Made by a program: the position numbers and the translations under genes. DNA of 64,000 nucleotides from assembly GCA_051294905.1 (NCBI GenBank), contig CM119372.1, forward strand, positions 20,276,001 to 20,340,000, read 5' to 3'. The notes under the pieces are model-generated. The model ran no database searches. It was not told the origin of the DNA and was given only the letters and a program-made list of their open reading frames with translations. Shown piece by piece: positions 1 to 64,000 of this stretch (the first letter of the stretch is position 1; each line of letters begins with the position of its first letter). Source of the DNA: Botryllus schlosseri. Taxonomy: Eukaryota.

Positions 1-626
1 ATACATTTGTAACTGTGATATACGAAATTTAATTACTGAATTTCCACCCGCTTTTTCGACATTCGTCCTGTACAAAATATATTCTGACTACTCAGTACTC
101 CGTTTAATGTGGACGCCAAAACATTTGCCAGAAAATTTCAAATAGGCCCATTTGAAATGAGATGCAGTTGAATTGAATGACAAATTTCATACAATGAGGA
201 TATCGCTGAATGACTTTGACAAAGAGTACGTTCTTGAAATGGGTCTTCATCCTAACTTGAACAACAATGCAAAAGAAATGGCATCGACTTTTGTTTTCAA
301 CAATGAAATTCACGAAGAGCAAGCTAAGATCACGTATCCCAACGCCTATTTAGAATATGGTCTGATTCTTACTTCATCTGACTTGTTAGCAGAAGTAAAA
401 AACCTTTCACAAAACAAGCTGCGCCAAGTGTCACATTTATCCTGCGTTGTTGAAGTGTAAATACGTGTGTTTTGCTCTTTTTGTGATTTGTATGATTGAG
501 ATTGCAGCATTGTAGGGTAATATACCGACGTGATCGATAAATATAGTATTAAGAAAAAATCCGGCCCGCCAAAATGTTGTGCACTCGAAATTTGGCCCGT
601 GACTAGCAAAAGGTTGCCGACCCCTG
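1..626 (+). mobile_element. 3' end of a decayed hAT (Buster/SPIN-like) DNA transposon with a transposase C-terminal remnant
   Basis: ORF 173-460 ends ...KLRQVSH, similar to SPIN/Charlie transposase C-termini. Right TIR AAAAGGTTGCCGACCCCTG ends at 626 and is followed by ACCTAGAT, a Buster-type TAG-centred target. The left end is outside the window. Confidence 0.6.
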
Positions 627-1609
627 ACCTAGATCAAACGCTGTAGTCTCAGCAGAAAACTTCGGTGACGACAACACGATGGATATTGACCGATGTATCC
701 AATTGGTCTGGGTGGTCCGTCTACAGATAGGGTCATGACTATCTTGTAATGTTACAACACGATACCACCATCGACTAAATCAGAGAACGATGTCGAAATA
801 TCGATGTAATAGCGCGGACACTCAGAGTCATTGCAATGTGGCTTATTGGTATTGTTATCGAGTGACATTCGATCTACATCAAAACTACCGGCTATGATAA
901 TGTCTGTGGATCGATGTTTGTATACCAACACATTGCATGCAATGTCACACACCTCCATTTGCGCGTATACTGGTGTGGGCAAACAAGCGCGACGTATGTC
1001 TGGATGGTATTTTTTCGTGGAAACACAGGGTGTAACATGTTTACTTTGAATATTGTTCATTGGTTTATCGATTCAGAGTTGATATCCGGATCCGGTTACG
1101 TACTTTATCAGGGTTTCCGATTTCAAACTGAATGTCGAGACATACATTGACCAATAAAGACACAATATAGTAAACATGCGGGAGGAAAACTCGACCTGGA
1201 GTTGTTATCGCGATGGGTGACATAAATCCAACCGTTTTCCGAACACCGTTATCCACATACCAACCATAGTCAAGGAGGTGTTTTATTCAGACATTTTGAC
1301 TCTGGAAAATCCAAAGCATGAACCCGGACATCACGGACATATCAGAAACCCCTTTATTCACCAATTCCGAAAACATACATGTCGATGTACAACAGCACAT
1401 TGTTATTGTATGTGAGTAACCAATGATTTTGATGGGATGCATCAGAGCAAGTGAATATTTGATTACACAAATGTATCGGAGTCGTTGTTGGTGTATATTT
1501 TGTCACTGTCTGCTGTAACAATATACAAAAAAAATATCAAATTGACCGGTGTAGTTGTCAGTTTTCAAAACGAAAATGGTATTGGTACTCAGGTAAATGA
1601 TAGTTTTCC

Positions 1610-2030
1610 AAACGAAAAGGGTTTGTTGCCTGGGGAAAATATATTTCCAAGTGAAAATGGTTTGTTGCTCAGTGAAAAAGGTTTGTTGATCGGGGAAAAA
1701 AATATATTTCCAAGTGAAAAAGGTTTGTTGATCGGGGAAAAAATATATTCCCAAGTGAAAAAGGTTTGTTACCCAGAGAAAAAATATATTTCCAAGTGAA
1801 AAAGGTTTGTTACCAAGAGAAAAAATATATTTCCAAGTGAAAAAGGTTTGTTATCCCGGGCAAAAATATATTTCCAAGTGAAAAGGGGTTTGTTACCCAG
1901 GGAAAAAATATATTTCCAAGTGAAAAACGTTTGTTGTTGAGGGAAAACATATATTTCCAAGTGAAAATGGTTTTGTTACTCGGGTAACGCTAAACTCCCA
2001 AGGGAAAATGGTAATTGTACACAAGTAACG
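1610..2030. repeat. ~38-39-bp minisatellite (AAAAATATATTTCCAAGTGAAAAAGGTTTGTTACCCAG) inside copy 1
   Basis: About 9-10 visible tandem units. The same unit occurs inverted at about 60420-61080 and forward at about 63590-64000. Confidence 0.9.
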
Positions 2031-5000
2031 ACTGACCTCCTGGTGAAAATGATATTTTTACTTGGGTAGGTATCGTATGTTCAGTGTCAGTGATGTTGTT
2101 AAACGTTGTTGCTTGACATCGGTATCCCGTTAGTGTATTATTATGAGTGTGAAAAGGATTTACACATCTTGTGCAGAGTATCAGAGTGTTGCGACAGTAA
2201 AGATATTTTTCGCGTGACGAACCAAGATCGTTGTTTAAATGTTAATGCATTTCGATTACCGAGTTGCTGTACAATAGAGATGAATCTACATTAGACCGTG
2301 CTGTGTACTTCGATTAAAACCACATGTAAATCTATTCGCACAACTCGATGATGTTGATGTAGTGTTACTAAAATAAATTATTACCTATTTACACAACATC
2401 AAAATAACAATTCATGTCGTAGTAAGTAAGCTTCTTGAACTCGTGCTTGATGAAAACGATTGGCGACAAGTATGCTTTTGTGTTTGAGTGAAAAATAATT
2501 ATTTAGAGTAGTGACAGTTTGTGACCAACGAATGCAAATCGATCATGGCATTACAATATACGCTTTCGTCAACATAACGACTTGGTGCAGGAGAAACACT
2601 TTAACGTTTTTCAATAACCAGAATCTTGAAACATGTTGCTTGTGTGATTTACAGCTGGTGCACAAAGGTTAGCGACGTTTTTTAATATAGTTCCACTTTC
2701 TAGTTGTTTTGATGTGAGGCTCGGTGCTTCTCGTTAGTAAAGTAAATTGTTTTGTGCGTTAGATTTGTGGTAAGTAAGTCGAATACATACTCTTTTGTGG
2801 AAGTAACTGTATTACTGCAATATCATTGGTAGGTCTCTGAAGCAGTCACCGCGATTTTAATTTTGAAAGATGTCGCGATGTCGGTATAATGTTTTCTAAA
2901 AGTCAAACTCGGACGGATATCATGGCTATGTGGGACTTACGATAAACATTATACTTATACAACTTTGTTACAAGAACTATGATATTTCTGTAAGTGCTAT
3001 AGTCGTGTGTTGGATTATTTGAATATTTAGATGCGTGACCATTCATGTCAAAAACACTTGCGACGTCAAAACAGTTTGTAGAGTATAACCAAGCATTCTT
3101 TACTTAGAAAGCGTAGGCAATCATTCTTCAGTTTTGTAGTATCAAAAATACCGAGTAAGGTCGACTACTTTGTGTGATGTAAATAACCTTCGTACTTTTG
3201 TAACAGTTGTGACGATGATCATTCGTATCCCACAAAATATTGAATGATCGCTAACACACTGAGTTCATAACCCAAGATAGTGAAAATTGTGTACTCTTAG
3301 ACTAACATAATTCGTATCCAGCAAAACGATAGACACCAAAGGTTCGATGGAGTTTAAATCTAGATTGTATTAAGCGAAGTGATGAGTATCTCCAGTAATA
3401 AAGTCGAAACGACCAAAACAAATTTCTGTGTCTTGTAAAGAACTATTTGGTATGATATTACCTGAGTGTGTGACAATTCGTATCCGTCGAGGTTGAATGT
3501 TTAGCCATTTCGAAATGAATCCAGATCACATGAAGTATGCATTAATCACAATAGAATCGACGAGAATGTTAACCACGTAGAGTGTGTTTGTTTAAAAGTT
3601 ATCTCCAATACGGTTACTTCGATCGGTATTAATTCCATGTCATACAAAAACATGTAACCTTTGTACAGTTTCGTAGTACGGGAATATCGAGTGAAGTTGA
3701 TTATTTTTGTGTGACGAAAATATCTTGTATTGATATTGGACACTGGTTTCGTTACCCAAGTGAGTGAAAATTGTTCTTGGCTGGACAGATATGATTAGTA
3801 TTTAGAAAAAACGACTCACACCGATTAAGCGACACTGTTTCCTATCCAATGACTGAGTGAAATTTCTCAGGGGTTTGATTTACCGAGTTAATTGTCGGTG
3901 ATTCAATCACATACAAGTATATGGTCTTTTAGTGACTGATTATTGTGACGACATTTACTTTGACGAATGGCAATGGAAAATTGTCCAATTTCTCTGATCG
4001 TGTGCGTTGCACAAATAGTTCTAGTATGTAATCAGTGAACGTCATGTAAATTGACAACGACTCTCAGTAGTTTGGTTGGATGATGGAGGTTCAAATCGAT
4101 ATCGCTACTACGAACAGCAATACAAACACATTTTTGTAGATTTCAGTGTAGCGCACATTTCGATTTTATTAATGCTGAGAGGTTTCTGTATTACTCAAGT
4201 ATAGTTGAATAGGTGGTGCCTAGCAAACATATTCCAATTTACTTTTGTAATGATCAAAGTGAGTGTGAAATGATGCGAACGGATTAAGCATTAATCAAAT
4301 GGTGGTATGTCAATTCACCTAGTGTGATATCTTGACACCAGGTAATGCGCGAAAGTGTTTCAATTCTCACCGACAATAAAGTATTGCCCCGGTTATTGTT
4401 CAACAAAGGGAATTGTTGTTTCATCTTTAGTCTTGTTTAATGCAGACATTTGTAAAATATTTCCTGATATCCACAATACTCTGCGTGGTTTGTACCAAGG
4501 CTGAATAATTTTCCAATCGAGAACATTTTAGACACACATAGTTTACAACTCAATATGTTAATAACAATGGTACTGAAAAGTTTGTTGCTGTCACAATAAT
4601 CTTTACCACAACGCCGGGTCTAATTAACGCAAATTATTTAATAGTCAAGTCATGATCAACTATTACATATGTCAAATCAATGTGTCAATCCTTATGTTTA
4701 CATCATGATAATTTTCAATATAACACCTGCGTTCGATTGTAAGAAATGAATTCTCAACATGTTGGGCAGACTTTCAAATCTCGCATACTCAAACATATTA
4801 TGTTAATCTCAAGTCGCGGGCACCGAGAAGTAATTACTTTTATCTTACAAAATATACCGCATAGTAATTTCTTTGTCTTACAGAATAGTAACGACTTTTC
4901 AAGTTGAATAAAAAAGATGCGTAGGGATATGAATACAACCAGGCTTGTTATGGATTTTAGGTTTTAGTGCTTGTATGGATTCGTGTATGTTTGGCTGTTT

Positions 5001-5869
5001 TTCATATTGATACTGTTGAGTTGGTCGGTTAACGGATTTACTTGACAATGTTTTCGTGGTTGATTCTTTGAATATGGTAAGATGGTCAGATGTCGAGACG
5101 TAATACTATTTCCGTTAACTCAATTACAACAAAACATAACCAGCATTCAAATAATCCGTAAGCTACAAGTGGATTTAAAACTTGATGCTGTTTTGTGGTT
5201 AACTCAAGTCAGTGGTCATATTTGTGTTGATTTCAGGAATGATCATGACGAGTTGGTCGGGTAAATTAGTGGTAGTAACTATGACCGTACAGAGTTGCTG
5301 ACATTCAAACATCTTTTACGCTGTAATATACGTATTTTATTGTGATAAATTATTTCTCAGTTATTGTTCAGACATTCAAATCTCGTATACTCAAAATATA
5401 ATATGTTTATGTCAAGTCATTTATGTGTCGATTAGTAAATAGCTTACTTTGTCTTCAGAATAGTAACGACCTTTACAATTGAATAAAAAGACCGATCATA
5501 TGAATACAACCAGAATGAATTAATTCAAATTTGTGAGTTGCAGTGGTATAATCAAGTAAGTGAAAACTAGATTTTGAACACTTGTTAATGTTGTAAATAA
5601 TTCTTTTGAGTATGGTAAGATGTTAAAAATGTCGCTTTGACAAACGAAAAGTCGGATCGCGAATAGAGTTGCAATGTTCCATTACTTGTTTCGAATCAAT
5701 GTGTGTATAATATCAATATGGGACTGTGGGAAAGTTGATAGCCATGTTTGTCAATCCTATTTCAATTCACACTACACCAAAGTCAAAATATTTCGTTTCG
5801 GATTATCTCAATTTACCTAGTACATCCCGCGAATGGATTCCGACCCATGCTATAACTAGATCGCTATAT

Positions 5870-7135
5870 CTGATGCATTATCCCGTCAGCGACGTAGGGT
5901 TTTACAATTATTTCACACCTTTTCGAATAAGCGTCAACTTCGCAAAGGATTAGGGTGGGATCACAAATAAGTGAGAATTTGTCGGTATTCGAATCATCGT
6001 CTGTGACGGCTCTGTTATCCGTTACTTATTAAATTTTACCAGTGAAATCCAGTTCCTGTGACATACCGATTATCAAAATATTACATTGTGGCGATTGGAA
6101 TGTATGTAACAACAAGTTGGTGAGGGGTGGCTATGTCTTAGGTGTTATCTCGTGAGTGATCGTGGGATTTGCAACCTATTTCGCACCTTTTTGAAGTGTT
6201 AGTTTGTGAACGCGGCTATTGTTGGTATCGCCGTCTACGCGGGTTCTGTGGTAAACTAATTACCAAAATATTACATTGTCAACGATCGGCATGTATGTAA
6301 CAGCGAGTCGCGAGCGATGGTTATGTCTTAGGTATTATCTTGTGAGCGATCGCGGGATTTTACCAATATTTCACACCTTTTTGGAGTGTTAGTTTGTGAA
6401 CGCGGCTATTGTTGCTATTCGAATCGCCGTCTACGCCAGCTCCGTGGTAAACTAATTACCAAGCGACTGATTCCTAGATTTAGCAAACTATTTCACACCC
6501 TTTTTGGTGAAAGTACGACATGCCGCTAGCATTCTATCAACGAAAGTACGAATCATCGCCGCGCCCATAAGAATAACGATATATTAAAGTCACATTCACC
6601 GTAAACGCTGGAATTACTTCAAATTGGTCATATATAATAATTTGAGGTATACACATTAACTAAGAGTCAATCACGTGACTATTTACTATACCTAATACAT
6701 ATTCAACACAGCGCGAGAGATGCCTATACCAAAAAGTACGAATCACGGCCGCACCCATAAGAACACATGGAGAGTCACCAGAGACCGCGTAAGAATACAT
6801 GACAGGCAGGTCATCGCCGCCGTCTATATCCACAACGTTAGTTCACTACCAAACAAGCCATGGCAGGTCATCGCCGCAGCCTATACCCACAACGTTAGTT
6901 CACTACCAGACATTCCATGGCAGGTCATCGCCGCAGCCTATACCGAAAGGGTGGGGTCACCAACACGAGTTTTCAAGGTATATCATCACCGCAGCCTATA
7001 CCTGAAAGGGTGGTATCATCACCGCACCCATAAGAAACAATGGCAGGTCACCACCACAAGGGGGGTCTAAAAGGGTGGGGTCATCACCCCGGGTTTTCAG
7101 GCAGGTCACCACCCCGCCCATAAGAGCCCCAGGCA
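5870..7135. repeat. Subterminal repeat arrays of copy 1 (~180-bp units, then short GC-rich GGCAGGTCATCGCCGCAGCCTATACC units)
   Basis: Repeated TATTTCACACCTTTT / GTTAGTTTGTGAACGCGGCTATTGTTG blocks at about 5900-6500. GC-rich short repeats at about 6780-7130. Confidence 0.8.
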
Positions 7136-8063
7136 CATCATGAGAGATCTACTATACTACTGAGGTGAATTGAAAATGACCCGACATGACTTCACTCGAG
7201 TCAAAAGCATAAAAGCGAAATTGACTTGAGACTTGAATCCTCATGACAAAGTTACAACTCTGTCGCAGCCCATACAGAGCTTAAGAAGTTGGAACAGATC
7301 CTTCTCCTGAGGAGTGGAGGAAATGGGTTGTATCTCTGAGGGAACACAACTTCTGTTTAAGGTGGAGAGTAATGTATAGCGATACGTTCCACCGCTGTAT
7401 CACCAATGATCGAGTCTGACCGGGGAAAATTAGGAATCCATTCATAACTGTTGGAGGTTTATCTGTAAGCTAGTCATCGCCACTCGATCCGTATAAGCGG
7501 TTATGTTTGAAAGCCGAGAACGAAACTGGGGCCGCGTGCTATATGTCGGCGACTCATGCACGAATCATATAGCAAAGCGTATTGTCCTGATGAAAACTGA
7601 TCAGTGACCATGGATGTCGAAAACCAAGAATAAACAACAACAATTGATGCCTTTGATGTGCAGTGTGTAATGTCTACACTGCTGTGCAACTTCTTTAGAA
7701 GAAGGAAGGCAACGCGAGGTAGTGACCGTTTCTAAATGGCTACATATTAGAAAAAAGGTTACGGAACCTTTGTTATGTGAAATTCATCACATTCAGAAGA
7801 TATTGACTACGGAGACAGCGGTATTGACAGTCTGTCATTACGAATAGATATATTTGCATAATCATACCTTAATCGTTCCAATCATGTACAGGAACTTGCT
7901 CGTATCGAAAGTGCAGACGGAATCTATAAGATTCTTCGTTTCATCCGGAACGCGGTCCGTAGGCAAGTAGAAACATTTCGGCAAATCCGGAGGCTTCGGT
8001 GGAGCGTTGTTTCTTAATTGTGGAAAATGAAAGCCCTTCAAAACTTCAACAATACGACTAGAG

Positions 8064-9320
8064 CAGTGGTTCTCAACCTATTTCTATTCGCGGACCCTTT
8101 GGATCATCATAGACCCCCGCGAACCCCCACAAGTTTTAGTTCAACTTGAGCTCAATTATCGTGCAACGGTCATCTGCCTTATGCAAATATCAACTATAGG
8201 CTAGTGATAAACAGCAGCAAAACGACTTAAAAAAACAACATCATCCTCTAAGAAGTAGTGAGCGATTTCCACAGCTGCATTTCTTGAAATACCTGGTCGT
8301 GTCTTGAAAATATCCACCTTCGATTTGATAGGAACGAGTGCCGAATAATATATATTTTTACAAAGATAGGTTGTCGCGAATGTAATATTAATGCAATAAT
8401 GCGTAACTAGGGATGAATTTAAAACAAACGATCTTTCAAAACACTTTGTTTAAAACATGTTTTAAACAGTGTTTTAAACAAACGCCTTTTAAAAAAACGT
8501 GTTTTTTGAAGTTGTAAAATTATGCCATAGTTGTGTAAATACTTTCCAAAAAAACATGTAGTGTGAGCCTACGGACAATTACCACCCGATTTAGCCGACG
8601 TATAACGATATGGGACGGTTGGAACTCTCAAAATAGTCGGTTCAACAGTTATATTACAGCTATTTTGTCAAAGGAGCTATATTTATCCTATATTTTCAAT
8701 TGTCAAAGTCAGCCCACAATTGAATATTCGTGAAGTCATGGCTTTAAAAAATATGTTTTAAATTAGGGCCTGGTTTTAAACATGTTTGTTTTCAATTGAT
8801 TTTTGTTTTAAATGCAACTCTATGCGTAACGGTTCCGACGATACCTTTGAGTATTATCGCAACATATATTGCACCAAAATTGAGAAAAAGATTTTATAAT
8901 GAACAAATCACGTCCAAACTATTCATTTCTATCTAGCAGCTCATCTTGAAGTTATCGTGGAATAGTGGTTGTTTATCACAGGGAAAAATGGATTCGGTGA
9001 TGAAGTTTAAATTTCATTTTTTGGGATTGATTACGAAAAAAACATTTTCCCCAAACCTCAACAAAACATCTATGAACAGCAATGTATCAGTAGGCTATCG
9101 GCAATTTGGTAATTAAAATGAGTCAGCACAGAAGAATATTTCATTTCATACGGTCATTCTGACGATGTCGGTCTTGAATATTTAGCAGTTATGAAGCGAA
9201 ATTGCCTCGTGATTTCCATATGAGAAAAATCTATACATATTGTATTATCAATCTTTATGCAAATTTAGAGGCTTCACAGACCCCTGAATATGCGTCGCGA
9301 ACCCCATTTGAGAATCACTT
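8064..9320. mobile_element. hAT (Charlie/Buster-type) non-autonomous element
   Basis: Termini CAGTGGTTCTCAA ... TTGAGAATCACTT. Perfect 8-bp TSD GACTAGAG (8056-8063, 9321-9328). FATTYLC-like remnant on the - strand near 8360-8385. Confidence 0.85.
8408..8822. mobile_element. hAT-type MITE nested in the 8064-9320 element
   Basis: TAGGGATGAATTTAAAACAAA ... TTTTAAATGCAACTCTA with perfect TSD TGCGTAAC (8400-8407, 8823-8830). Relatives at about 33425-33980 and a partial copy at about 37810-38004. Confidence 0.85.
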
Positions 9321-9608
9321 GACTAGAGTCATCTTTTATCGGTAACTGCATGACGCTTTCTACAAAGTGAACAACAACTAACTCATAACATTATGCTTGC
9401 ATTTCTATAGTAATTTTGTTCCTTGACGAGAACTTGTCTTAGTGCCTTTGAGTGTTTCCAGCTCGTGTGTTTAGTACAGGGCTGTCAAACATACGGATCG
9501 CGGACCGTACCCAGCCCTCCAGACTGTGTCATCAGGCCCGCGAAGCCATTCTGATTAGATTGCTTCCACCACATGTGTAACAAATTTTTAGATTTTTTAT
9601 GGGAGATC

Positions 9609-10597
9609 TAGGGATGGTGTGAACCTCTGAAAGGTTCAGGTTCGTGTGAACGCGAACCTTTTTGAAAGGTTCTGTGTGAACACGAACGTGAACCTCGTGA
9701 CGTGACGTGACGTCATATTGCTAATTCCAACCCTTTCTTTCAATGAAGTGATAGCCTAATATGCCCTATATTAATGTACACGATACCTAGCGAAGATTCG
9801 GCCCACATAATGCCACAATGCTGAAGTACATATCGGCGTTTTAAACGTCGCTAAATGTATCAACTGCGGTAATCAAAGGACATGATAATTGCATAAAATC
9901 AGTACATTCCGTCGCTTTGCCAACAATTTCGACGAGGACTTACGAAGGAATATAAGCTTACGCCTTAAAGGTCTTAGCCAGACCGGACAATGTGTTCGGA
10001 GTCTGAGTATTGCTACATTGATATTGAACAGAGTGTACAACGGGTTTCTATACTCGCTACCGATACCACAAACAACAAGTTATGCAGCAGTAGCACGCAC
10101 CTTAATCGTACGGATTTGGTTTTAATGATACAGTAAAGATATGAAGTCAAGATTGACCCAGTACGACCGTTCGATTTTTTACATCAGAAGACGATATCAA
10201 TGTCATTGATTGGTTGACTAAGCCTCATTCGCTGACTACGTATATCGATCGCGGGTCAGGCTCACAGCAGAGAGTCACTAAATATTCACAAACGGAAAGC
10301 TGGATATTCCGAGAAAATTTTTGCAACAAAGCAAGTAAAACTTTTAAGGTTGTCGAGGTACATGGTGCATGCTCGTTTAGTGTTGATTTTTTATGCTGCC
10401 AGCACCATGCATGGAGTGGCCCGCAGTTGAAATGCAATAAATTTGAGCCAAAGATCTTATAATGGAGTGAAAATTACAATTTACCAAAAGGTTCACAGTG
10501 CAGAACCTACCAAGGTTCTGTTGTGAACGCGAACCTCTAAATTTCCGAGGTTCACACACAGAGCGCGAACGTGAACCTCACGTTCACACCATCCCTA
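9609..10597. mobile_element. hAT-type MITE, TAGGGATGGTGTGAAC family
   Basis: TIR TAGGGATGGTGTGAAC / GTTCACACCATCCCTA. Inverted full copy at 51167-52145 and an interrupted copy from 41390. Confidence 0.85.
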
Positions 10598-12064
10598 GGA
10601 GATACATCCATTAAAAAATCCCTCAAGGCAACAAATGTCGACCATGTTCAATGGTCATAGGCCACATTATAGACAGTTAGACACCCGACTGCTGCAATTT
10701 GATTTCACTCTTGCTGTCACTTGGAACTAGTTGTTGACATTGACACTCAATTACGAGAAGGCAAAAAAGTGCACACCGAGTTCGAAGTTTTATGGAAAAT
10801 TGAAACAAAAAGCAGTTATTCACAGAAGCCAAAACGACAATGTGGAACAGTGAAATGCAGTTTACACGGATAATATATTAGATACACAAAAATTATTCAA
10901 ATATCTGTGGTCGCACTGCTTCGTCACTTTCGAGCCAAAAGTCCCCGGACTACAGATAAACCTGCGATATAAAAATACCAAACCAAATTCCAATGTCCGC
11001 GGTTACAGCACAAAGTATACGCAAGACTAACCCCAGATTACGTCTAAGATGAAGGTAGCACAGAGATAGACCAACTAATATCGTTGTTAGCGTCACTCCT
11101 TTAGAGCCTTATAGGTTTATATAATCATGGCCGTATTCAACCGTCCAATCATAGTATTTTTTGACAATTCTATTGTGTTTCTTGGCCATAACTATATTTC
11201 ATAGTGCTTTTCGGTGAGCCTTCGGCTCGATCATTACTTAACAGAAATGTATTTTCCATGAATATACGTAGCCTTGTGACCCATTCTTTGGAAATTGAGT
11301 TTCTATACATCAACCGAGATTTCGAGGCTCTCGCGGTGGGAAGAAAGTGTCGAAACTATATTTCGCGTTGATGAAATAATTGTTTAACGTAGTCATGCGC
11401 ATTATTTCGTAAAGAAACATGAGACGAAATTAATTCTGGACTTGGAATTAGATTTGAATCTTGTATCCGGAATAAGAATTGGTTTTGCAGGACACATCAA
11501 ATCCTCTCATCTCTGTTCCCAATCATCGCTCCGTACACCTGTCGTTCAACTCATTTCAACAGCATTGATATCATTGCATACTGGCTAGTACCATAAAATA
11601 GCCATACGCATCTATCTCACAGCTAAATCGCGTGATTGCGAGGAACGCTGTAATTTTACATACTTCCCTGAAATTCCTGTCGTTTGAGAGCTATACATCT
11701 GCAATTCGTCGCAGTCGCAGTAAAGCAATAATCTGTCTTTCGTGAAGCAGCAACGAGAAAGAATATCGATTGCTGGCGGTGATGATGCTATATTGCGTCA
11801 GATACATAATCTCTTCGTGTTTGACAGAGCCTGGTTTAAGTGCCTTACCGAACGCATAATGCTAGAATTAGAAAATTGATGACATCTGGACCGGCATGAT
11901 TTTTGCTCGACGTAAAGATCATACTGAATTTGACGACACAGTATGCTGCTGTAGTGCAGTGTGCAGAAAGATAAGTAGTAACAGGTTCGGACGAATTGTA
12001 AGGCTTGAATATGGACCTATAGTTTGAGCTTGGGTTAACTTAGTATCACGATGAGCGAAATACA

Positions 12065-12320
12065 TAGTCGCAGTGGAATCAAAGTAGCTTATGTCCATTT
12101 TAGACATTTTGAGAAAATTAACTTTACGTGAAGTTTTCATCTTCTTTCCGCCATATATTGGCCCCGATTAACTTTGAAAAAACCGACACAGACATTGATA
12201 TGGCCAAGATATGACCGAAAAAATTTCTAAATTTTCGAAAAGTTGATTGTTTCCAAGTTTTAAAAATGGAATTTTCAAATTTGAAAAGTGGACATAAGCT
12301 ACTTTAATTCCACTACGACG
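12065..12320. mobile_element. Small TIR element (MITE-like), superfamily not assigned
   Basis: Imperfect inverted repeat GTCGCAGTGGAATCAAAGTAGCTTATGTCCA ... TGGACATAAGCTACTTTAATTCCACTACGAC. Confidence 0.55.
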
Positions 12321-12532
12321 ATTTCAGACTTTGTGTCGATAGCTAAATCAAGACTCTATCTCCGTCACCTGTATTTCTTACAGAATAGCGGAAGCTGATA
12401 AAAATGGACCATAAAACGCGGATACATCGGAGACAGCGAAAAGAGAAAAATGTTTTTTCGGTGTAAAGAGACCGTCATAAAAGGAATACGGTCATATAAT
12501 ATCTCGACACTGGAATCTAAGTAAGCTGGAAG

Positions 12533-12860
12533 GGTGTCCGGTCAATACCGAGAAAACCATTACCGAGAATGCCATTACCGAGAATGGACACCACCGAGAA
12601 TGGACATTACCGAGAATGGACACCACCGAGAATGGACATTACCGAGAACACAATATATGCATTACAGGCATGTTATGCATATGCACAGGTCGTGTGTGTG
12701 CATCACGGCGTCGCCACGTTCGGTATCGATGCCCAGGTATAAATTTCTCGACAACGTCAGTCCCAGTAAGCTATATTCTTGACATTGGCCATTCTCGGTA
12801 ATGTCCATTCTCGGTAATGTCCATTCTCGGTAATGGTTTTCTCGGTATTGGTATAGAACC
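12533..12860. mobile_element. Mutator-like (MULE) foldback MITE with 16-bp tandem subrepeats
   Basis: GG...CC termini and a perfect 9-bp TSD AGCTGGAAG (12524-12532, 12861-12869). Arms are built of CCGAGAATGGACATTA units in opposite orientations. Confidence 0.8.
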
Positions 12861-13793
12861 AGCTGGAAGCGGGGCATAGTGGAAGACTTTTCCAAAACGC
12901 GGAGACAGGAATTTGTCGATAGATGGCTGGTCAATCGATGTCGCGGTGGACTTTGACATGTGAGGCCCTTCAATCGGAATACGGATTTAACACGCGGAAA
13001 CGGATAAAGACAAGCGTACAGGCATATATATACAATATAGATTCAGATCGGACGTATGGTAATAATAACAAATCAATGAACATCTCACACACTGTGACAA
13101 AACTCTTGTATATTGAAGCGCGATAGGCACACTTCCTGCAACATATAGTCGCTATGTGTTATCAAGGGACTTCCAATTCGCTAATAGCATATCGTGCAGA
13201 ACCGCAGGAAGGTAATAGGTTCGCATTGGAGAGAGCTTAAAACTTATAGACATTATGATTTTCCGCATTATTTTTGTAACGTCCTTCCTGTGAAATCTCC
13301 CTGAATTTCTCCGTTTCAGGCTCTTTCTCTCTCTCTCTCTCTCTCGTTAGAACCGTGTTTCTTAACCTTGACTCCAGCGACCCCAAGAGGTGATTTGCAT
13401 TTTGAAACGTTCATGGGCGATATGGGGGCGCTGGGCTCAGGGGAGCGGTCTAGGGTGGTCCAAAATATGGAAAATCTCAAAAATGATGCGTATCCATGTC
13501 TCATTCTTTAGATAAGTGGTTCTCAACCTTTTTTACCTCGCGGACCGGTAAAATTTCAAAAAATATCTGGCGGACCGGTGTACCTTAAAATTTGAAATCA
13601 ACCCAAAATGTAAAGTATGAAACGGTTTTTTGCAGGTATGGTACTAGAGAGTGACATTTTGAGGGGTTTGTGCATGATAGTATTCATGTAATTTGACGGT
13701 AGTTAGTCTACTGAGTCGATGTAAATTCCCATTACAGTCTTTCGCGATGAACGCCGTGGATTAACCGACTACGCCAACTTTATTAATATTCTA

Positions 13794-15908
13794 GGGGAGA
13801 CCGGGGTTAGTTGTTACGATTTTGCCCATTTTCGGCCTCATGGCTTTTCTACTCGTCCTGCGCAAATGATTTTGTTACACTGTCTACACTGATCATCCAC
13901 TTACTTTTACAAAGCAGAATGGAACTTCAAGCTCTTATACGTTTGGAAATATTTGCATTTTAAACAGGTGAGTCTTCTGTCATAACTTGCCCCGAGATGG
14001 GGGCAAGTTGTGACTGGAGAGGAGGCAAGTTGTTACATTAAAATTGTCAGCTGAAAACTCTATATCCATAATAAAAGCATTGTTGTAACCATGTGTATTG
14101 AAAACGAAATGAAAGAAAAATCAAACGAAACAGCAAAATATGAAAAGAAGTCATTCAGTCCTTGCAAAAATCACACACGTAGGGTGTAGAGCGATCACTG
14201 CATGCTTCATGCGCCCACTTTTGACATCCATTGCATTTGACCCATACTTCCTCAGACCTAGAGTTGTCATATGTGTCATGGCACAGTAGGCAATGATTGT
14301 TACTAGCATCTGTGTTTGTTTCGTCAGTGAAAGCTAGGTTTCTTTTTGTTGCTTTTTTTTGTTATTTTCTTTTTGTCAATCTTAGAATTTTTTGCCTCCT
14401 TCGCCAAGTGCTCCTCTTGGAGGCGATGTCGTTCAGGAGTGCTTGTTAAGATGGAGGAGCGGCGCCTCTTTCTCCCACCAATTTTTTTCTGCCTGGGTGC
14501 GGCTTTGTTGAAAGGCCAAATCATCTCTGGTGTTGTCTTGATACCAGTGGGAAAACTAGGCACTGCATTCTCCATTGATCTTGGTGTACCAACTGCATTA
14601 CTTGATGTTGCAGGCTCTTCAGAGTTTTCTGGTGCGCATGCCTTGCTGTTTGAAGTAGAAGTCTCTTCCGATTCTTCTGGTGCACTTACAGCGCTGCTTG
14701 AATCAGCAGAATTCTCATCAGTATTTGCTATTTTTGGCATATTTTCCTCTTCTGGCATGGGTCTGTCGGTCGTGTAGCTTGGAAAAAATCCCTCATCTGC
14801 AAATACATTATCATTGAATGGGAATATCCCAGCCACTTGGAACCCTTTTTGAATGTTGGCTGAGGTTGTTGCCAATGGAAGCGCCTGCTTCACAATTTCA
14901 GGGATATCAAGCATTGTCATTGGACGACCCCGATTGGTCTTCAATAATGCCCTACAAGCAGCATTGTAGTACTTTTTGAAGGGTCCGTAAACACTCCTGT
15001 CCAGAGGCTGCAACTTATGGGAGCAATGAGGAGGAAACGACAGCAACACAACTCCATTATCTCTGCAGTAATCAATCACATGTATGGACGTATGCGAGTC
15101 ATGATTATCAAGTAAAAGTAACACAGGATTTTCTTTTGTACATCGAACAACTTTGATAAAATCAATCACTCTTCTTGCAGCTTCTTCCATAACCATCATA
15201 GGTGTAGTGCCTCTTTTGGTCTTTTTTTTGTAATGCCTCACCATAATCGCCGAGAATATATAGTTTAAAAACAGAATTAATCTACAAGATAGGAGCAGGT
15301 TATTGAATACATTTTCATAAGTAATTGCAGAAGAATCCAAGCTGTCTTCAACTTTTTCATCACTTACTCAGTGTGGTGTAGGTCTAGTGTGGCTTTTAAT
15401 GTCACTGCACAAAGATTTTGGTTGAAATAATGCTAACCCTACCAGGATGGATGAAATTTCATTAATAATAATGCTAATCACACATCATAAATATTCATGC
15501 AAAGATTGAGGCTAGTTGTTACAACCGTAAAAATGTGCCCCCGCCGAATACGGCCTGTTTAAGCTTACTTGCCGCCTTACTTAACCAACAAACAGCACTA
15601 AGTCAACTGTGAAACTAAACTTCAGGTCGTCCGCTTTCTATCGATGTAAATTAAACATATATCGGTCGCACGCAACCACTGATGCACCAGCGACGCTCGA
15701 TTAGTAAAAGTTTTACTTTATAGCCCTCAATACACCTTTTCCTGCATAAAACTTTTTGCAAGCACATTTCGCAAGCCAGGCTTCGTTAGAAGGTACTCTC
15801 CAAATAGCCGAGCAAACTGTGTAAAAATGGTGCGCCATCTCCCGGCAAATAAACAAACCATTGGTGTTGTAACAATGTTCCCCCGTAACAACTAACCCCG
15901 GTCTCCCC
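13794..15908 (-). mobile_element. pogo/Tigger-type (DDE_1) DNA transposon, internally deleted
   Basis: Perfect 25-bp TIR GGGGAGACCGGGGTTAGTTGTTACG / CGTAACAACTAACCCCGGTCTCCCC flanked by TA on both sides. Encodes a DDE_1-type transposase fragment. Confidence 0.92.
14155..15244 (-). pseudogene. pogo-family transposase with internal deletion and frameshifted C-terminal PHD-type finger
   Basis: MVRHYKKKTKRG...AARRVI joined in frame to DFIKVVRCTKENPVLLLLDNHDSH...FPPHCSHKLQPLDRSVYGPFK. A shifted frame reads CLLCHDTYDNSRSEEVWVKCNGCQKWAHEACSDRSTPYVCDFCKD-stop (TGA 14157-14155). Confidence 0.85.
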
Positions 15909-15957
15909 TACTGTTCGACGATATCTAGAGAAGAAGCGTTTCGGGGTCGCACCAAGC

Positions 15958-17172
15958 CAGTGTTGGGATAACCCGATTCATGACTAGATCGAGTCAACGT
16001 CTTCAGATAACTTGAATTGACTCAGCGTTTCAAAAATGTGGATATACTCGTGACTCGTGATTTTCGAGACAATTTCAAGTCATCAAATAATCGTTGTCGA
16101 CTAACTCGCTATTATACGTGCATGCAGAACCGAAAGAGCACTTCGTCAGGCCCCATCAGAACGTTGGTCTTGTGGCAACCTTAGGGTGTTAAATCGTACT
16201 TATGGGGGAGGCTTCGCCCACCAGACCCAATCTCAAGTTATATGTTTTAGCACTACTTGTCAGCGAGTTTTCTTAGAATCATTACCGAGACTGTTTACAC
16301 CGGTCGCGCGTAGCGCAAAAATTTTCCTAAATCATAATGCAAGATTGAATCGATCGATAATATCGTGGATTTCATATATATTGCTATAAATTTGTTTATC
16401 CTCTCTCTGCCGAGGTAATCAGATTTACCGGTGGAGCTGAGTGAGGTGTTGTCATGGAAAATGTTGGCGTCGTGGCGCGGTAATGGCCGTCGCCAAAATG
16501 CCTATTCTATAAATAATGCGTATTTTTTCTTTGGGGAAAAGTACCCAATAATGTGAGCATTGAGCAACCAGCAGTCATTAAATGATTGCGCAACCTGGTA
16601 TTACTCAGCTTCCGTCGGCGAGACACAAATAAATGGATTGCAAACGTAGTGATTAGAGCTTACGTTGCCGTAGACTAGTAGTATTCTATCTGTAGCAGTG
16701 TATTTCTGCTCAGTACTAATCTTGACGAACCTCTTGCATAATTTAGATCGGACTGGGACATTTGTTTATACATTTATAATACTCGTCAACAATTGGTACA
16801 GGCTTCAATTGTATCGTCTGGATATATAGGTGGATTGTGTATTGGATCATATCAGTTTGTCAGTTACCAACGTGGCCTAATAGTTATACGCATAGGCCTA
16901 CGTGAGCCAATCAATTTCCCGTTGAAAGTATAATTACCTCTATATTCGTTACTCGATTCATAGTAAATCAATCTGCACTTCAATCATCTTACAAAATGCA
17001 ATGGCTTGGATCATGCCTCCAACTTCGAAAATTCGACATGACTCTGTGACTTGACTCGTGACTTGAATCGAGTCACCTTCAAAAATCGAGTGTCTTGACT
17101 TGACTCGAGTCATAATGTACAATGACTCGAATTGACTTGTGACTCGAAGGTATGGACTTCATCCCAACACTG
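15958..17172. mobile_element. hAT-type MITE of the GACTCGAGTC-rich CAGTGTTGGGAT family
   Basis: TIR CAGTGTTGGGAT / ATCCCAACACTG with degenerate TSD CACCAAGC / GACCAATC. Confidence 0.75.
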
Positions 17173-17739
17173 GACCAATCACCTTGGCGTGCTACCTTGC
17201 TCATTTCCCATCATCACCAGAGGTACTATGAATGCAATGCGCCGCACGAAAACACCTGGCAGCCGCGATACGGGCTTATTCACAAAATGAATGAATCAAA
17301 AACGAATTATCGTGGAAACTGCGCGGTTTAGCGAGTCAGCTCGCAGGCCTATACTTGTCTCTCGCATGTCGTCAAAGGAGACTGCTTGAACTTCAAGTTA
17401 AATCGAATAGGTTACCAAGTCGAATGTTACCTCGCGAAGTTGTCAATATGTTGATGTTTTATTTATTTCATCAATTGACAAGCCTTCAACATTTTGCATC
17501 TTGAAATTAAGGTGTAAAATTTTAAAATATACCTGGCGGACCGGCACCGGTCCGTGGACCGGCGGTTGAGAATCACTACTTTAGATTATTGATAAAAAAA
17601 CGTCAACGAGCCTGCAGTAGGCTCGCACGTAAGTCCTTAAGATTCGGCTAAAAGAGTTTGAAAGTAGCTGCCGAAGAGTGGGGGTACCACCGACCACAGA
17701 ACGGCGAGAAGACTAGTAATCGATGATTTCATTTAAACT

Positions 17740-18000
17740 CAGCATGTCGGGCGCCAACTCACACTCCCTGCCTCTCGCCTGTCTCTCTATCTTACCCGGT
17801 AAAGATAGAGTTTTGTAGAGCAAAACAATTTCAGGCAAGTCTTACTATGAAGTCAAATCGACTTGCGTATGGAGTGTGCGCCTGTGGGCACACTTTCCGC
17901 TATCAGGCCATATTGTCGTAGAACTTATCCAACACTTGCGAAGGGATTCTGAAGTCGGACTCGAAACCATAATCTATTGAAACGTAGGCCTATATGCTCA
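17740..18000 (-). mobile_element. Possible decayed RTE-type LINE 3' fragment
   Basis: The - strand reads LSLPGKIERQARGR, resembling the RTE ORF tail motif LQGKIEGxRxRGR. Otherwise heavily decayed. Confidence 0.3.
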
Positions 18001-19445
18001 ATGCTCATTGCAGTCATCAGTCGGACATCGGACAAATCGTATATATCATGCGTTATCATATATCTAAGCATGGCAAATATCCAACACATAGTCAATTACT
18101 CGATGAAGTCGTGAATTTGACTTCAGCTATACTCACCGAAAAAATTCTCGACTTTTCGCTGCTTTTGACATTGTGCTCATTTTCGTCTATAGTCAACTAT
18201 GGTCATTGGTCATCGCTCCGTCTGGTCGTAAATTACAATCGAGAGAAAACTATGGAATCTCGCTTCCGTATCAACCTGTGAATACGCTTTTTTAGCTACG
18301 AAATACAGCCATATAACTTCTCAACTAGTAACAGTCAGATGCAGCATGTTCTTGTTGTAGGTCCTGAAGCTTTTTAATTATTAATGCCGAAATGCACAGC
18401 ATATATATAGTATTCTCCTGGCAAGTTCTTTCTCGCTATGCATCATTTATAACGAGGACCAATATTGGCATAATCGGGATTCTGGTCATATCCTGACGAC
18501 ACACGATGTATTTATGTTATCGGCTAGTTGCAGACCTGGCCCCCCAGAACGAAAACAACTTCCGAACCCATCTGCTACTTGTCCAGCCTTCGGCTTGTAC
18601 AAAGTCAAGCGATTGATGTAGCATCGATCCCTGTCCAATTTGTGTCAAGCGAGTATGTTATAGCTTAACTGAATTAGTACTGTATCCCCGTATATCAACA
18701 GTGGATCAATATCGCTGTATATATCAATAAATGCGCCAAATGCGACCGCTTCTGTATCACCTTAAACATTGATTTGTGCAGCTCTACGAGGATAGTTCAA
18801 ATTTATTACTCATGAAGAGACACTTCACGCAGATTTGCACGCGATGATTGGACTTACGGTTGATTAGGTGACTTGGGTCGAAGCTTAGATAATGATACGC
18901 GTCTTTTAATATGCCAGTGGTTTTAAACCGCTGGGCCGTATGAGGTTTTCGAGGTGGGCCACGGAGCTATTTGAAAATCACGAAGTTGTTGTTGTTTGTG
19001 GTATTCATGGTTTTTGTCGACTGCTACGGTCATTCACAATAGGCCAATTATCTTTATTTTTATGCCTTAGCTCACGACTTGTAGCACGGCCCACTTCGAG
19101 GCTTCTATACGAAGCTGATGCAAAGTGTATTCTTGTCCACCTTGTTATTCCAGCAAAATATCTTCACATTACTAAATTTATTCTACTTCAAGCTCTTAGA
19201 CTGAGGCTGACTTTCAACGGCAGCGAGCCTCTATGAATATGAGCTGAAGTTGAATGAAACACTTTTGTTGACGTGTCGTTATGATCGCAGAAGCAACGGA
19301 TGCAACTTCGAATATAAGCCTACGTCACCACTATATATAAGATATCGGGAAACTAAAATACAACACTGACAACAGTAACGCAATATTCCCAGGCTCCGAT
19401 CAAGTCTGCTCTACAAAAAATATCTATATATTTCCTGAAGAGATG

Positions 19446-19728
19446 CACTCTCAGAGAAAGGGGTGTGTAGTCACACCCAAAAGGAGGTACATAAAACAGA
19501 ACTTGACTCAGAATTATATCGCGGTTTTAAATGCTTCGTGCATACGTGCCTCTGCCCACCTGCATACCTTCCTACGTCGCTACGTGCATTTGGATTAAGA
19601 TGTTGTGTTTGATTTATACCTGGGTGTAGGTCTGAGGTAGGTTCTGGTTACATGTGTCACGGGTGTATATTCACACCCGTATATCATGGGGTAGACAGGT
19701 GTGATTACACACTTTTTCTCTGAGAGTT
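19446..19728. mobile_element. CACT-terminus (CMC/EnSpm-like) MITE
   Basis: CACTCTCAGAGAAA ... TTTCTCTGAGAGTT, flanked by TG on both sides (possible 2-bp TSD). Confidence 0.6.
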
Positions 19729-20113
19729 TGGGAGGTAAGATTTTTCAAAATGGACAGCGGGCCACGACCAGTGGTCGGATTCACCAGTTTCGCCGCCCCG
19801 GTTTATATACAAACGTGTCACGAAATTTTATGAGATCAGTGAACCGGCTACTGGTTACTGTCAATAACTATATGCAACAGAACAGGCTGAAGCATACGAC
19901 TTTTGTAACAGAAACAGATGACTAAAAGTTAGAACCGCGCCACTGGCCACGACTCTGAAAAAATTAAGATCTGTCTTGGACATTCAGTTTCAATATCGGG
20001 CTGACTTCTCGGGGCTATAGTGAATCCATGATTTAGATTAATTCGTCTCATCATAACCTTCTGTTAGCGTATTCGCAAATGTCGCCTGTCAAAATTTATA
20101 TGTACCGATAGAC

Positions 20114-21370
20114 CAGGGGTTCTCAGCCTTTTCTTGGCCGTGGCTCATTTTCCCGTTTAAAAATATGCTGTGGCTCACCTGATATCTTAGAGTCATAATC
20201 TTGTTTAATGCGTGGTCAACTGGTCATGGACAGTGCCGATATGCCTATTTCTCAAAAATATGCGCATTTTTCTCTAACTGATTATATTTAAATGTCGATC
20301 TTCCGGGATATGAAATCGCGCGAATCGCGAAAAAAATTTCAAGTTGAATAAATATCATCCAAGAAACGACCAACGAAATAATCTTGGGCCCTTCGAGCTC
20401 CCCCAATTGGGGGTGTGGGTGCGGCAGTTACGGCCAGCTGCTAGATCATAAGCTAAAACGCCCAAGTAGATTATTTTCGTCCGCTGCTCCATGCGCGTCG
20501 CGAAACGCAAGGAAGAGATCCCCGCACTATGGGATTGGGACTTTGGTGATACTATTGTGGGGAATACTATAATCATTCTGGGCCAGCATCGGACATTCAT
20601 TGGTGAATGGGGTACAACAGAGAAGTGGAGAAAGATTTTTCAATATGCATGATGTAGGCTACTTTGTATGTCTCGTACCAAACCAACTGAAGTTGCGATG
20701 TCAGAATATTCAATCCAATGATACAATCAATTCCTGTGACTCATTCATACGTACAATGATTTCCGGGCCGGACATTTTAAAACGACTTCAAAGATTAATG
20801 CGCTCCCATAAATCCTCAATCCATTAAGGTTCGTTGCGGTAGTGCAGTATACCTCTGCCAGAAGTTGCTAATAATTTGCAATTATGGCTATTTTTAGCTT
20901 GCAATAATACGGCCTGCCGAAGTATAGTAAATCTGTACATCACAGTAAATCTGTACAGCACTCCATTGCGAGCTCATTGCATACCCCTTTCAGCGGCATA
21001 CGGCATATGACACTATGCCGGAATACTTGGTTACTTCAGCATTATCTTCTAGTTATTATACGCTTGAAATTATTTTAGTTGCGGTTAGCCGTAGGTTGTC
21101 ATAGCCAGTAGAAAAAGCCACCGTTTCTCCCTAACGATTTCGATTTGAACATGCTGACTTCATGCGTGCCACTACGTCTAATCAGAGTCGGATGAAAAGC
21201 GTTATGTAGCCTACGTATAATTAGATAATACGAATATATTTTTAGCGAATGACATGAGAAATATAACTGAACTGACATTAATTCTAAAATTTTCTAAATA
21301 GCTCTGTGGACCACCTCAAAATGCTCTGTGGCCCACCAGTGGGCCATGGCCCACCCTTTGAGAACCCCTG
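20114..21370. mobile_element. hAT (Charlie/Buster-type) non-autonomous element
   Basis: CAGGGGTTCTCA ... TGAGAACCCCTG with perfect TSD CGATAGAC (20106-20113, 21371-21378). Confidence 0.88.
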
Positions 21371-21395
21371 CGATAGACCGACAGAGGATTGATAA

Positions 21396-23757
21396 CACTG
21401 GTCTACATATTTCGAAAAAAATTTTGCGCCAAAAATTTTAATGATTGATTCAAGGTAATTCAAGGTTGCTGGATCCGATTATGTGCTCAGTATTTCTCCC
21501 TTACGTCAGATTTTTTCCGTAGGAATTTTTCTCATTTTCCTGAATTAATCAAATTTCGGCTTTCGTCAGTGACATCGCGTTAAGCATACAACAGCATCAG
21601 ATCAAATATTGTTATTGAAATCATTTATCATGAAACCTTGGTTATTGTAGTACAGAATGAGTGAGTTTTCGGTGAACTTGGATCCAGTGATTCTCTATTT
21701 TCGTTCAATCAGAAGCGTTTTTCGACCCATAACATTACACTGGTGTACAAAGTTCAAAAAAAATCCGCCCCAAAAAAATTAATGATTTATTTAGGCTAAT
21801 TTTAGGTTGCTGAATTCGATTCTGTCGTCAGAACTTCTCTATCCCATCAGAATTTTTCGGTATGTATTTTTCTCATTTTCATAAATTAATAAAATTTCGG
21901 CTTTCGTTAGTGACATTACGGTCAGCGTACAAAAGCAACAGATCAAATATTGTTATTGACATCATCTATCACGATGAAACCTTGGTTGTTGTGGAACAGA
22001 ATAACTGAGTTTTCGGTGAACTGCAATTACATACTTATAGCCCCCAGAAGTCTCGCCCAGCGCTCCCCCAATCGTAGGACCACCACTGGCTGTTTCGTTG
22101 AAAATGCCCCCCCCAGACCGCAGCAAATTTCGCCATAGCTTAATGTTCAATCCATCTTGTCAATAAAAATAATTACGAATAATATGTCGCGTCTCAGGAG
22201 TTCTGTATTTCTTGGAAAAGAAGCCTCACCGTCTCGGCGTTTATAAGGCCAAAAACAATAAAGACAAGAAATGGTGAACGAACGTATTAAGCAAATACAA
22301 AATCAATTGCCCCCTCAAAACAGAACTTTTCGGGCTTTCGCCGAAGCGAAATCAGCGACAATATCCTCAAAATCAAGTCTATTTCTATAGAAAGAATGTA
22401 TATAGCTGATAGCCGATCATCATTCATGGTTGAACGTTAATAAGACTTTATCAGTTTGAGCTTTGAGAAGGTCCTCTCACAGCTCGCAATTGAAACACCA
22501 ATGGTCAGACAAAGTTTCAGATACGAGCATAGATGTGGTGTCGAATCAATAGGTGTGATTTAACTAACCACTGTAAAACATCAAACGCTGTTCATGTTCA
22601 TGTTCAAAAAGTGCTGATCATGATAACTTGAAAAAATTATCATCATTAATCTCCACCTGTACTTATCATGCTAATTCTTCTTCTCCAGTTTCTATATATT
22701 GTCACATTTTATAGAAATCGGGGAAAGCTGTTTCTGAACAGTTCTTCTTTTGGCTTCTTTTGCATTGTCTATTATAGACAACCAGATGGATGGAGATGGA
22801 GTCTGTATGCTTACTAACAACTCAACACGAAACCTGAAGTGCGTGTTACTTCACAATAGAAATAAATATGCATCGGTTCTAGGACAGTCGATCCCTTTCG
22901 ACATAGGACATTCTGTAGCCTATCCAAATACCACGTGTTCTATGCTGGAACAAAGCCAGACATTAGCATTGGGTTAATTTCGAGGCGTTTTGTAGTGGCG
23001 TAGTGTTCTGTATGATTAAACGCCAGTTCTAAATACAAAAAGCTTTACATTTTTGGTGGTTTCTGATTTGCCGTAACATTTTACTATGAACTAGAGTCAG
23101 TCGAAGTGATCAGCGTTGCTACTCAAGTAGTACAAGTAACGCCTTACATTGTTACTCACAAGTAGAAGTAGTTATTTCTAAGACATGTCAAAACTAGTTC
23201 AAGTGGAAGACGAAATGAAAGGTCTGAAAATTGCTAAAAGTCAGTATATTTGGTCGGGAGAGGGTGGTCGCATACTTTCAACAGTTAGTCGGAGGGGGCT
23301 ATATACGAAATTGCAAGACGTATCGCCTCATATAACGCAAAATGACCATAATGGCACCACCCATGGGTAGAATCTTCAAAAAATATATTTAGTTACGGTG
23401 ATTCAGAGGCTATTTTACGCGTTTCGTATGACAATTTAACTCATGATAGTGGTGCAATATTATCCCTGAGCTACTTTCAACTTTCCAAAAACCTAACTGC
23501 AAAAGTAATTAGTTCATCCAGAATACTATTCATGTAGATGTTGAAGTACTTGTAAAACATTACTAATTCAGTAAGTATTGCAAGTAGCCAAAATCTACTT
23601 GAATACCTCAAAAAAGTAGAAATATTCAACATATATTATATCTCGGAAACGTGACGTGATGGAACAAAAATAAGTCATATTCGTATTCAGCGCCCGCCCC
23701 AAAATTAGGTATAATTGACCCAAAGAAGTCCTGGCGCAAAAATCGTGTAGACCAGTG
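21396..23757 (+). mobile_element. Chapaev3 (CMC superfamily) transposon, decayed
   Basis: TIR CACTGGTCTACA / TGTAGACCAGTG with TAA on both flanks (3-bp TWA TSD). Internal peptide NSTRNLKCVLLHNRNKYASV...IGHSV (about 22810-22920) matches the Chapaev3 transposase motif SKRSLKxVLLHNGNxYxSxPxGHS. The 5' ~340 bp is tandemly duplicated. Confidence 0.8.
22320..22530 (-). mobile_element. hAT transposase C-terminal dimerisation-domain remnant
   Basis: Inverted homolog of 39060-39290 (LTIGVSIASCERTFSKLKLIK...FASAKARKV). Confidence 0.7.
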
Positions 23758-23844
23758 TAATATACACGGATCTTATCTTGTCAAAGTGTGTAATCAAGAT
23801 TAAAAGTCATGGCAAATTTTAAATCTGGATTACAGTACAAAAAC

Positions 23845-24347
23845 TGAAGAGCTTCTTGGAAGTACTGAACTTCAATATACAATTGAATAGTATATTCATT
23901 TTGAAATGAACCCGAATATTTTCGGCTGAAACTCGTCAGGGGCTATCGTCAGCAACTAGTAGAGAATTGTAAAGGACATTGTATATCAATAATCGTATCA
24001 CAAAAGATGACGTCACAAGCATGAAATTTCGAATGAGAGAGCGTTCAATGTACTATTTTTAAGTGATACATGAACTCCTTTTGTTGATAAAGTTTTGGTT
24101 GGTGTATTTTGATAAAAGTCGACTCCAATTCACACAAATCGAAGTGTGAACGACCCATCCCAACCACGCGAAATCTGTCGTGTCGATAATTATTCGCCCA
24201 AATCGGAATATCTAACAGATGTTTCCCGATGGCAGAATTAATGGCCTTTGATCGGTCGGCATCAAGCTTAGACGGATGAGTTAAGGGTGAGCTTTTCACC
24301 CAGCGTGATGCACGTGTTCTGGTAACTCTGGGGACATGCTGGTACAT
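23845..24347 (-). mobile_element. Penelope-like retroelement remnant (GIY-YIG C-terminus plus pseudo-LTR)
   Basis: ORF 24045-24347 SAIGKHLLD...DRFRVVGMGRSHFDLCELESTFIKIHQPKLYQQKEF resembles the Penelope GIY-YIG tail. The downstream segment recurs at about 32330-32500 and 46820-46965. Confidence 0.8.
23910..23943 (-). ncRNA. Minimal hammerhead-ribozyme-like motif (Penelope-associated)
   Basis: The - strand reads GCCC-CUGACGA-G-UUUCAGC-C-GAAA-AUAU-UC-GGGU: core boxes, stem I and a palindromic stem III cap. Confidence 0.6.
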
Positions 24348-24503
24348 GCTGCAGTATTGCTATAAAAATTTACGAATGTACTAATAAGTGTTAGATTAAT
24401 AGCCACATACTACAGTGTAGGAATATATATTTTATAGTGAAATTCACTAGTATATATCTTTCGAGGTTAAGTGTAAGCTGCATGTGCTACGGGCTTAAGC
24501 TAT

Positions 24504-24897
24504 TAGGGTCACCATATTCTGAGATCCAAAAAAGGGGACACTTTTTACAATTCACAAAATATAAAGATAACATTCAATAATTCTAGAAATTTTACTGCTA
24601 ATATAGATGGATTGTCTAAAAAAAAGTTCATTTTTTCCAACTCGACTCGCGAAAGACCATCCTCCCACTATAATCGGTTAGAGTTGACTTTTTTGTTAAT
24701 CAGCCTTGCCGGTGAAATCCAGATTTCACCTCTACTATGGCGTTTTTTAGTTGTGTCGATCGCCTGACTCTCAAAGCTATAAAGGAGGAAGATTTGCGAA
24801 AAAAGAGGACATTTGCTGGTCTTCGGATGGGAGGACACTTAAGATTTCTTGAAATTGAAGTACAAATCCCCCTAAAGAAGGACATACTGTAACCCTA
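24504..24897. mobile_element. hAT (Blackjack-like) MITE
   Basis: TAGGGTCACCATA...GGGACA start and GGACATACTGTAACCCTA end, with internal GGACA repeats. Confidence 0.55.
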
Positions 24898-24932
24898 CAA
24901 AATTGTTACAGTCGATTGATGTCACTTTTGCA

Positions 24933-26223
24933 CAGAGGTGGTCAAAGTAGTCAGGAAATCTACTTAAGTAGAAGTAGAAGTAGCGATGAAAAATCTACTC
25001 AAGTAACAGTAGAAGTACTTCTTCCAAAAGCAACCTAAAACTACTTGAAGTAGAAGTAGAATTGACTGACTTTAAAAGTACTCAAGTAAGTAAGTAGTTG
25101 TGAAAACGATCCTAATTCGTTCACATGGATTGTAAAAAGGTGCAAATTGAGCTATGCGAAAGGTGACGAGCTTGATTCATATTGAATTATTGATGCATAC
25201 CAACAGGTATCCAATTTTCGATAGCATAAGCATTCATCCACATCATGATAGTATTGATATGAAAATGCGATGCTAATCCTCTGTTTTCTCGAACAGCACG
25301 TTTCAGAAAATAAAACGCTACGGCGCCCTCCGCCATATTATAAGGCCCGTAGTTTAGTCGAAGAGCAATGCGGAGAAGTTTTAAAGGATACGCTGTAAAC
25401 AATTTGCGCGATTAGTAAACGTTAATACAAAATATGGTGGACCGTAAAAATGCCATATTGTGTAGCTTTTTTTCCGGAAATTAAAAGCATTACACTTGCT
25501 TTTATAATTCAACATGTATGTTATCCGGAAAACAGAACTGATATTAATTATAACTCAAAGTATATGATACTGCGAATTTAAAGTAAAATATAAATACTAC
25601 TTCTAAAAGTGGAACATGTATTTCATGCCTTTAGTCCAGAAAGTTTCAAAGGTGGTATGCTAAAACAGCTCTAAAACTACAACAAAAAGTAAGAGTCCAC
25701 TTTTCCAGATTAGGACACGCCATGGACATTCTAGATTACGATATGACAAGTAAATGCTAGATTGCAAAACATCAGTTTCAAAAGTTATGATGAGCCATAT
25801 ATACCGTGATGAATTATTTCATATGGGCGAAGGGTGACTTTGTGGTGTAAACGCAATCACGCCAATCCGCGACCTAAATTATATTCACCGATACTTTCGT
25901 GAAATCATACTGGCCACTCTATATCCACTGCGCGCGAAGCTCGACGAAAATTCTTCGCTTTACTCAACTTTTATAAAAATTAAATGTTGATACACCGAGA
26001 AAACAGCCCCGAAATTTCTCAGGCTATCTTCCTGATTGGAAGATTGAACTACTTCTACTTGACAAACCGAAAATAGCGAAAAGTAAGTAAGTAGATCACA
26101 AAATATTACGACGTAGAAGTAGAAGTAGCGAAAATCAGATCTACTTGAGTAAGTACCAGAAGTAGAGGAAAACTACTTGAGTACTTCGAAAAAGTAGAAG
26201 TACTTCGTTACTGACCACCTCTG
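24933..26223. mobile_element. hAT-type MITE with AAGTAG-rich subtermini
   Basis: TIR CAGAGGTGGTCA / TGACCACCTCTG. Related fragments at about 23090-23620, 32700-32800 and 49435-49521. Confidence 0.75.
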
Positions 26224-26875
26224 CAGTTTTGCATTCTCATCTCGGAAACGGAATGAAGTCACAATGCTTATATTCAAACTTGCAATAGATTCAATTTAGT
26301 TTGTTTCTGTACCAAGATTGTTACGATCACTCATCGATTGAACTAAAGCCTATTTTGATCAAACATGCGATACCTACCGAGCGATCAACCTAATTCCTGA
26401 ATTGTGAATGTAGCCTCGGGGATACCTTATTACAGTCACACTATAAGGCCTAACTATGCAGATCTGAAAGTGTTACGAATGTCAAGTTCTATTGACATCG
26501 TCAATAGTAAGGTACCTGCATTGCTACTGAAACATTGTGTTTAGAGTGACATTGTCAGTGCGTCTAGAGAAGGATATACTATATGTATAGCTGCCAGACA
26601 GGTCGCTTTTGGTTTTTCCAGTGTGTTCAACATCCCACTTGGAAATGCGTATATTCCAGATTAATTTAAAGCCTTTGCGAACGTATGTGCAAATGCAGGT
26701 TAGTGTTTTTACATAACAAAAATTAGATGCTTATCATCTGTTGGTCTTTTGCACCACAGCCAAAGATTGCGTACCAAACGCAAGTATTACCTTGCGAATG
26801 CTGCAAAAATGTTATAGAAGCCTAGCCCAGGCGTGTTCAACCTTTTTACTGTACCCAGCCACAATTCGATTACAC

Positions 26876-29010
26876 CATAGTGTCCTATATGGTGTCGACA
26901 CAAGCAAATCGCACGGTTCAATGAAATTGTATCACGTCACAGTTTCCATTTGGCTACAGGCAATTTGACGGTGATTTTTGACCGACTTGCCGAGCATTAA
27001 ATTTGATGAATCGGGTATCAATCGAAAGCTGACTCTGCACTGATTACGAAAATATAAATTTTATTCCACTCATGGCCCTGGAACCCCCACAATCTGCCCC
27101 AAATTATTCATTGTCGAGTAGATTGGCAGTGTGACGCAACAAGGATGTCTGGCGAAACGAGAGACTAGCTCAAGAGCAAGGATGCGGCCGAGCAGCGAGA
27201 GTGGGATCAGCTGACGTCGCGGCAATAGCTATGTGCAATCGCGTCGCAGAGAAACGCTGCGCTGTAGATACTTTTTCTATTTGCTTCGGTACAAGCGAGC
27301 ACGCCTTATCAGCCTTTCCTTGACTTTTAAGGGTAGAACTGGGTCCACAGAATGTATTTGGTCCCTACCAATTTTCGCGCAATGTCCTTAAGCTGATAGA
27401 GATATGTAGGCTACGTCTAAGTGGTCTACATTGGATATGTCAGATTATTATGATATCGATTGCCTTAGCCCGCTTGTTGCGTAGGGCTCCAGAGATGCGT
27501 TGTGCTGTGGATACTTTTTCTATGCGCTTCGCTAAAAGCGAGCACACACCAGCCTTTCCTTGACTTGTAATGGTAGAACTGGGTCCACAGAATGTATTTG
27601 GTCCCTACCAATTTTCGCGCAATCCTTCGGCTGTTAGAGATATTTCTAGTAAGAAAAATATACTTTCAAGTAATAAGATTCACTCAAGACAGCAAATTTA
27701 GATAATGTAAATACATCATATTGTAGTAATACAACTACAGTGTTGAGTTTTCACTCTGGTCCCCATAAGCACCACGTCGGTGACCTTGCCAAATTCCGAG
27801 AAGGCGAAAAAGTGCAAACTCTGTTGGGCCGAATGGACAATGGACATTCAGTTATTCACAGATGCGAAAAAAATACTGCAAATCCGTTTTACGTAAGTTA
27901 CATTAGGAATATATATACAGGCTACAGAATGAATATAATTCAAATATCTGTGATACCACTGTATTACTTTTGACGCAAAAGGTCCCCGGCATTCAAAAAA
28001 ACTATTTGGTGATTGAAAAATGCTAAACCAAATTCCAACGTCAACGTCAACGTCACGTTTATAGTGATATCAGATATATTCCAGTGAAAAACAAAGGTAT
28101 GAATTTGGTGGTAACATTTTGCAATCATTTGGCAGGTATGGCCCGCAAGCTTTCTAGTAACGGATTGAATCCGGACAGCGATACCAGTTTAATTCGACAC
28201 TCCTGCTGTTAAACTTTATTCAACAATCAACATTTTACCTGCTGCATTCGCGGACAAAGTCCTACCCATACGGATCAAATAAAAGCTTATTGTAATGTAT
28301 GCTCATATGCTCAATGCTCCTTGTTCACACTTACCATAAAAGCGACTATAGAAAGTATCGACACCCGCCATCAACAGCGCGACGTGTCTCTGGAGCCCTA
28401 CGCAACAAGCGGGCTATGGCAATCGATATCATAATAATCTGACATATCAGATGTAGACTACTTAGACGTAGCCTACATATCTTTATCAGCTGAAGGATAT
28501 TGCGCGAAAATTGGTAGGATCCAAATACATTCTGTGGACCCAGTTCTACCCTTACAAGTCAAGGAAAGGCTGGTGTGTGCTCACTTGTACCGAAACGCAT
28601 ATAAAAAGTATCAACAGCGCAGCGTTTCTCTGTGGCGCGGTTGCACAATGCACATTGCTATTGCCGCGACGTCAGCTGATCCCACTCTCGCCGCTCGGCC
28701 GCATCCTTGCTCTTGAGCTAGTCTTTCGTTTCGCCAGACATCATTGTTGCGTCACACTGCCAATCTACTCAACAATGAATAATTGGGGGCTGATTGTGGG
28801 GGTTCCAGGGCCGCGAGCGGAATAAAATTTATATTTTCGTAATCAGTGCAGAGTCAGCTTTTGATTGATATCCGATTCATCAAATTTAATGCTCGACAAG
28901 CCGGTCGAAAATCACCGTCAAATTGCCTGTAGCCAAATGGAAACTGTGACGTGATACAATTTCATTGAACCGTGCGATTTGCTTGTGTCGACACCATATA
29001 GGACACTATG
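26876..29010. mobile_element. P-superfamily-like foldback element with ~620-bp inverted arms
   Basis: CATAGTGTCCTATATGGTGTCGACAC ... GTGTCGACACCATATAGGACACTATG. Arms at 26876-~27495 and ~28386-29010. 7-bp TSD ATTACAC (26869-26875, 29011-29017). Confidence 0.8.
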
Positions 29011-30072
29011 ATTACACATATAGATACGGCCGCATCCCAGCGAAGCCTCTAGAAGTTGAACACTACCCATACCCATCACCACATCCGTGAGAATATAAAC
29101 GCATAAACTATATATTCGTTCGATTTATATCATACAAGAATGATAGTAAATGTGAGCACTGCGCACTGGAAAGCACTGGGCCGTCTAAGAAACAAATAAG
29201 ATACGCATCTATTTGGTTAATCTATTGATACTGCGACAGCGTAAGCTGTGATCTTTCCGTTTGCGGTCAATTTATTTGTGATGTAACAATGGCGAATTAG
29301 TGAAACGTACAAACAGTAAATGACTGGTTGCTCTCACAAGTGACACCGGCGTATCGCGAACAGCCAGAACACACATAAGATCACCCTGATTTAATTAACA
29401 CCGTTTACCTAAAGACTTGAAATTGACTCGTAAATTTTGCTCCGAGTTACGAGTCAATCCACACTTCTGAAGTGCCGAGTCAAGTCAAGTCAAGCCAAGT
29501 CATACGAAAAAGATGACTCGAGTCATCCCAACACTGGTCCGCACCATATAGGACACTATGATGAAACCTTTGACAATGCTTGGGCCTTGAAGTCAGGCTA
29601 CTACGTCAGCAATAAAATAAACATCACGATGAAAATTTAACTTATCGCTGTCTTGGGGAAATATCTTAAGAAAAAGTATTGCCATGTCGCTCCGAAAATT
29701 ACATTTATAGTGCGCATTATGTTTACTTGAAGCTTTCGCGGGCCGCACAAAACGGTGTTCCGGGCCGCATGCGGCCAGCAGGCCGTAGTTTCCCCACCCC
29801 TGCCCTAGGGTGTACGAAACACCCGGTTGAAGAGCCCTGACTTGTAGTATCTTCCAGGCTATCCAATCGCAGTAAAAACATTAGTATAGCTGTAGCAGTA
29901 GCTTGGTAAAGATATGAGTGAAATCGAATGATCAATTATATTCAAATATATCTAATTATCAAAAATCATCAAATTATTTTGAAACACCCATTGTGGTATA
30001 ACTAATGAACGTCTCTCTCATTGTTACACCCTATATATACAGAGTGATAACCTGATAACTTATCGTTCTTCA

Positions 30073-33000
30073 ATGTTCCAATGTGATGACGTATTGAGGA
30101 ATAGCGCGAAGCGTTCATTGAATTCCGTAATACTTTTGACGAAGTTGACCGTTGCTTTTACGGTGATCAATTGCGTAGTGGTGTTGGTGGAATACATCGA
30201 TGTCGATTTCAAAAGAATACCAGCCGACCAGCAAACCTACCACCTGGAGCTAAGCAAGAGACCGAAGGAACGGCTTTCCTCTTTTATTATTAGAGGCGCG
30301 GAAACAAAATATGTGACACTTGGGCAAACAATCCAAGGAGGGTGAGATATGCCATCTATTATTTTAAATATAATTGTTTAGGGTAAAAGGATTACTGGTT
30401 CTTATCGCCGCGAACGGCCTGGTGCATGCACCACATGCAAACGCAACAAAAGAGCACAAGAGGGAATCTTCACCATCATTTAAATCAGGGACGGGCAACA
30501 TACGGCCCGCGACGCGATTTTGTGCGGCCCGCAAACAGTTTGTCGTCGCACATGATTTTGTGGCCCGCGGCCACAGTCTGCCCCAATTCGCTATCATACA
30601 ATGTATAATATACATGCTTGCTACGTCAAATTATAGTGACTGTAGTTTATTCTTTCTTTTTTCCGGACACCAATAATATGAATATACTATTCATTTGTAC
30701 ATCAATAATAGTGATAGTTAGTTATTGTTTAGTTCTTCAATCGGTAGTGACCGGAATGAAGGAGAAACATAATGTATTCATGTGTGGGCGGGAAATGTCC
30801 GTTACGGCTGTTAAAAAAACAATGTACACAAAATGACTCGAACATGAACAGCCTGTTAAAAGTACAAAATCATTAAACTATATTTTTCACACAAAAAAAC
30901 ATTATAATTAATATTTATTTTAAATCAGTATGACTTATGGTGTTCATAGCTCAGAAATGCGAAGCTTTACCTTGGAAAGTGTCATCGTATTGTTCGGTCG
31001 AAACGCAACAGAATGATACCAATTTCCTAATTGAAAAGTAGCTTATAAAGATTGGGATAGGATTTGCATTTCAGAAGGTCAACGTTTCGATTTTGAGCCC
31101 CAGCCTCCCCTCTGTACGCTACTGCACACGACGTACCATAGCAGCAGACACAATTTGACTACTAATCGGACCTAATTACCTGTAGCCCATGATGGCCAAG
31201 AACGGCGTATCATTACAAATCATAAGTGAGAGTTCAGTGTGTCATCTCTTGACGTCCGTGGAGCCCCTGAGACTGGCCAACGGTTAAGAACTACTGCCCT
31301 AGACCATGTTTCTGGTTGCGCCTTCCCGCGACGAAACGCAGTGGCGCATCCAGCCAGCCAACTGTTATATGGTCGACAAGAAAGATCATCGCTCTGTCTT
31401 TTCATTGAATCGCAGTGTTGTGGTATTTCATTGTTGAAAATGGTCCCTCTCAAAATTTCTCTTCTGGCTACCCCCCTCAATTGATCACTGCATTGTAGCG
31501 TGTTCAATGTTCATTTTACAGTCGAGTTAAACAAATTTCGCTCTCTTTCTAACTCAAGTTCTCTGTCCTGCGGTGTGTATAGAGGTCCCAACGATACTTG
31601 TATATTACAGGAAAAGTGATGTGGATCCGGATTTTGATCCGAAGGGTATGTTAAAATAGGCTACTAGGCCTACATATATTCCAATCATTATTAGTACTGA
31701 TGTTGCTGGTTATTTGTTCTCATTCAGACTTTCGTGATGTATTTTTGAGCGTGCGCACAACGAACAAATTTCATAAAACAAGATTGACCATACTATTGGA
31801 TACCTGGATGCAGTTCGTCCCTACCAGTGTTTGGATATTCACCGGTATACTTCTCTTTCTCTTCTGAATGGCTATGAGTCTATCTATAATATTTAGCGAT
31901 CGTTGTGAACCCCAGGAACTGGGAAATCTTAGGGTCAAGGGATCCATATATTTTCAATTGTACTTCTCAAAGAGCGATGTAACAATTTCAATGATCGGTG
32001 GCGTCACAACTGATGAAATGTGACGTCATGTCCGCACAAAATCGATTTTCATTATATGATATTCGTCATGTTCGCCATATTTCCTAATGCCTCTAATAAA
32101 GATGTCAACTTTTTTGTTGTAAATGTTATGGAAAATATTGTTCCATTTAGTCAGAATTGTTTCGCCTGCCGATTGAAATTATCTGGCAGGCCGAATCAGA
32201 GCCAACAGCGCAGTGCATAAAACTCGACTTTTATAAAAATACACCAGCCAAGGCTGTGTCAACAAAAAGAGTTCGCGTACCATCTAAAAATAGTACATTG
32301 AACGCTCTCGTATTCAACATTTCATGTTGGTGACGTCATATTTTGTGATATGATTATTGATATACGATGTTCTTTTGAATTCTCTACTAGTTGCTGACGA
32401 TTACCCCTGACGAGTGTCAGCCGAAAATATTCAGGTTCATTTCAATATGAATATACTATTCAATTGTATAGTGAAGTTCTGTACCTCCAAGAAGCTGTTC
32501 AAGTACACTTGTATAAGTATATAACCACACTTAAAGTGAAAGTAGAAAATGAAGGTAACCGACGCAAAATATCGAATGACACTAATAAGTGCAATTTCCG
32601 AGAATATCTTCAGTTACCGTGATATAGGAGCTTCTTCACCCAGTATTGTCAGGAATTTCACTCATAATAGGGATGCAAATATATCCCAAAATTACTTTTT
32701 ACTTTGCTAAATACAAAGTGTGAAAAACCACTAAAGTAAGTGTAGTGCAAGTAGTCAAAAGCTACTCCGAAAAAGTAAAAGTAATGCGCTACTGGCCACC
32801 GTTAGTCGTACACCGTTGTACCTTCTTTTAAGATATTATTAGCACTTGATCTTCATCTAATACGCCGTCTTATTTACGTGTATCACCTGTATAATGCACG
32901 CCCAGTCGCTCCCTTTTACTATGAGCTTTCATCAAAACTACTTCAATCTTGTTAGCGTAGTATCAAAAACCAATATTTTTATTGGATTGTCACTCGTGCC

Positions 33001-36000
33001 GACCATATAGGTGTTCTAAAAAATGATACGCCCATACCTGTCGAATCGAATGCAAATTTATGATATCATCCCTATTATTCACAGACAAGAATGACACATG
33101 GTTATCGGAATACATACTGAAATCATACCACAACGATAGACCAAACGTAATCGAAACTCTCTGTCCGACGAGTACGGAAGAGAAGTACGCACTGGCGTGT
33201 AAAATGTACTGGGAGTATCAGAGTTTTCTTTCCTCGCGAAGGGTAAGCCGGAAAAAAAAAATTAATTTTGTCTCCTATATTTTTCTATATTTATTGACAT
33301 AGGGACAATCGGCAGCCCAAAGTCCAAAAACTATTCAGTCAATTTCTGTTACGAGTTCCCGGGAATATTCTGCTGTCACGCTGTTGTCGCCGGGACAGAT
33401 CCATTGCTTTAGCAGGGGAAAAAGCAGGGTTGCATTTAAAACAAAAAACAATTTAAATCAAACGTGTTTAAAACAAGGCCCTTGTTTAAAACATGTTTTT
33501 CTTGTTGTTTTTTAGCCATGACGTCACGAATATTTAATTGTGACGCCACAGTGGATTGGCATTTACAATTGAAAATGTTAGGTAAATATTGCTCCTTCGA
33601 CGAAAAGGGATTCCAATCACTGTTATCAACAGACCGAAAATATCTTTAACCAGGACTTCATCGTTATTCAGCATTTTTACGGTCGGCGGTCATCATCATC
33701 AGAACACACATTACGTACCAATGATCTATATCTACATGCAGAAACTGTTGAACCGACGACGATTTCGAGGGTTCCAGCCACCCCACATCGTATACGTCGA
33801 CTATTTTGGGTGCAAATCGTCCGTAGGCCCATGCTACATGATTCTTTGGTTGTATTTCCACAATTACGGCATAACTAGACGTTTGAAAAAATTTCAAAAA
33901 GGCATTTGTTTAAAACACTGTTTAAAAATGTTTTAAACAATAAAGAGTTGACAACACCGTTTGTTTTAAATGCAACTCTAGAAGCAACCAACTATGATTA
34001 AATGAAATAGGACATTAGCAAGCTGTATCGTTTCGGTTGTTCGCCAAAAATTCTCAATATCCCGACTACGTATTCCCACAGAGCTGGTTCTGTCATTTCG
34101 ATGACGACGCATACGTCAATGTACGCATGCTCTTGCGTGTCTTGAAACAATTTTCGAAGCATCAATCGGTCTATCTCGGAAAGTCTCCTTCGCGAAAGCC
34201 AGTTACGGCGATGGTCTACGAATCTGCCAAGATCGAGCCAGAGGTATGAACCATGAACTTACTGCATTGGAATATAAAATCGGCAGTTGCAACTCTTCGC
34301 TGACAAGTCAAAGCAAGCAATCACATGATTCGCGTTCTATGCATTAAAACCCACGTTGGGTTAGCAGTGGGTTGGGTCCGTAAACGTTTGAGATTTGCTG
34401 TAAATCCTGTACATAATTTTCCGAGCAGCTCCATTCCTCTGTCAGGTCCTTGGCAAGAACGAAACCAGCGATGAACCAATCTGGTTCATGCGACAGAGAC
34501 TCCAAAGACGGGTCTCCTTTCACTACGCCCTCGGCGGTGCAGGATTTTGTATTTCAAGAAAACTTGCGATTGCAATGAAGCCACACGCCACTGCGCCACA
34601 GTTCATAAGAACTGTCGCCTCCATTGCGCTGCCAGATGATTGTGTCGTAGGATTCATTATCACTCACATTCTTAATGTTTCTCTCATTAGCGCAGACTTT
34701 TTTCATGCGCACTTGGAAGATCTTCAAGCGATTCAAGAACCCGATCTTCTAAGTCAGGTATGTATAATTCCCTTCTTACTTAAATTATAGTGTCTCTTCT
34801 TGAAGCAGACCATGGTAATTAGTTAAAATATAATTTTTACGAAATACGATATGAGATTGATCTACAGACATACTTTAAACTAGGAATAGTGGCCTATGAA
34901 TGATGGCACGAGGACATTATCTTATCTATAAACCAGTGGTGGGATTACTCGAGTCAGACTCAAGTCACCTTTTTCTTATGACTTGACTTGACTCGAGTCA
35001 CTTTGCTAAAATGACTTGACTTGACTTGACTCGGCGTATCAGAAATGTGGATTGACTCGTGACTCGGAGCAAAATTCACGAGCCAATTTCGAGTCATCAA
35101 GCAATCGATGTCGATAAAAATCATTGTGTCTTGCATATGTTCGGATTGTATACGCGAAACACTGGTGTAACCCGTGAGAGCGACCAATCATTCAATGATC
35201 GCGCGTTTTACTGAGCCTCCATTTTTCTCACACAAATAAATTGATCGCACACGAAGTGATCGAAGCTTACAGCTTATGCTGTCGTAAACTATAGTCTAGT
35301 AAAGTAATGTAATAGCAAAATGTCTATTTCTGTTCTCTGTTCTTAACTTAACCAAACCTCTTGATTTATTGAAATTGAATTCCAATATAGTTTATGTAGT
35401 CCTCAACCATTAGCGCGAGCTGGAATTGTATCATATAAATTTGTAACTGGGTAATGGATTGCTTCTTATCAGTTCGTTTCTCTATTCTCTATTTTGGCTG
35501 GTAACTATAATCCGAGGCTATGCTATTACTTACGTAGTTTAGCATTTCTACGTATATGTGAGCAATGAAGCACCCTCTTGCGTTCATATTTTACTCTATA
35601 TTCGTTCATGAATCCAGAATCAGTGGCCACTCAAACTGTATTTCTGACAGCTAGCAAAATGCAATGACGCAAGCATGCCTCATACTTCGAAAAGGCAACT
35701 TGACTGGAATTGTGACTTGACTCGTGACTTGACTTGACTTGACTTGACTCGACTTGACTCGAGTAACCTCCAAAAATCGAGTTACTTGACATGACCAGAG
35801 TCACCTTCGAAAATCGATTGACTTGACTTGACTCGAGTCAAAATGTGCAATGACTCGAAATGACTCGTGACTCGAAGGTAGTGACTTGATCCCAATACTG
35901 CTTTACATATATATGCTACCGTATGCGTATGATGTTACCCTTGATCAAAAGTCATTTCGGAATCACGAAGGTTCAACTATACGATTTCCACTGTTTGATG

Positions 36001-37466
36001 TTTTAGCGAGCGAATGTTTTTTGTTAGTTATTGTATTGTCCCAGTTAACCAACGCGAACCTGATAAAATTTTCATGACAGCAATGGTTACGGGTAGGCTT
36101 CCTAACCTATATTCGCCTACCATATACTATACGGAAAATGATCCACGTTGTTTGGTAATGTTGACGTATACATATTTAAGTATACCCATCAGCAGGGATA
36201 TCACTGCCTATCCGTAAATGTTCATATGTTCCTATCACTTGTCGGAGTAATGATTATGGCTAGATCCAGGACCGTAACAGCACTTCGTCACCCCCCCAAA
36301 ACGTTCATCTACGCGGAAAATTTCTATTACTCATGATTGAATCGGCAATATGATTGGGAATTGCATATATATTGCTATAAATTTCTTATCCTCTCTCTGT
36401 TCACTTAATCAGATTTACCGGAAAAGGTAGGACCCAAAAATAATAATTAAACATCTTCGGGCGGACCCGTTGGTATAATGAGTTCGTTACATGATGCTAT
36501 TTCGTGACCTCCTATCATCTGCTATGTCAAAAGATATTGAAATCGCCCATACCTACTAAACGAAATGACGCACACGGTTTTAAATTGGTATTTCTTTACT
36601 GGCAAATAATTTTTCCCTGCGGGATGACATTTGTCTTGTGGGGTTAAGATCGCCAGGACCGGCATATTCAGCTCCAGCCATTTATATAGGCGCCTATGGA
36701 CAATTGAACATATATGTATAATTATATATTATACATTGTATATATATCGACGTTTCGGTCAGGACAGACCTTTTCGGCCACGGTCTTCTCGCTGATAATC
36801 GTTCATGCACAATTGTTGGAGTCCCATATGTGTTGGTGCTGTTTGGCACGGTAATGGCCTACGCTCAAGTGCCCATTTCCATAAATCATGCGTATTTTTG
36901 TTTGGGGAAGGGTAGCTAATAAAGAAGATAATTGGCAATATCAAATCGCGCGCAGCGCGAAAAATTATTAGAAAAAGTTGCCTAAATTTCCAAAGAAATA
37001 CTCTACAATTTATGTTAATTCATGAATTAATTTTGGGCCCCTTCGAGCTCATTGGGGGGTTTGGCGTGAGACAGTTACGGTAGTGGCTGGATCGTATTCT
37101 ACACACAATTGTCACTGGTATTCGAATCTTACACTTTTACAGATTACACTTTTACTTTTACAGATTTCAATAAGCTATCGCATCCCTGGCGATTACCTCA
37201 GCGGCAATTTTGAAAACACTGCTTTCTTCAACGGAAATTCTTCAGTGCCGACCACTTACCTCTCGCTTCGAACTCGAAATAACATCATCAACATCAAAGG
37301 AGAATATTCACCGGAATCGGATCCGACTAGATTTTACAGCTATCACGAACGTTTGGATCGGATTATCAAACGGAATTCCTCATTATCGCCAAATGCACGA
37401 ACGCTGCATAAATCCGTCGCAATGACCGGCAATAACAGGCAGCATTTTGATTTAAAAGACAATTAA
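30073..37466 (+). CDS. fng: Fringe-family beta-1,3-N-acetylglucosaminyltransferase (GT31), 7 exons, 451 aa
   Basis: Exons 30073-30341, 31611-31645, 31728-31844, 33085-33242, 34082-34243, 34446-34757 and 37164-37466. All introns are GT-AG and phase-compatible, 1356 nt in total. N-terminal hydrophobic anchor; motifs DVFLSVRTT..FHKTRL...LDTW, ALACKM, WFCHFDDDAYVN, GGAGFCIS, LPDDC, FHAHLE, DPTRF. AATAAA at 37493. Exons 1-2 are less certain than exons 3-7. Confidence 0.88.
32403..32436 (+). ncRNA. Minimal hammerhead-ribozyme-like motif in a Penelope pLTR fragment within a fringe intron
   Basis: ACCC-CUGACGA-G-UGUCAGC-C-GAAA-AUAU-UC-AGGU, with one stem I mismatch. Confidence 0.5.
33425..33980. mobile_element. 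hAT-type MITE (same family as 8408-8822), intronic
   Basis: CAGGGTTGCATTTAAAACAAA ... TTTGTTTTAAATGCAACTCTA. Confidence 0.75.
34934..35900. mobile_element. GACTCGAGTC-rich hAT-type MITE, intronic
   Basis: CAGTGGTGGGAT ... ATCCCAATACTG, collinear with 42178-43047. Confidence 0.8.
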
Positions 37467-39059
37467 TATCGAACAGCGTCTAACACACTGCTAATAAAAT
37501 ACCGTAAAATATGTAGAGATATTTACAATATCTTTAGTGTTGATATATAAGGCTCTATAGTCTCATCTATACTATAGACATATAATAATAGCTTAATAGT
37601 AAATAATAATGACTTAATAATAATAGTTTCCGGTAGATAACAAAAGGTCAATGTGGAATATTGCAACGTTAATGTCGTATTTAACGTTTTTATGTATCGT
37701 TTGACAACGTTATTGAACAATTTGGGCGTTTTAGCCAGTTTGGCCCTTTCGGCCCCTTTTTCGACACTGCTTGGCCCTTTTTCTCAAAAGCTGTCTGGCA
37801 ACCCTGGTATGCGTCAGCTATGTCGGGTGGTAATTGTCCGTAGGCTAATACAACATGTTTTTTGTCAATTATTCACACAATTATGGCATGATTTTACAAC
37901 TTACAAAAAACAGTTTTTTTCGAAATGCCTTTGTTTAAAATACTGTTTAAAACATGTTTTAAACAAACTGTTTTACACAACCGTTTGCTTTAAACGCGAC
38001 CCTATCCCCGACACTCCCTGGCTGCACCCGTTCAATTATGTACATCACTGCGCTATTTATAAGCTTGCCACAGGAAGTACCAATTCAAGATGTCTGGGCT
38101 GTCGCGGCGTTTTACTCCAGAATCATTTTTGACAGATGTCGCAAGCTGAACACATGTTAACTCCACCCTGTTTTAGTCCATAAGGAATCAATAAGTCCAC
38201 TAGCAAAGGTGAAATTCGTTGGTTAGTAAAGGATGAAGAGAAACGTTTGCTTATGACATCACAAAAGGCAAGTAATTTACAAGTTTCATACAGTTGATAT
38301 GAACAATGAACGTTGTGCTATTTTGTACATCCGATCAACCTGTTCTGAAGCATAAACCAGAGTATTTATTGTGATATCTAGTGATCTGTCCATTGCAATA
38401 CGGATCTGGTACACCCCACTACACCCCATCCGAAAGGTAAACCCTTTAAAAAATCACGGTACACCCCGGGGTGTAAAATACACCCGGTTGAAGAGCCCTG
38501 CTCTAGCAATAGCACACATTATTTGCCAGGCGCGCAGGCATCTCGAAAATTTGAAACTTTCCATTTCTGTCCAACAACTCAAGTGAGCTTCAAAATCTCA
38601 GGCTTATTATTCTTGAGTGTAGACTACTCGGTAAATATTACCTAGTTCCTCATAATGGATACTTTTATTTGTATACTTGATTACTACAGTTATTCGGGGC
38701 AGCAACCGATTCCAATCACATTCAGGCCTACACGCAGTCAATGCCGTAGCAGTCACTTCGCGGTTCTGCCTCAGCACCGGGGGCGGCAGGCTGCAAGGAG
38801 CGGCAAAATAGGCTGCACGTGCACAGTGCACAGTACTGTACACAGCACGGAGAGATGGCTAATCATCATGAGCTAATTTGCTACAATCCATACTGGAATC
38901 AGTGATTGTTTTCGACAATATGTTGCGCGTGACAGAAGGATTGTTCGCATGACCATCCGCGGAACTAAAAATCACCACGTTTGATGGTAATGCAACAGCG
39001 TCTGATGATAAACAGTGGCTAGCTAAATACCATAGCTACTTCACAGTTTACACCATATT

Positions 39060-39295
39060 TGTGCCTGAAACTGTATCTTACCATTGGTATTTCAATTGCC
39101 AGCTGTGAGAGGTGTTGTCAATGCTCAAAATGATAAAGTCGCAATTACGTTCTGCCATGAATAATGATCGGCTATCATCTCTACCGATTCTTTCTATATA
39201 AAGAGACTACGTTTAAAAACTTAATTTCGAAGATATTATCGCTGTTTTCGCTTCGGCGAAAGCTCGAAAAGTTCAATTTCGAGGCGGCAATTAAT
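39060..39295 (+). mobile_element. hAT transposase C-terminal dimerisation-domain remnant
   Basis: LKLYLTIGISIASCER / LKMIKSQLRSAMNNDRLSSL..LSI / LNFEDIIAVFASAKARKVQF, with stops and a frameshift. Confidence 0.8.
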
Positions 39296-39735
39296 CTCTT
39301 ATTTGCCTGATTCATTTGTTCTCCATTTTTGTCTTTTATATTTTGGCCTTAACGCTAAGAAAGTGAGGATTGTTTCTCAAGCAATATAGAACTTTCGAGA
39401 CGCGGCACATTATTGGTAATTAATAGGGCAAGTTTTTGTTACGGTTAAATCCGGGGAAACTTGCATTTATTTTTCACAAAAGTTGCAGTAAAAGTTGCAT
39501 TAATTTTTCACAAAGGTTAGACTAAAAAGTTGCATTTATGGACACGTCTCTTGAAATTATTAGGGCACGAGATACTCGAATCGATCCGTATCCAAGGCAC
39601 TGTAGCAAACCTAACCAAACTTGTCCTAGTAATTAATTTTATTGGAACGATTGCTTGAACATGAACCTATTTCAAAATTTGGTGCAGTCTACTAAGGGTC
39701 GCATATTCAAAGAATTGTCGCTAACATGTTATACG

Positions 39736-40252
39736 TAGGGCTGGGCACAATGATTCGAGTACTCGAATCTGAATCGAGTATTAATTTTAATGATTCGAGT
39801 CGAGTACTAAAACACGATTTTTTCGAGTACTGAAATTATACGCTCCTCGCCACTGAAAGGTAATTTGTCAAAGAGAATTGTATTTTCAATACTAATTTTC
39901 GCTATTGATGCCTTGAAACCTTGATTGGCCGCATCGTAGCATACGAAACATATAGTACAGAGCTACGAACGTTACTGGAAATTGCACATTTCCGAAGTCA
40001 TGATCTTCCCACAGCATTGTCGTCAATTGCAATGAAATCGTTGCCGTCGAAAAAATACCAAGGTATGTTTAATGTAATGGATAACAGGCATTATATTTTT
40101 TGTGGTCGCATAAAAGATATGTATTTGAACTTTGACATATTACATTATGTTATGACGTCACAATGAGTGATACTCGATTACTCGACTCGACTCGAAGCAT
40201 TTTACGTGATTCAGAATCGAATCACTCAGGTACTCGATTTTGCCCTGCCCTA
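39736..40252. mobile_element. hAT-type MITE, TAGGGCTGGGCA family
   Basis: TIR TAGGGCTGGGCA / TGCCCTGCCCTA with perfect TSD GTTATACG. Inverted copy at 52217-52730. Confidence 0.88.
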
Positions 40253-40479
40253 GTTATACGCCAATACGCGCCTCCGTACGTAGCCTAGATATATCGAAGT
40301 TTTCGGTCAGCGTAAGGGCAGTCCTTTTCAACCAAGGTTTTGTCGCTGCTGATCGTTCTACACACTGCTAGGAGTTGCATGTTGGATGGTCCAAAACTTC
40401 ATATGACTTAATGCGTCGTGACGCGGTAATGACCGACGCCGAAATGCCCATTTCTAAACATCATGCGTAATTGTCATGG

Positions 40480-41097
40480 GGGAAAGTATGCAACGGCCCC
40501 GATGATCCACTTTATTCCTGAAATCGAAATATGTATAATCCATGACTGAAGTACAGAAAGTTGCAGAATAGCGACACACCTACCTGTTATCATGGTTTTC
40601 AAATCTCCTGGGTTAGAATAGAGATTTGGGTCGATCAGTGGTTTATCAAATGGATTCGGCGATCTGAGTTTCACTGTCCCAGAACTTTTGGGTTAAGTAA
40701 TATGGAGTAGATAAAAAATGAAAACAAAACCCCGTCTCTGTCAGAGTATTATGCACTTTCGTAATCGAAGACCTGGAAAAATCATATCGCTACGAACCAA
40801 GCAATATTTGTACCAGCAAAACAGCACTCACATCTGATGAGTAACTATATGGGTGTGTACTGTGTAGCAATCCTATGCAGTAATGGGTCACTTTCGGCAG
40901 GCAGAAGTAAGGCCTCGATATCAGGCAAAGATGTTGTTCTGAAACACATTCATGTTTGTTAAGAAGATACGACAATATTAGTGTCGAATTAGTACTCACT
41001 TGGGTGTTTTAGGAACCATGAAATTAGCTACTGCCATGCCCATAGTGCCTAGAGGCCCACGGCCATTAAGACTCCAATCAGGAAAATCGATTATTAT
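40480..41097 (-). pseudogene. GMC oxidoreductase (glucose/choline dehydrogenase-like) pseudogene fragment with retained introns
   Basis: Successive - strand exons read WSLNGRGPLGTMG, SLPDIEALLLP, ILLNPK/SSGTVKLRSPNPFDKPLIDPNLYSNPGDLKTMIT and GIKWII. They are separated by short GT-AG introns and carry in-frame stops and a frameshift. Confidence 0.75.
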
Positions 41098-41389
41098 CTG
41101 AAATACAAGCCATCTTATTTATTGTTGCAAAATGTTCTCGGTTAGATCGCGGGTTGCCTTTACTTCTTTGAATGATGCGGTATCTCCAGAAGTAAGATTA
41201 CAAGCCTTGAAAATTTTGAAAATGTAGAACAAATTTACAAAAAAAGTTCTCTATAATTTATGGTAATTCACGAAATAATTTTGGACCCCCTTCGAGCTAG
41301 CCCCCCCTCCAATAATTGGGGGGTTTGGACCGCGGCAGTTACGGTCCTGGTCGCATCAAACGAGAATAGAGCTCATTTACGTTGAATAC

Positions 41390-43700
41390 TAGGGATGGTG
41401 TGAACTTGAGGTATACGTTCGCGTTCTGTGTGAGATGTGAACCTCAGAAATTCAGAGGTTCACGTTCACAAATGAATCTTGCAGTGATGAGCGGATATTT
41501 ATTTCTGAGAATCCGAATCCATCCGACACCTCGGGTCTCTGACGTACTATCCGTCCAAATCTGAACAATCGCAACCAAAAATCCACGCGAATCCGAATAA
41601 TGCCGTCCAGAATCCGAATAACTTTTCCGTAGAATCCTAATTGTACATCATAGCAGAGAAGTCGTTACAAATGTTAAGGTTAGAGTTAACTGATTTATAT
41701 TTGCTTGCAACTTGGACAGAACAGCTTTAGATTGCCACAAGTCCTATCAGAACGTGTTTACTGTCCGTGTTTGGTTGTCGAGCGGACTATTTTTTTTGAC
41801 TCCGGCTGTAATAAAATGTTGCAAAATCCGGTCGGAACACTATCCGAATCCGTCCAATGCTCATCACGAGAACCTTGGTAGGTTCTGCACTGTGAACCTT
41901 TTCCATATATCACAATTTTCAACTTCATTATAACATCTTTGATTGAAATTTTTTGCATTTCATCTGCGGGCCACTCTATATGCATGGTGCTGGCAGCATA
42001 AAAATCAACTCTAAGCGAGCATGCACCTTGACAATTTCGAAAGTTTTACTTACTTGTTACAAAAGTTTGCTCGAAATATCCAGTTTTCCATTTGTGAATG
42101 TTTGCAACACCAGCTTTCGACTAAGACCAATTATATTAAATTCCATCGCTCGAGTCACCAGATATAGCACTACCGATCAGTGTTGGGATGACTCGAGTCA
42201 CCTTTCTCGTATAACTTGACTTGACACGAAACACTTTGCAAAAATGACTTGACTTGACTCGACTCGGCGTATCAGAATTGTGGATTGACTCGTGACTCGG
42301 AGCAAAATTCACGAGTCAATTTCAAGCCATCAAGTAATCGGTGTCGGTAAAAATCACTGTATCTTGCATATATTCTGGTTGTTCGGAAACGCTGGTGTAA
42401 CCCGTGAGTGCGACCACTCATTCAATGATAGTGCTTTTTACTGAGCTGCCATTGTTCTCTCACAAGTATATTGACGAAAAACAAAGTTATCAGAGCTTAC
42501 AGCTTACGTTGTCATAAACTATTAGTAAAGTAATTTACTAGCAAAATATATATTTCTGTTCTCTGTTCTTCTCTTAACCAAACCTCTTGTTTTATTTAAA
42601 TTGAATTCGAATATAGTTAATATACTCGTCAATCACTGGGGCAGGCTCGAACTGTATCGCATTGATATGTAGGTGGGTAATGTATTGAATCTTATCAATT
42701 CGTTTCTCTGTTCTCTATTCTCTATTTTGGTTGGTAGCTATAAACTGGGGCTATGCAAACATTTACGTAGTTTAGCAATTCTACGTAAATGTGAGCGATA
42801 CAAGACTTTCCTACGTGTATATTTGCCTCTACATTCGTTCATCGGTTCAAAATCCATAACCATTCAATCTGAATGTCAAACAGCTAGCAAAGTGCAATGA
42901 CGTATCCATGCCTAATACTCCGGAAAGACAACTTGACTTGAGTCGAGTCACCTTCGAAAATCGATTGACTTTACTTGACTCGAGTCAAAATATGCAATGA
43001 CTCGAAATGACTTGTGACTTGAAGGTAGTGACTTGATCTCAACACTGCTACCAATTATGCTATTTTTAGATTGCTCAGCAATAACAGAGACTGCTTGACC
43101 AAGCGTAACGACGGGTTTCGAAGGAGTTGCGTATCTATCCGTAGGATAGTAATTTATAATTTAAGCCCGAATATAGCACATACAATTATTATATCGCTAA
43201 TTAATCAAGTGGTCCTTGGGCGCAATTCAAGCGTGAAATATTTATAATAATGAAGTCCCGATCCGAAACTGGACTTCATCACTTACCCATTGTTGTTACA
43301 GTCCCTAAAATAGAGGGCCGTCAGACCCAGGTAAGTTTTAAAAGGGAGCGCTGGAGGGAAAAAAAGGTAACGAACCACTGGTTTAAATCATAAAAACCAA
43401 ATCCGTGTGGGTGTTGGCTACTCCTGTTTAACTTGTTGATAGGATAATATCGGTATCAAGTATAGAGAGCCAATTTACATTCTGCTCAATATCAATGTAG
43501 CAATACTCAGACGCCGAATACATTTTGTAGCAGCCTACATTCGATGACGGGTAAAAAGCCAGTATGTACTTCAGCATTGTGTTATGTGGCCCGAGTTATC
43601 GCTACAGGTATCGTGTACATAAATATATCAAGTCACCGAAATGTGGAGATGAAATTAGCAATATGACGACAATTGACGTCATGAGGTTCACGCCATTCCT
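41390..43700. mobile_element. Interrupted TAGGGATGGTGTGAAC-family MITE with nested insertions
   Basis: Family homology at about 41390-41481, 41870-42105 and 43385-43700. Interrupted by a CAGTGATGAGC element (about 41482-41868) and by the MITE at 42178-43047. Confidence 0.65.
42178..43047. mobile_element. GACTCGAGTC-rich hAT-type MITE
   Basis: CAGTGTTGGGAT ... ATCTCAACACTG with TSD CTACCGAT / CTACCAAT. Confidence 0.85.
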
Positions 43701-45006
43701 GTTCAATACCTTTAAATATCACTAATGTTACAGCGTCATCATCCCAGTATATGGGCGATTTGAAAAAACACATAGGTAGCGTGAGTGGTACTGGTTGCGT
43801 ATATTCTCAAACGATACATGGCCAACGAAATGGGCGTGTGTGAAATTTCGTTATCAATCATCATCTCTTTCGTCGCAGTTATGGCATATAAATAACTGAT
43901 GATATACGTAAGATTCCACAGACGCATTTTCCCATGCGACGATAAGGAACACTATATAATTAGTTCCCGCATATGTCGATGCATTGGACGGCGTCAAAGT
44001 CGATTCGAAGAATTGTTCTGGCAGGTCAATACCGGTTGCCTTTAGCTTGCGCTGTTATAATGCTCCTTCAGCTTGATCATGGACCTAACCGGACCAAGAA
44101 AATGAATGTCGCCCCTTTTTCTGCGCGTTGATATACCATTACTGCTACAGTGAGGTCAATGCAACAAGTCGGTCTTGTGCTCATTGCGCGTCTGTAGCGT
44201 AAATTATTCTCAAAAATTAATGAGGCTTCTCCAAGCCAAAGTTTCTGGTCGGAGTTACTGGTATTTGTATGATCAGTTACTTAGTTAGCCATATAGCCTA
44301 CTTGATCGTTTTGAAATGGTCTCTGATGCTACCACGCTACCTGAAATAATAAGAGTGACTAATGTTATTGTAATAATCTACGAGTGGCAGATGGAAGGTC
44401 CAAAAGTATTTGACAAAAGAAGCTTTAAAAATGTATTCTGAGATTTTATTAGAAGGACTAATTACGCAACGCTTATAAGCATTTCGCTTATAAATTGGAT
44501 GCAAGGTATTTGGATAAAAATATCTTAAGGTGTGTATAGTTGAATTGGACATTAGGGCCTACAAAACAACACCACTTTTTATGGGTACAAGCGGGACCTA
44601 TCGTAGGCCCCGGTACAAGTAAATAAACCTTGTGTATTCAGTATACGTGGAAATGCTACGTTACTGGACTTACTCTGGAACATGTCACTCTCAATCTATT
44701 GACCAGGCCTATTTGCTTAAGAAACATCTCGAACATCGCTAATACATGAAATAACATGATAGGACCAAAATACCACAGCCAATGTATGAAATAAACACTA
44801 AACAGATGTAGTAGCCCTTCTTAATGTGCCTCATGCTGTGCCGTGCACTTCATATTTTACGTTGGACTGTCGGAGTGTCCAGCGCAGTGTCTTCTGCTCG
44901 CCTGATGAGTTGTTATAGACAGCCCAGTTTGCGTTGTTGTGATGCAATCAACACTTAATAGTACCGTGAACAAAGGGCTCTACACACAGCAATAGTCCGA
45001 ATCAAG

Positions 45007-47174
45007 ATGATATTTAGACTATTTTGTCTTTTGGCCGCTCTGTCCTTGACCTACGCCAACGGCACCGACGACTCTACGCTTTTCATCTCCGCTTTCAATA
45101 TTCAAGTCTTCGGGAAGAGCAAAGTGTCCAAAGACTATGTTGTAGAAAAGCTAGTTCAGGTAAAATTATGGGTGCGAGCACATATGGCATGTTGGGGTTA
45201 GTCTGAACTAAACTCCGATCCAGGCGCTTGATGTGAAAGCGAGCACGAACATATAGGGACGTCATAACAATTAATGCATATATATACAAAATGTTGTGCA
45301 CAAAACGCATTGTACAGAATACCAGCAAACATAGCGACTTCACACTTTATTTAGTTTAGGTTTAGACGTTCGTGAATCATTCATGTTAAGATGGTGTTCA
45401 AGTTCGCATGATCGTTATGCCCAGCTCGATATAATGCAGCTGTTCGTGTTAGCAACACGCAAACCAACCTTATACACTGTGAACATTTTTACGAAACAGT
45501 GGACTTTTACAGTAATTGATCAGACCTAGACAAGAATTCAAAAAGTAATATGTTTGAAGTTAAAAGTATAAAAATGAGTGTAATATGAATGTGAGGCCTT
45601 TGATATCATACAAGAATCTCACAGAAACCTGACTTGAACTAGAAAATGAACAGTGAACTCTAAGATTTAAACTAGGACCCGAGTCTCAACAATGACTCGG
45701 AATCGGTGGACTCGGTGTTGAATTGAAAATGACTCGACTTATTGACTAGAGAGTGAAAACTATAAAAGTTATCTTACACATACATAACCCGCGTAAGCTA
45801 TACTACCATCCAGATATATGCAGGCGCAGGTATTTAAACTATAGTTTAACTATTCGCATATGATAGACTTTAATGTGGTAAATGTGGTATTTATTGTACT
45901 TCAGATCATCAAGAGATATGACATGACCGTTGTTCAAGAGATCCGAGATATTGACGAAGTCGCTTTTCCACAATTGGTGGATGCGGTGAACGCGGCGTCT
46001 GACATCAAATATTCCTCGTTCATGTCTCCAAGATCCGGCCGAACGTCCAGTAAAGAGCAGTATGGCTACATCTACAAGTAAGATCGCCTTTATCGGCGCT
46101 ATAACACGGCGTGCAGTGGCCTTGATATCTAGCAGTGTTCGTTGTCCATCCTTTCTTCGAGTCGAGACAGTCGTCGAGCATGTCCGCATTCAAGTCAAAA
46201 TACAAGCAATTTCTTCTAAATGATAACTAGTCAGCCTTCAGGATTACCGGAACACGACCTAACATCGATCTCGCCTTCCACCACATGCCACCTCATTGTA
46301 TCACCTGCCTTTTATATTCTCTGCTTTACTTTTCAATAAGTATATATATATTAGGGCTCTTCAAAAATGACTTTTTTTCTAAAATCGTACTGGCTACTTG
46401 ATAAATTTGTTAGGTTACCTAAATTAAGCCTACACACAGAATTTGGTTCAATTCCAGCCAGTAACCGCTTTGCTACAGGAGAAGAAAGTTTCTACCTACT
46501 ATATTAAAATAAATAATAAAAAAATTGAAAATTTTCGCTTCACCTCATGAAAGTGTTAGGCTGTCTATAGAAACGATGCTCACCAAATTTGGTTCAATTC
46601 CAACCAGTGGAATCGGAGTTATTGCCGTCGAAAAATTTTGATTCGAATAAAATAGTATTTACGGTGAGCACAACTATAATAAATAAACAAAGAATGGGTC
46701 ACCGTAAATACTACAACTGATACTGATACGGACCAGGGGTGGCCAACCTGCAGCCGCATGCGGCCATAGAAGGAAAATTGTGAGGCCGTCTACGCTTAAT
46801 TCAATAAGTAGAGAATTGGAAATAACATTGTATATATTTCGGGATACGATTGTTGATATGCAATGTTCTTTCCAATTCTCTCTCTACTCGTCGCTGACGA
46901 TTACCCCTGACGAGTGTCAGCCGAAAATATTCGGATTCATTTCAATATGAATATACTATTCAAGGGTGGTATTTTATAAATTTACTACCCTGACTATTGC
47001 ATATGAAATGAACCAGAATATTTTCGGCTCACGAGTTATTGTTTATTCAATGATTTTTGGCGCTTATCGCCTATCGCCACGATAATGAATGTTGTAATGT
47101 TCATAATTATCATGCTTTTGATACGCTTACCGGACGACTTCCAGTCATCCATCCATTCATCACCATCACCATCA

Positions 47175-47208
<34 letters not shown>

Positions 47209-48435
47209 ATTCTCTTCCATGCGCACTCTTATGTCTATTGGTGCGTCTACGGCGGCCAGATAAACCTCCGGCACATAGAACAACCATTGGTATCGTGACG
47301 GTGTCGCTTAGCACGCTGCACCACTCGCTTCCCCCGGCTGATTATAGCGCATGAAGTTCTAGTATATGTTTTTATTCATATTTCCATTCGATGTAAATCG
47401 ACTTCGGTGACATATTTTTTATAGTCCGGAAAAACTGCAAGTTCTGTCTCAATTCGAATTCCCTGATGATCGCGAGGACATTTTTGAAAGGGAACCCTAT
47501 ATCGTCAAGTTCGCTGATCTTCGAAATAGTATGTGGTTTTTATTCATGTTTAGCTAACACTAATAAAACTTGTATACAACCCTAAACATCACACAGATGC
47601 CGCCCAGTCACAGTTCAACACCATTGTACTGCATGCAAAGCCAGATGATGCCGTTTCTGAAGTATCTGCACTCGCTGATGCTTATGACTATGCAGTAGCG
47701 GCCACTGGTGAAACGGTAAATATATCTGTTTTGTTATTCTTAGTAAAACGCCAGCGTAAAATCCCGTATCAAAGTCGCCGTATTGCCTTGCAGAATGCCA
47801 TTATCATGGGAGATTTGAACGCCGATTGCAGTTACATAACATCCAGTGAGTGGTCACAGGTCAAATTGTGCACTGAAAGTCGGTTTTCGTGGATGATTCC
47901 CAATTCTGCCGACACCACAGTTAGCAGTACCGACTGTGCATATGACCGGTTAGTATTTTCTAAATAGGCGGCGAGAAAGTATCGAGACTACTAGCGTGAC
48001 TCGAACTGGGGTCTGCCACGCCGGTGGCGGTGGATTTACCAACCACGCCAGCGAGTAAACAAGTTGTAGCCTACGTCCAAGTCCAATAGCCCACAGAATT
48101 CATTATTAGTTTTGTTACTTATACGTCCCGGTACAAATTCCACAATGTAGGCCTACGCTACACTACATATAGACATTTCAAATCCATAACATACAGAATA
48201 ATTCAATTGTTATTCTCACCTCGCAGAATTGTAACTGCTGGAGATATCACGCCTTTTGTAATCGATGCGGCAGTATTCGACTTCGAAACCGAGTACCGTA
48301 TGACAAATTCAGAGGTATTGTATTCAGTTAGATCCCGTCGCTTTATTCTTCAATCGAACACGTGTTTCTTTCATTTTGTAGGCCAAAGAGGTCAGCGATC
48401 ATTTCCCTGTTGAATTCTATGTGAGCCTCACATAG
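45007..48435 (+). CDS. DNASE1: Deoxyribonuclease I family secreted endonuclease, 7 exons, 281 aa
   Basis: Exons 45007-45159, 45905-46077, 47425-47528, 47597-47715, 47794-47948, 48227-48314 and 48382-48435. All introns are GT-AG and phase-compatible, 846 nt in total. Signal peptide; motifs AFNIQVFG, VQEIRD, KEQYGYIY, FEREP, LHAKP, MGDLNADCSY, DCAYDRIV, SDHFPVE. The symbol denotes the family, not proven orthology. Confidence 0.95.
46903..46936 (+). ncRNA. Minimal hammerhead-ribozyme-like motif in a Penelope pLTR fragment within DNase I intron 2
   Basis: ACCC-CUGACGA-G-UGUCAGC-C-GAAA-AUAU-UC-GGAU, followed by a short inverted partial copy at about 46988-47035. Confidence 0.5.
47174..47208. repeat. 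(CT)n microsatellite
   Basis: Direct reading. A similar tract lies at about 13321-13345. Confidence 0.95.
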
Positions 48436-49787
48436 CACAAGCAGCACATAAAGAAGAAGTCTATGTTATGAAATAACGGAAGAAATTAAAATGAATAATT
48501 CTCTGCTGCGTTAACGACAAAGATAATTTAAAATAAATACATCAGACCAGCGGCGGCTCGTGAGTCGTGACGATATCAGGTGGTGGGGCAAGGAGTGCAC
48601 GCGATGTTTGTTGTCCAAATGACGTCACAATGGTGTATTCCGACGTGAAAATATGACTTCGTTGTGGTCAGTGTACACTGGTCCGGTCACGCACAGTTTG
48701 TATAGGGTATAGACATTAGGCATGGGTACGTAGGCTTACGTATTTCAAAATATTCTGAAGAAAATATGAAGTATAGCCTACAGCAGTCCATACCTGCATA
48801 TTTTAACGTTTGTATCAGTAGGCCTATTATTTGCAGCGTGATTTCATTGTTGCAAAATGTTCAATGACGAGTTAATTGAAATATGGAATATCCAGAATGA
48901 CAGTGTTGAGAATCGAGAGTACAGCTAAGTCATCGAGCCTATCTTTACACATCCCGATTCCAAGTATAAATTGTCGGTGCGTTTTAATGTGCTGAAACCT
49001 CGCTCGGATACCGCGGATGAAATCTGGGTGGTCAGTATGATATTTAAAAAAAAACTAGTTACAACAGCACAGTTGATGGAAAGCGATTTTTCAACCATAG
49101 GAATTTTGAAAGTTCACTAGTGGTTACTACTTCGGAAAAAGATGTATTGGAATATAAACAAGTCAACTCGAACCGAGCAATGTCGACCATTCGGTAATAT
49201 CGAGACACCGTTTGCAGTAGGCCATGTGGGCTATAATACGGTATGAAAGAAACCTACCTGAATGATGCCGACAAACACTTTCGCGCAAAGCACGACGAAA
49301 ATTCTGAACTTTCCTTAGCTTTTGTAATGTTGTTGTTTGTGGTATTCATGGTGTTTGTCGACTACTATAGTCATTTACACCAGGCCGATAGTCATTATTA
49401 GATTCCGTATCTGCCGACTTGTAGCACGACCCACTACTACTTGAGTTTGTTCCAGAAGTAGAGGAAAGCTACTTGAGTATACTTCAAAATTCTAGAAGTA
49501 CTTCGTTACTGACCACCTCTGGATACATATACCTCAAGTCGGAAAGAATTCTGGCCGTCTAAATTGAAGAAGGGAATGGGGCTCAAAAAGCCCGTAAATA
49601 AACCGTGCTGGGTCCTTTGAGAACATTTGGAAGTTTTCATCTAATTGCAAAATGAATAGAGTATGGTACATAAAAACAAAGCAGGTACTTCTAATGGGTG
49701 CAAAGATTTGAACATCGACCATACGACACCATCTTCCACATGGGTATGCAATCTGTGCATGGATTTCCACGTTTATTCACAAAATGA

Positions 49788-50356
49788 CAGGGTTAACCAA
49801 GTCACAAGACTCCGAGTCACTAGTCAATCTCAATTTTATAGTTTTGACTCGAGTCAAGTCGAGTCATTTTCAATTCACCACCGAGTCAAGTCCGAGTCCA
49901 AGCCATCGAGCAGAGGGTCGAGTCCGAGTCATAGTATTATAACTCGAGTCCAAGTCCAAATCATTGTGTTGACTGCTCAGTTTCTAGTTAAAGTCTTGTT
50001 AAACCAACTTTTTATAACTCTGTTTGGAGGTATCGAATTATGGTTTGGATTTATAATATAGTAATTTTCCTCACTTTTAGCAGTTTCTGGTCGCATTTTC
50101 AAGTACCAGTACCAATAGACGAAATCCCAATAGGGTGGCTACTTTACTATTCTTCGAAATTACAATGAAATGTCGGTCTTGGCCGTCTGAGTATCGAGTC
50201 ATATGACTTGATTCGAGTCATGCGCAATGACTCGAGTACAAGTTGAGTCAATACACAGATTGACTCGAGTCGAGTCGAGTCATTTTCGTATTGTGAGAAA
50301 ATGACCGAGTCAAGTCAAGTCATCAGAAAATCGTGACTCGAGTCATTGCAACACTG
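49788..50356. mobile_element. Second GACTCGAGTC-rich hAT-type MITE family
   Basis: CAGGGTT ... AACACTG with TSD CAAAATGA / CAAAAGGA. Its 5' part matches 7162-7255 (inverted) and about 45660-45770. Confidence 0.75.
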
Positions 50357-51166
50357 CAAAAGGATAACTAAAATTAGCGTAAATATAGGAGGGGGCTCAT
50401 AAAATCAAAGTGAAATCTTGTAATGGGTGCATGGGTGCATGGATATTTACGGTTGTTCGTAAAGTGATAACTAAAAAATGAGATTTGCGGATTGACCCCT
50501 CTGTACGGTACCGTACCATATTCTTTATGGATACAAGGATTTTCGCGTTAATTCCGAGTGTGATAATATAGTTGAAAAAAGCGCGTAAACCGGGGAGGGG
50601 GGTTGAAAGCGCGTAAATAAACTAGGGACCCTTGGCGACCCCCTACCCCGCTTACCCCAAAAGCAACCACTGACTATACTGCAGCTCAGTGCTCTGCAAC
50701 CTTTTTAAGCTCCATTCGCACTTTTTTTCTCATAATTTCATCCGCACCAGCCAGCAAGAGTAATGAAGAAACTCATTACTTTTGTATTTGAACAGCGTCT
50801 TGGAGGTACAGAGCTTCATTATTTTACATTCAACGCATCGTATTATTGATTACTCCAGTACTAAAATCACTGCAGTAGAAAAATCACAGATATCGCACTC
50901 CCATTGTTCTCTAGGTGTTCTTTGCTTTTCTGAGGGTATCGTGCAGTGATTTCCTTCGACGCTTAAAGGGCCAACCCAAGAACCATATTCACTCGCAACA
51001 ATATCACTTTTCCACTAAATCGACATGCTACGTGATCGTGATGTGAATCTGTTCGCATTTAGAACGCACAAAAGAGTGAAATTGCACTATGCACAATGCA
51101 CATGAATCGTAGCATCAATGTCGCGACTACCACCTTTCTGACAACATTCGAAAAGATGCTTCACCA

Positions 51167-52145
51167 CAGGGATGGTGTGAACGTGAGGTTCACGTTCCCG
51201 TTCTGTTAGTGAAACTCAGAAATTTAGAGGTTCACGTTCACAAACGAACCTTGGTAGGTTCTGGACTGTAAACCTTTTTAATAGATTGCCATTTTTCACA
51301 TCATTATAACATCTTTCGTAGAAATTCTTAGCATTTCAACTTCGCACCATACTATGCGTGGCGCTGGCAGCATAAAAATGAACATCACCAAGCAGGCATG
51401 CCCCCGCCAATCTCAAACATTTTACTTGCTTTGTTACAAAAGTTTTCTCGAAATATCCAGCTTTCCGTTTGTGAATATTTAGTGACTCTCTGCTGTGAGT
51501 TTGACCCCCAATCACACAACATCAAGAGCGAATTACACTACATGCAGCATGTATAGTTGGCGAATGATGCTTATTCAACCAATCAATCAAATTGATGTCG
51601 CTGTCTAATGTAAACATCTAGCAGGCGTATCTGGTCAATCTTGATTTCATATGTTTATTGTATCATAAAAAAAATCCGTGCGATTGGGGTGTTGGCTACT
51701 CCTGTATAAATTTTTAATGGGGTAATATTGGTAGCAAGTACAGAAACCCGTTTTGCACTCCGATCAATATCAAGCAATAGCAATATACTCGGACGCCGAA
51801 TACACTGTACGGTCTGGCCTATACCGTTGAGCCGTATATATGTCCTTGCAAGTCCTCGTCGAAATTGTTGGTAAAGGGACGAAAGATATTGGTTTTATGG
51901 GACTATGATATCATTTGATTGCCCCAGTTGATACATTTGGCGTCGTTTAAAACGTCAATATGTACCAGCATTGTGGCATTATGTGGTCAAAAATATAAAC
52001 TATCACTTCACTGAAAGGTAGGGCTGGAATCAGCAATATGACGCCTCGTGACGTCATGAGGTTCACGTTCGCGTTCACACAGAACCTTTCAAAAAGGTTC
52101 GCGTTCACACGAACCTGAACCTTACAGAGGTTCACACCATCCCTA
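51167..52145. mobile_element. TAGGGATGGTGTGAAC-family MITE (inverted relative to 9609-10597)
   Basis: TIRs present, TSD CTTCACCA / CTTCACCG. Confidence 0.85.
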
Positions 52146-52216
52146 CTTCACCGGATTAAGGCATGTTAGCCGATTGGATGTTACGGTGGGCGTTAAAAAC
52201 ATGAATGCGTTGCTAT

Positions 52217-52730
52217 TAGGGCTGGGCAAAATCGAGTACATGAGTGATTTGATTCTGAATGACGTAATATGCTCCGAGTCGAGTAATCGAGTATCACTCA
52301 TTACGACGTCATAACAGAATGTAATACGTCGAAGTTCAAATATGTACCGTTTATGCCGGCACAAAGAATATAATGCCTGTTATCCATCTCATAAATGATA
52401 CTTTGGTATTTTTGCAACCATACCGATTTCATTCCACTTGGTGACAATGTTGTGGGATAATCGTGACTTCGGAAATGTGCTACTGTCCGGTAACCTTCGT
52501 AGCTTTATACTATATGTTTCGCATGCTACGATATACCGCCAATCAAGGTTTCAAGGCTTCAACAGTGACAATTGGTAACGAAACTATAATTCTTGTCGAT
52601 AAATTAACATTCAGTGGCGATAAGCGTATAATTTCAGTACTCGAAAAAATCGTCTTTTACTACTCGACTCGAACCATGAAAATTAATACTCGATTCAGAT
52701 TCGAGTACTCCAATCATTGTGCCCGGCGCT
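52217..52730. mobile_element. TAGGGCTGGGCA-family MITE (inverted relative to 39736-40252)
   Basis: Collinear reverse-complement homology over its full length. Confidence 0.8.
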
Positions 52731-53164
52731 AATTTCTACACAAACACACACAATCCGAATGATTGATGATGGTTATTTACGGATAGGCTTAGGCTTCATT
52801 CACTTCTTATATACATACAACACAAGAATACACAAATTAACATATCTTTCAAGAACAACGTGCGGTATCCTTGTGGTTGTCAAGGTCAACACTTATATCC
52901 CCTTGAATAATTATTACTTACATGAGATTCATGATTAACACACAGTTATATCGGAAAGGTTTGCCAACTGAGGAATGGCTCTTAGGGCAATCGTACAATA
53001 TCGCCAAAATGACTGAAATAATGTCAAATTATCTTCACCCAAACATTGCTTCATTGATCATTTGCTACCATCGTTTAATTTTTCTTTTATTTTCTTACAT
53101 TTTTTACAGCCAGGCTGCTCAGAGTCAAGTGTACCTGTTTGATGCTGGTGTGATCAGACTAGAT

Positions 53165-53700
53165 GACCTTCACGGTCTTATCCAATCGAAGTTACATTAT
53201 GGCATCCTCTGTTGGGGGGCTGACAGTAAAACTGCACTCAAGCCACTGCAAAAACTACAGCATATAGTACTCCGAATCATAGCTAGGGCCCCAAAGGGGC
53301 CAGGCTGCCCATCCGACAAGTCGCTGCTGAAGAGATTCGGCGTCCTAAACATAGAATATATGCGGAAACTAGAGATCGCCAAGTTTATGTATCAGTTCCA
53401 CTGTGGTCGTTGCCCTGGATAGTTCAATGACTTCTTTACCTCGGAATCACACGCACAAGTACAACACAAGCGCGTCCACGTCGTCCAAATATCATATGAT
53501 CGACCGAAAAGATCATCGCTCTATCAAATATGCCGGACCTGATGTGTGGAACAGTATCTCGCCGGTCACGACAGTCGACGAGCATGTCCACATTCAAGTC
53601 GAAATACAAGCAATTACTACTAAATAAATACAGTCCATCCTCAAGATTACCGGACCACGACTGACCTATCGATCTTGCTTTCCATGACATTGCAGCTCCA
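53165..53700 (+). mobile_element. 5'-truncated CR1/L2-group LINE (post-RT C-terminal region and 3' UTR)
   Basis: LIQSKLHYGILCWG...LKPLQKLQHIVLRII...GVLNI..MRKLEIAKFMYQF, then HTHKYNT and SIKYAGPDVWNSI after a stop and frameshift. A shorter homolog lies at about 46082-46300. Confidence 0.85.
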
Positions 53701-55173
53701 TTACGGTGGCGTTCTGAAGAAAACGGCTGCGGCCAAAATTTTTCTTTCGTTTTGTCCTTCAATTTGAGACCAAATCAATTTTAGAGTGCAGTGCCCCTTT
53801 AATGATCTAGACTCGGCCTGAGATCACCAGTCCAAGAACAGGAAAGCGTGTCTAAGCCTAAACAGTGTAGTTCGAATTACAAACAGGATATTGCAACGGT
53901 CAGTAGATAAACTGCCCAGAGACCTAATAATTAGATGTAATGCAATATAAACATTCATCAGACGTAAGACACCAATGTGCTTACTCTAATTTTATTTTTT
54001 AACAGCCTCTAATACTTGGTTAGGTACACAAGTAAAGAACACTTGTTACATATCTAATGTGTAATAGTTGAAGAAAGTCGAAAGTGCCAGCATGATAAAC
54101 GCAAAATTCTGGTCCAAACCAACATGAATATGTGCCAAAATTCCAAAACTTTGCAATCAAACATGTCAAATGACTCTGGCATCGGGTGATATTACCTGTG
54201 ACGTAGTTCGTACATGGCGGATGTTTCTGAGCAACTGATACCGATTCCACAGCGACGTATTCCTCTCGCACAGAAAAATTCTCTCAAACTTTGCAATATA
54301 AACGCATCAAGAGCGTTCCTCACTTGTGAACTAGAAAAGTACAGCTATCAACAAGTTTTTAGAATTATACTTCCAAACGACAAAAGTTACATACTCACTG
54401 TTGAGTTTATTTAAATTATTCCACGTCAGAAAAAGTGAGAAATATGGACAATTTTCATATGCACTCATCCGGATATTCATTCGCAGCATTCGCACCACGC
54501 TTGTCATTCGCCCCAATTATTTTCATTCGCACACGTGCAAACAGTCACACATAGGTCGGAGAGCACTGCTGTAGCTCATTGTCATTTTAACAGTCGTCGC
54601 ACCGGAGAAAATTTTCAGGAACCTATCGGCTATTTTCTGATCTATAGTTAGCGGAAACGGGAACTAGAAAAATCTTCCGTAAAATGATTCGAAGAAAAGT
54701 TCTTCATCGTGACGACGTTAGAGTGACCTGATGATCATGCTCAAGATATAGCCCAGGCGATTACGGTATATGACGAAAGGAAATGAAGTGGTAGTAATAA
54801 TGACCGAATTCTCATTTTGATAATGGTAATAATCATGGACCTCCGTCATGCTCTCCTAGGTTATGACCTATATGGCTGTACATTTTTTCAGCATAACAAT
54901 ACATTGCTATCACAAACGATATGACACATGCACAATGCACGTATTCTTTAATGCGGGCACCGGAAAACCAGGGCAAACGCTTTAGTCGGCCAGAATGTTC
55001 TGGAACGGAACAAAAGTGAAAATAGCACGTAAAAACTCCGGTTAATACGAACAACGATCCACTTAATCGGACGCAGGTTTGCAATCCCTATCATGTTATG
55101 GCACAATAAACAGTTTTTCGTACGTTTTAACACAGGATGAGTGATTGTAGAGAAACGATGACGATGCATGCAG

Positions 55174-55480
55174 CAGTGTTGGGATGACTCGAGTCATGAC
55201 TTGACTCGAGTCAGACTCGAGTCAACTTTTTCGTATGACTTGACTTGACTCGAGTCACTTTGCAAAAATGACTTGACTTGACTTGACTCGGAGCTTCAGA
55301 AATCTGCATTGACTCGTGACTCGGAGCAAAATTTACGAGTCAATTTCAAGTCATTAAGTAAACAGGGTCGATTAAATGAATGTATCTTGTGTATGTTCGG
55401 ATTGTTCAAGATACGCCGGTGTCACTTGTGAGAGCAATCAGTCATTCACTGTTTGTACGTTACACTGATCCTCCATTGTT
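55174..55480. mobile_element. 5' part of a CAGTGTTGGGAT-family MITE, interrupted by the AGTAGT element
   Basis: Homologous to 42178 onward and 34934 onward until CCATTGTT at 55480, where homology stops abruptly. Confidence 0.85.
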
Positions 55481-58400
55481 AGTAGTTATGTAGATCGGTC
55501 GTGAGGTGGCAGGGGTTCTTATGGCGGGGTGGTGACTCGTATTGAAAACCGGGGGTGGTGACTCGTACTTTCAGACCCCCCTTGTGGTGGTGACTCGTAA
55601 TGGGTTCTTATGGGTGCGGTCGTGATTCGTACTTTCGGGTATAGGCTGCGGCGGTGACTCGTATTGAAAACTCGGGGTCGTGACTCGTACTTTCAGGTAT
55701 AGGCTGCGGCGGTGAATCGTAATGAGAACTCGTGGTCGTGATTCGCACTTTCAGGCATATCTCGCACGGCGTTGAATAGGTATCAGGAATAGTAAATAGT
55801 CACGTGATTGATTCTTAGTTAATGTGTATATTACAAATTATTAAATATGACCGATTCGAGTTAATCCCAACGTTTGCGGTGAATGCGACTTCGATATATC
55901 GTTATTCTTATGGGTGCGGCGATGATTCGTACTTTCGTTGATAGAATGCTAGCGGTATGTCGTACTTTCACCAAAAAGGGTGTGAAATAGTTTGCTAAAT
56001 CTAGGAATCAGTCGCTTGGTAATTAGTTTACCACGGAGCCGGCGTAGACGGCGATTCCAATACCAACAATAGCCGCGTTCACATATTAACACTCCAAATA
56101 GGTGTGAAATAGTTTGCAAACCCTGCGATCGCTGACAAGATAATGTCTCAGACATACGCGACTTGATGTTACAGGCATATCGATCACTCACGCGGTGAAA
56201 TTTTCGTAAGCAGTTTGGGACAGAGCTTGATTTCAGTCGTAAGATTTAATATGTAACGAATAACAGACCGCCAGTGTCGGTAACTTGAATAGCGACAAAT
56301 TGCCACTTATTTCCGCTCTAACCCTAATCCTTTGTGAAGTGAACGCTTATTCAAAAAGGTGTGAAATATTGGTAAAATCCCGCGACCGCTCACAAGATAA
56401 TACCTAAGACATAACCATCGCTCGCGACTCGCTGTTACATACATGCCGATCGTTGACAACGTAATATTTCGGTAATTAGTTTACCACAGAGCCGGCGTAG
56501 ACGGTGATTCGAATATCAGCAATAACCCCGCTCACAAACTAACAGTTCGAAAAGGTGTGGGATAGTTTGCTAAATCTGGCATATGGTAATGTTTTGGTAA
56601 TTAGTTTGTCCCAGAGCCGGCGTAGACGGTGATTCGAATATCAACAATAGCCGCGTTCACAAACCAACACTTCAAAAAGGTGTGAAATAGGTTACAAATC
56701 CCCCGATCGCTCACAAGATAACACCAAAGACATAGCCATTTCTCGCGTCTTGCCATTACATACATCCCAGTCGCTACAGTGTAATATGTCGATGGTTGTT
56801 GCTATCAAGTAATAAGTAATGAATACCAGTACCAGCACAGACCGTGATTCGAAAACCAACAATTTGTCACTTGCACGCGATCGCTATATGTTTTGACACT
56901 TCGCACCGTTTTCACATCTATAGAATCAATACCAACTATAATTCTACAAGAATCAGGAATCACAAGTATGCGCATTATACAGTTATTGTCTTTATTAACT
57001 TGAAATCAACCTCTTAACAAAAACACGCATCTTATCACTTGTCAACTCTATCATGAAAATCCTCGAGTCCTTATCATCAAAAATGTTATAGCGCGGCGTC
57101 GGAATCCATTCGCGCGGTGTTCTAAAGTTAAATCCAGATAATCCAAAATGAAATATTTGGACTTTGACATAGTCTGAATTGAAATAGATTGACAAACATG
57201 ACTAACAACTTTCAACCCAGTCATATTTAGAGATTATACGCACATTGATTCGAAACAAGTAATGAAACATTACAACTCTATTCGCGACCTGTCTTTACGT
57301 TTGACAAAGAGAGTTTCAGAAATATTATCACTATGACATCTCAACATTTTAACATCTCGCCATCAACAAAAGAGTAAAATACAAAAACCTTGTCAAGTCA
57401 ATCCGTTTGTAACTCACCGAACCAAAGCAAAAAGTGTCCATACGAAAAGTAGACAAGACTACACAAGTAATCACTACAACCCACAATCACAACCCACAAT
57501 CACCCACATATCAAGTTCGGTTTTAGGCATATACCACCAACTCGTCTTTTTTGTTCAACTGTAAAAGTCGTTACTATGCCGCAAGACCAAGAAATTACTA
57601 TGCGGTATATTTTGTAAGATAAAAGTAATTTCTACTCGGTGCAGGTGACTTGAGATTAACACATTACATTTGAGTATACGAGATTTGAATATCTGACCAA
57701 CGTAGTTTCTTACAATCGAACGCTGGTGTTATATTCGAAGTTATCATGCTGTAAACATAAGGATTGACACATTGATTTGACATATGTAATAGTTGATCAT
57801 GACTTGATTATTAAATTATTTGCGTTAATTAGACCCCGCGTTGTGGTAAATGTTATGACAGCAACAAACTTTTCAGTACCAATGTTATTAACATATTTGG
57901 CTGTAAAACTATACTTGTCTGAAATGTTCTTGATGGGAAAATTACTCCACCTTGGTAAAAATCACTCTGCGTATCGCGGATATCAGAAAATATTTCCAGT
58001 AACCAAGACTAAAGATGAAACGACAATATCGGTATTATTACATTCAACAATCAGTACAATTATTAAAATCTATCGTTTGCGATAAACAGCACTAAAGATG
58101 TAATAATTCCAGTATTCATACATTGAACATCCGATACAAAATGCTTTATTATCCCGATTCCCAACGGGTAATTGAAACGACTAAGTGTAGAATCAGTATA
58201 TCACAATATCGTTACTATTGAATCCAACGATTTATTGTCGGAATTTGTGACAGAGAATTTAAACATATGCACTTTACAGAGTGTGAAAATATCACTTTGA
58301 GTATCGAGTACCGTTCGAAGCTAGCGATCAATTCTTAATCATTTCAGTAACTCCCCATTGTGCGTGCTAAATGTAAAATATCGCGAGGTTATACACTCTA

Positions 58401-61400
58401 AGACTTTGATTATTGCAAAAGTAAATTGTGATATGTTTGTTAGATGCATCCAATTCAACTAGAAGTGTCCAGTGCTCAACACTCGTAATATCGAAAAAGT
58501 ACTTGCTACACTGTTATTTGCTAAACGTGTTTTGTATTGTTGTTCATTTGTAGTATTGATTGAAATTGTTCTTGAACCCTCAAATAATAATTCCCGACAT
58601 GAAACCAAGCCACTGAAAGTCGTTACCATCACGAAGATACAATGTGGACGATGTTTGTCAAATGTGTCCTACCTGGCCAACAGAAAACAATTTTCACTAG
58701 CTTGGTAATGAAACCGAAGTCTCCATTCGATATTTTGTTTGTGTCAAATACTTTGCAATGAACACATTTGCGTGGTTGAGCTTTACATCATCAAGCTGTT
58801 ATTTGTAAATCAAGATTTCGGTAAACTTGTAAATGTATCGTTTAACTAACTGACATTTAGTGACTGGGGACCACACCAAACGATACACATCCATTTCCGA
58901 AATACTGCATTGATCTTAATTTCCATCATCGTGATAATCGAAGTACATTTCTTTCCAATTCATAACAGCCGACTATGACATGATAAATTTTTGACAAGTT
59001 ATGCCTAAAAGATTGATTGCATATCACTAAAAATAATATACCACACATATTATTACTGTTACTCCATTCATCGGTATTTTTTCCGTTGTCGATTTTCAAA
59101 CGAGTAAAATTTATTACTTGAGTTGCTCTGCTTAATGTAAATGTAAACTCGCCCGTCTTTCAACAACAAACAATGTTAAAAAAGTATGCAATCAAACACA
59201 ACAAGTTTACGATACTAATTATTATCCCACATAACCCATTTCTTACCGAAGACATATGAAATATATTCATGTTACACGAAAACATTCGCTCATGCTACGA
59301 ACATATACGCAATGATTGGTGACACTTTCAAACTGTTTCGATGTCACAAGAACTTTATTGTCTGAATGGTTGTTCATGTATCTTAATAATCAAATAGTTC
59401 AACACAGAACTAGTACTAACAGAAACATCAGAGTTGTTTACACAAAAGTTTGTATGTGTACAGTATGCGAATACCATGTGTAAGTCCAGCAAAATTGTGG
59501 ACGAGTTTAGTTAACACAATTTACGACACCGAGGTCGCTTCATCTTTCGTAAGACAACAAACCAAGGCTTCAGGATATCTCCATGTCATAACAATAAATC
59601 ATAGCTACTCCAACAACAGAGTACATATGTTTTCTAGTTACGGTGCTTACATCTTACACACAAATCAATCTACTTTGCTAACGAAAAGTGGTGAGTCATC
59701 GTATGGTTGTCCTGACAACTAAAACATACTATCATACAAAATGGTCGTTATAGTTTGCACACCAACGGTAGATCGTACAAGTAACAAGTCTCGAGAATCC
59801 AGTTATTCAAAAAACGTGAAAGTATTTCTACACCAAGTCGTTATGTTGACGAAAGCGTATATTGTAATATCATGATCGATTTGCATTCGTTGGTCACAAA
59901 CTGTCACTACTCTAAATAATTTTTTTTTCACTCAAACACAAACGCATACTTGTCACCATTCGTTTTCATCAAGCATGAGTTCAAGAAACTTACTACGACA
60001 TGAATTTTTATTTTTATGTTATGTAAATAGGTAATAATTAATTCAAGTAACACTATATCAACATCATCGAGTTGTGCTAATAGATTTACATGTGGTCTTG
60101 TGGTTTTCGTCGGGACATACAGCACGAACTAACTGTAGACTCCTCTCTGTTGTACAGCTACTCGGTAATCGAAATGCATTAACATGTAAACAACGATCTT
60201 GTTTCGTCACACCAAAAATATGTTCACTGTCGCGATACTCCGCACAAGACGTGCATAGCCTTTTCACACTCGTAATAGTATACCGACGTCAAGCGATAAC
60301 GTTTAACAAGACCAACGACACTGAACCAACGACGTTTACCTATGTAAAATTACCACTTTCACTTGCCAGTCCATCGTTTACCTGACTAAACATATTATTT
60401 TCCTTTGGAGATCTGACGTTTACCCAGAGTAAGAAACCATTTTCACTTGTAAATATTTTTTTTTCCTCGGCTAACAAACCTTTTTTCACTTGGAAATATA
60501 TTTTTTCTCTGGGTAACAAACCTTTCTCACTTGGAAATATATTTTTTCTCTGGTTAACAAACCTTTTTCACTTGGAAATATATTTTTTCTCTGGGCAACA
60601 AACCTTTTTCACTTGGAAATATATTTTTTCCCCAGGTAACAAACCTTTTTCCCTGAGCAACAAACCATTTTCACTTGTGGGTCCGTCGTTTACCCGAGTA
60701 AAAATATCATTTTCCTTTGGAGATCCGGCGTTTACCCAGTGTAACAATACATTTTCACTTGGAAAAATACTTTTACCTAGAGTAACTAATCATTTTCTCC
60801 TGGGGTAACAAACCCCCTTCGTCTGGAAACTATCATTTAACTGAGCAACAAACCATTTTCACTTGGAAATACATTTTTTCTCTGGGCAACAAACCTTTTT
60901 CCCCGGGTAACAAACCTTTTTCCTGAGCAACAAGCCATTTTCACTTGGTGGTGCGTCGTTTACCTGAGTAAAAATATCATTTTCCTTTGGGGATCTGACG
61001 TTTACCCAGTGTAACAATACATTTTCTCTTGGTCATCTAGCTTTTCCTAGAGTAACAAAACCATTTTCATTTTGAAATCTGACAAACACACCTGACAATT
61101 TGGTATTTGTTGTATTGACGATAGTTTGAAATAGATTACAACGAACAGTGACGGAAATATACACAGACTACCGGTTTCAGAGTATACTCCATCGGTCGTA
61201 TCACATCAATATCATCGGTTAACCACATACAATATGCTCTTGTACACCGAAATACATGTTTTGGAAAATTGGACAATAGGCTTCGATAGTTCTGTGATGT
61301 CCGGGTTCGTGCTTTGGATTTTCCAGAGTCAAAATGTCTGAATAAAACACCTCCTTGACGACGGTTGGTATGTGGATAACGGTGTTCGGAAAACGGTTGG

Positions 61401-62244
61401 ATTTATGTCACCCATCGCGATAACAATTCCTGGTCGAGTTTTCCTCCCGCATGTTTACTATATTGTGTCTTTATTGGTCAATGTATGTCTCGACATTCAG
61501 TTTGAAATCGGAATTGATAAAGTACGTAACCGGATCCGGATATCAACTGTGAATCGTTAAACCAATGAACAAAATTCAAAGTAAACATGTTACACCCTGT
61601 GTTTCCACGAAAAAATACCATCCAGACATACGTCGCGCTTGTTTGCCCACACCAGTATACGCGTAAATGGAGGTGTGTGACATTGCATGCAATGTGTTGG
61701 TATACAAACATAGATCCACAGACATTATCATAGCCGGTAGCTTTGATGTAGATCGAATGTCACCCGATAACAATACCAATAAGCCACATTGCAATGACTC
61801 TGAGTCCGCGCTATTACATCGATATTTCGACACCGTTCACTGATTTACTCGATGGTTTCATCGCGTTGTAACATTACAAGATAGTCATGACCCTATCTCC
61901 GGACAGACCACCCAGATCAATTGGATACATTGGTCAATATCCGTCGTGTTGTCGACACCGAAGTTTTCTGCTGCAGCGTTCGACCAATGTGAACTATCGA
62001 AGTACGGTGCTCGAAATGATTGCGATCAGTCTTTCAGTCACGATGCATGGATGTCGCTACTCCCACATAACGACTCCAGATAAATATCGTGAACAGTGAT
62101 TCTGCAAATCTCGACTGATACTGTGACCCAATAAGGTGTGGTTCTGTGGAATGAAGACTGCAATCGTACACCACAATAGAACACTACCTCGTGATTTCAC
62201 ACGTAATCATAAAACACACCTTCGTAAGGACCCAGTTCGTCCGG

Positions 62245-62480
62245 CGACATTTCGAAACGACCATCGCCACAAGAGATCGGGGTTTCAGTTTGTCATATCG
62301 GTAACATTTTGAAACGGTATCGCGCAAAGTTATTGACGTCGATTCAGTTGGTCATATCGGTGATATTTTGAAACGGCGTCACCACAAGGCTATTGACGTC
62401 GCTCTCAGTTAGCTGTATCGGTAGCATTTTGAAATTTTCATCACCACAAGACTATTGACATCGATTCAGTTGGTCATGTC
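62245..62480. repeat. ~59-60-bp tandem repeat, about 4 degenerate units, in the foldback spacer
   Basis: Recurring ATTTTGAAACGG...CACAAG...TATTGACGTCGATTCAGTTGGTCATATCGGT. Confidence 0.8.
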
Positions 62481-63081
62481 AATCCGTTTCACAATCTGTC
62501 GTTTTTCAAGTCCCAGCACCATAGTGTTACGACACAGACAAGAAGCGTCGGTGGAAATAATAAAACACGGAAGGCACACTTTGGTGTTATTTGACATGGG
62601 TTTTACACCAGACGAACCTCACATTCAAGCGATGTATTTGAATGACGATTGTATTATTGATGTCCAGGCAAAAGAAATGTATCGATTAATTGGTTTCGTA
62701 CATATCCAACAAAAACCAGGGTATATGATTGTGCATGGTTCGCATATTCGAGTGTGAACGCTCTATTGATATATAGTTCACTTTCACCATCGTGCGAATA
62801 ACCCATGTTACGGTTCCATGTTTGTGTGTCTGTATGTCATGCTTCAGATTGACTCAGAGTCATTGCAATGTGGCTTATTGGTATTGTTATCGGGTGACAT
62901 TCGATCTACATCAAAGCTACCGGCTATGATAATGTCTGTGGATCTATGTTTGTATACCAACACATTGCATGCAATGTCACACACCTCCATTTACGCGTAT
63001 ACTGGTGTGGGCAAACAAGCGCGACGTATGTCTGGATGGTATTTTTTCGTGGAAACACAGGGTGTAACATGTTTACTTTGA
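62455..63081 (+). CDS. Putative spliced orphan gene crossing the spacer/right-arm junction
   Basis: ORF 62455-62757 and ORF 62818-63081 join in frame through a candidate 96-nt intron 62752-62847 (CGA|GTGTGA...GCTTCAG|ATT). No family recognised. Confidence 0.3.
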
Positions 63082-64000
63082 ATATTGTTCATTGGTTTAA
63101 CGATTCACAGTTGATATCCGGATCCGGTTACGTACTTTATCAATTCCGATTTCAAACTGAATGTCGAGACATACATTGACCAATAAAGACACAATATAGT
63201 AAACATGCGGGAGGAAAACTCGACCAGGAATTGTTATCGCGATGGGTGACATAAATCCAACCGTTTTCCGAACACCGTTATCCACATACCAACCGTCGTC
63301 AAGGAGGTGTTTTATTCAGACATTTTGACTCTGGAAAATCCAAAGCACGAACCCGGACATCACAGAACTATCGAAGCCTATTGTCCAATTTTCCAAAACA
63401 TGTATTTCGGTGTACAAGAGCATATTGTATGTGGTTAACCGATGATATTGATGTGATACGACCGATGGAGTATACTCTGAAACCGGTAGTCTGTGTATAT
63501 TTCCGTCACTGTTCGTTGTAATCTATTTCAAACTATCGTCAATACAACAAATACCAAATTGTCAGGTGTGTTTGTCAGATTTCAAAATGAAAATGGTTTT
63601 GTTACTCTAGGAAAAGCTAGATGACCAAGAGAAAATGTATTGTTACACTGGGTAAACGTCAGATCCCCAAAGGAAAATGATATTTTTACTCAGGTAAACG
63701 ACGCACCACCAAGTGAAAATGGCTTGTTGCTCAGGAAAAAGGTTTGTTACCCGGGGAAAAAGGTTTGTTGCCCAGAGAAAAAATGTATTTCCAAGTGAAA
63801 ATGGTTTGTTGCTCAGTTAAATGATAGTTTCCAGACGAAGGGGGTTTGTTACCCCAGGAGAAAATGATTAGTTACTCTAGGTAAAAGTATTTTTCCAAGT
63901 GAAAATGTATTGTTACACTGGGTAAACGCCGGATCTCCAAAGGAAAATGATATTTTTACTCGGGTAAACGACGGACCCACAAGTGAAAATGGTTTGTTGC

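Follow-up and report, generated by a model that had tools for sequence, protein, structure and literature searches.

What kind of element begins like a Polinton/Maverick, carries none of the Polinton genes and consists almost entirely of two mirror-image arms? The question is raised by the 64,000-nt stretch of Botryllus schlosseri DNA analyzed here (the window), in which an insertion that starts at position 55481 is followed, after a spacer, by an inverted copy of itself that runs off the window edge. As set out below, the element is very probably a gene-less, non-autonomous foldback derivative of a Polinton, one that supplies cis-acting signals only, relies on helpers in trans and has had its symmetry kept along transposing lineages.

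The left boundary is sharp, with ...CCTCCATTGTT giving way at 55481 to AGTAGTTATGTAGATC, and the element starts with AGTAGT. An earlier note, made from the window alone, had foretold that the symmetry would continue to about position 69176, end in ACTACT and be followed by the target-site duplication (TSD) ATTGTT and by the rest of the MITE that the element interrupts. All of this is present beyond the window edge, and the right end is exact to the base (...ACATAACTACT, then ATTGTT, then ACATCACAAATA, where the MITE resumes). The left flank matches window positions 29525-29285 (83.8%), which are the empty-site paralogue, as well as further MITE copies at 34947-35226 and 42190-42456; the right flank matches window positions 29290-29062 (77.6%), and the two flank alignments to the empty site share exactly six target bases. 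The window element is a genuine insertion with Polinton hallmarks: its ends read AGTAGT...ACTACT, that is, (AGT)2//(ACT)2, and the 6-bp TSD ATTGTT stands on both of its sides. Either (AGT)2//(ACT)2 or (AG)3//(CT)3 ends, together with 6-bp TSDs, are described for Mavericks in a passage of PMC8097293. The full terminal pattern occurs twice in the window, against 0.04 matches expected. The features of the element are collected in Table 1.

Table 1. Features of the palindromic element and of its left flank (window positions)
Feature	Positions	Strand	Remarks
Left half of interrupted MITE	55205..55480	.	Final 6 bases (55475-55480) are ATTGTT, the left TSD copy
Terminal motif AGTAGT-N6-GATCGGTC	55481..55500	+	(AGT)2, the Maverick/Polinton end motif
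GC-rich subterminal repeat block	55481..55760	+	58-nt units; five or six GG[TC]GGTGA[CA]TCGTA motifs
Left arm, non-coding	55481..61806	+	6,326 bp
41/42-bp tandem arrays (21-bp half-unit), inner arm	60429..61069	+	Mirrored at 63583-63998
Asymmetric spacer (loop)	61807..62850	.	1,044 bp; 59-bp x 3.2 repeat at 62284-62477
Start of right arm	62851..64000	-	5,176 bp more beyond the window, to 69176; ACTACT, then ATTGTT

The length of about 13.7 kb and the arms of about 6.3 kb proposed in the earlier note agree with the measured values: the element spans 13,696 bp (window 55481-69176; C2:20331481-20345176), with arms at element positions 1-6326 and 7371-13696 that are 99.953% identical over their 6,326 bp, with 0 gaps and with mismatches at three positions (window 57086, 60021, and 61573). 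The inverted copy seen up to the window edge was as reported (60657-61806 against 62851-64000, 1,150 nt, 100% complementary, with 1,044 nt between), and in a genome search the first 600 bp of the element have a 100% inverted copy at C2:20344577-20345176, whose outer end is window position 69176. The inverted arms thus account for 2 x 6,326 of the 13,696 bp (92%), as is typical of a foldback-type element. They are mostly unique sequence rather than mainly tandem subrepeats, since the tandem arrays (55615-55759 and about 60429-61069) make up only about 0.8-1 kb of each 6.3-kb arm. The subterminal repeats are indeed GC rich (0.529 at 55481-55760 vs 0.37 across the remaining arm), and comparison of the spacer with its own reverse complement revealed nothing self-complementary above 12-nt chance matches.

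The arm had been described as lacking long open reading frames and Polinton genes, and both statements hold. The longest stop-to-stop frame of the element within the window has 140 aa (60386-60808) and sits inside the 41/42-bp tandem array; none of the 31 frames of at least 60 aa has a Pfam match at E<=0.01, and over positions 55000-64000 there is neither an Rfam match (E<=0.1) nor, with ARAGORN, a tRNA. In a raw RNA run, 76 reads were found, most of them fitting in part only and with a concentration on the flanking MITE. When 16 family copies were searched by tblastn with the open reading frames of an autonomous copy (see below), no coding remnants were found, and none of these copies yielded a transposase of another kind. 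The center of one family copy holds a LINE, which is an insertion. Polintons are defined, in the relevant part of PMC5499653, by a protein-primed DNA polymerase (pPolB) plus a retrovirus-like integrase; the palindromic element encodes neither and can therefore only be a non-autonomous Polinton/Maverick derivative.

The affiliation itself follows from the ends. The same genome contains a coding Polinton of 18,263 bp (C1:5923771-5942033) with TSD GCCGAG, terminal inverted repeats (TIRs) of 443 bp and ends of the form AGTAGT-N6-GATCGCTCGTG, which encodes pPolB (PF03175, in a 1,214-aa frame), an integrase composed of rve plus a chromodomain, and an A32-like ATPase; its 432-aa frame is nearest to DJR-like-domain clusters (score 0.98), which we take as a lead only. 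The ends of the window element are homologous to the TIR of this pPolB/integrase element (75% identity over 167 bp, own positions 57-222), and the TIR is closer still to palindromic copies C6 (92% over 188 bp) and C1_3.27M (88% over 376 bp). A terminal 23-nt pattern that includes GATCG[GC]TCGTG is common to palindromic and autonomous elements, so that the palindromic element has the end homology to an autonomous element of its own genome by which non-autonomous Polintons are recognized. Of the earlier expectation that an autonomous Polinton would share the terminal ~300 bp, the existence of a related TIR (75%) has been borne out, but no autonomous element with the subfamily's own terminus was found. 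In tblastx and blastn comparisons of one arm plus spacer with the autonomous element, matches are limited to the terminal region and to two short stretches of subterminal sequence; at most the outermost 1.6 kb of an arm resembles the Polinton, and the remaining ~4.7 kb does not. Candidate helpers are numerous: at least 34 pPolB frames lack a stop (34 of the 38 loci scored, out of 438 candidates; a count obtained with a single protein query) and share 92-95% identity with each other. A PF03175 profile search of the genome gave 0 matches, but it also gave 0 across its 14 control genomes. We also observed, from its ends, an 18,179-bp terminus pair (C4:13828462-13846640) whose 35-nt ends are near-identical and differ from those of the window element by no more than 2 of 35 letters.

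The window element is one of many. Genome-wide, the terminal motif occurs 1,156 times in forward and 1,143 times in reverse orientation, compared with 6 and 14 times for the reversed control; the count pools autonomous and palindromic copies and corresponds to about a thousand terminus pairs. By extrapolation, the family would total ~10 Mb, about 2% of the 495.5-Mb genome. Among 18 elements with both ends read, 16 have AGTAGT ends and a perfect TSD, which is 6 bp long in all 16 elements with direct (non-inverted) flanks; copy C8 and the inner element of copy C9 have none. Arms of 3.9-6.8 kb were found in all 10 copies picked by end similarity and in four of seven picked by length on C1. A two-window test for mirror symmetry at 3-kb depth was positive for 12 of 16 C1 elements of 12.8-15.5 kb; the other four gave no symmetric match, but family arm sequence is found in three of these, in shifted position. 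Nine of 12 other copies have a spacer that is homologous over its entire length, and arm and spacer meet there at the same homologous bases.

Within each full copy examined, the arms are 99.39-99.98% identical, while copies are only 67-96% identical to each other, and identical 35-mers are found at both ends in 12/12 pairs of the window element's subfamily, even where the pairs differ mutually. These figures (arms at least 99.39% alike per full copy, copies differing by 4-33%) support the earlier suggestion of recent transposition or active homogenization of the arms. Copy C11:19810176-19831040 has a 100-N gap between partly duplicated arms. On both sides of copy C8 lies inverted sequence that belongs to another repeat family and extends for at least 409 bp. 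A same-axis outer element around C8 was considered, but two 1-kb pieces from the positions predicted for it lack a terminus and do not match each other, and this candidate was rejected. In copy C9, the inner element, which has inverted flanks, lies inside the spacer of an outer element with TSD GACACA, an arrangement that we count as a case of new DNA being made symmetric. No other locus among the 40 scored of 1,427 candidates has the C9 compound junction, and there is thus no sign of the compound moving again as a unit.

How could such symmetry be kept? We propose that the element supplies cis signals only, contained in its terminal AGT repeat and its subterminal repeats, the latter (the block at 55481..55760) being candidate, and probable, binding sites for a helper integrase or terminal protein-polymerase. 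Integration, and probably protein-primed copying as well, would be provided in trans by autonomous Polintons, as the ends and the TSD suggest, and many of the candidate helpers retain uninterrupted polymerase frames. Because near-identical arms and identical ends are common to all copies although lineages differ by up to one third of their bases, symmetry would seem to be maintained along transposing lineages and not merely since insertion; intact TSDs argue that, in many independent events, symmetric arms were present when the element integrated. The fact that only the outer arm is Polinton related and that the loop is conserved in diverged copies suggests, in addition, that the palindrome is inherited and not remade from a helper each time. 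A single-stranded snap-back (hairpin) intermediate of replication or transposition, in which the arms pair and mismatches or heterologies are corrected, could serve this purpose.

Several other explanations must be weighed against this proposal. The chance that the palindrome is an assembly or foldback-read artefact, with no counterpart in the organism, is close to nil: the flanks are unique, with a 6-bp duplication and an empty-site paralogue, the arms differ at three positions, each of dozens of independent loci combines a TSD and arm differences of its own with a homologous asymmetric spacer, and sequencing runs of at least three studies contain family words at high depth. This is so even though perfect long palindromes are among the known errors of long-read assembly and the gapped copy on C11 may be an instance; four sequencing runs yielded short unitigs only, with very high summed depth and with no piece usefully across a junction. 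Were the element instead a foldback transposon of another superfamily (FB/MULE-like, or P-like as is Galileo), the AGTAGT ends and the 6-bp TSD would be coincidental. Long inverted arms, internal tandem arrays and a lack of genes do make up the classical foldback look, but the homology to the pPolB/integrase TIR exceeds the 6-nt motif (75-92% over 167-188 bp; 88% over 376 bp), the autonomous copy has the same TSD length, and no different transposase turned up in the 16 family copies, which leaves this reading very unlikely. Equally hard to credit is a hairpin locus kept by the host, read-through of which would silence Polintons by way of long double-stranded RNA and small RNAs. The autonomous element shares non-coding ends only and no coding sequence with the palindrome, and a thousand or so dispersed young insertions with TSDs resemble a parasite and not a host-selected locus, against which stand the possibility of a perfect 6.3-kb hairpin RNA and the fact that the ends are common to Polintons.

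A quite plausible reading, to which we give rather less than half of our credence, retains the same element and the same helpers but has arm identity kept solely by intrachromatid gene conversion, with no hairpin intermediate. Gene conversion between inverted arms is known from large sex-chromosome palindromes and plastid inverted repeats, and arms that lie 1 kb from each other lend themselves ideally to it. Also in its favor, arm-to-arm mismatches are patchy: they are clustered, mostly within tandem arrays or where one end has been replaced (10/10 within the inner 1 kb in copy C7; 14/18 in the outer 17-142 bp in copy C5). It should be noted that a test of the spread of mismatches, although it picks up this clustering, does not separate the two homogenization models. 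The inverted flanks of C8 look like symmetry invading adjacent chromosomal DNA, and those in C9 could be explained by a conversion tract whose limits lie in inner-arm and outer-arm homology. On the other hand, the perfect TSDs of all 16 copies with direct flanks indicate that the sampled insertions are young and have had scant time in place, and large insertions in one arm (C12, C1_15.7M, and C1_3.27M) have been neither copied to the other arm nor erased. Neither the 17 full copies nor the 12 window pairs include arms of intermediate identity (95-99%), a lack for which either model needs loss of old copies. The data decide for neither, and we consider a hairpin intermediate slightly more likely than chromosomal arm-to-arm gene conversion.

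Foldback-structured transposons include Drosophila FB, Galileo, sea-urchin TU and Chironomus TFB1, and the palindromic Polintons resemble them in that the inverted arms are long and contain tandem repeats, most copies lack genes, and variable compound or nested forms occur. The 6-bp TSD and AGT-repeat ends set them apart from FB and Galileo, where the TSD is 9 and 7 bp, respectively, and compared with foldback transposons their arms are several times longer and mostly unique sequence. Galileo is presented in part of PMC3573991 as a foldback element of the P superfamily. Another comparison is with hairpin derivatives of protein-primed linear replicons. Vierula and Bertrand are said to have reported in 1992 (as cited in PMC11161782) a kalilo plasmid derivative, formed by deletion, that is such a hairpin, and adenovirus defective genomes and Kluyveromyces hairpin plasmids are comparable. 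With snap-back/copy-back defective genomes, as defined in a section of PMC13506859, the element shares a symmetric palindrome, the same replicon end twice, a putative dependence on helpers and a replicon class that combines protein priming with strand displacement. Snap-back genomes are episomal by-products of parental sequence, whereas the design of the element appears to be old and inherited, its loop is conserved, its arms are mostly unrelated to the helper and it is integrated with TSDs at about a thousand sites. Transpovirons are likewise reduced, capsid-less dependants in the Polinton-centered class and, in the account given in part of PMC5499653, linear with inverted terminal repeats, but they are ~7 kb long, retain a helicase-pPolB fusion and other genes and are carried on giant viruses. 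With Polintons/Mavericks proper, the element has in common its (AGT)2//(ACT)2 ends, 6-bp TSD, TIRs and ends homologous to a pPolB/integrase element; it differs in having no genes, in its size (~13.8 kb vs 17-18.3 kb for coding copies in the same genome) and in its 6.3-kb inverted repeats, compared with 402 +/- 276 bp in the vertebrate Mavericks covered by a passage of PMC8097293.

The preferred reading, a helper-dependent palindromic Polinton, can be taken one step further, tentatively and with more doubt than confidence: the element may be a gene-less satellite of a polintovirus, hairpin-copied by the pPolB of the helper, with its arms re-symmetrized in each cycle, packaged in the capsids of the helper and integrated by its integrase. 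The constancy of the ~13.8-kb length across subfamilies that differ by up to one third would then make sense, and this length, about 76% of the 18.3-kb coding element, would look like a packaging limit, similar to the lower limit of adenovirus vectors. The mirror symmetry of DNA inserted at the axis (C9) would likewise be accounted for, and the single-stranded "racket" intermediate that has been proposed for Polintons and that, to our knowledge, has never been observed would find natural evidence in these copies.

We know of no experimental demonstration of Polinton/Maverick replication or movement. A literature search found no paper on palindromic or foldback non-autonomous Polintons, and "non-autonomous Polinton" and its variants gave a sole match, PMC5499653, the matching part of which is about other elements. 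Surveys that rely on hallmark genes plus short TIRs miss palindromic elements; in a coral survey (PMC11131425), for instance, TIRs were capped at 2.5 kb and the loop had to be at least 9-15 kb. A thousand perfect 6-kb palindromes are also an assembly hazard, as the one copy that holds a gap illustrates, and the palindromic copies are likely rearrangement hot spots. Having kept Polinton ends alone, the family would show which cis sequences suffice for mobilization, and the abundance of its gene-less copies would mean that the machinery is efficient in trans; any model of replication would have to accommodate its strict mirror symmetry, the conservation of its loop and the narrow range of its length.

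The palindrome that begins at window 55481 was completed by adding the next 7 kb of the contig (see table), which gave two arms of 6,326 bp each, with 3 arm-to-arm differences and 0 gaps, around a spacer of 1,044 bp. At its left junction, MITE-like DNA (...CCTCCATTGTT) gives way to AGTAGTTATGTAGATCGGTCGTG, and the first 280 bp of the element, a block in which 58-nt units carry repeated GG[TC]GGTGA[CA]TCGTA motifs, are GC-rich (GC 0.529 vs 0.37 elsewhere in the arm). The right end reads ...CATAACTACT, then ATTGTT, then ACATCACAAATA, an exact match to the earlier note, which had forecast the coordinate, the end, the duplication and the resuming MITE from the window alone. An uninterrupted MITE paralogue matches both flanks, and the two alignments overlap by exactly the six duplicated bases.

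Features of the window and family loci discussed here (el, position in the element; contig coordinates are from the same eukaryotic assembly, 495.5 Mb in 219 contigs)
Feature	Coordinates	Details
Window	C2:20276001-20340000	
Element	window 55481-69176	13,696 bp
Complementary stretches within window	window 60657-61806 and 62851-64000	100% over 1,150 nt; 1,044 nt separating
Inverted copy of element's first 600 bp	C2:20344577-20345176	perfect; reaches window 69176; found by genome search
Flank matches in MITE paralogue	window 29525-29285 and 29290-29062	
Host MITE copies	window 29062-29525, 34947-35226, 42190-42456, 55205-55480	81-84% alike; internal repeats of GACTCGAGTCA/GACTTGACTTGAC type
Second family member	window 1-7161, minus strand	terminus AGTAGTATAGTAGATCTCTC ends at 7161; whole arm and first part of spacer align to el 1-6493 at 71-89%
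Coding element	C1:5923771-5942033	18,263 bp; starts AGTAGTGTAGTAGATCGCTCGTG; TIRs 443 bp; duplication GCCGAG
Compound, outer element	C9:7513343-7540465	27 kb; duplication GACACA
Compound, inner element	C9:7519577-7533687	within outer spacer; without duplication
Copy with inverted flanks	C8:27584292-27598740	true ends at position 410 of left piece and mirror position; without duplication
Copy with unlike ends	C5:15395876-15408821	
Palindrome with central LINE (non-LTR retrotransposon)	C1:22802719-22819844	4.3-kb arms; uninterrupted 848-aa (endonuclease + RT) and 396-aa (RNase H) frames
Gapped locus	C11:19809676-19831540	20.9 kb; 100-N gap between partly duplicated arm/spacer blocks, 100% identical; probably a mis-assembled palindrome

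The absence of Polinton genes, also claimed beforehand, was borne out: none of 31 frames of at least 60 aa in the element matched Pfam at E ≤ 0.01, and the longest stop-to-stop frame (140 aa) lies inside a 41/42-bp tandem array; Rfam and tRNA searches of the element gave no match either. Because a Polinton is defined by protein-primed PolB (pPolB) plus integrase (PMC5499653), and the element has neither, it is a non-autonomous derivative at most. The coding element, a Polinton in the same genome, encodes a 1,214-aa frame with PF03175 (pPolB), an A32-like packaging ATPase, and an integrase core (rve) accompanied by a chromodomain; for its 432-aa frame the nearest protein clusters carry a double-jelly-roll-like domain, at a score of 0.98 that serves as no more than a lead. 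Its TIR matches our element at 75% over 167 bp, copy C6 at 92% over 188 bp and copy C1_3.27M at 88% over 376 bp, so that which part of a Polinton end is shared differs between palindromic subfamilies; coding remnants of it were found in none of 16 family copies. With its PolB as query, 34 of the 38 loci scored (from 438 candidates) were without a stop, at 92-95% identity. The element also has in common with vertebrate Mavericks the (AGT)2//(ACT)2 motif and the 6-bp duplication; for these, the study describing them gives TIRs of 402 ± 276 bp and a size near 17 kb, and proposes that the terminal repeat acts in 'jumping back' during protein priming (PMC8097293).

The genome holds 1,156 forward and 1,143 reverse matches to the motif AGTAGT-N6-GATCGNTC (reversed control, 6 and 14). 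Among the first 100 places listed, all on contig C1, there are 34 plus/minus pairs with an identical 20-mer at both ends and 32 termini without a partner; 20 of the 34 pairs measure 12.86-15.49 kb (median 13.8 kb), six 16.8-18.3 kb, six 23.7-41.8 kb and two only 3.3 and 6.6 kb. All 10 copies chosen by similarity to the element's end, our own counted, have inverted arms of 3.9-6.8 kb, identical to each other at 99.39-99.98%; two carry a 3-4-kb insertion confined to one arm and one a 100-N assembly gap. Seven further C1 elements, sampled by length, comprised four palindromes, two short derivatives (TIRs 369 and 878 bp) and the coding element. When the 400-bp pieces lying 3 kb inside either end were compared, 12 of the 16 C1 elements tested (12.8-15.5 kb, in the order of the listing) showed mirror symmetry at ≥99.4%; the other four had no match within the test pieces, three of them matching family arm sequence at shifted positions, and none of four elements of 16.5-18 kb was symmetric at this depth by the same test. 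A perfect 6-bp duplication was present in 16 of 18 elements with both ends read. Other copies are only 67-96% identical to our element, and from copy to copy the arms meet the spacer at the same homologous positions; the spacer is homologous from first to last base in nine of 12 other copies, partly in two and not at all in one, and shows no self-complementarity when compared with its own reverse complement. The arm and partial spacer of the second family member mean that the window opens inside another giant palindrome, with its other arm upstream.

A foldback transposon of another superfamily is unlikely, since the element's ends are homologous to those of the pPolB/integrase element and the duplication is 6 bp. 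Dozens of loci have duplications of their own, and this palindrome has unique flanks, an empty site and arms that differ, all of which make an assembly artefact very unlikely. There is no support for a host hairpin-RNA locus. In the literature searched, we came across no account of non-autonomous Polintons that are palindromic. Passages of a coral polintovirus survey describe a search limited to hallmark genes and to TIRs no longer than 2.5 kb, and the word stem 'palindrom' is absent from those passages (PMC11131425).

Lineages of the family are up to a third of bases apart, and the arms are near-perfect within each. In our element's own subfamily (35-nt end, ≤2 mismatches; 28 termini), every one of the 12 pairs has the same 35-mer at its two ends, also where that 35-mer differs from pair to pair. 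Duplications are intact in 16 of 16 elements with direct flanks, implying that the sampled insertions are young and that the arms were symmetric already at integration. Foreign DNA at the axis is, moreover, made symmetric. In the C9 compound, one family element sits at the axis of another, and the inner element is flanked on both sides by the same ≥~400 bp of outer spacer in inverted orientation, a junction unique among 40 scored of 1,427 candidates; alike, the C8 copy has, to its left and right, inverted stretches of ≥409 bp that belong to another repeat family, of which there are at least 40 copies at 89-94%. Arm mismatches are clustered: in copy C7 all 10 lie in the inner 1 kb, and in the C5 copy 14 of 18 fall in bases 17-142 of the ends, the other 5.9 kb of the arms differing at 4, as if one terminus had been swapped for another element's. 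Bases 254-1850 of our element are 92-96% identical to copies C6, C12, C11a and C11b, and the outermost 1-250 bp only 67-77%; such mosaic relationships suggest that lineages exchange ends.

The symmetry could arise in a single-stranded snap-back intermediate, formed during strand-displacement replication or transposition, in which the arms would pair and mismatches or heterologies would be corrected or copied back. The 'racket' of the Kapitonov-Jurka model is reportedly such an intermediate. Snap-back genomes are defined in one source (PMC13506859), and another lists a hairpin-forming deletion derivative of kalilo, a protein-primed plasmid, among its references (PMC11161782). Arm-to-arm gene conversion within chromosomal source copies fits as well, and the mismatch clusters do not discriminate between the two, because they mostly coincide with tandem arrays or one exchanged end. 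The intact duplications and the narrow length range put the snap-back intermediate slightly ahead. The earlier note had read the arms as recent transposition or active homogenisation; near-perfect arms within widely diverged lineages, intact duplications and symmetrised axis DNA are three facts that go beyond 'recent insertion'.
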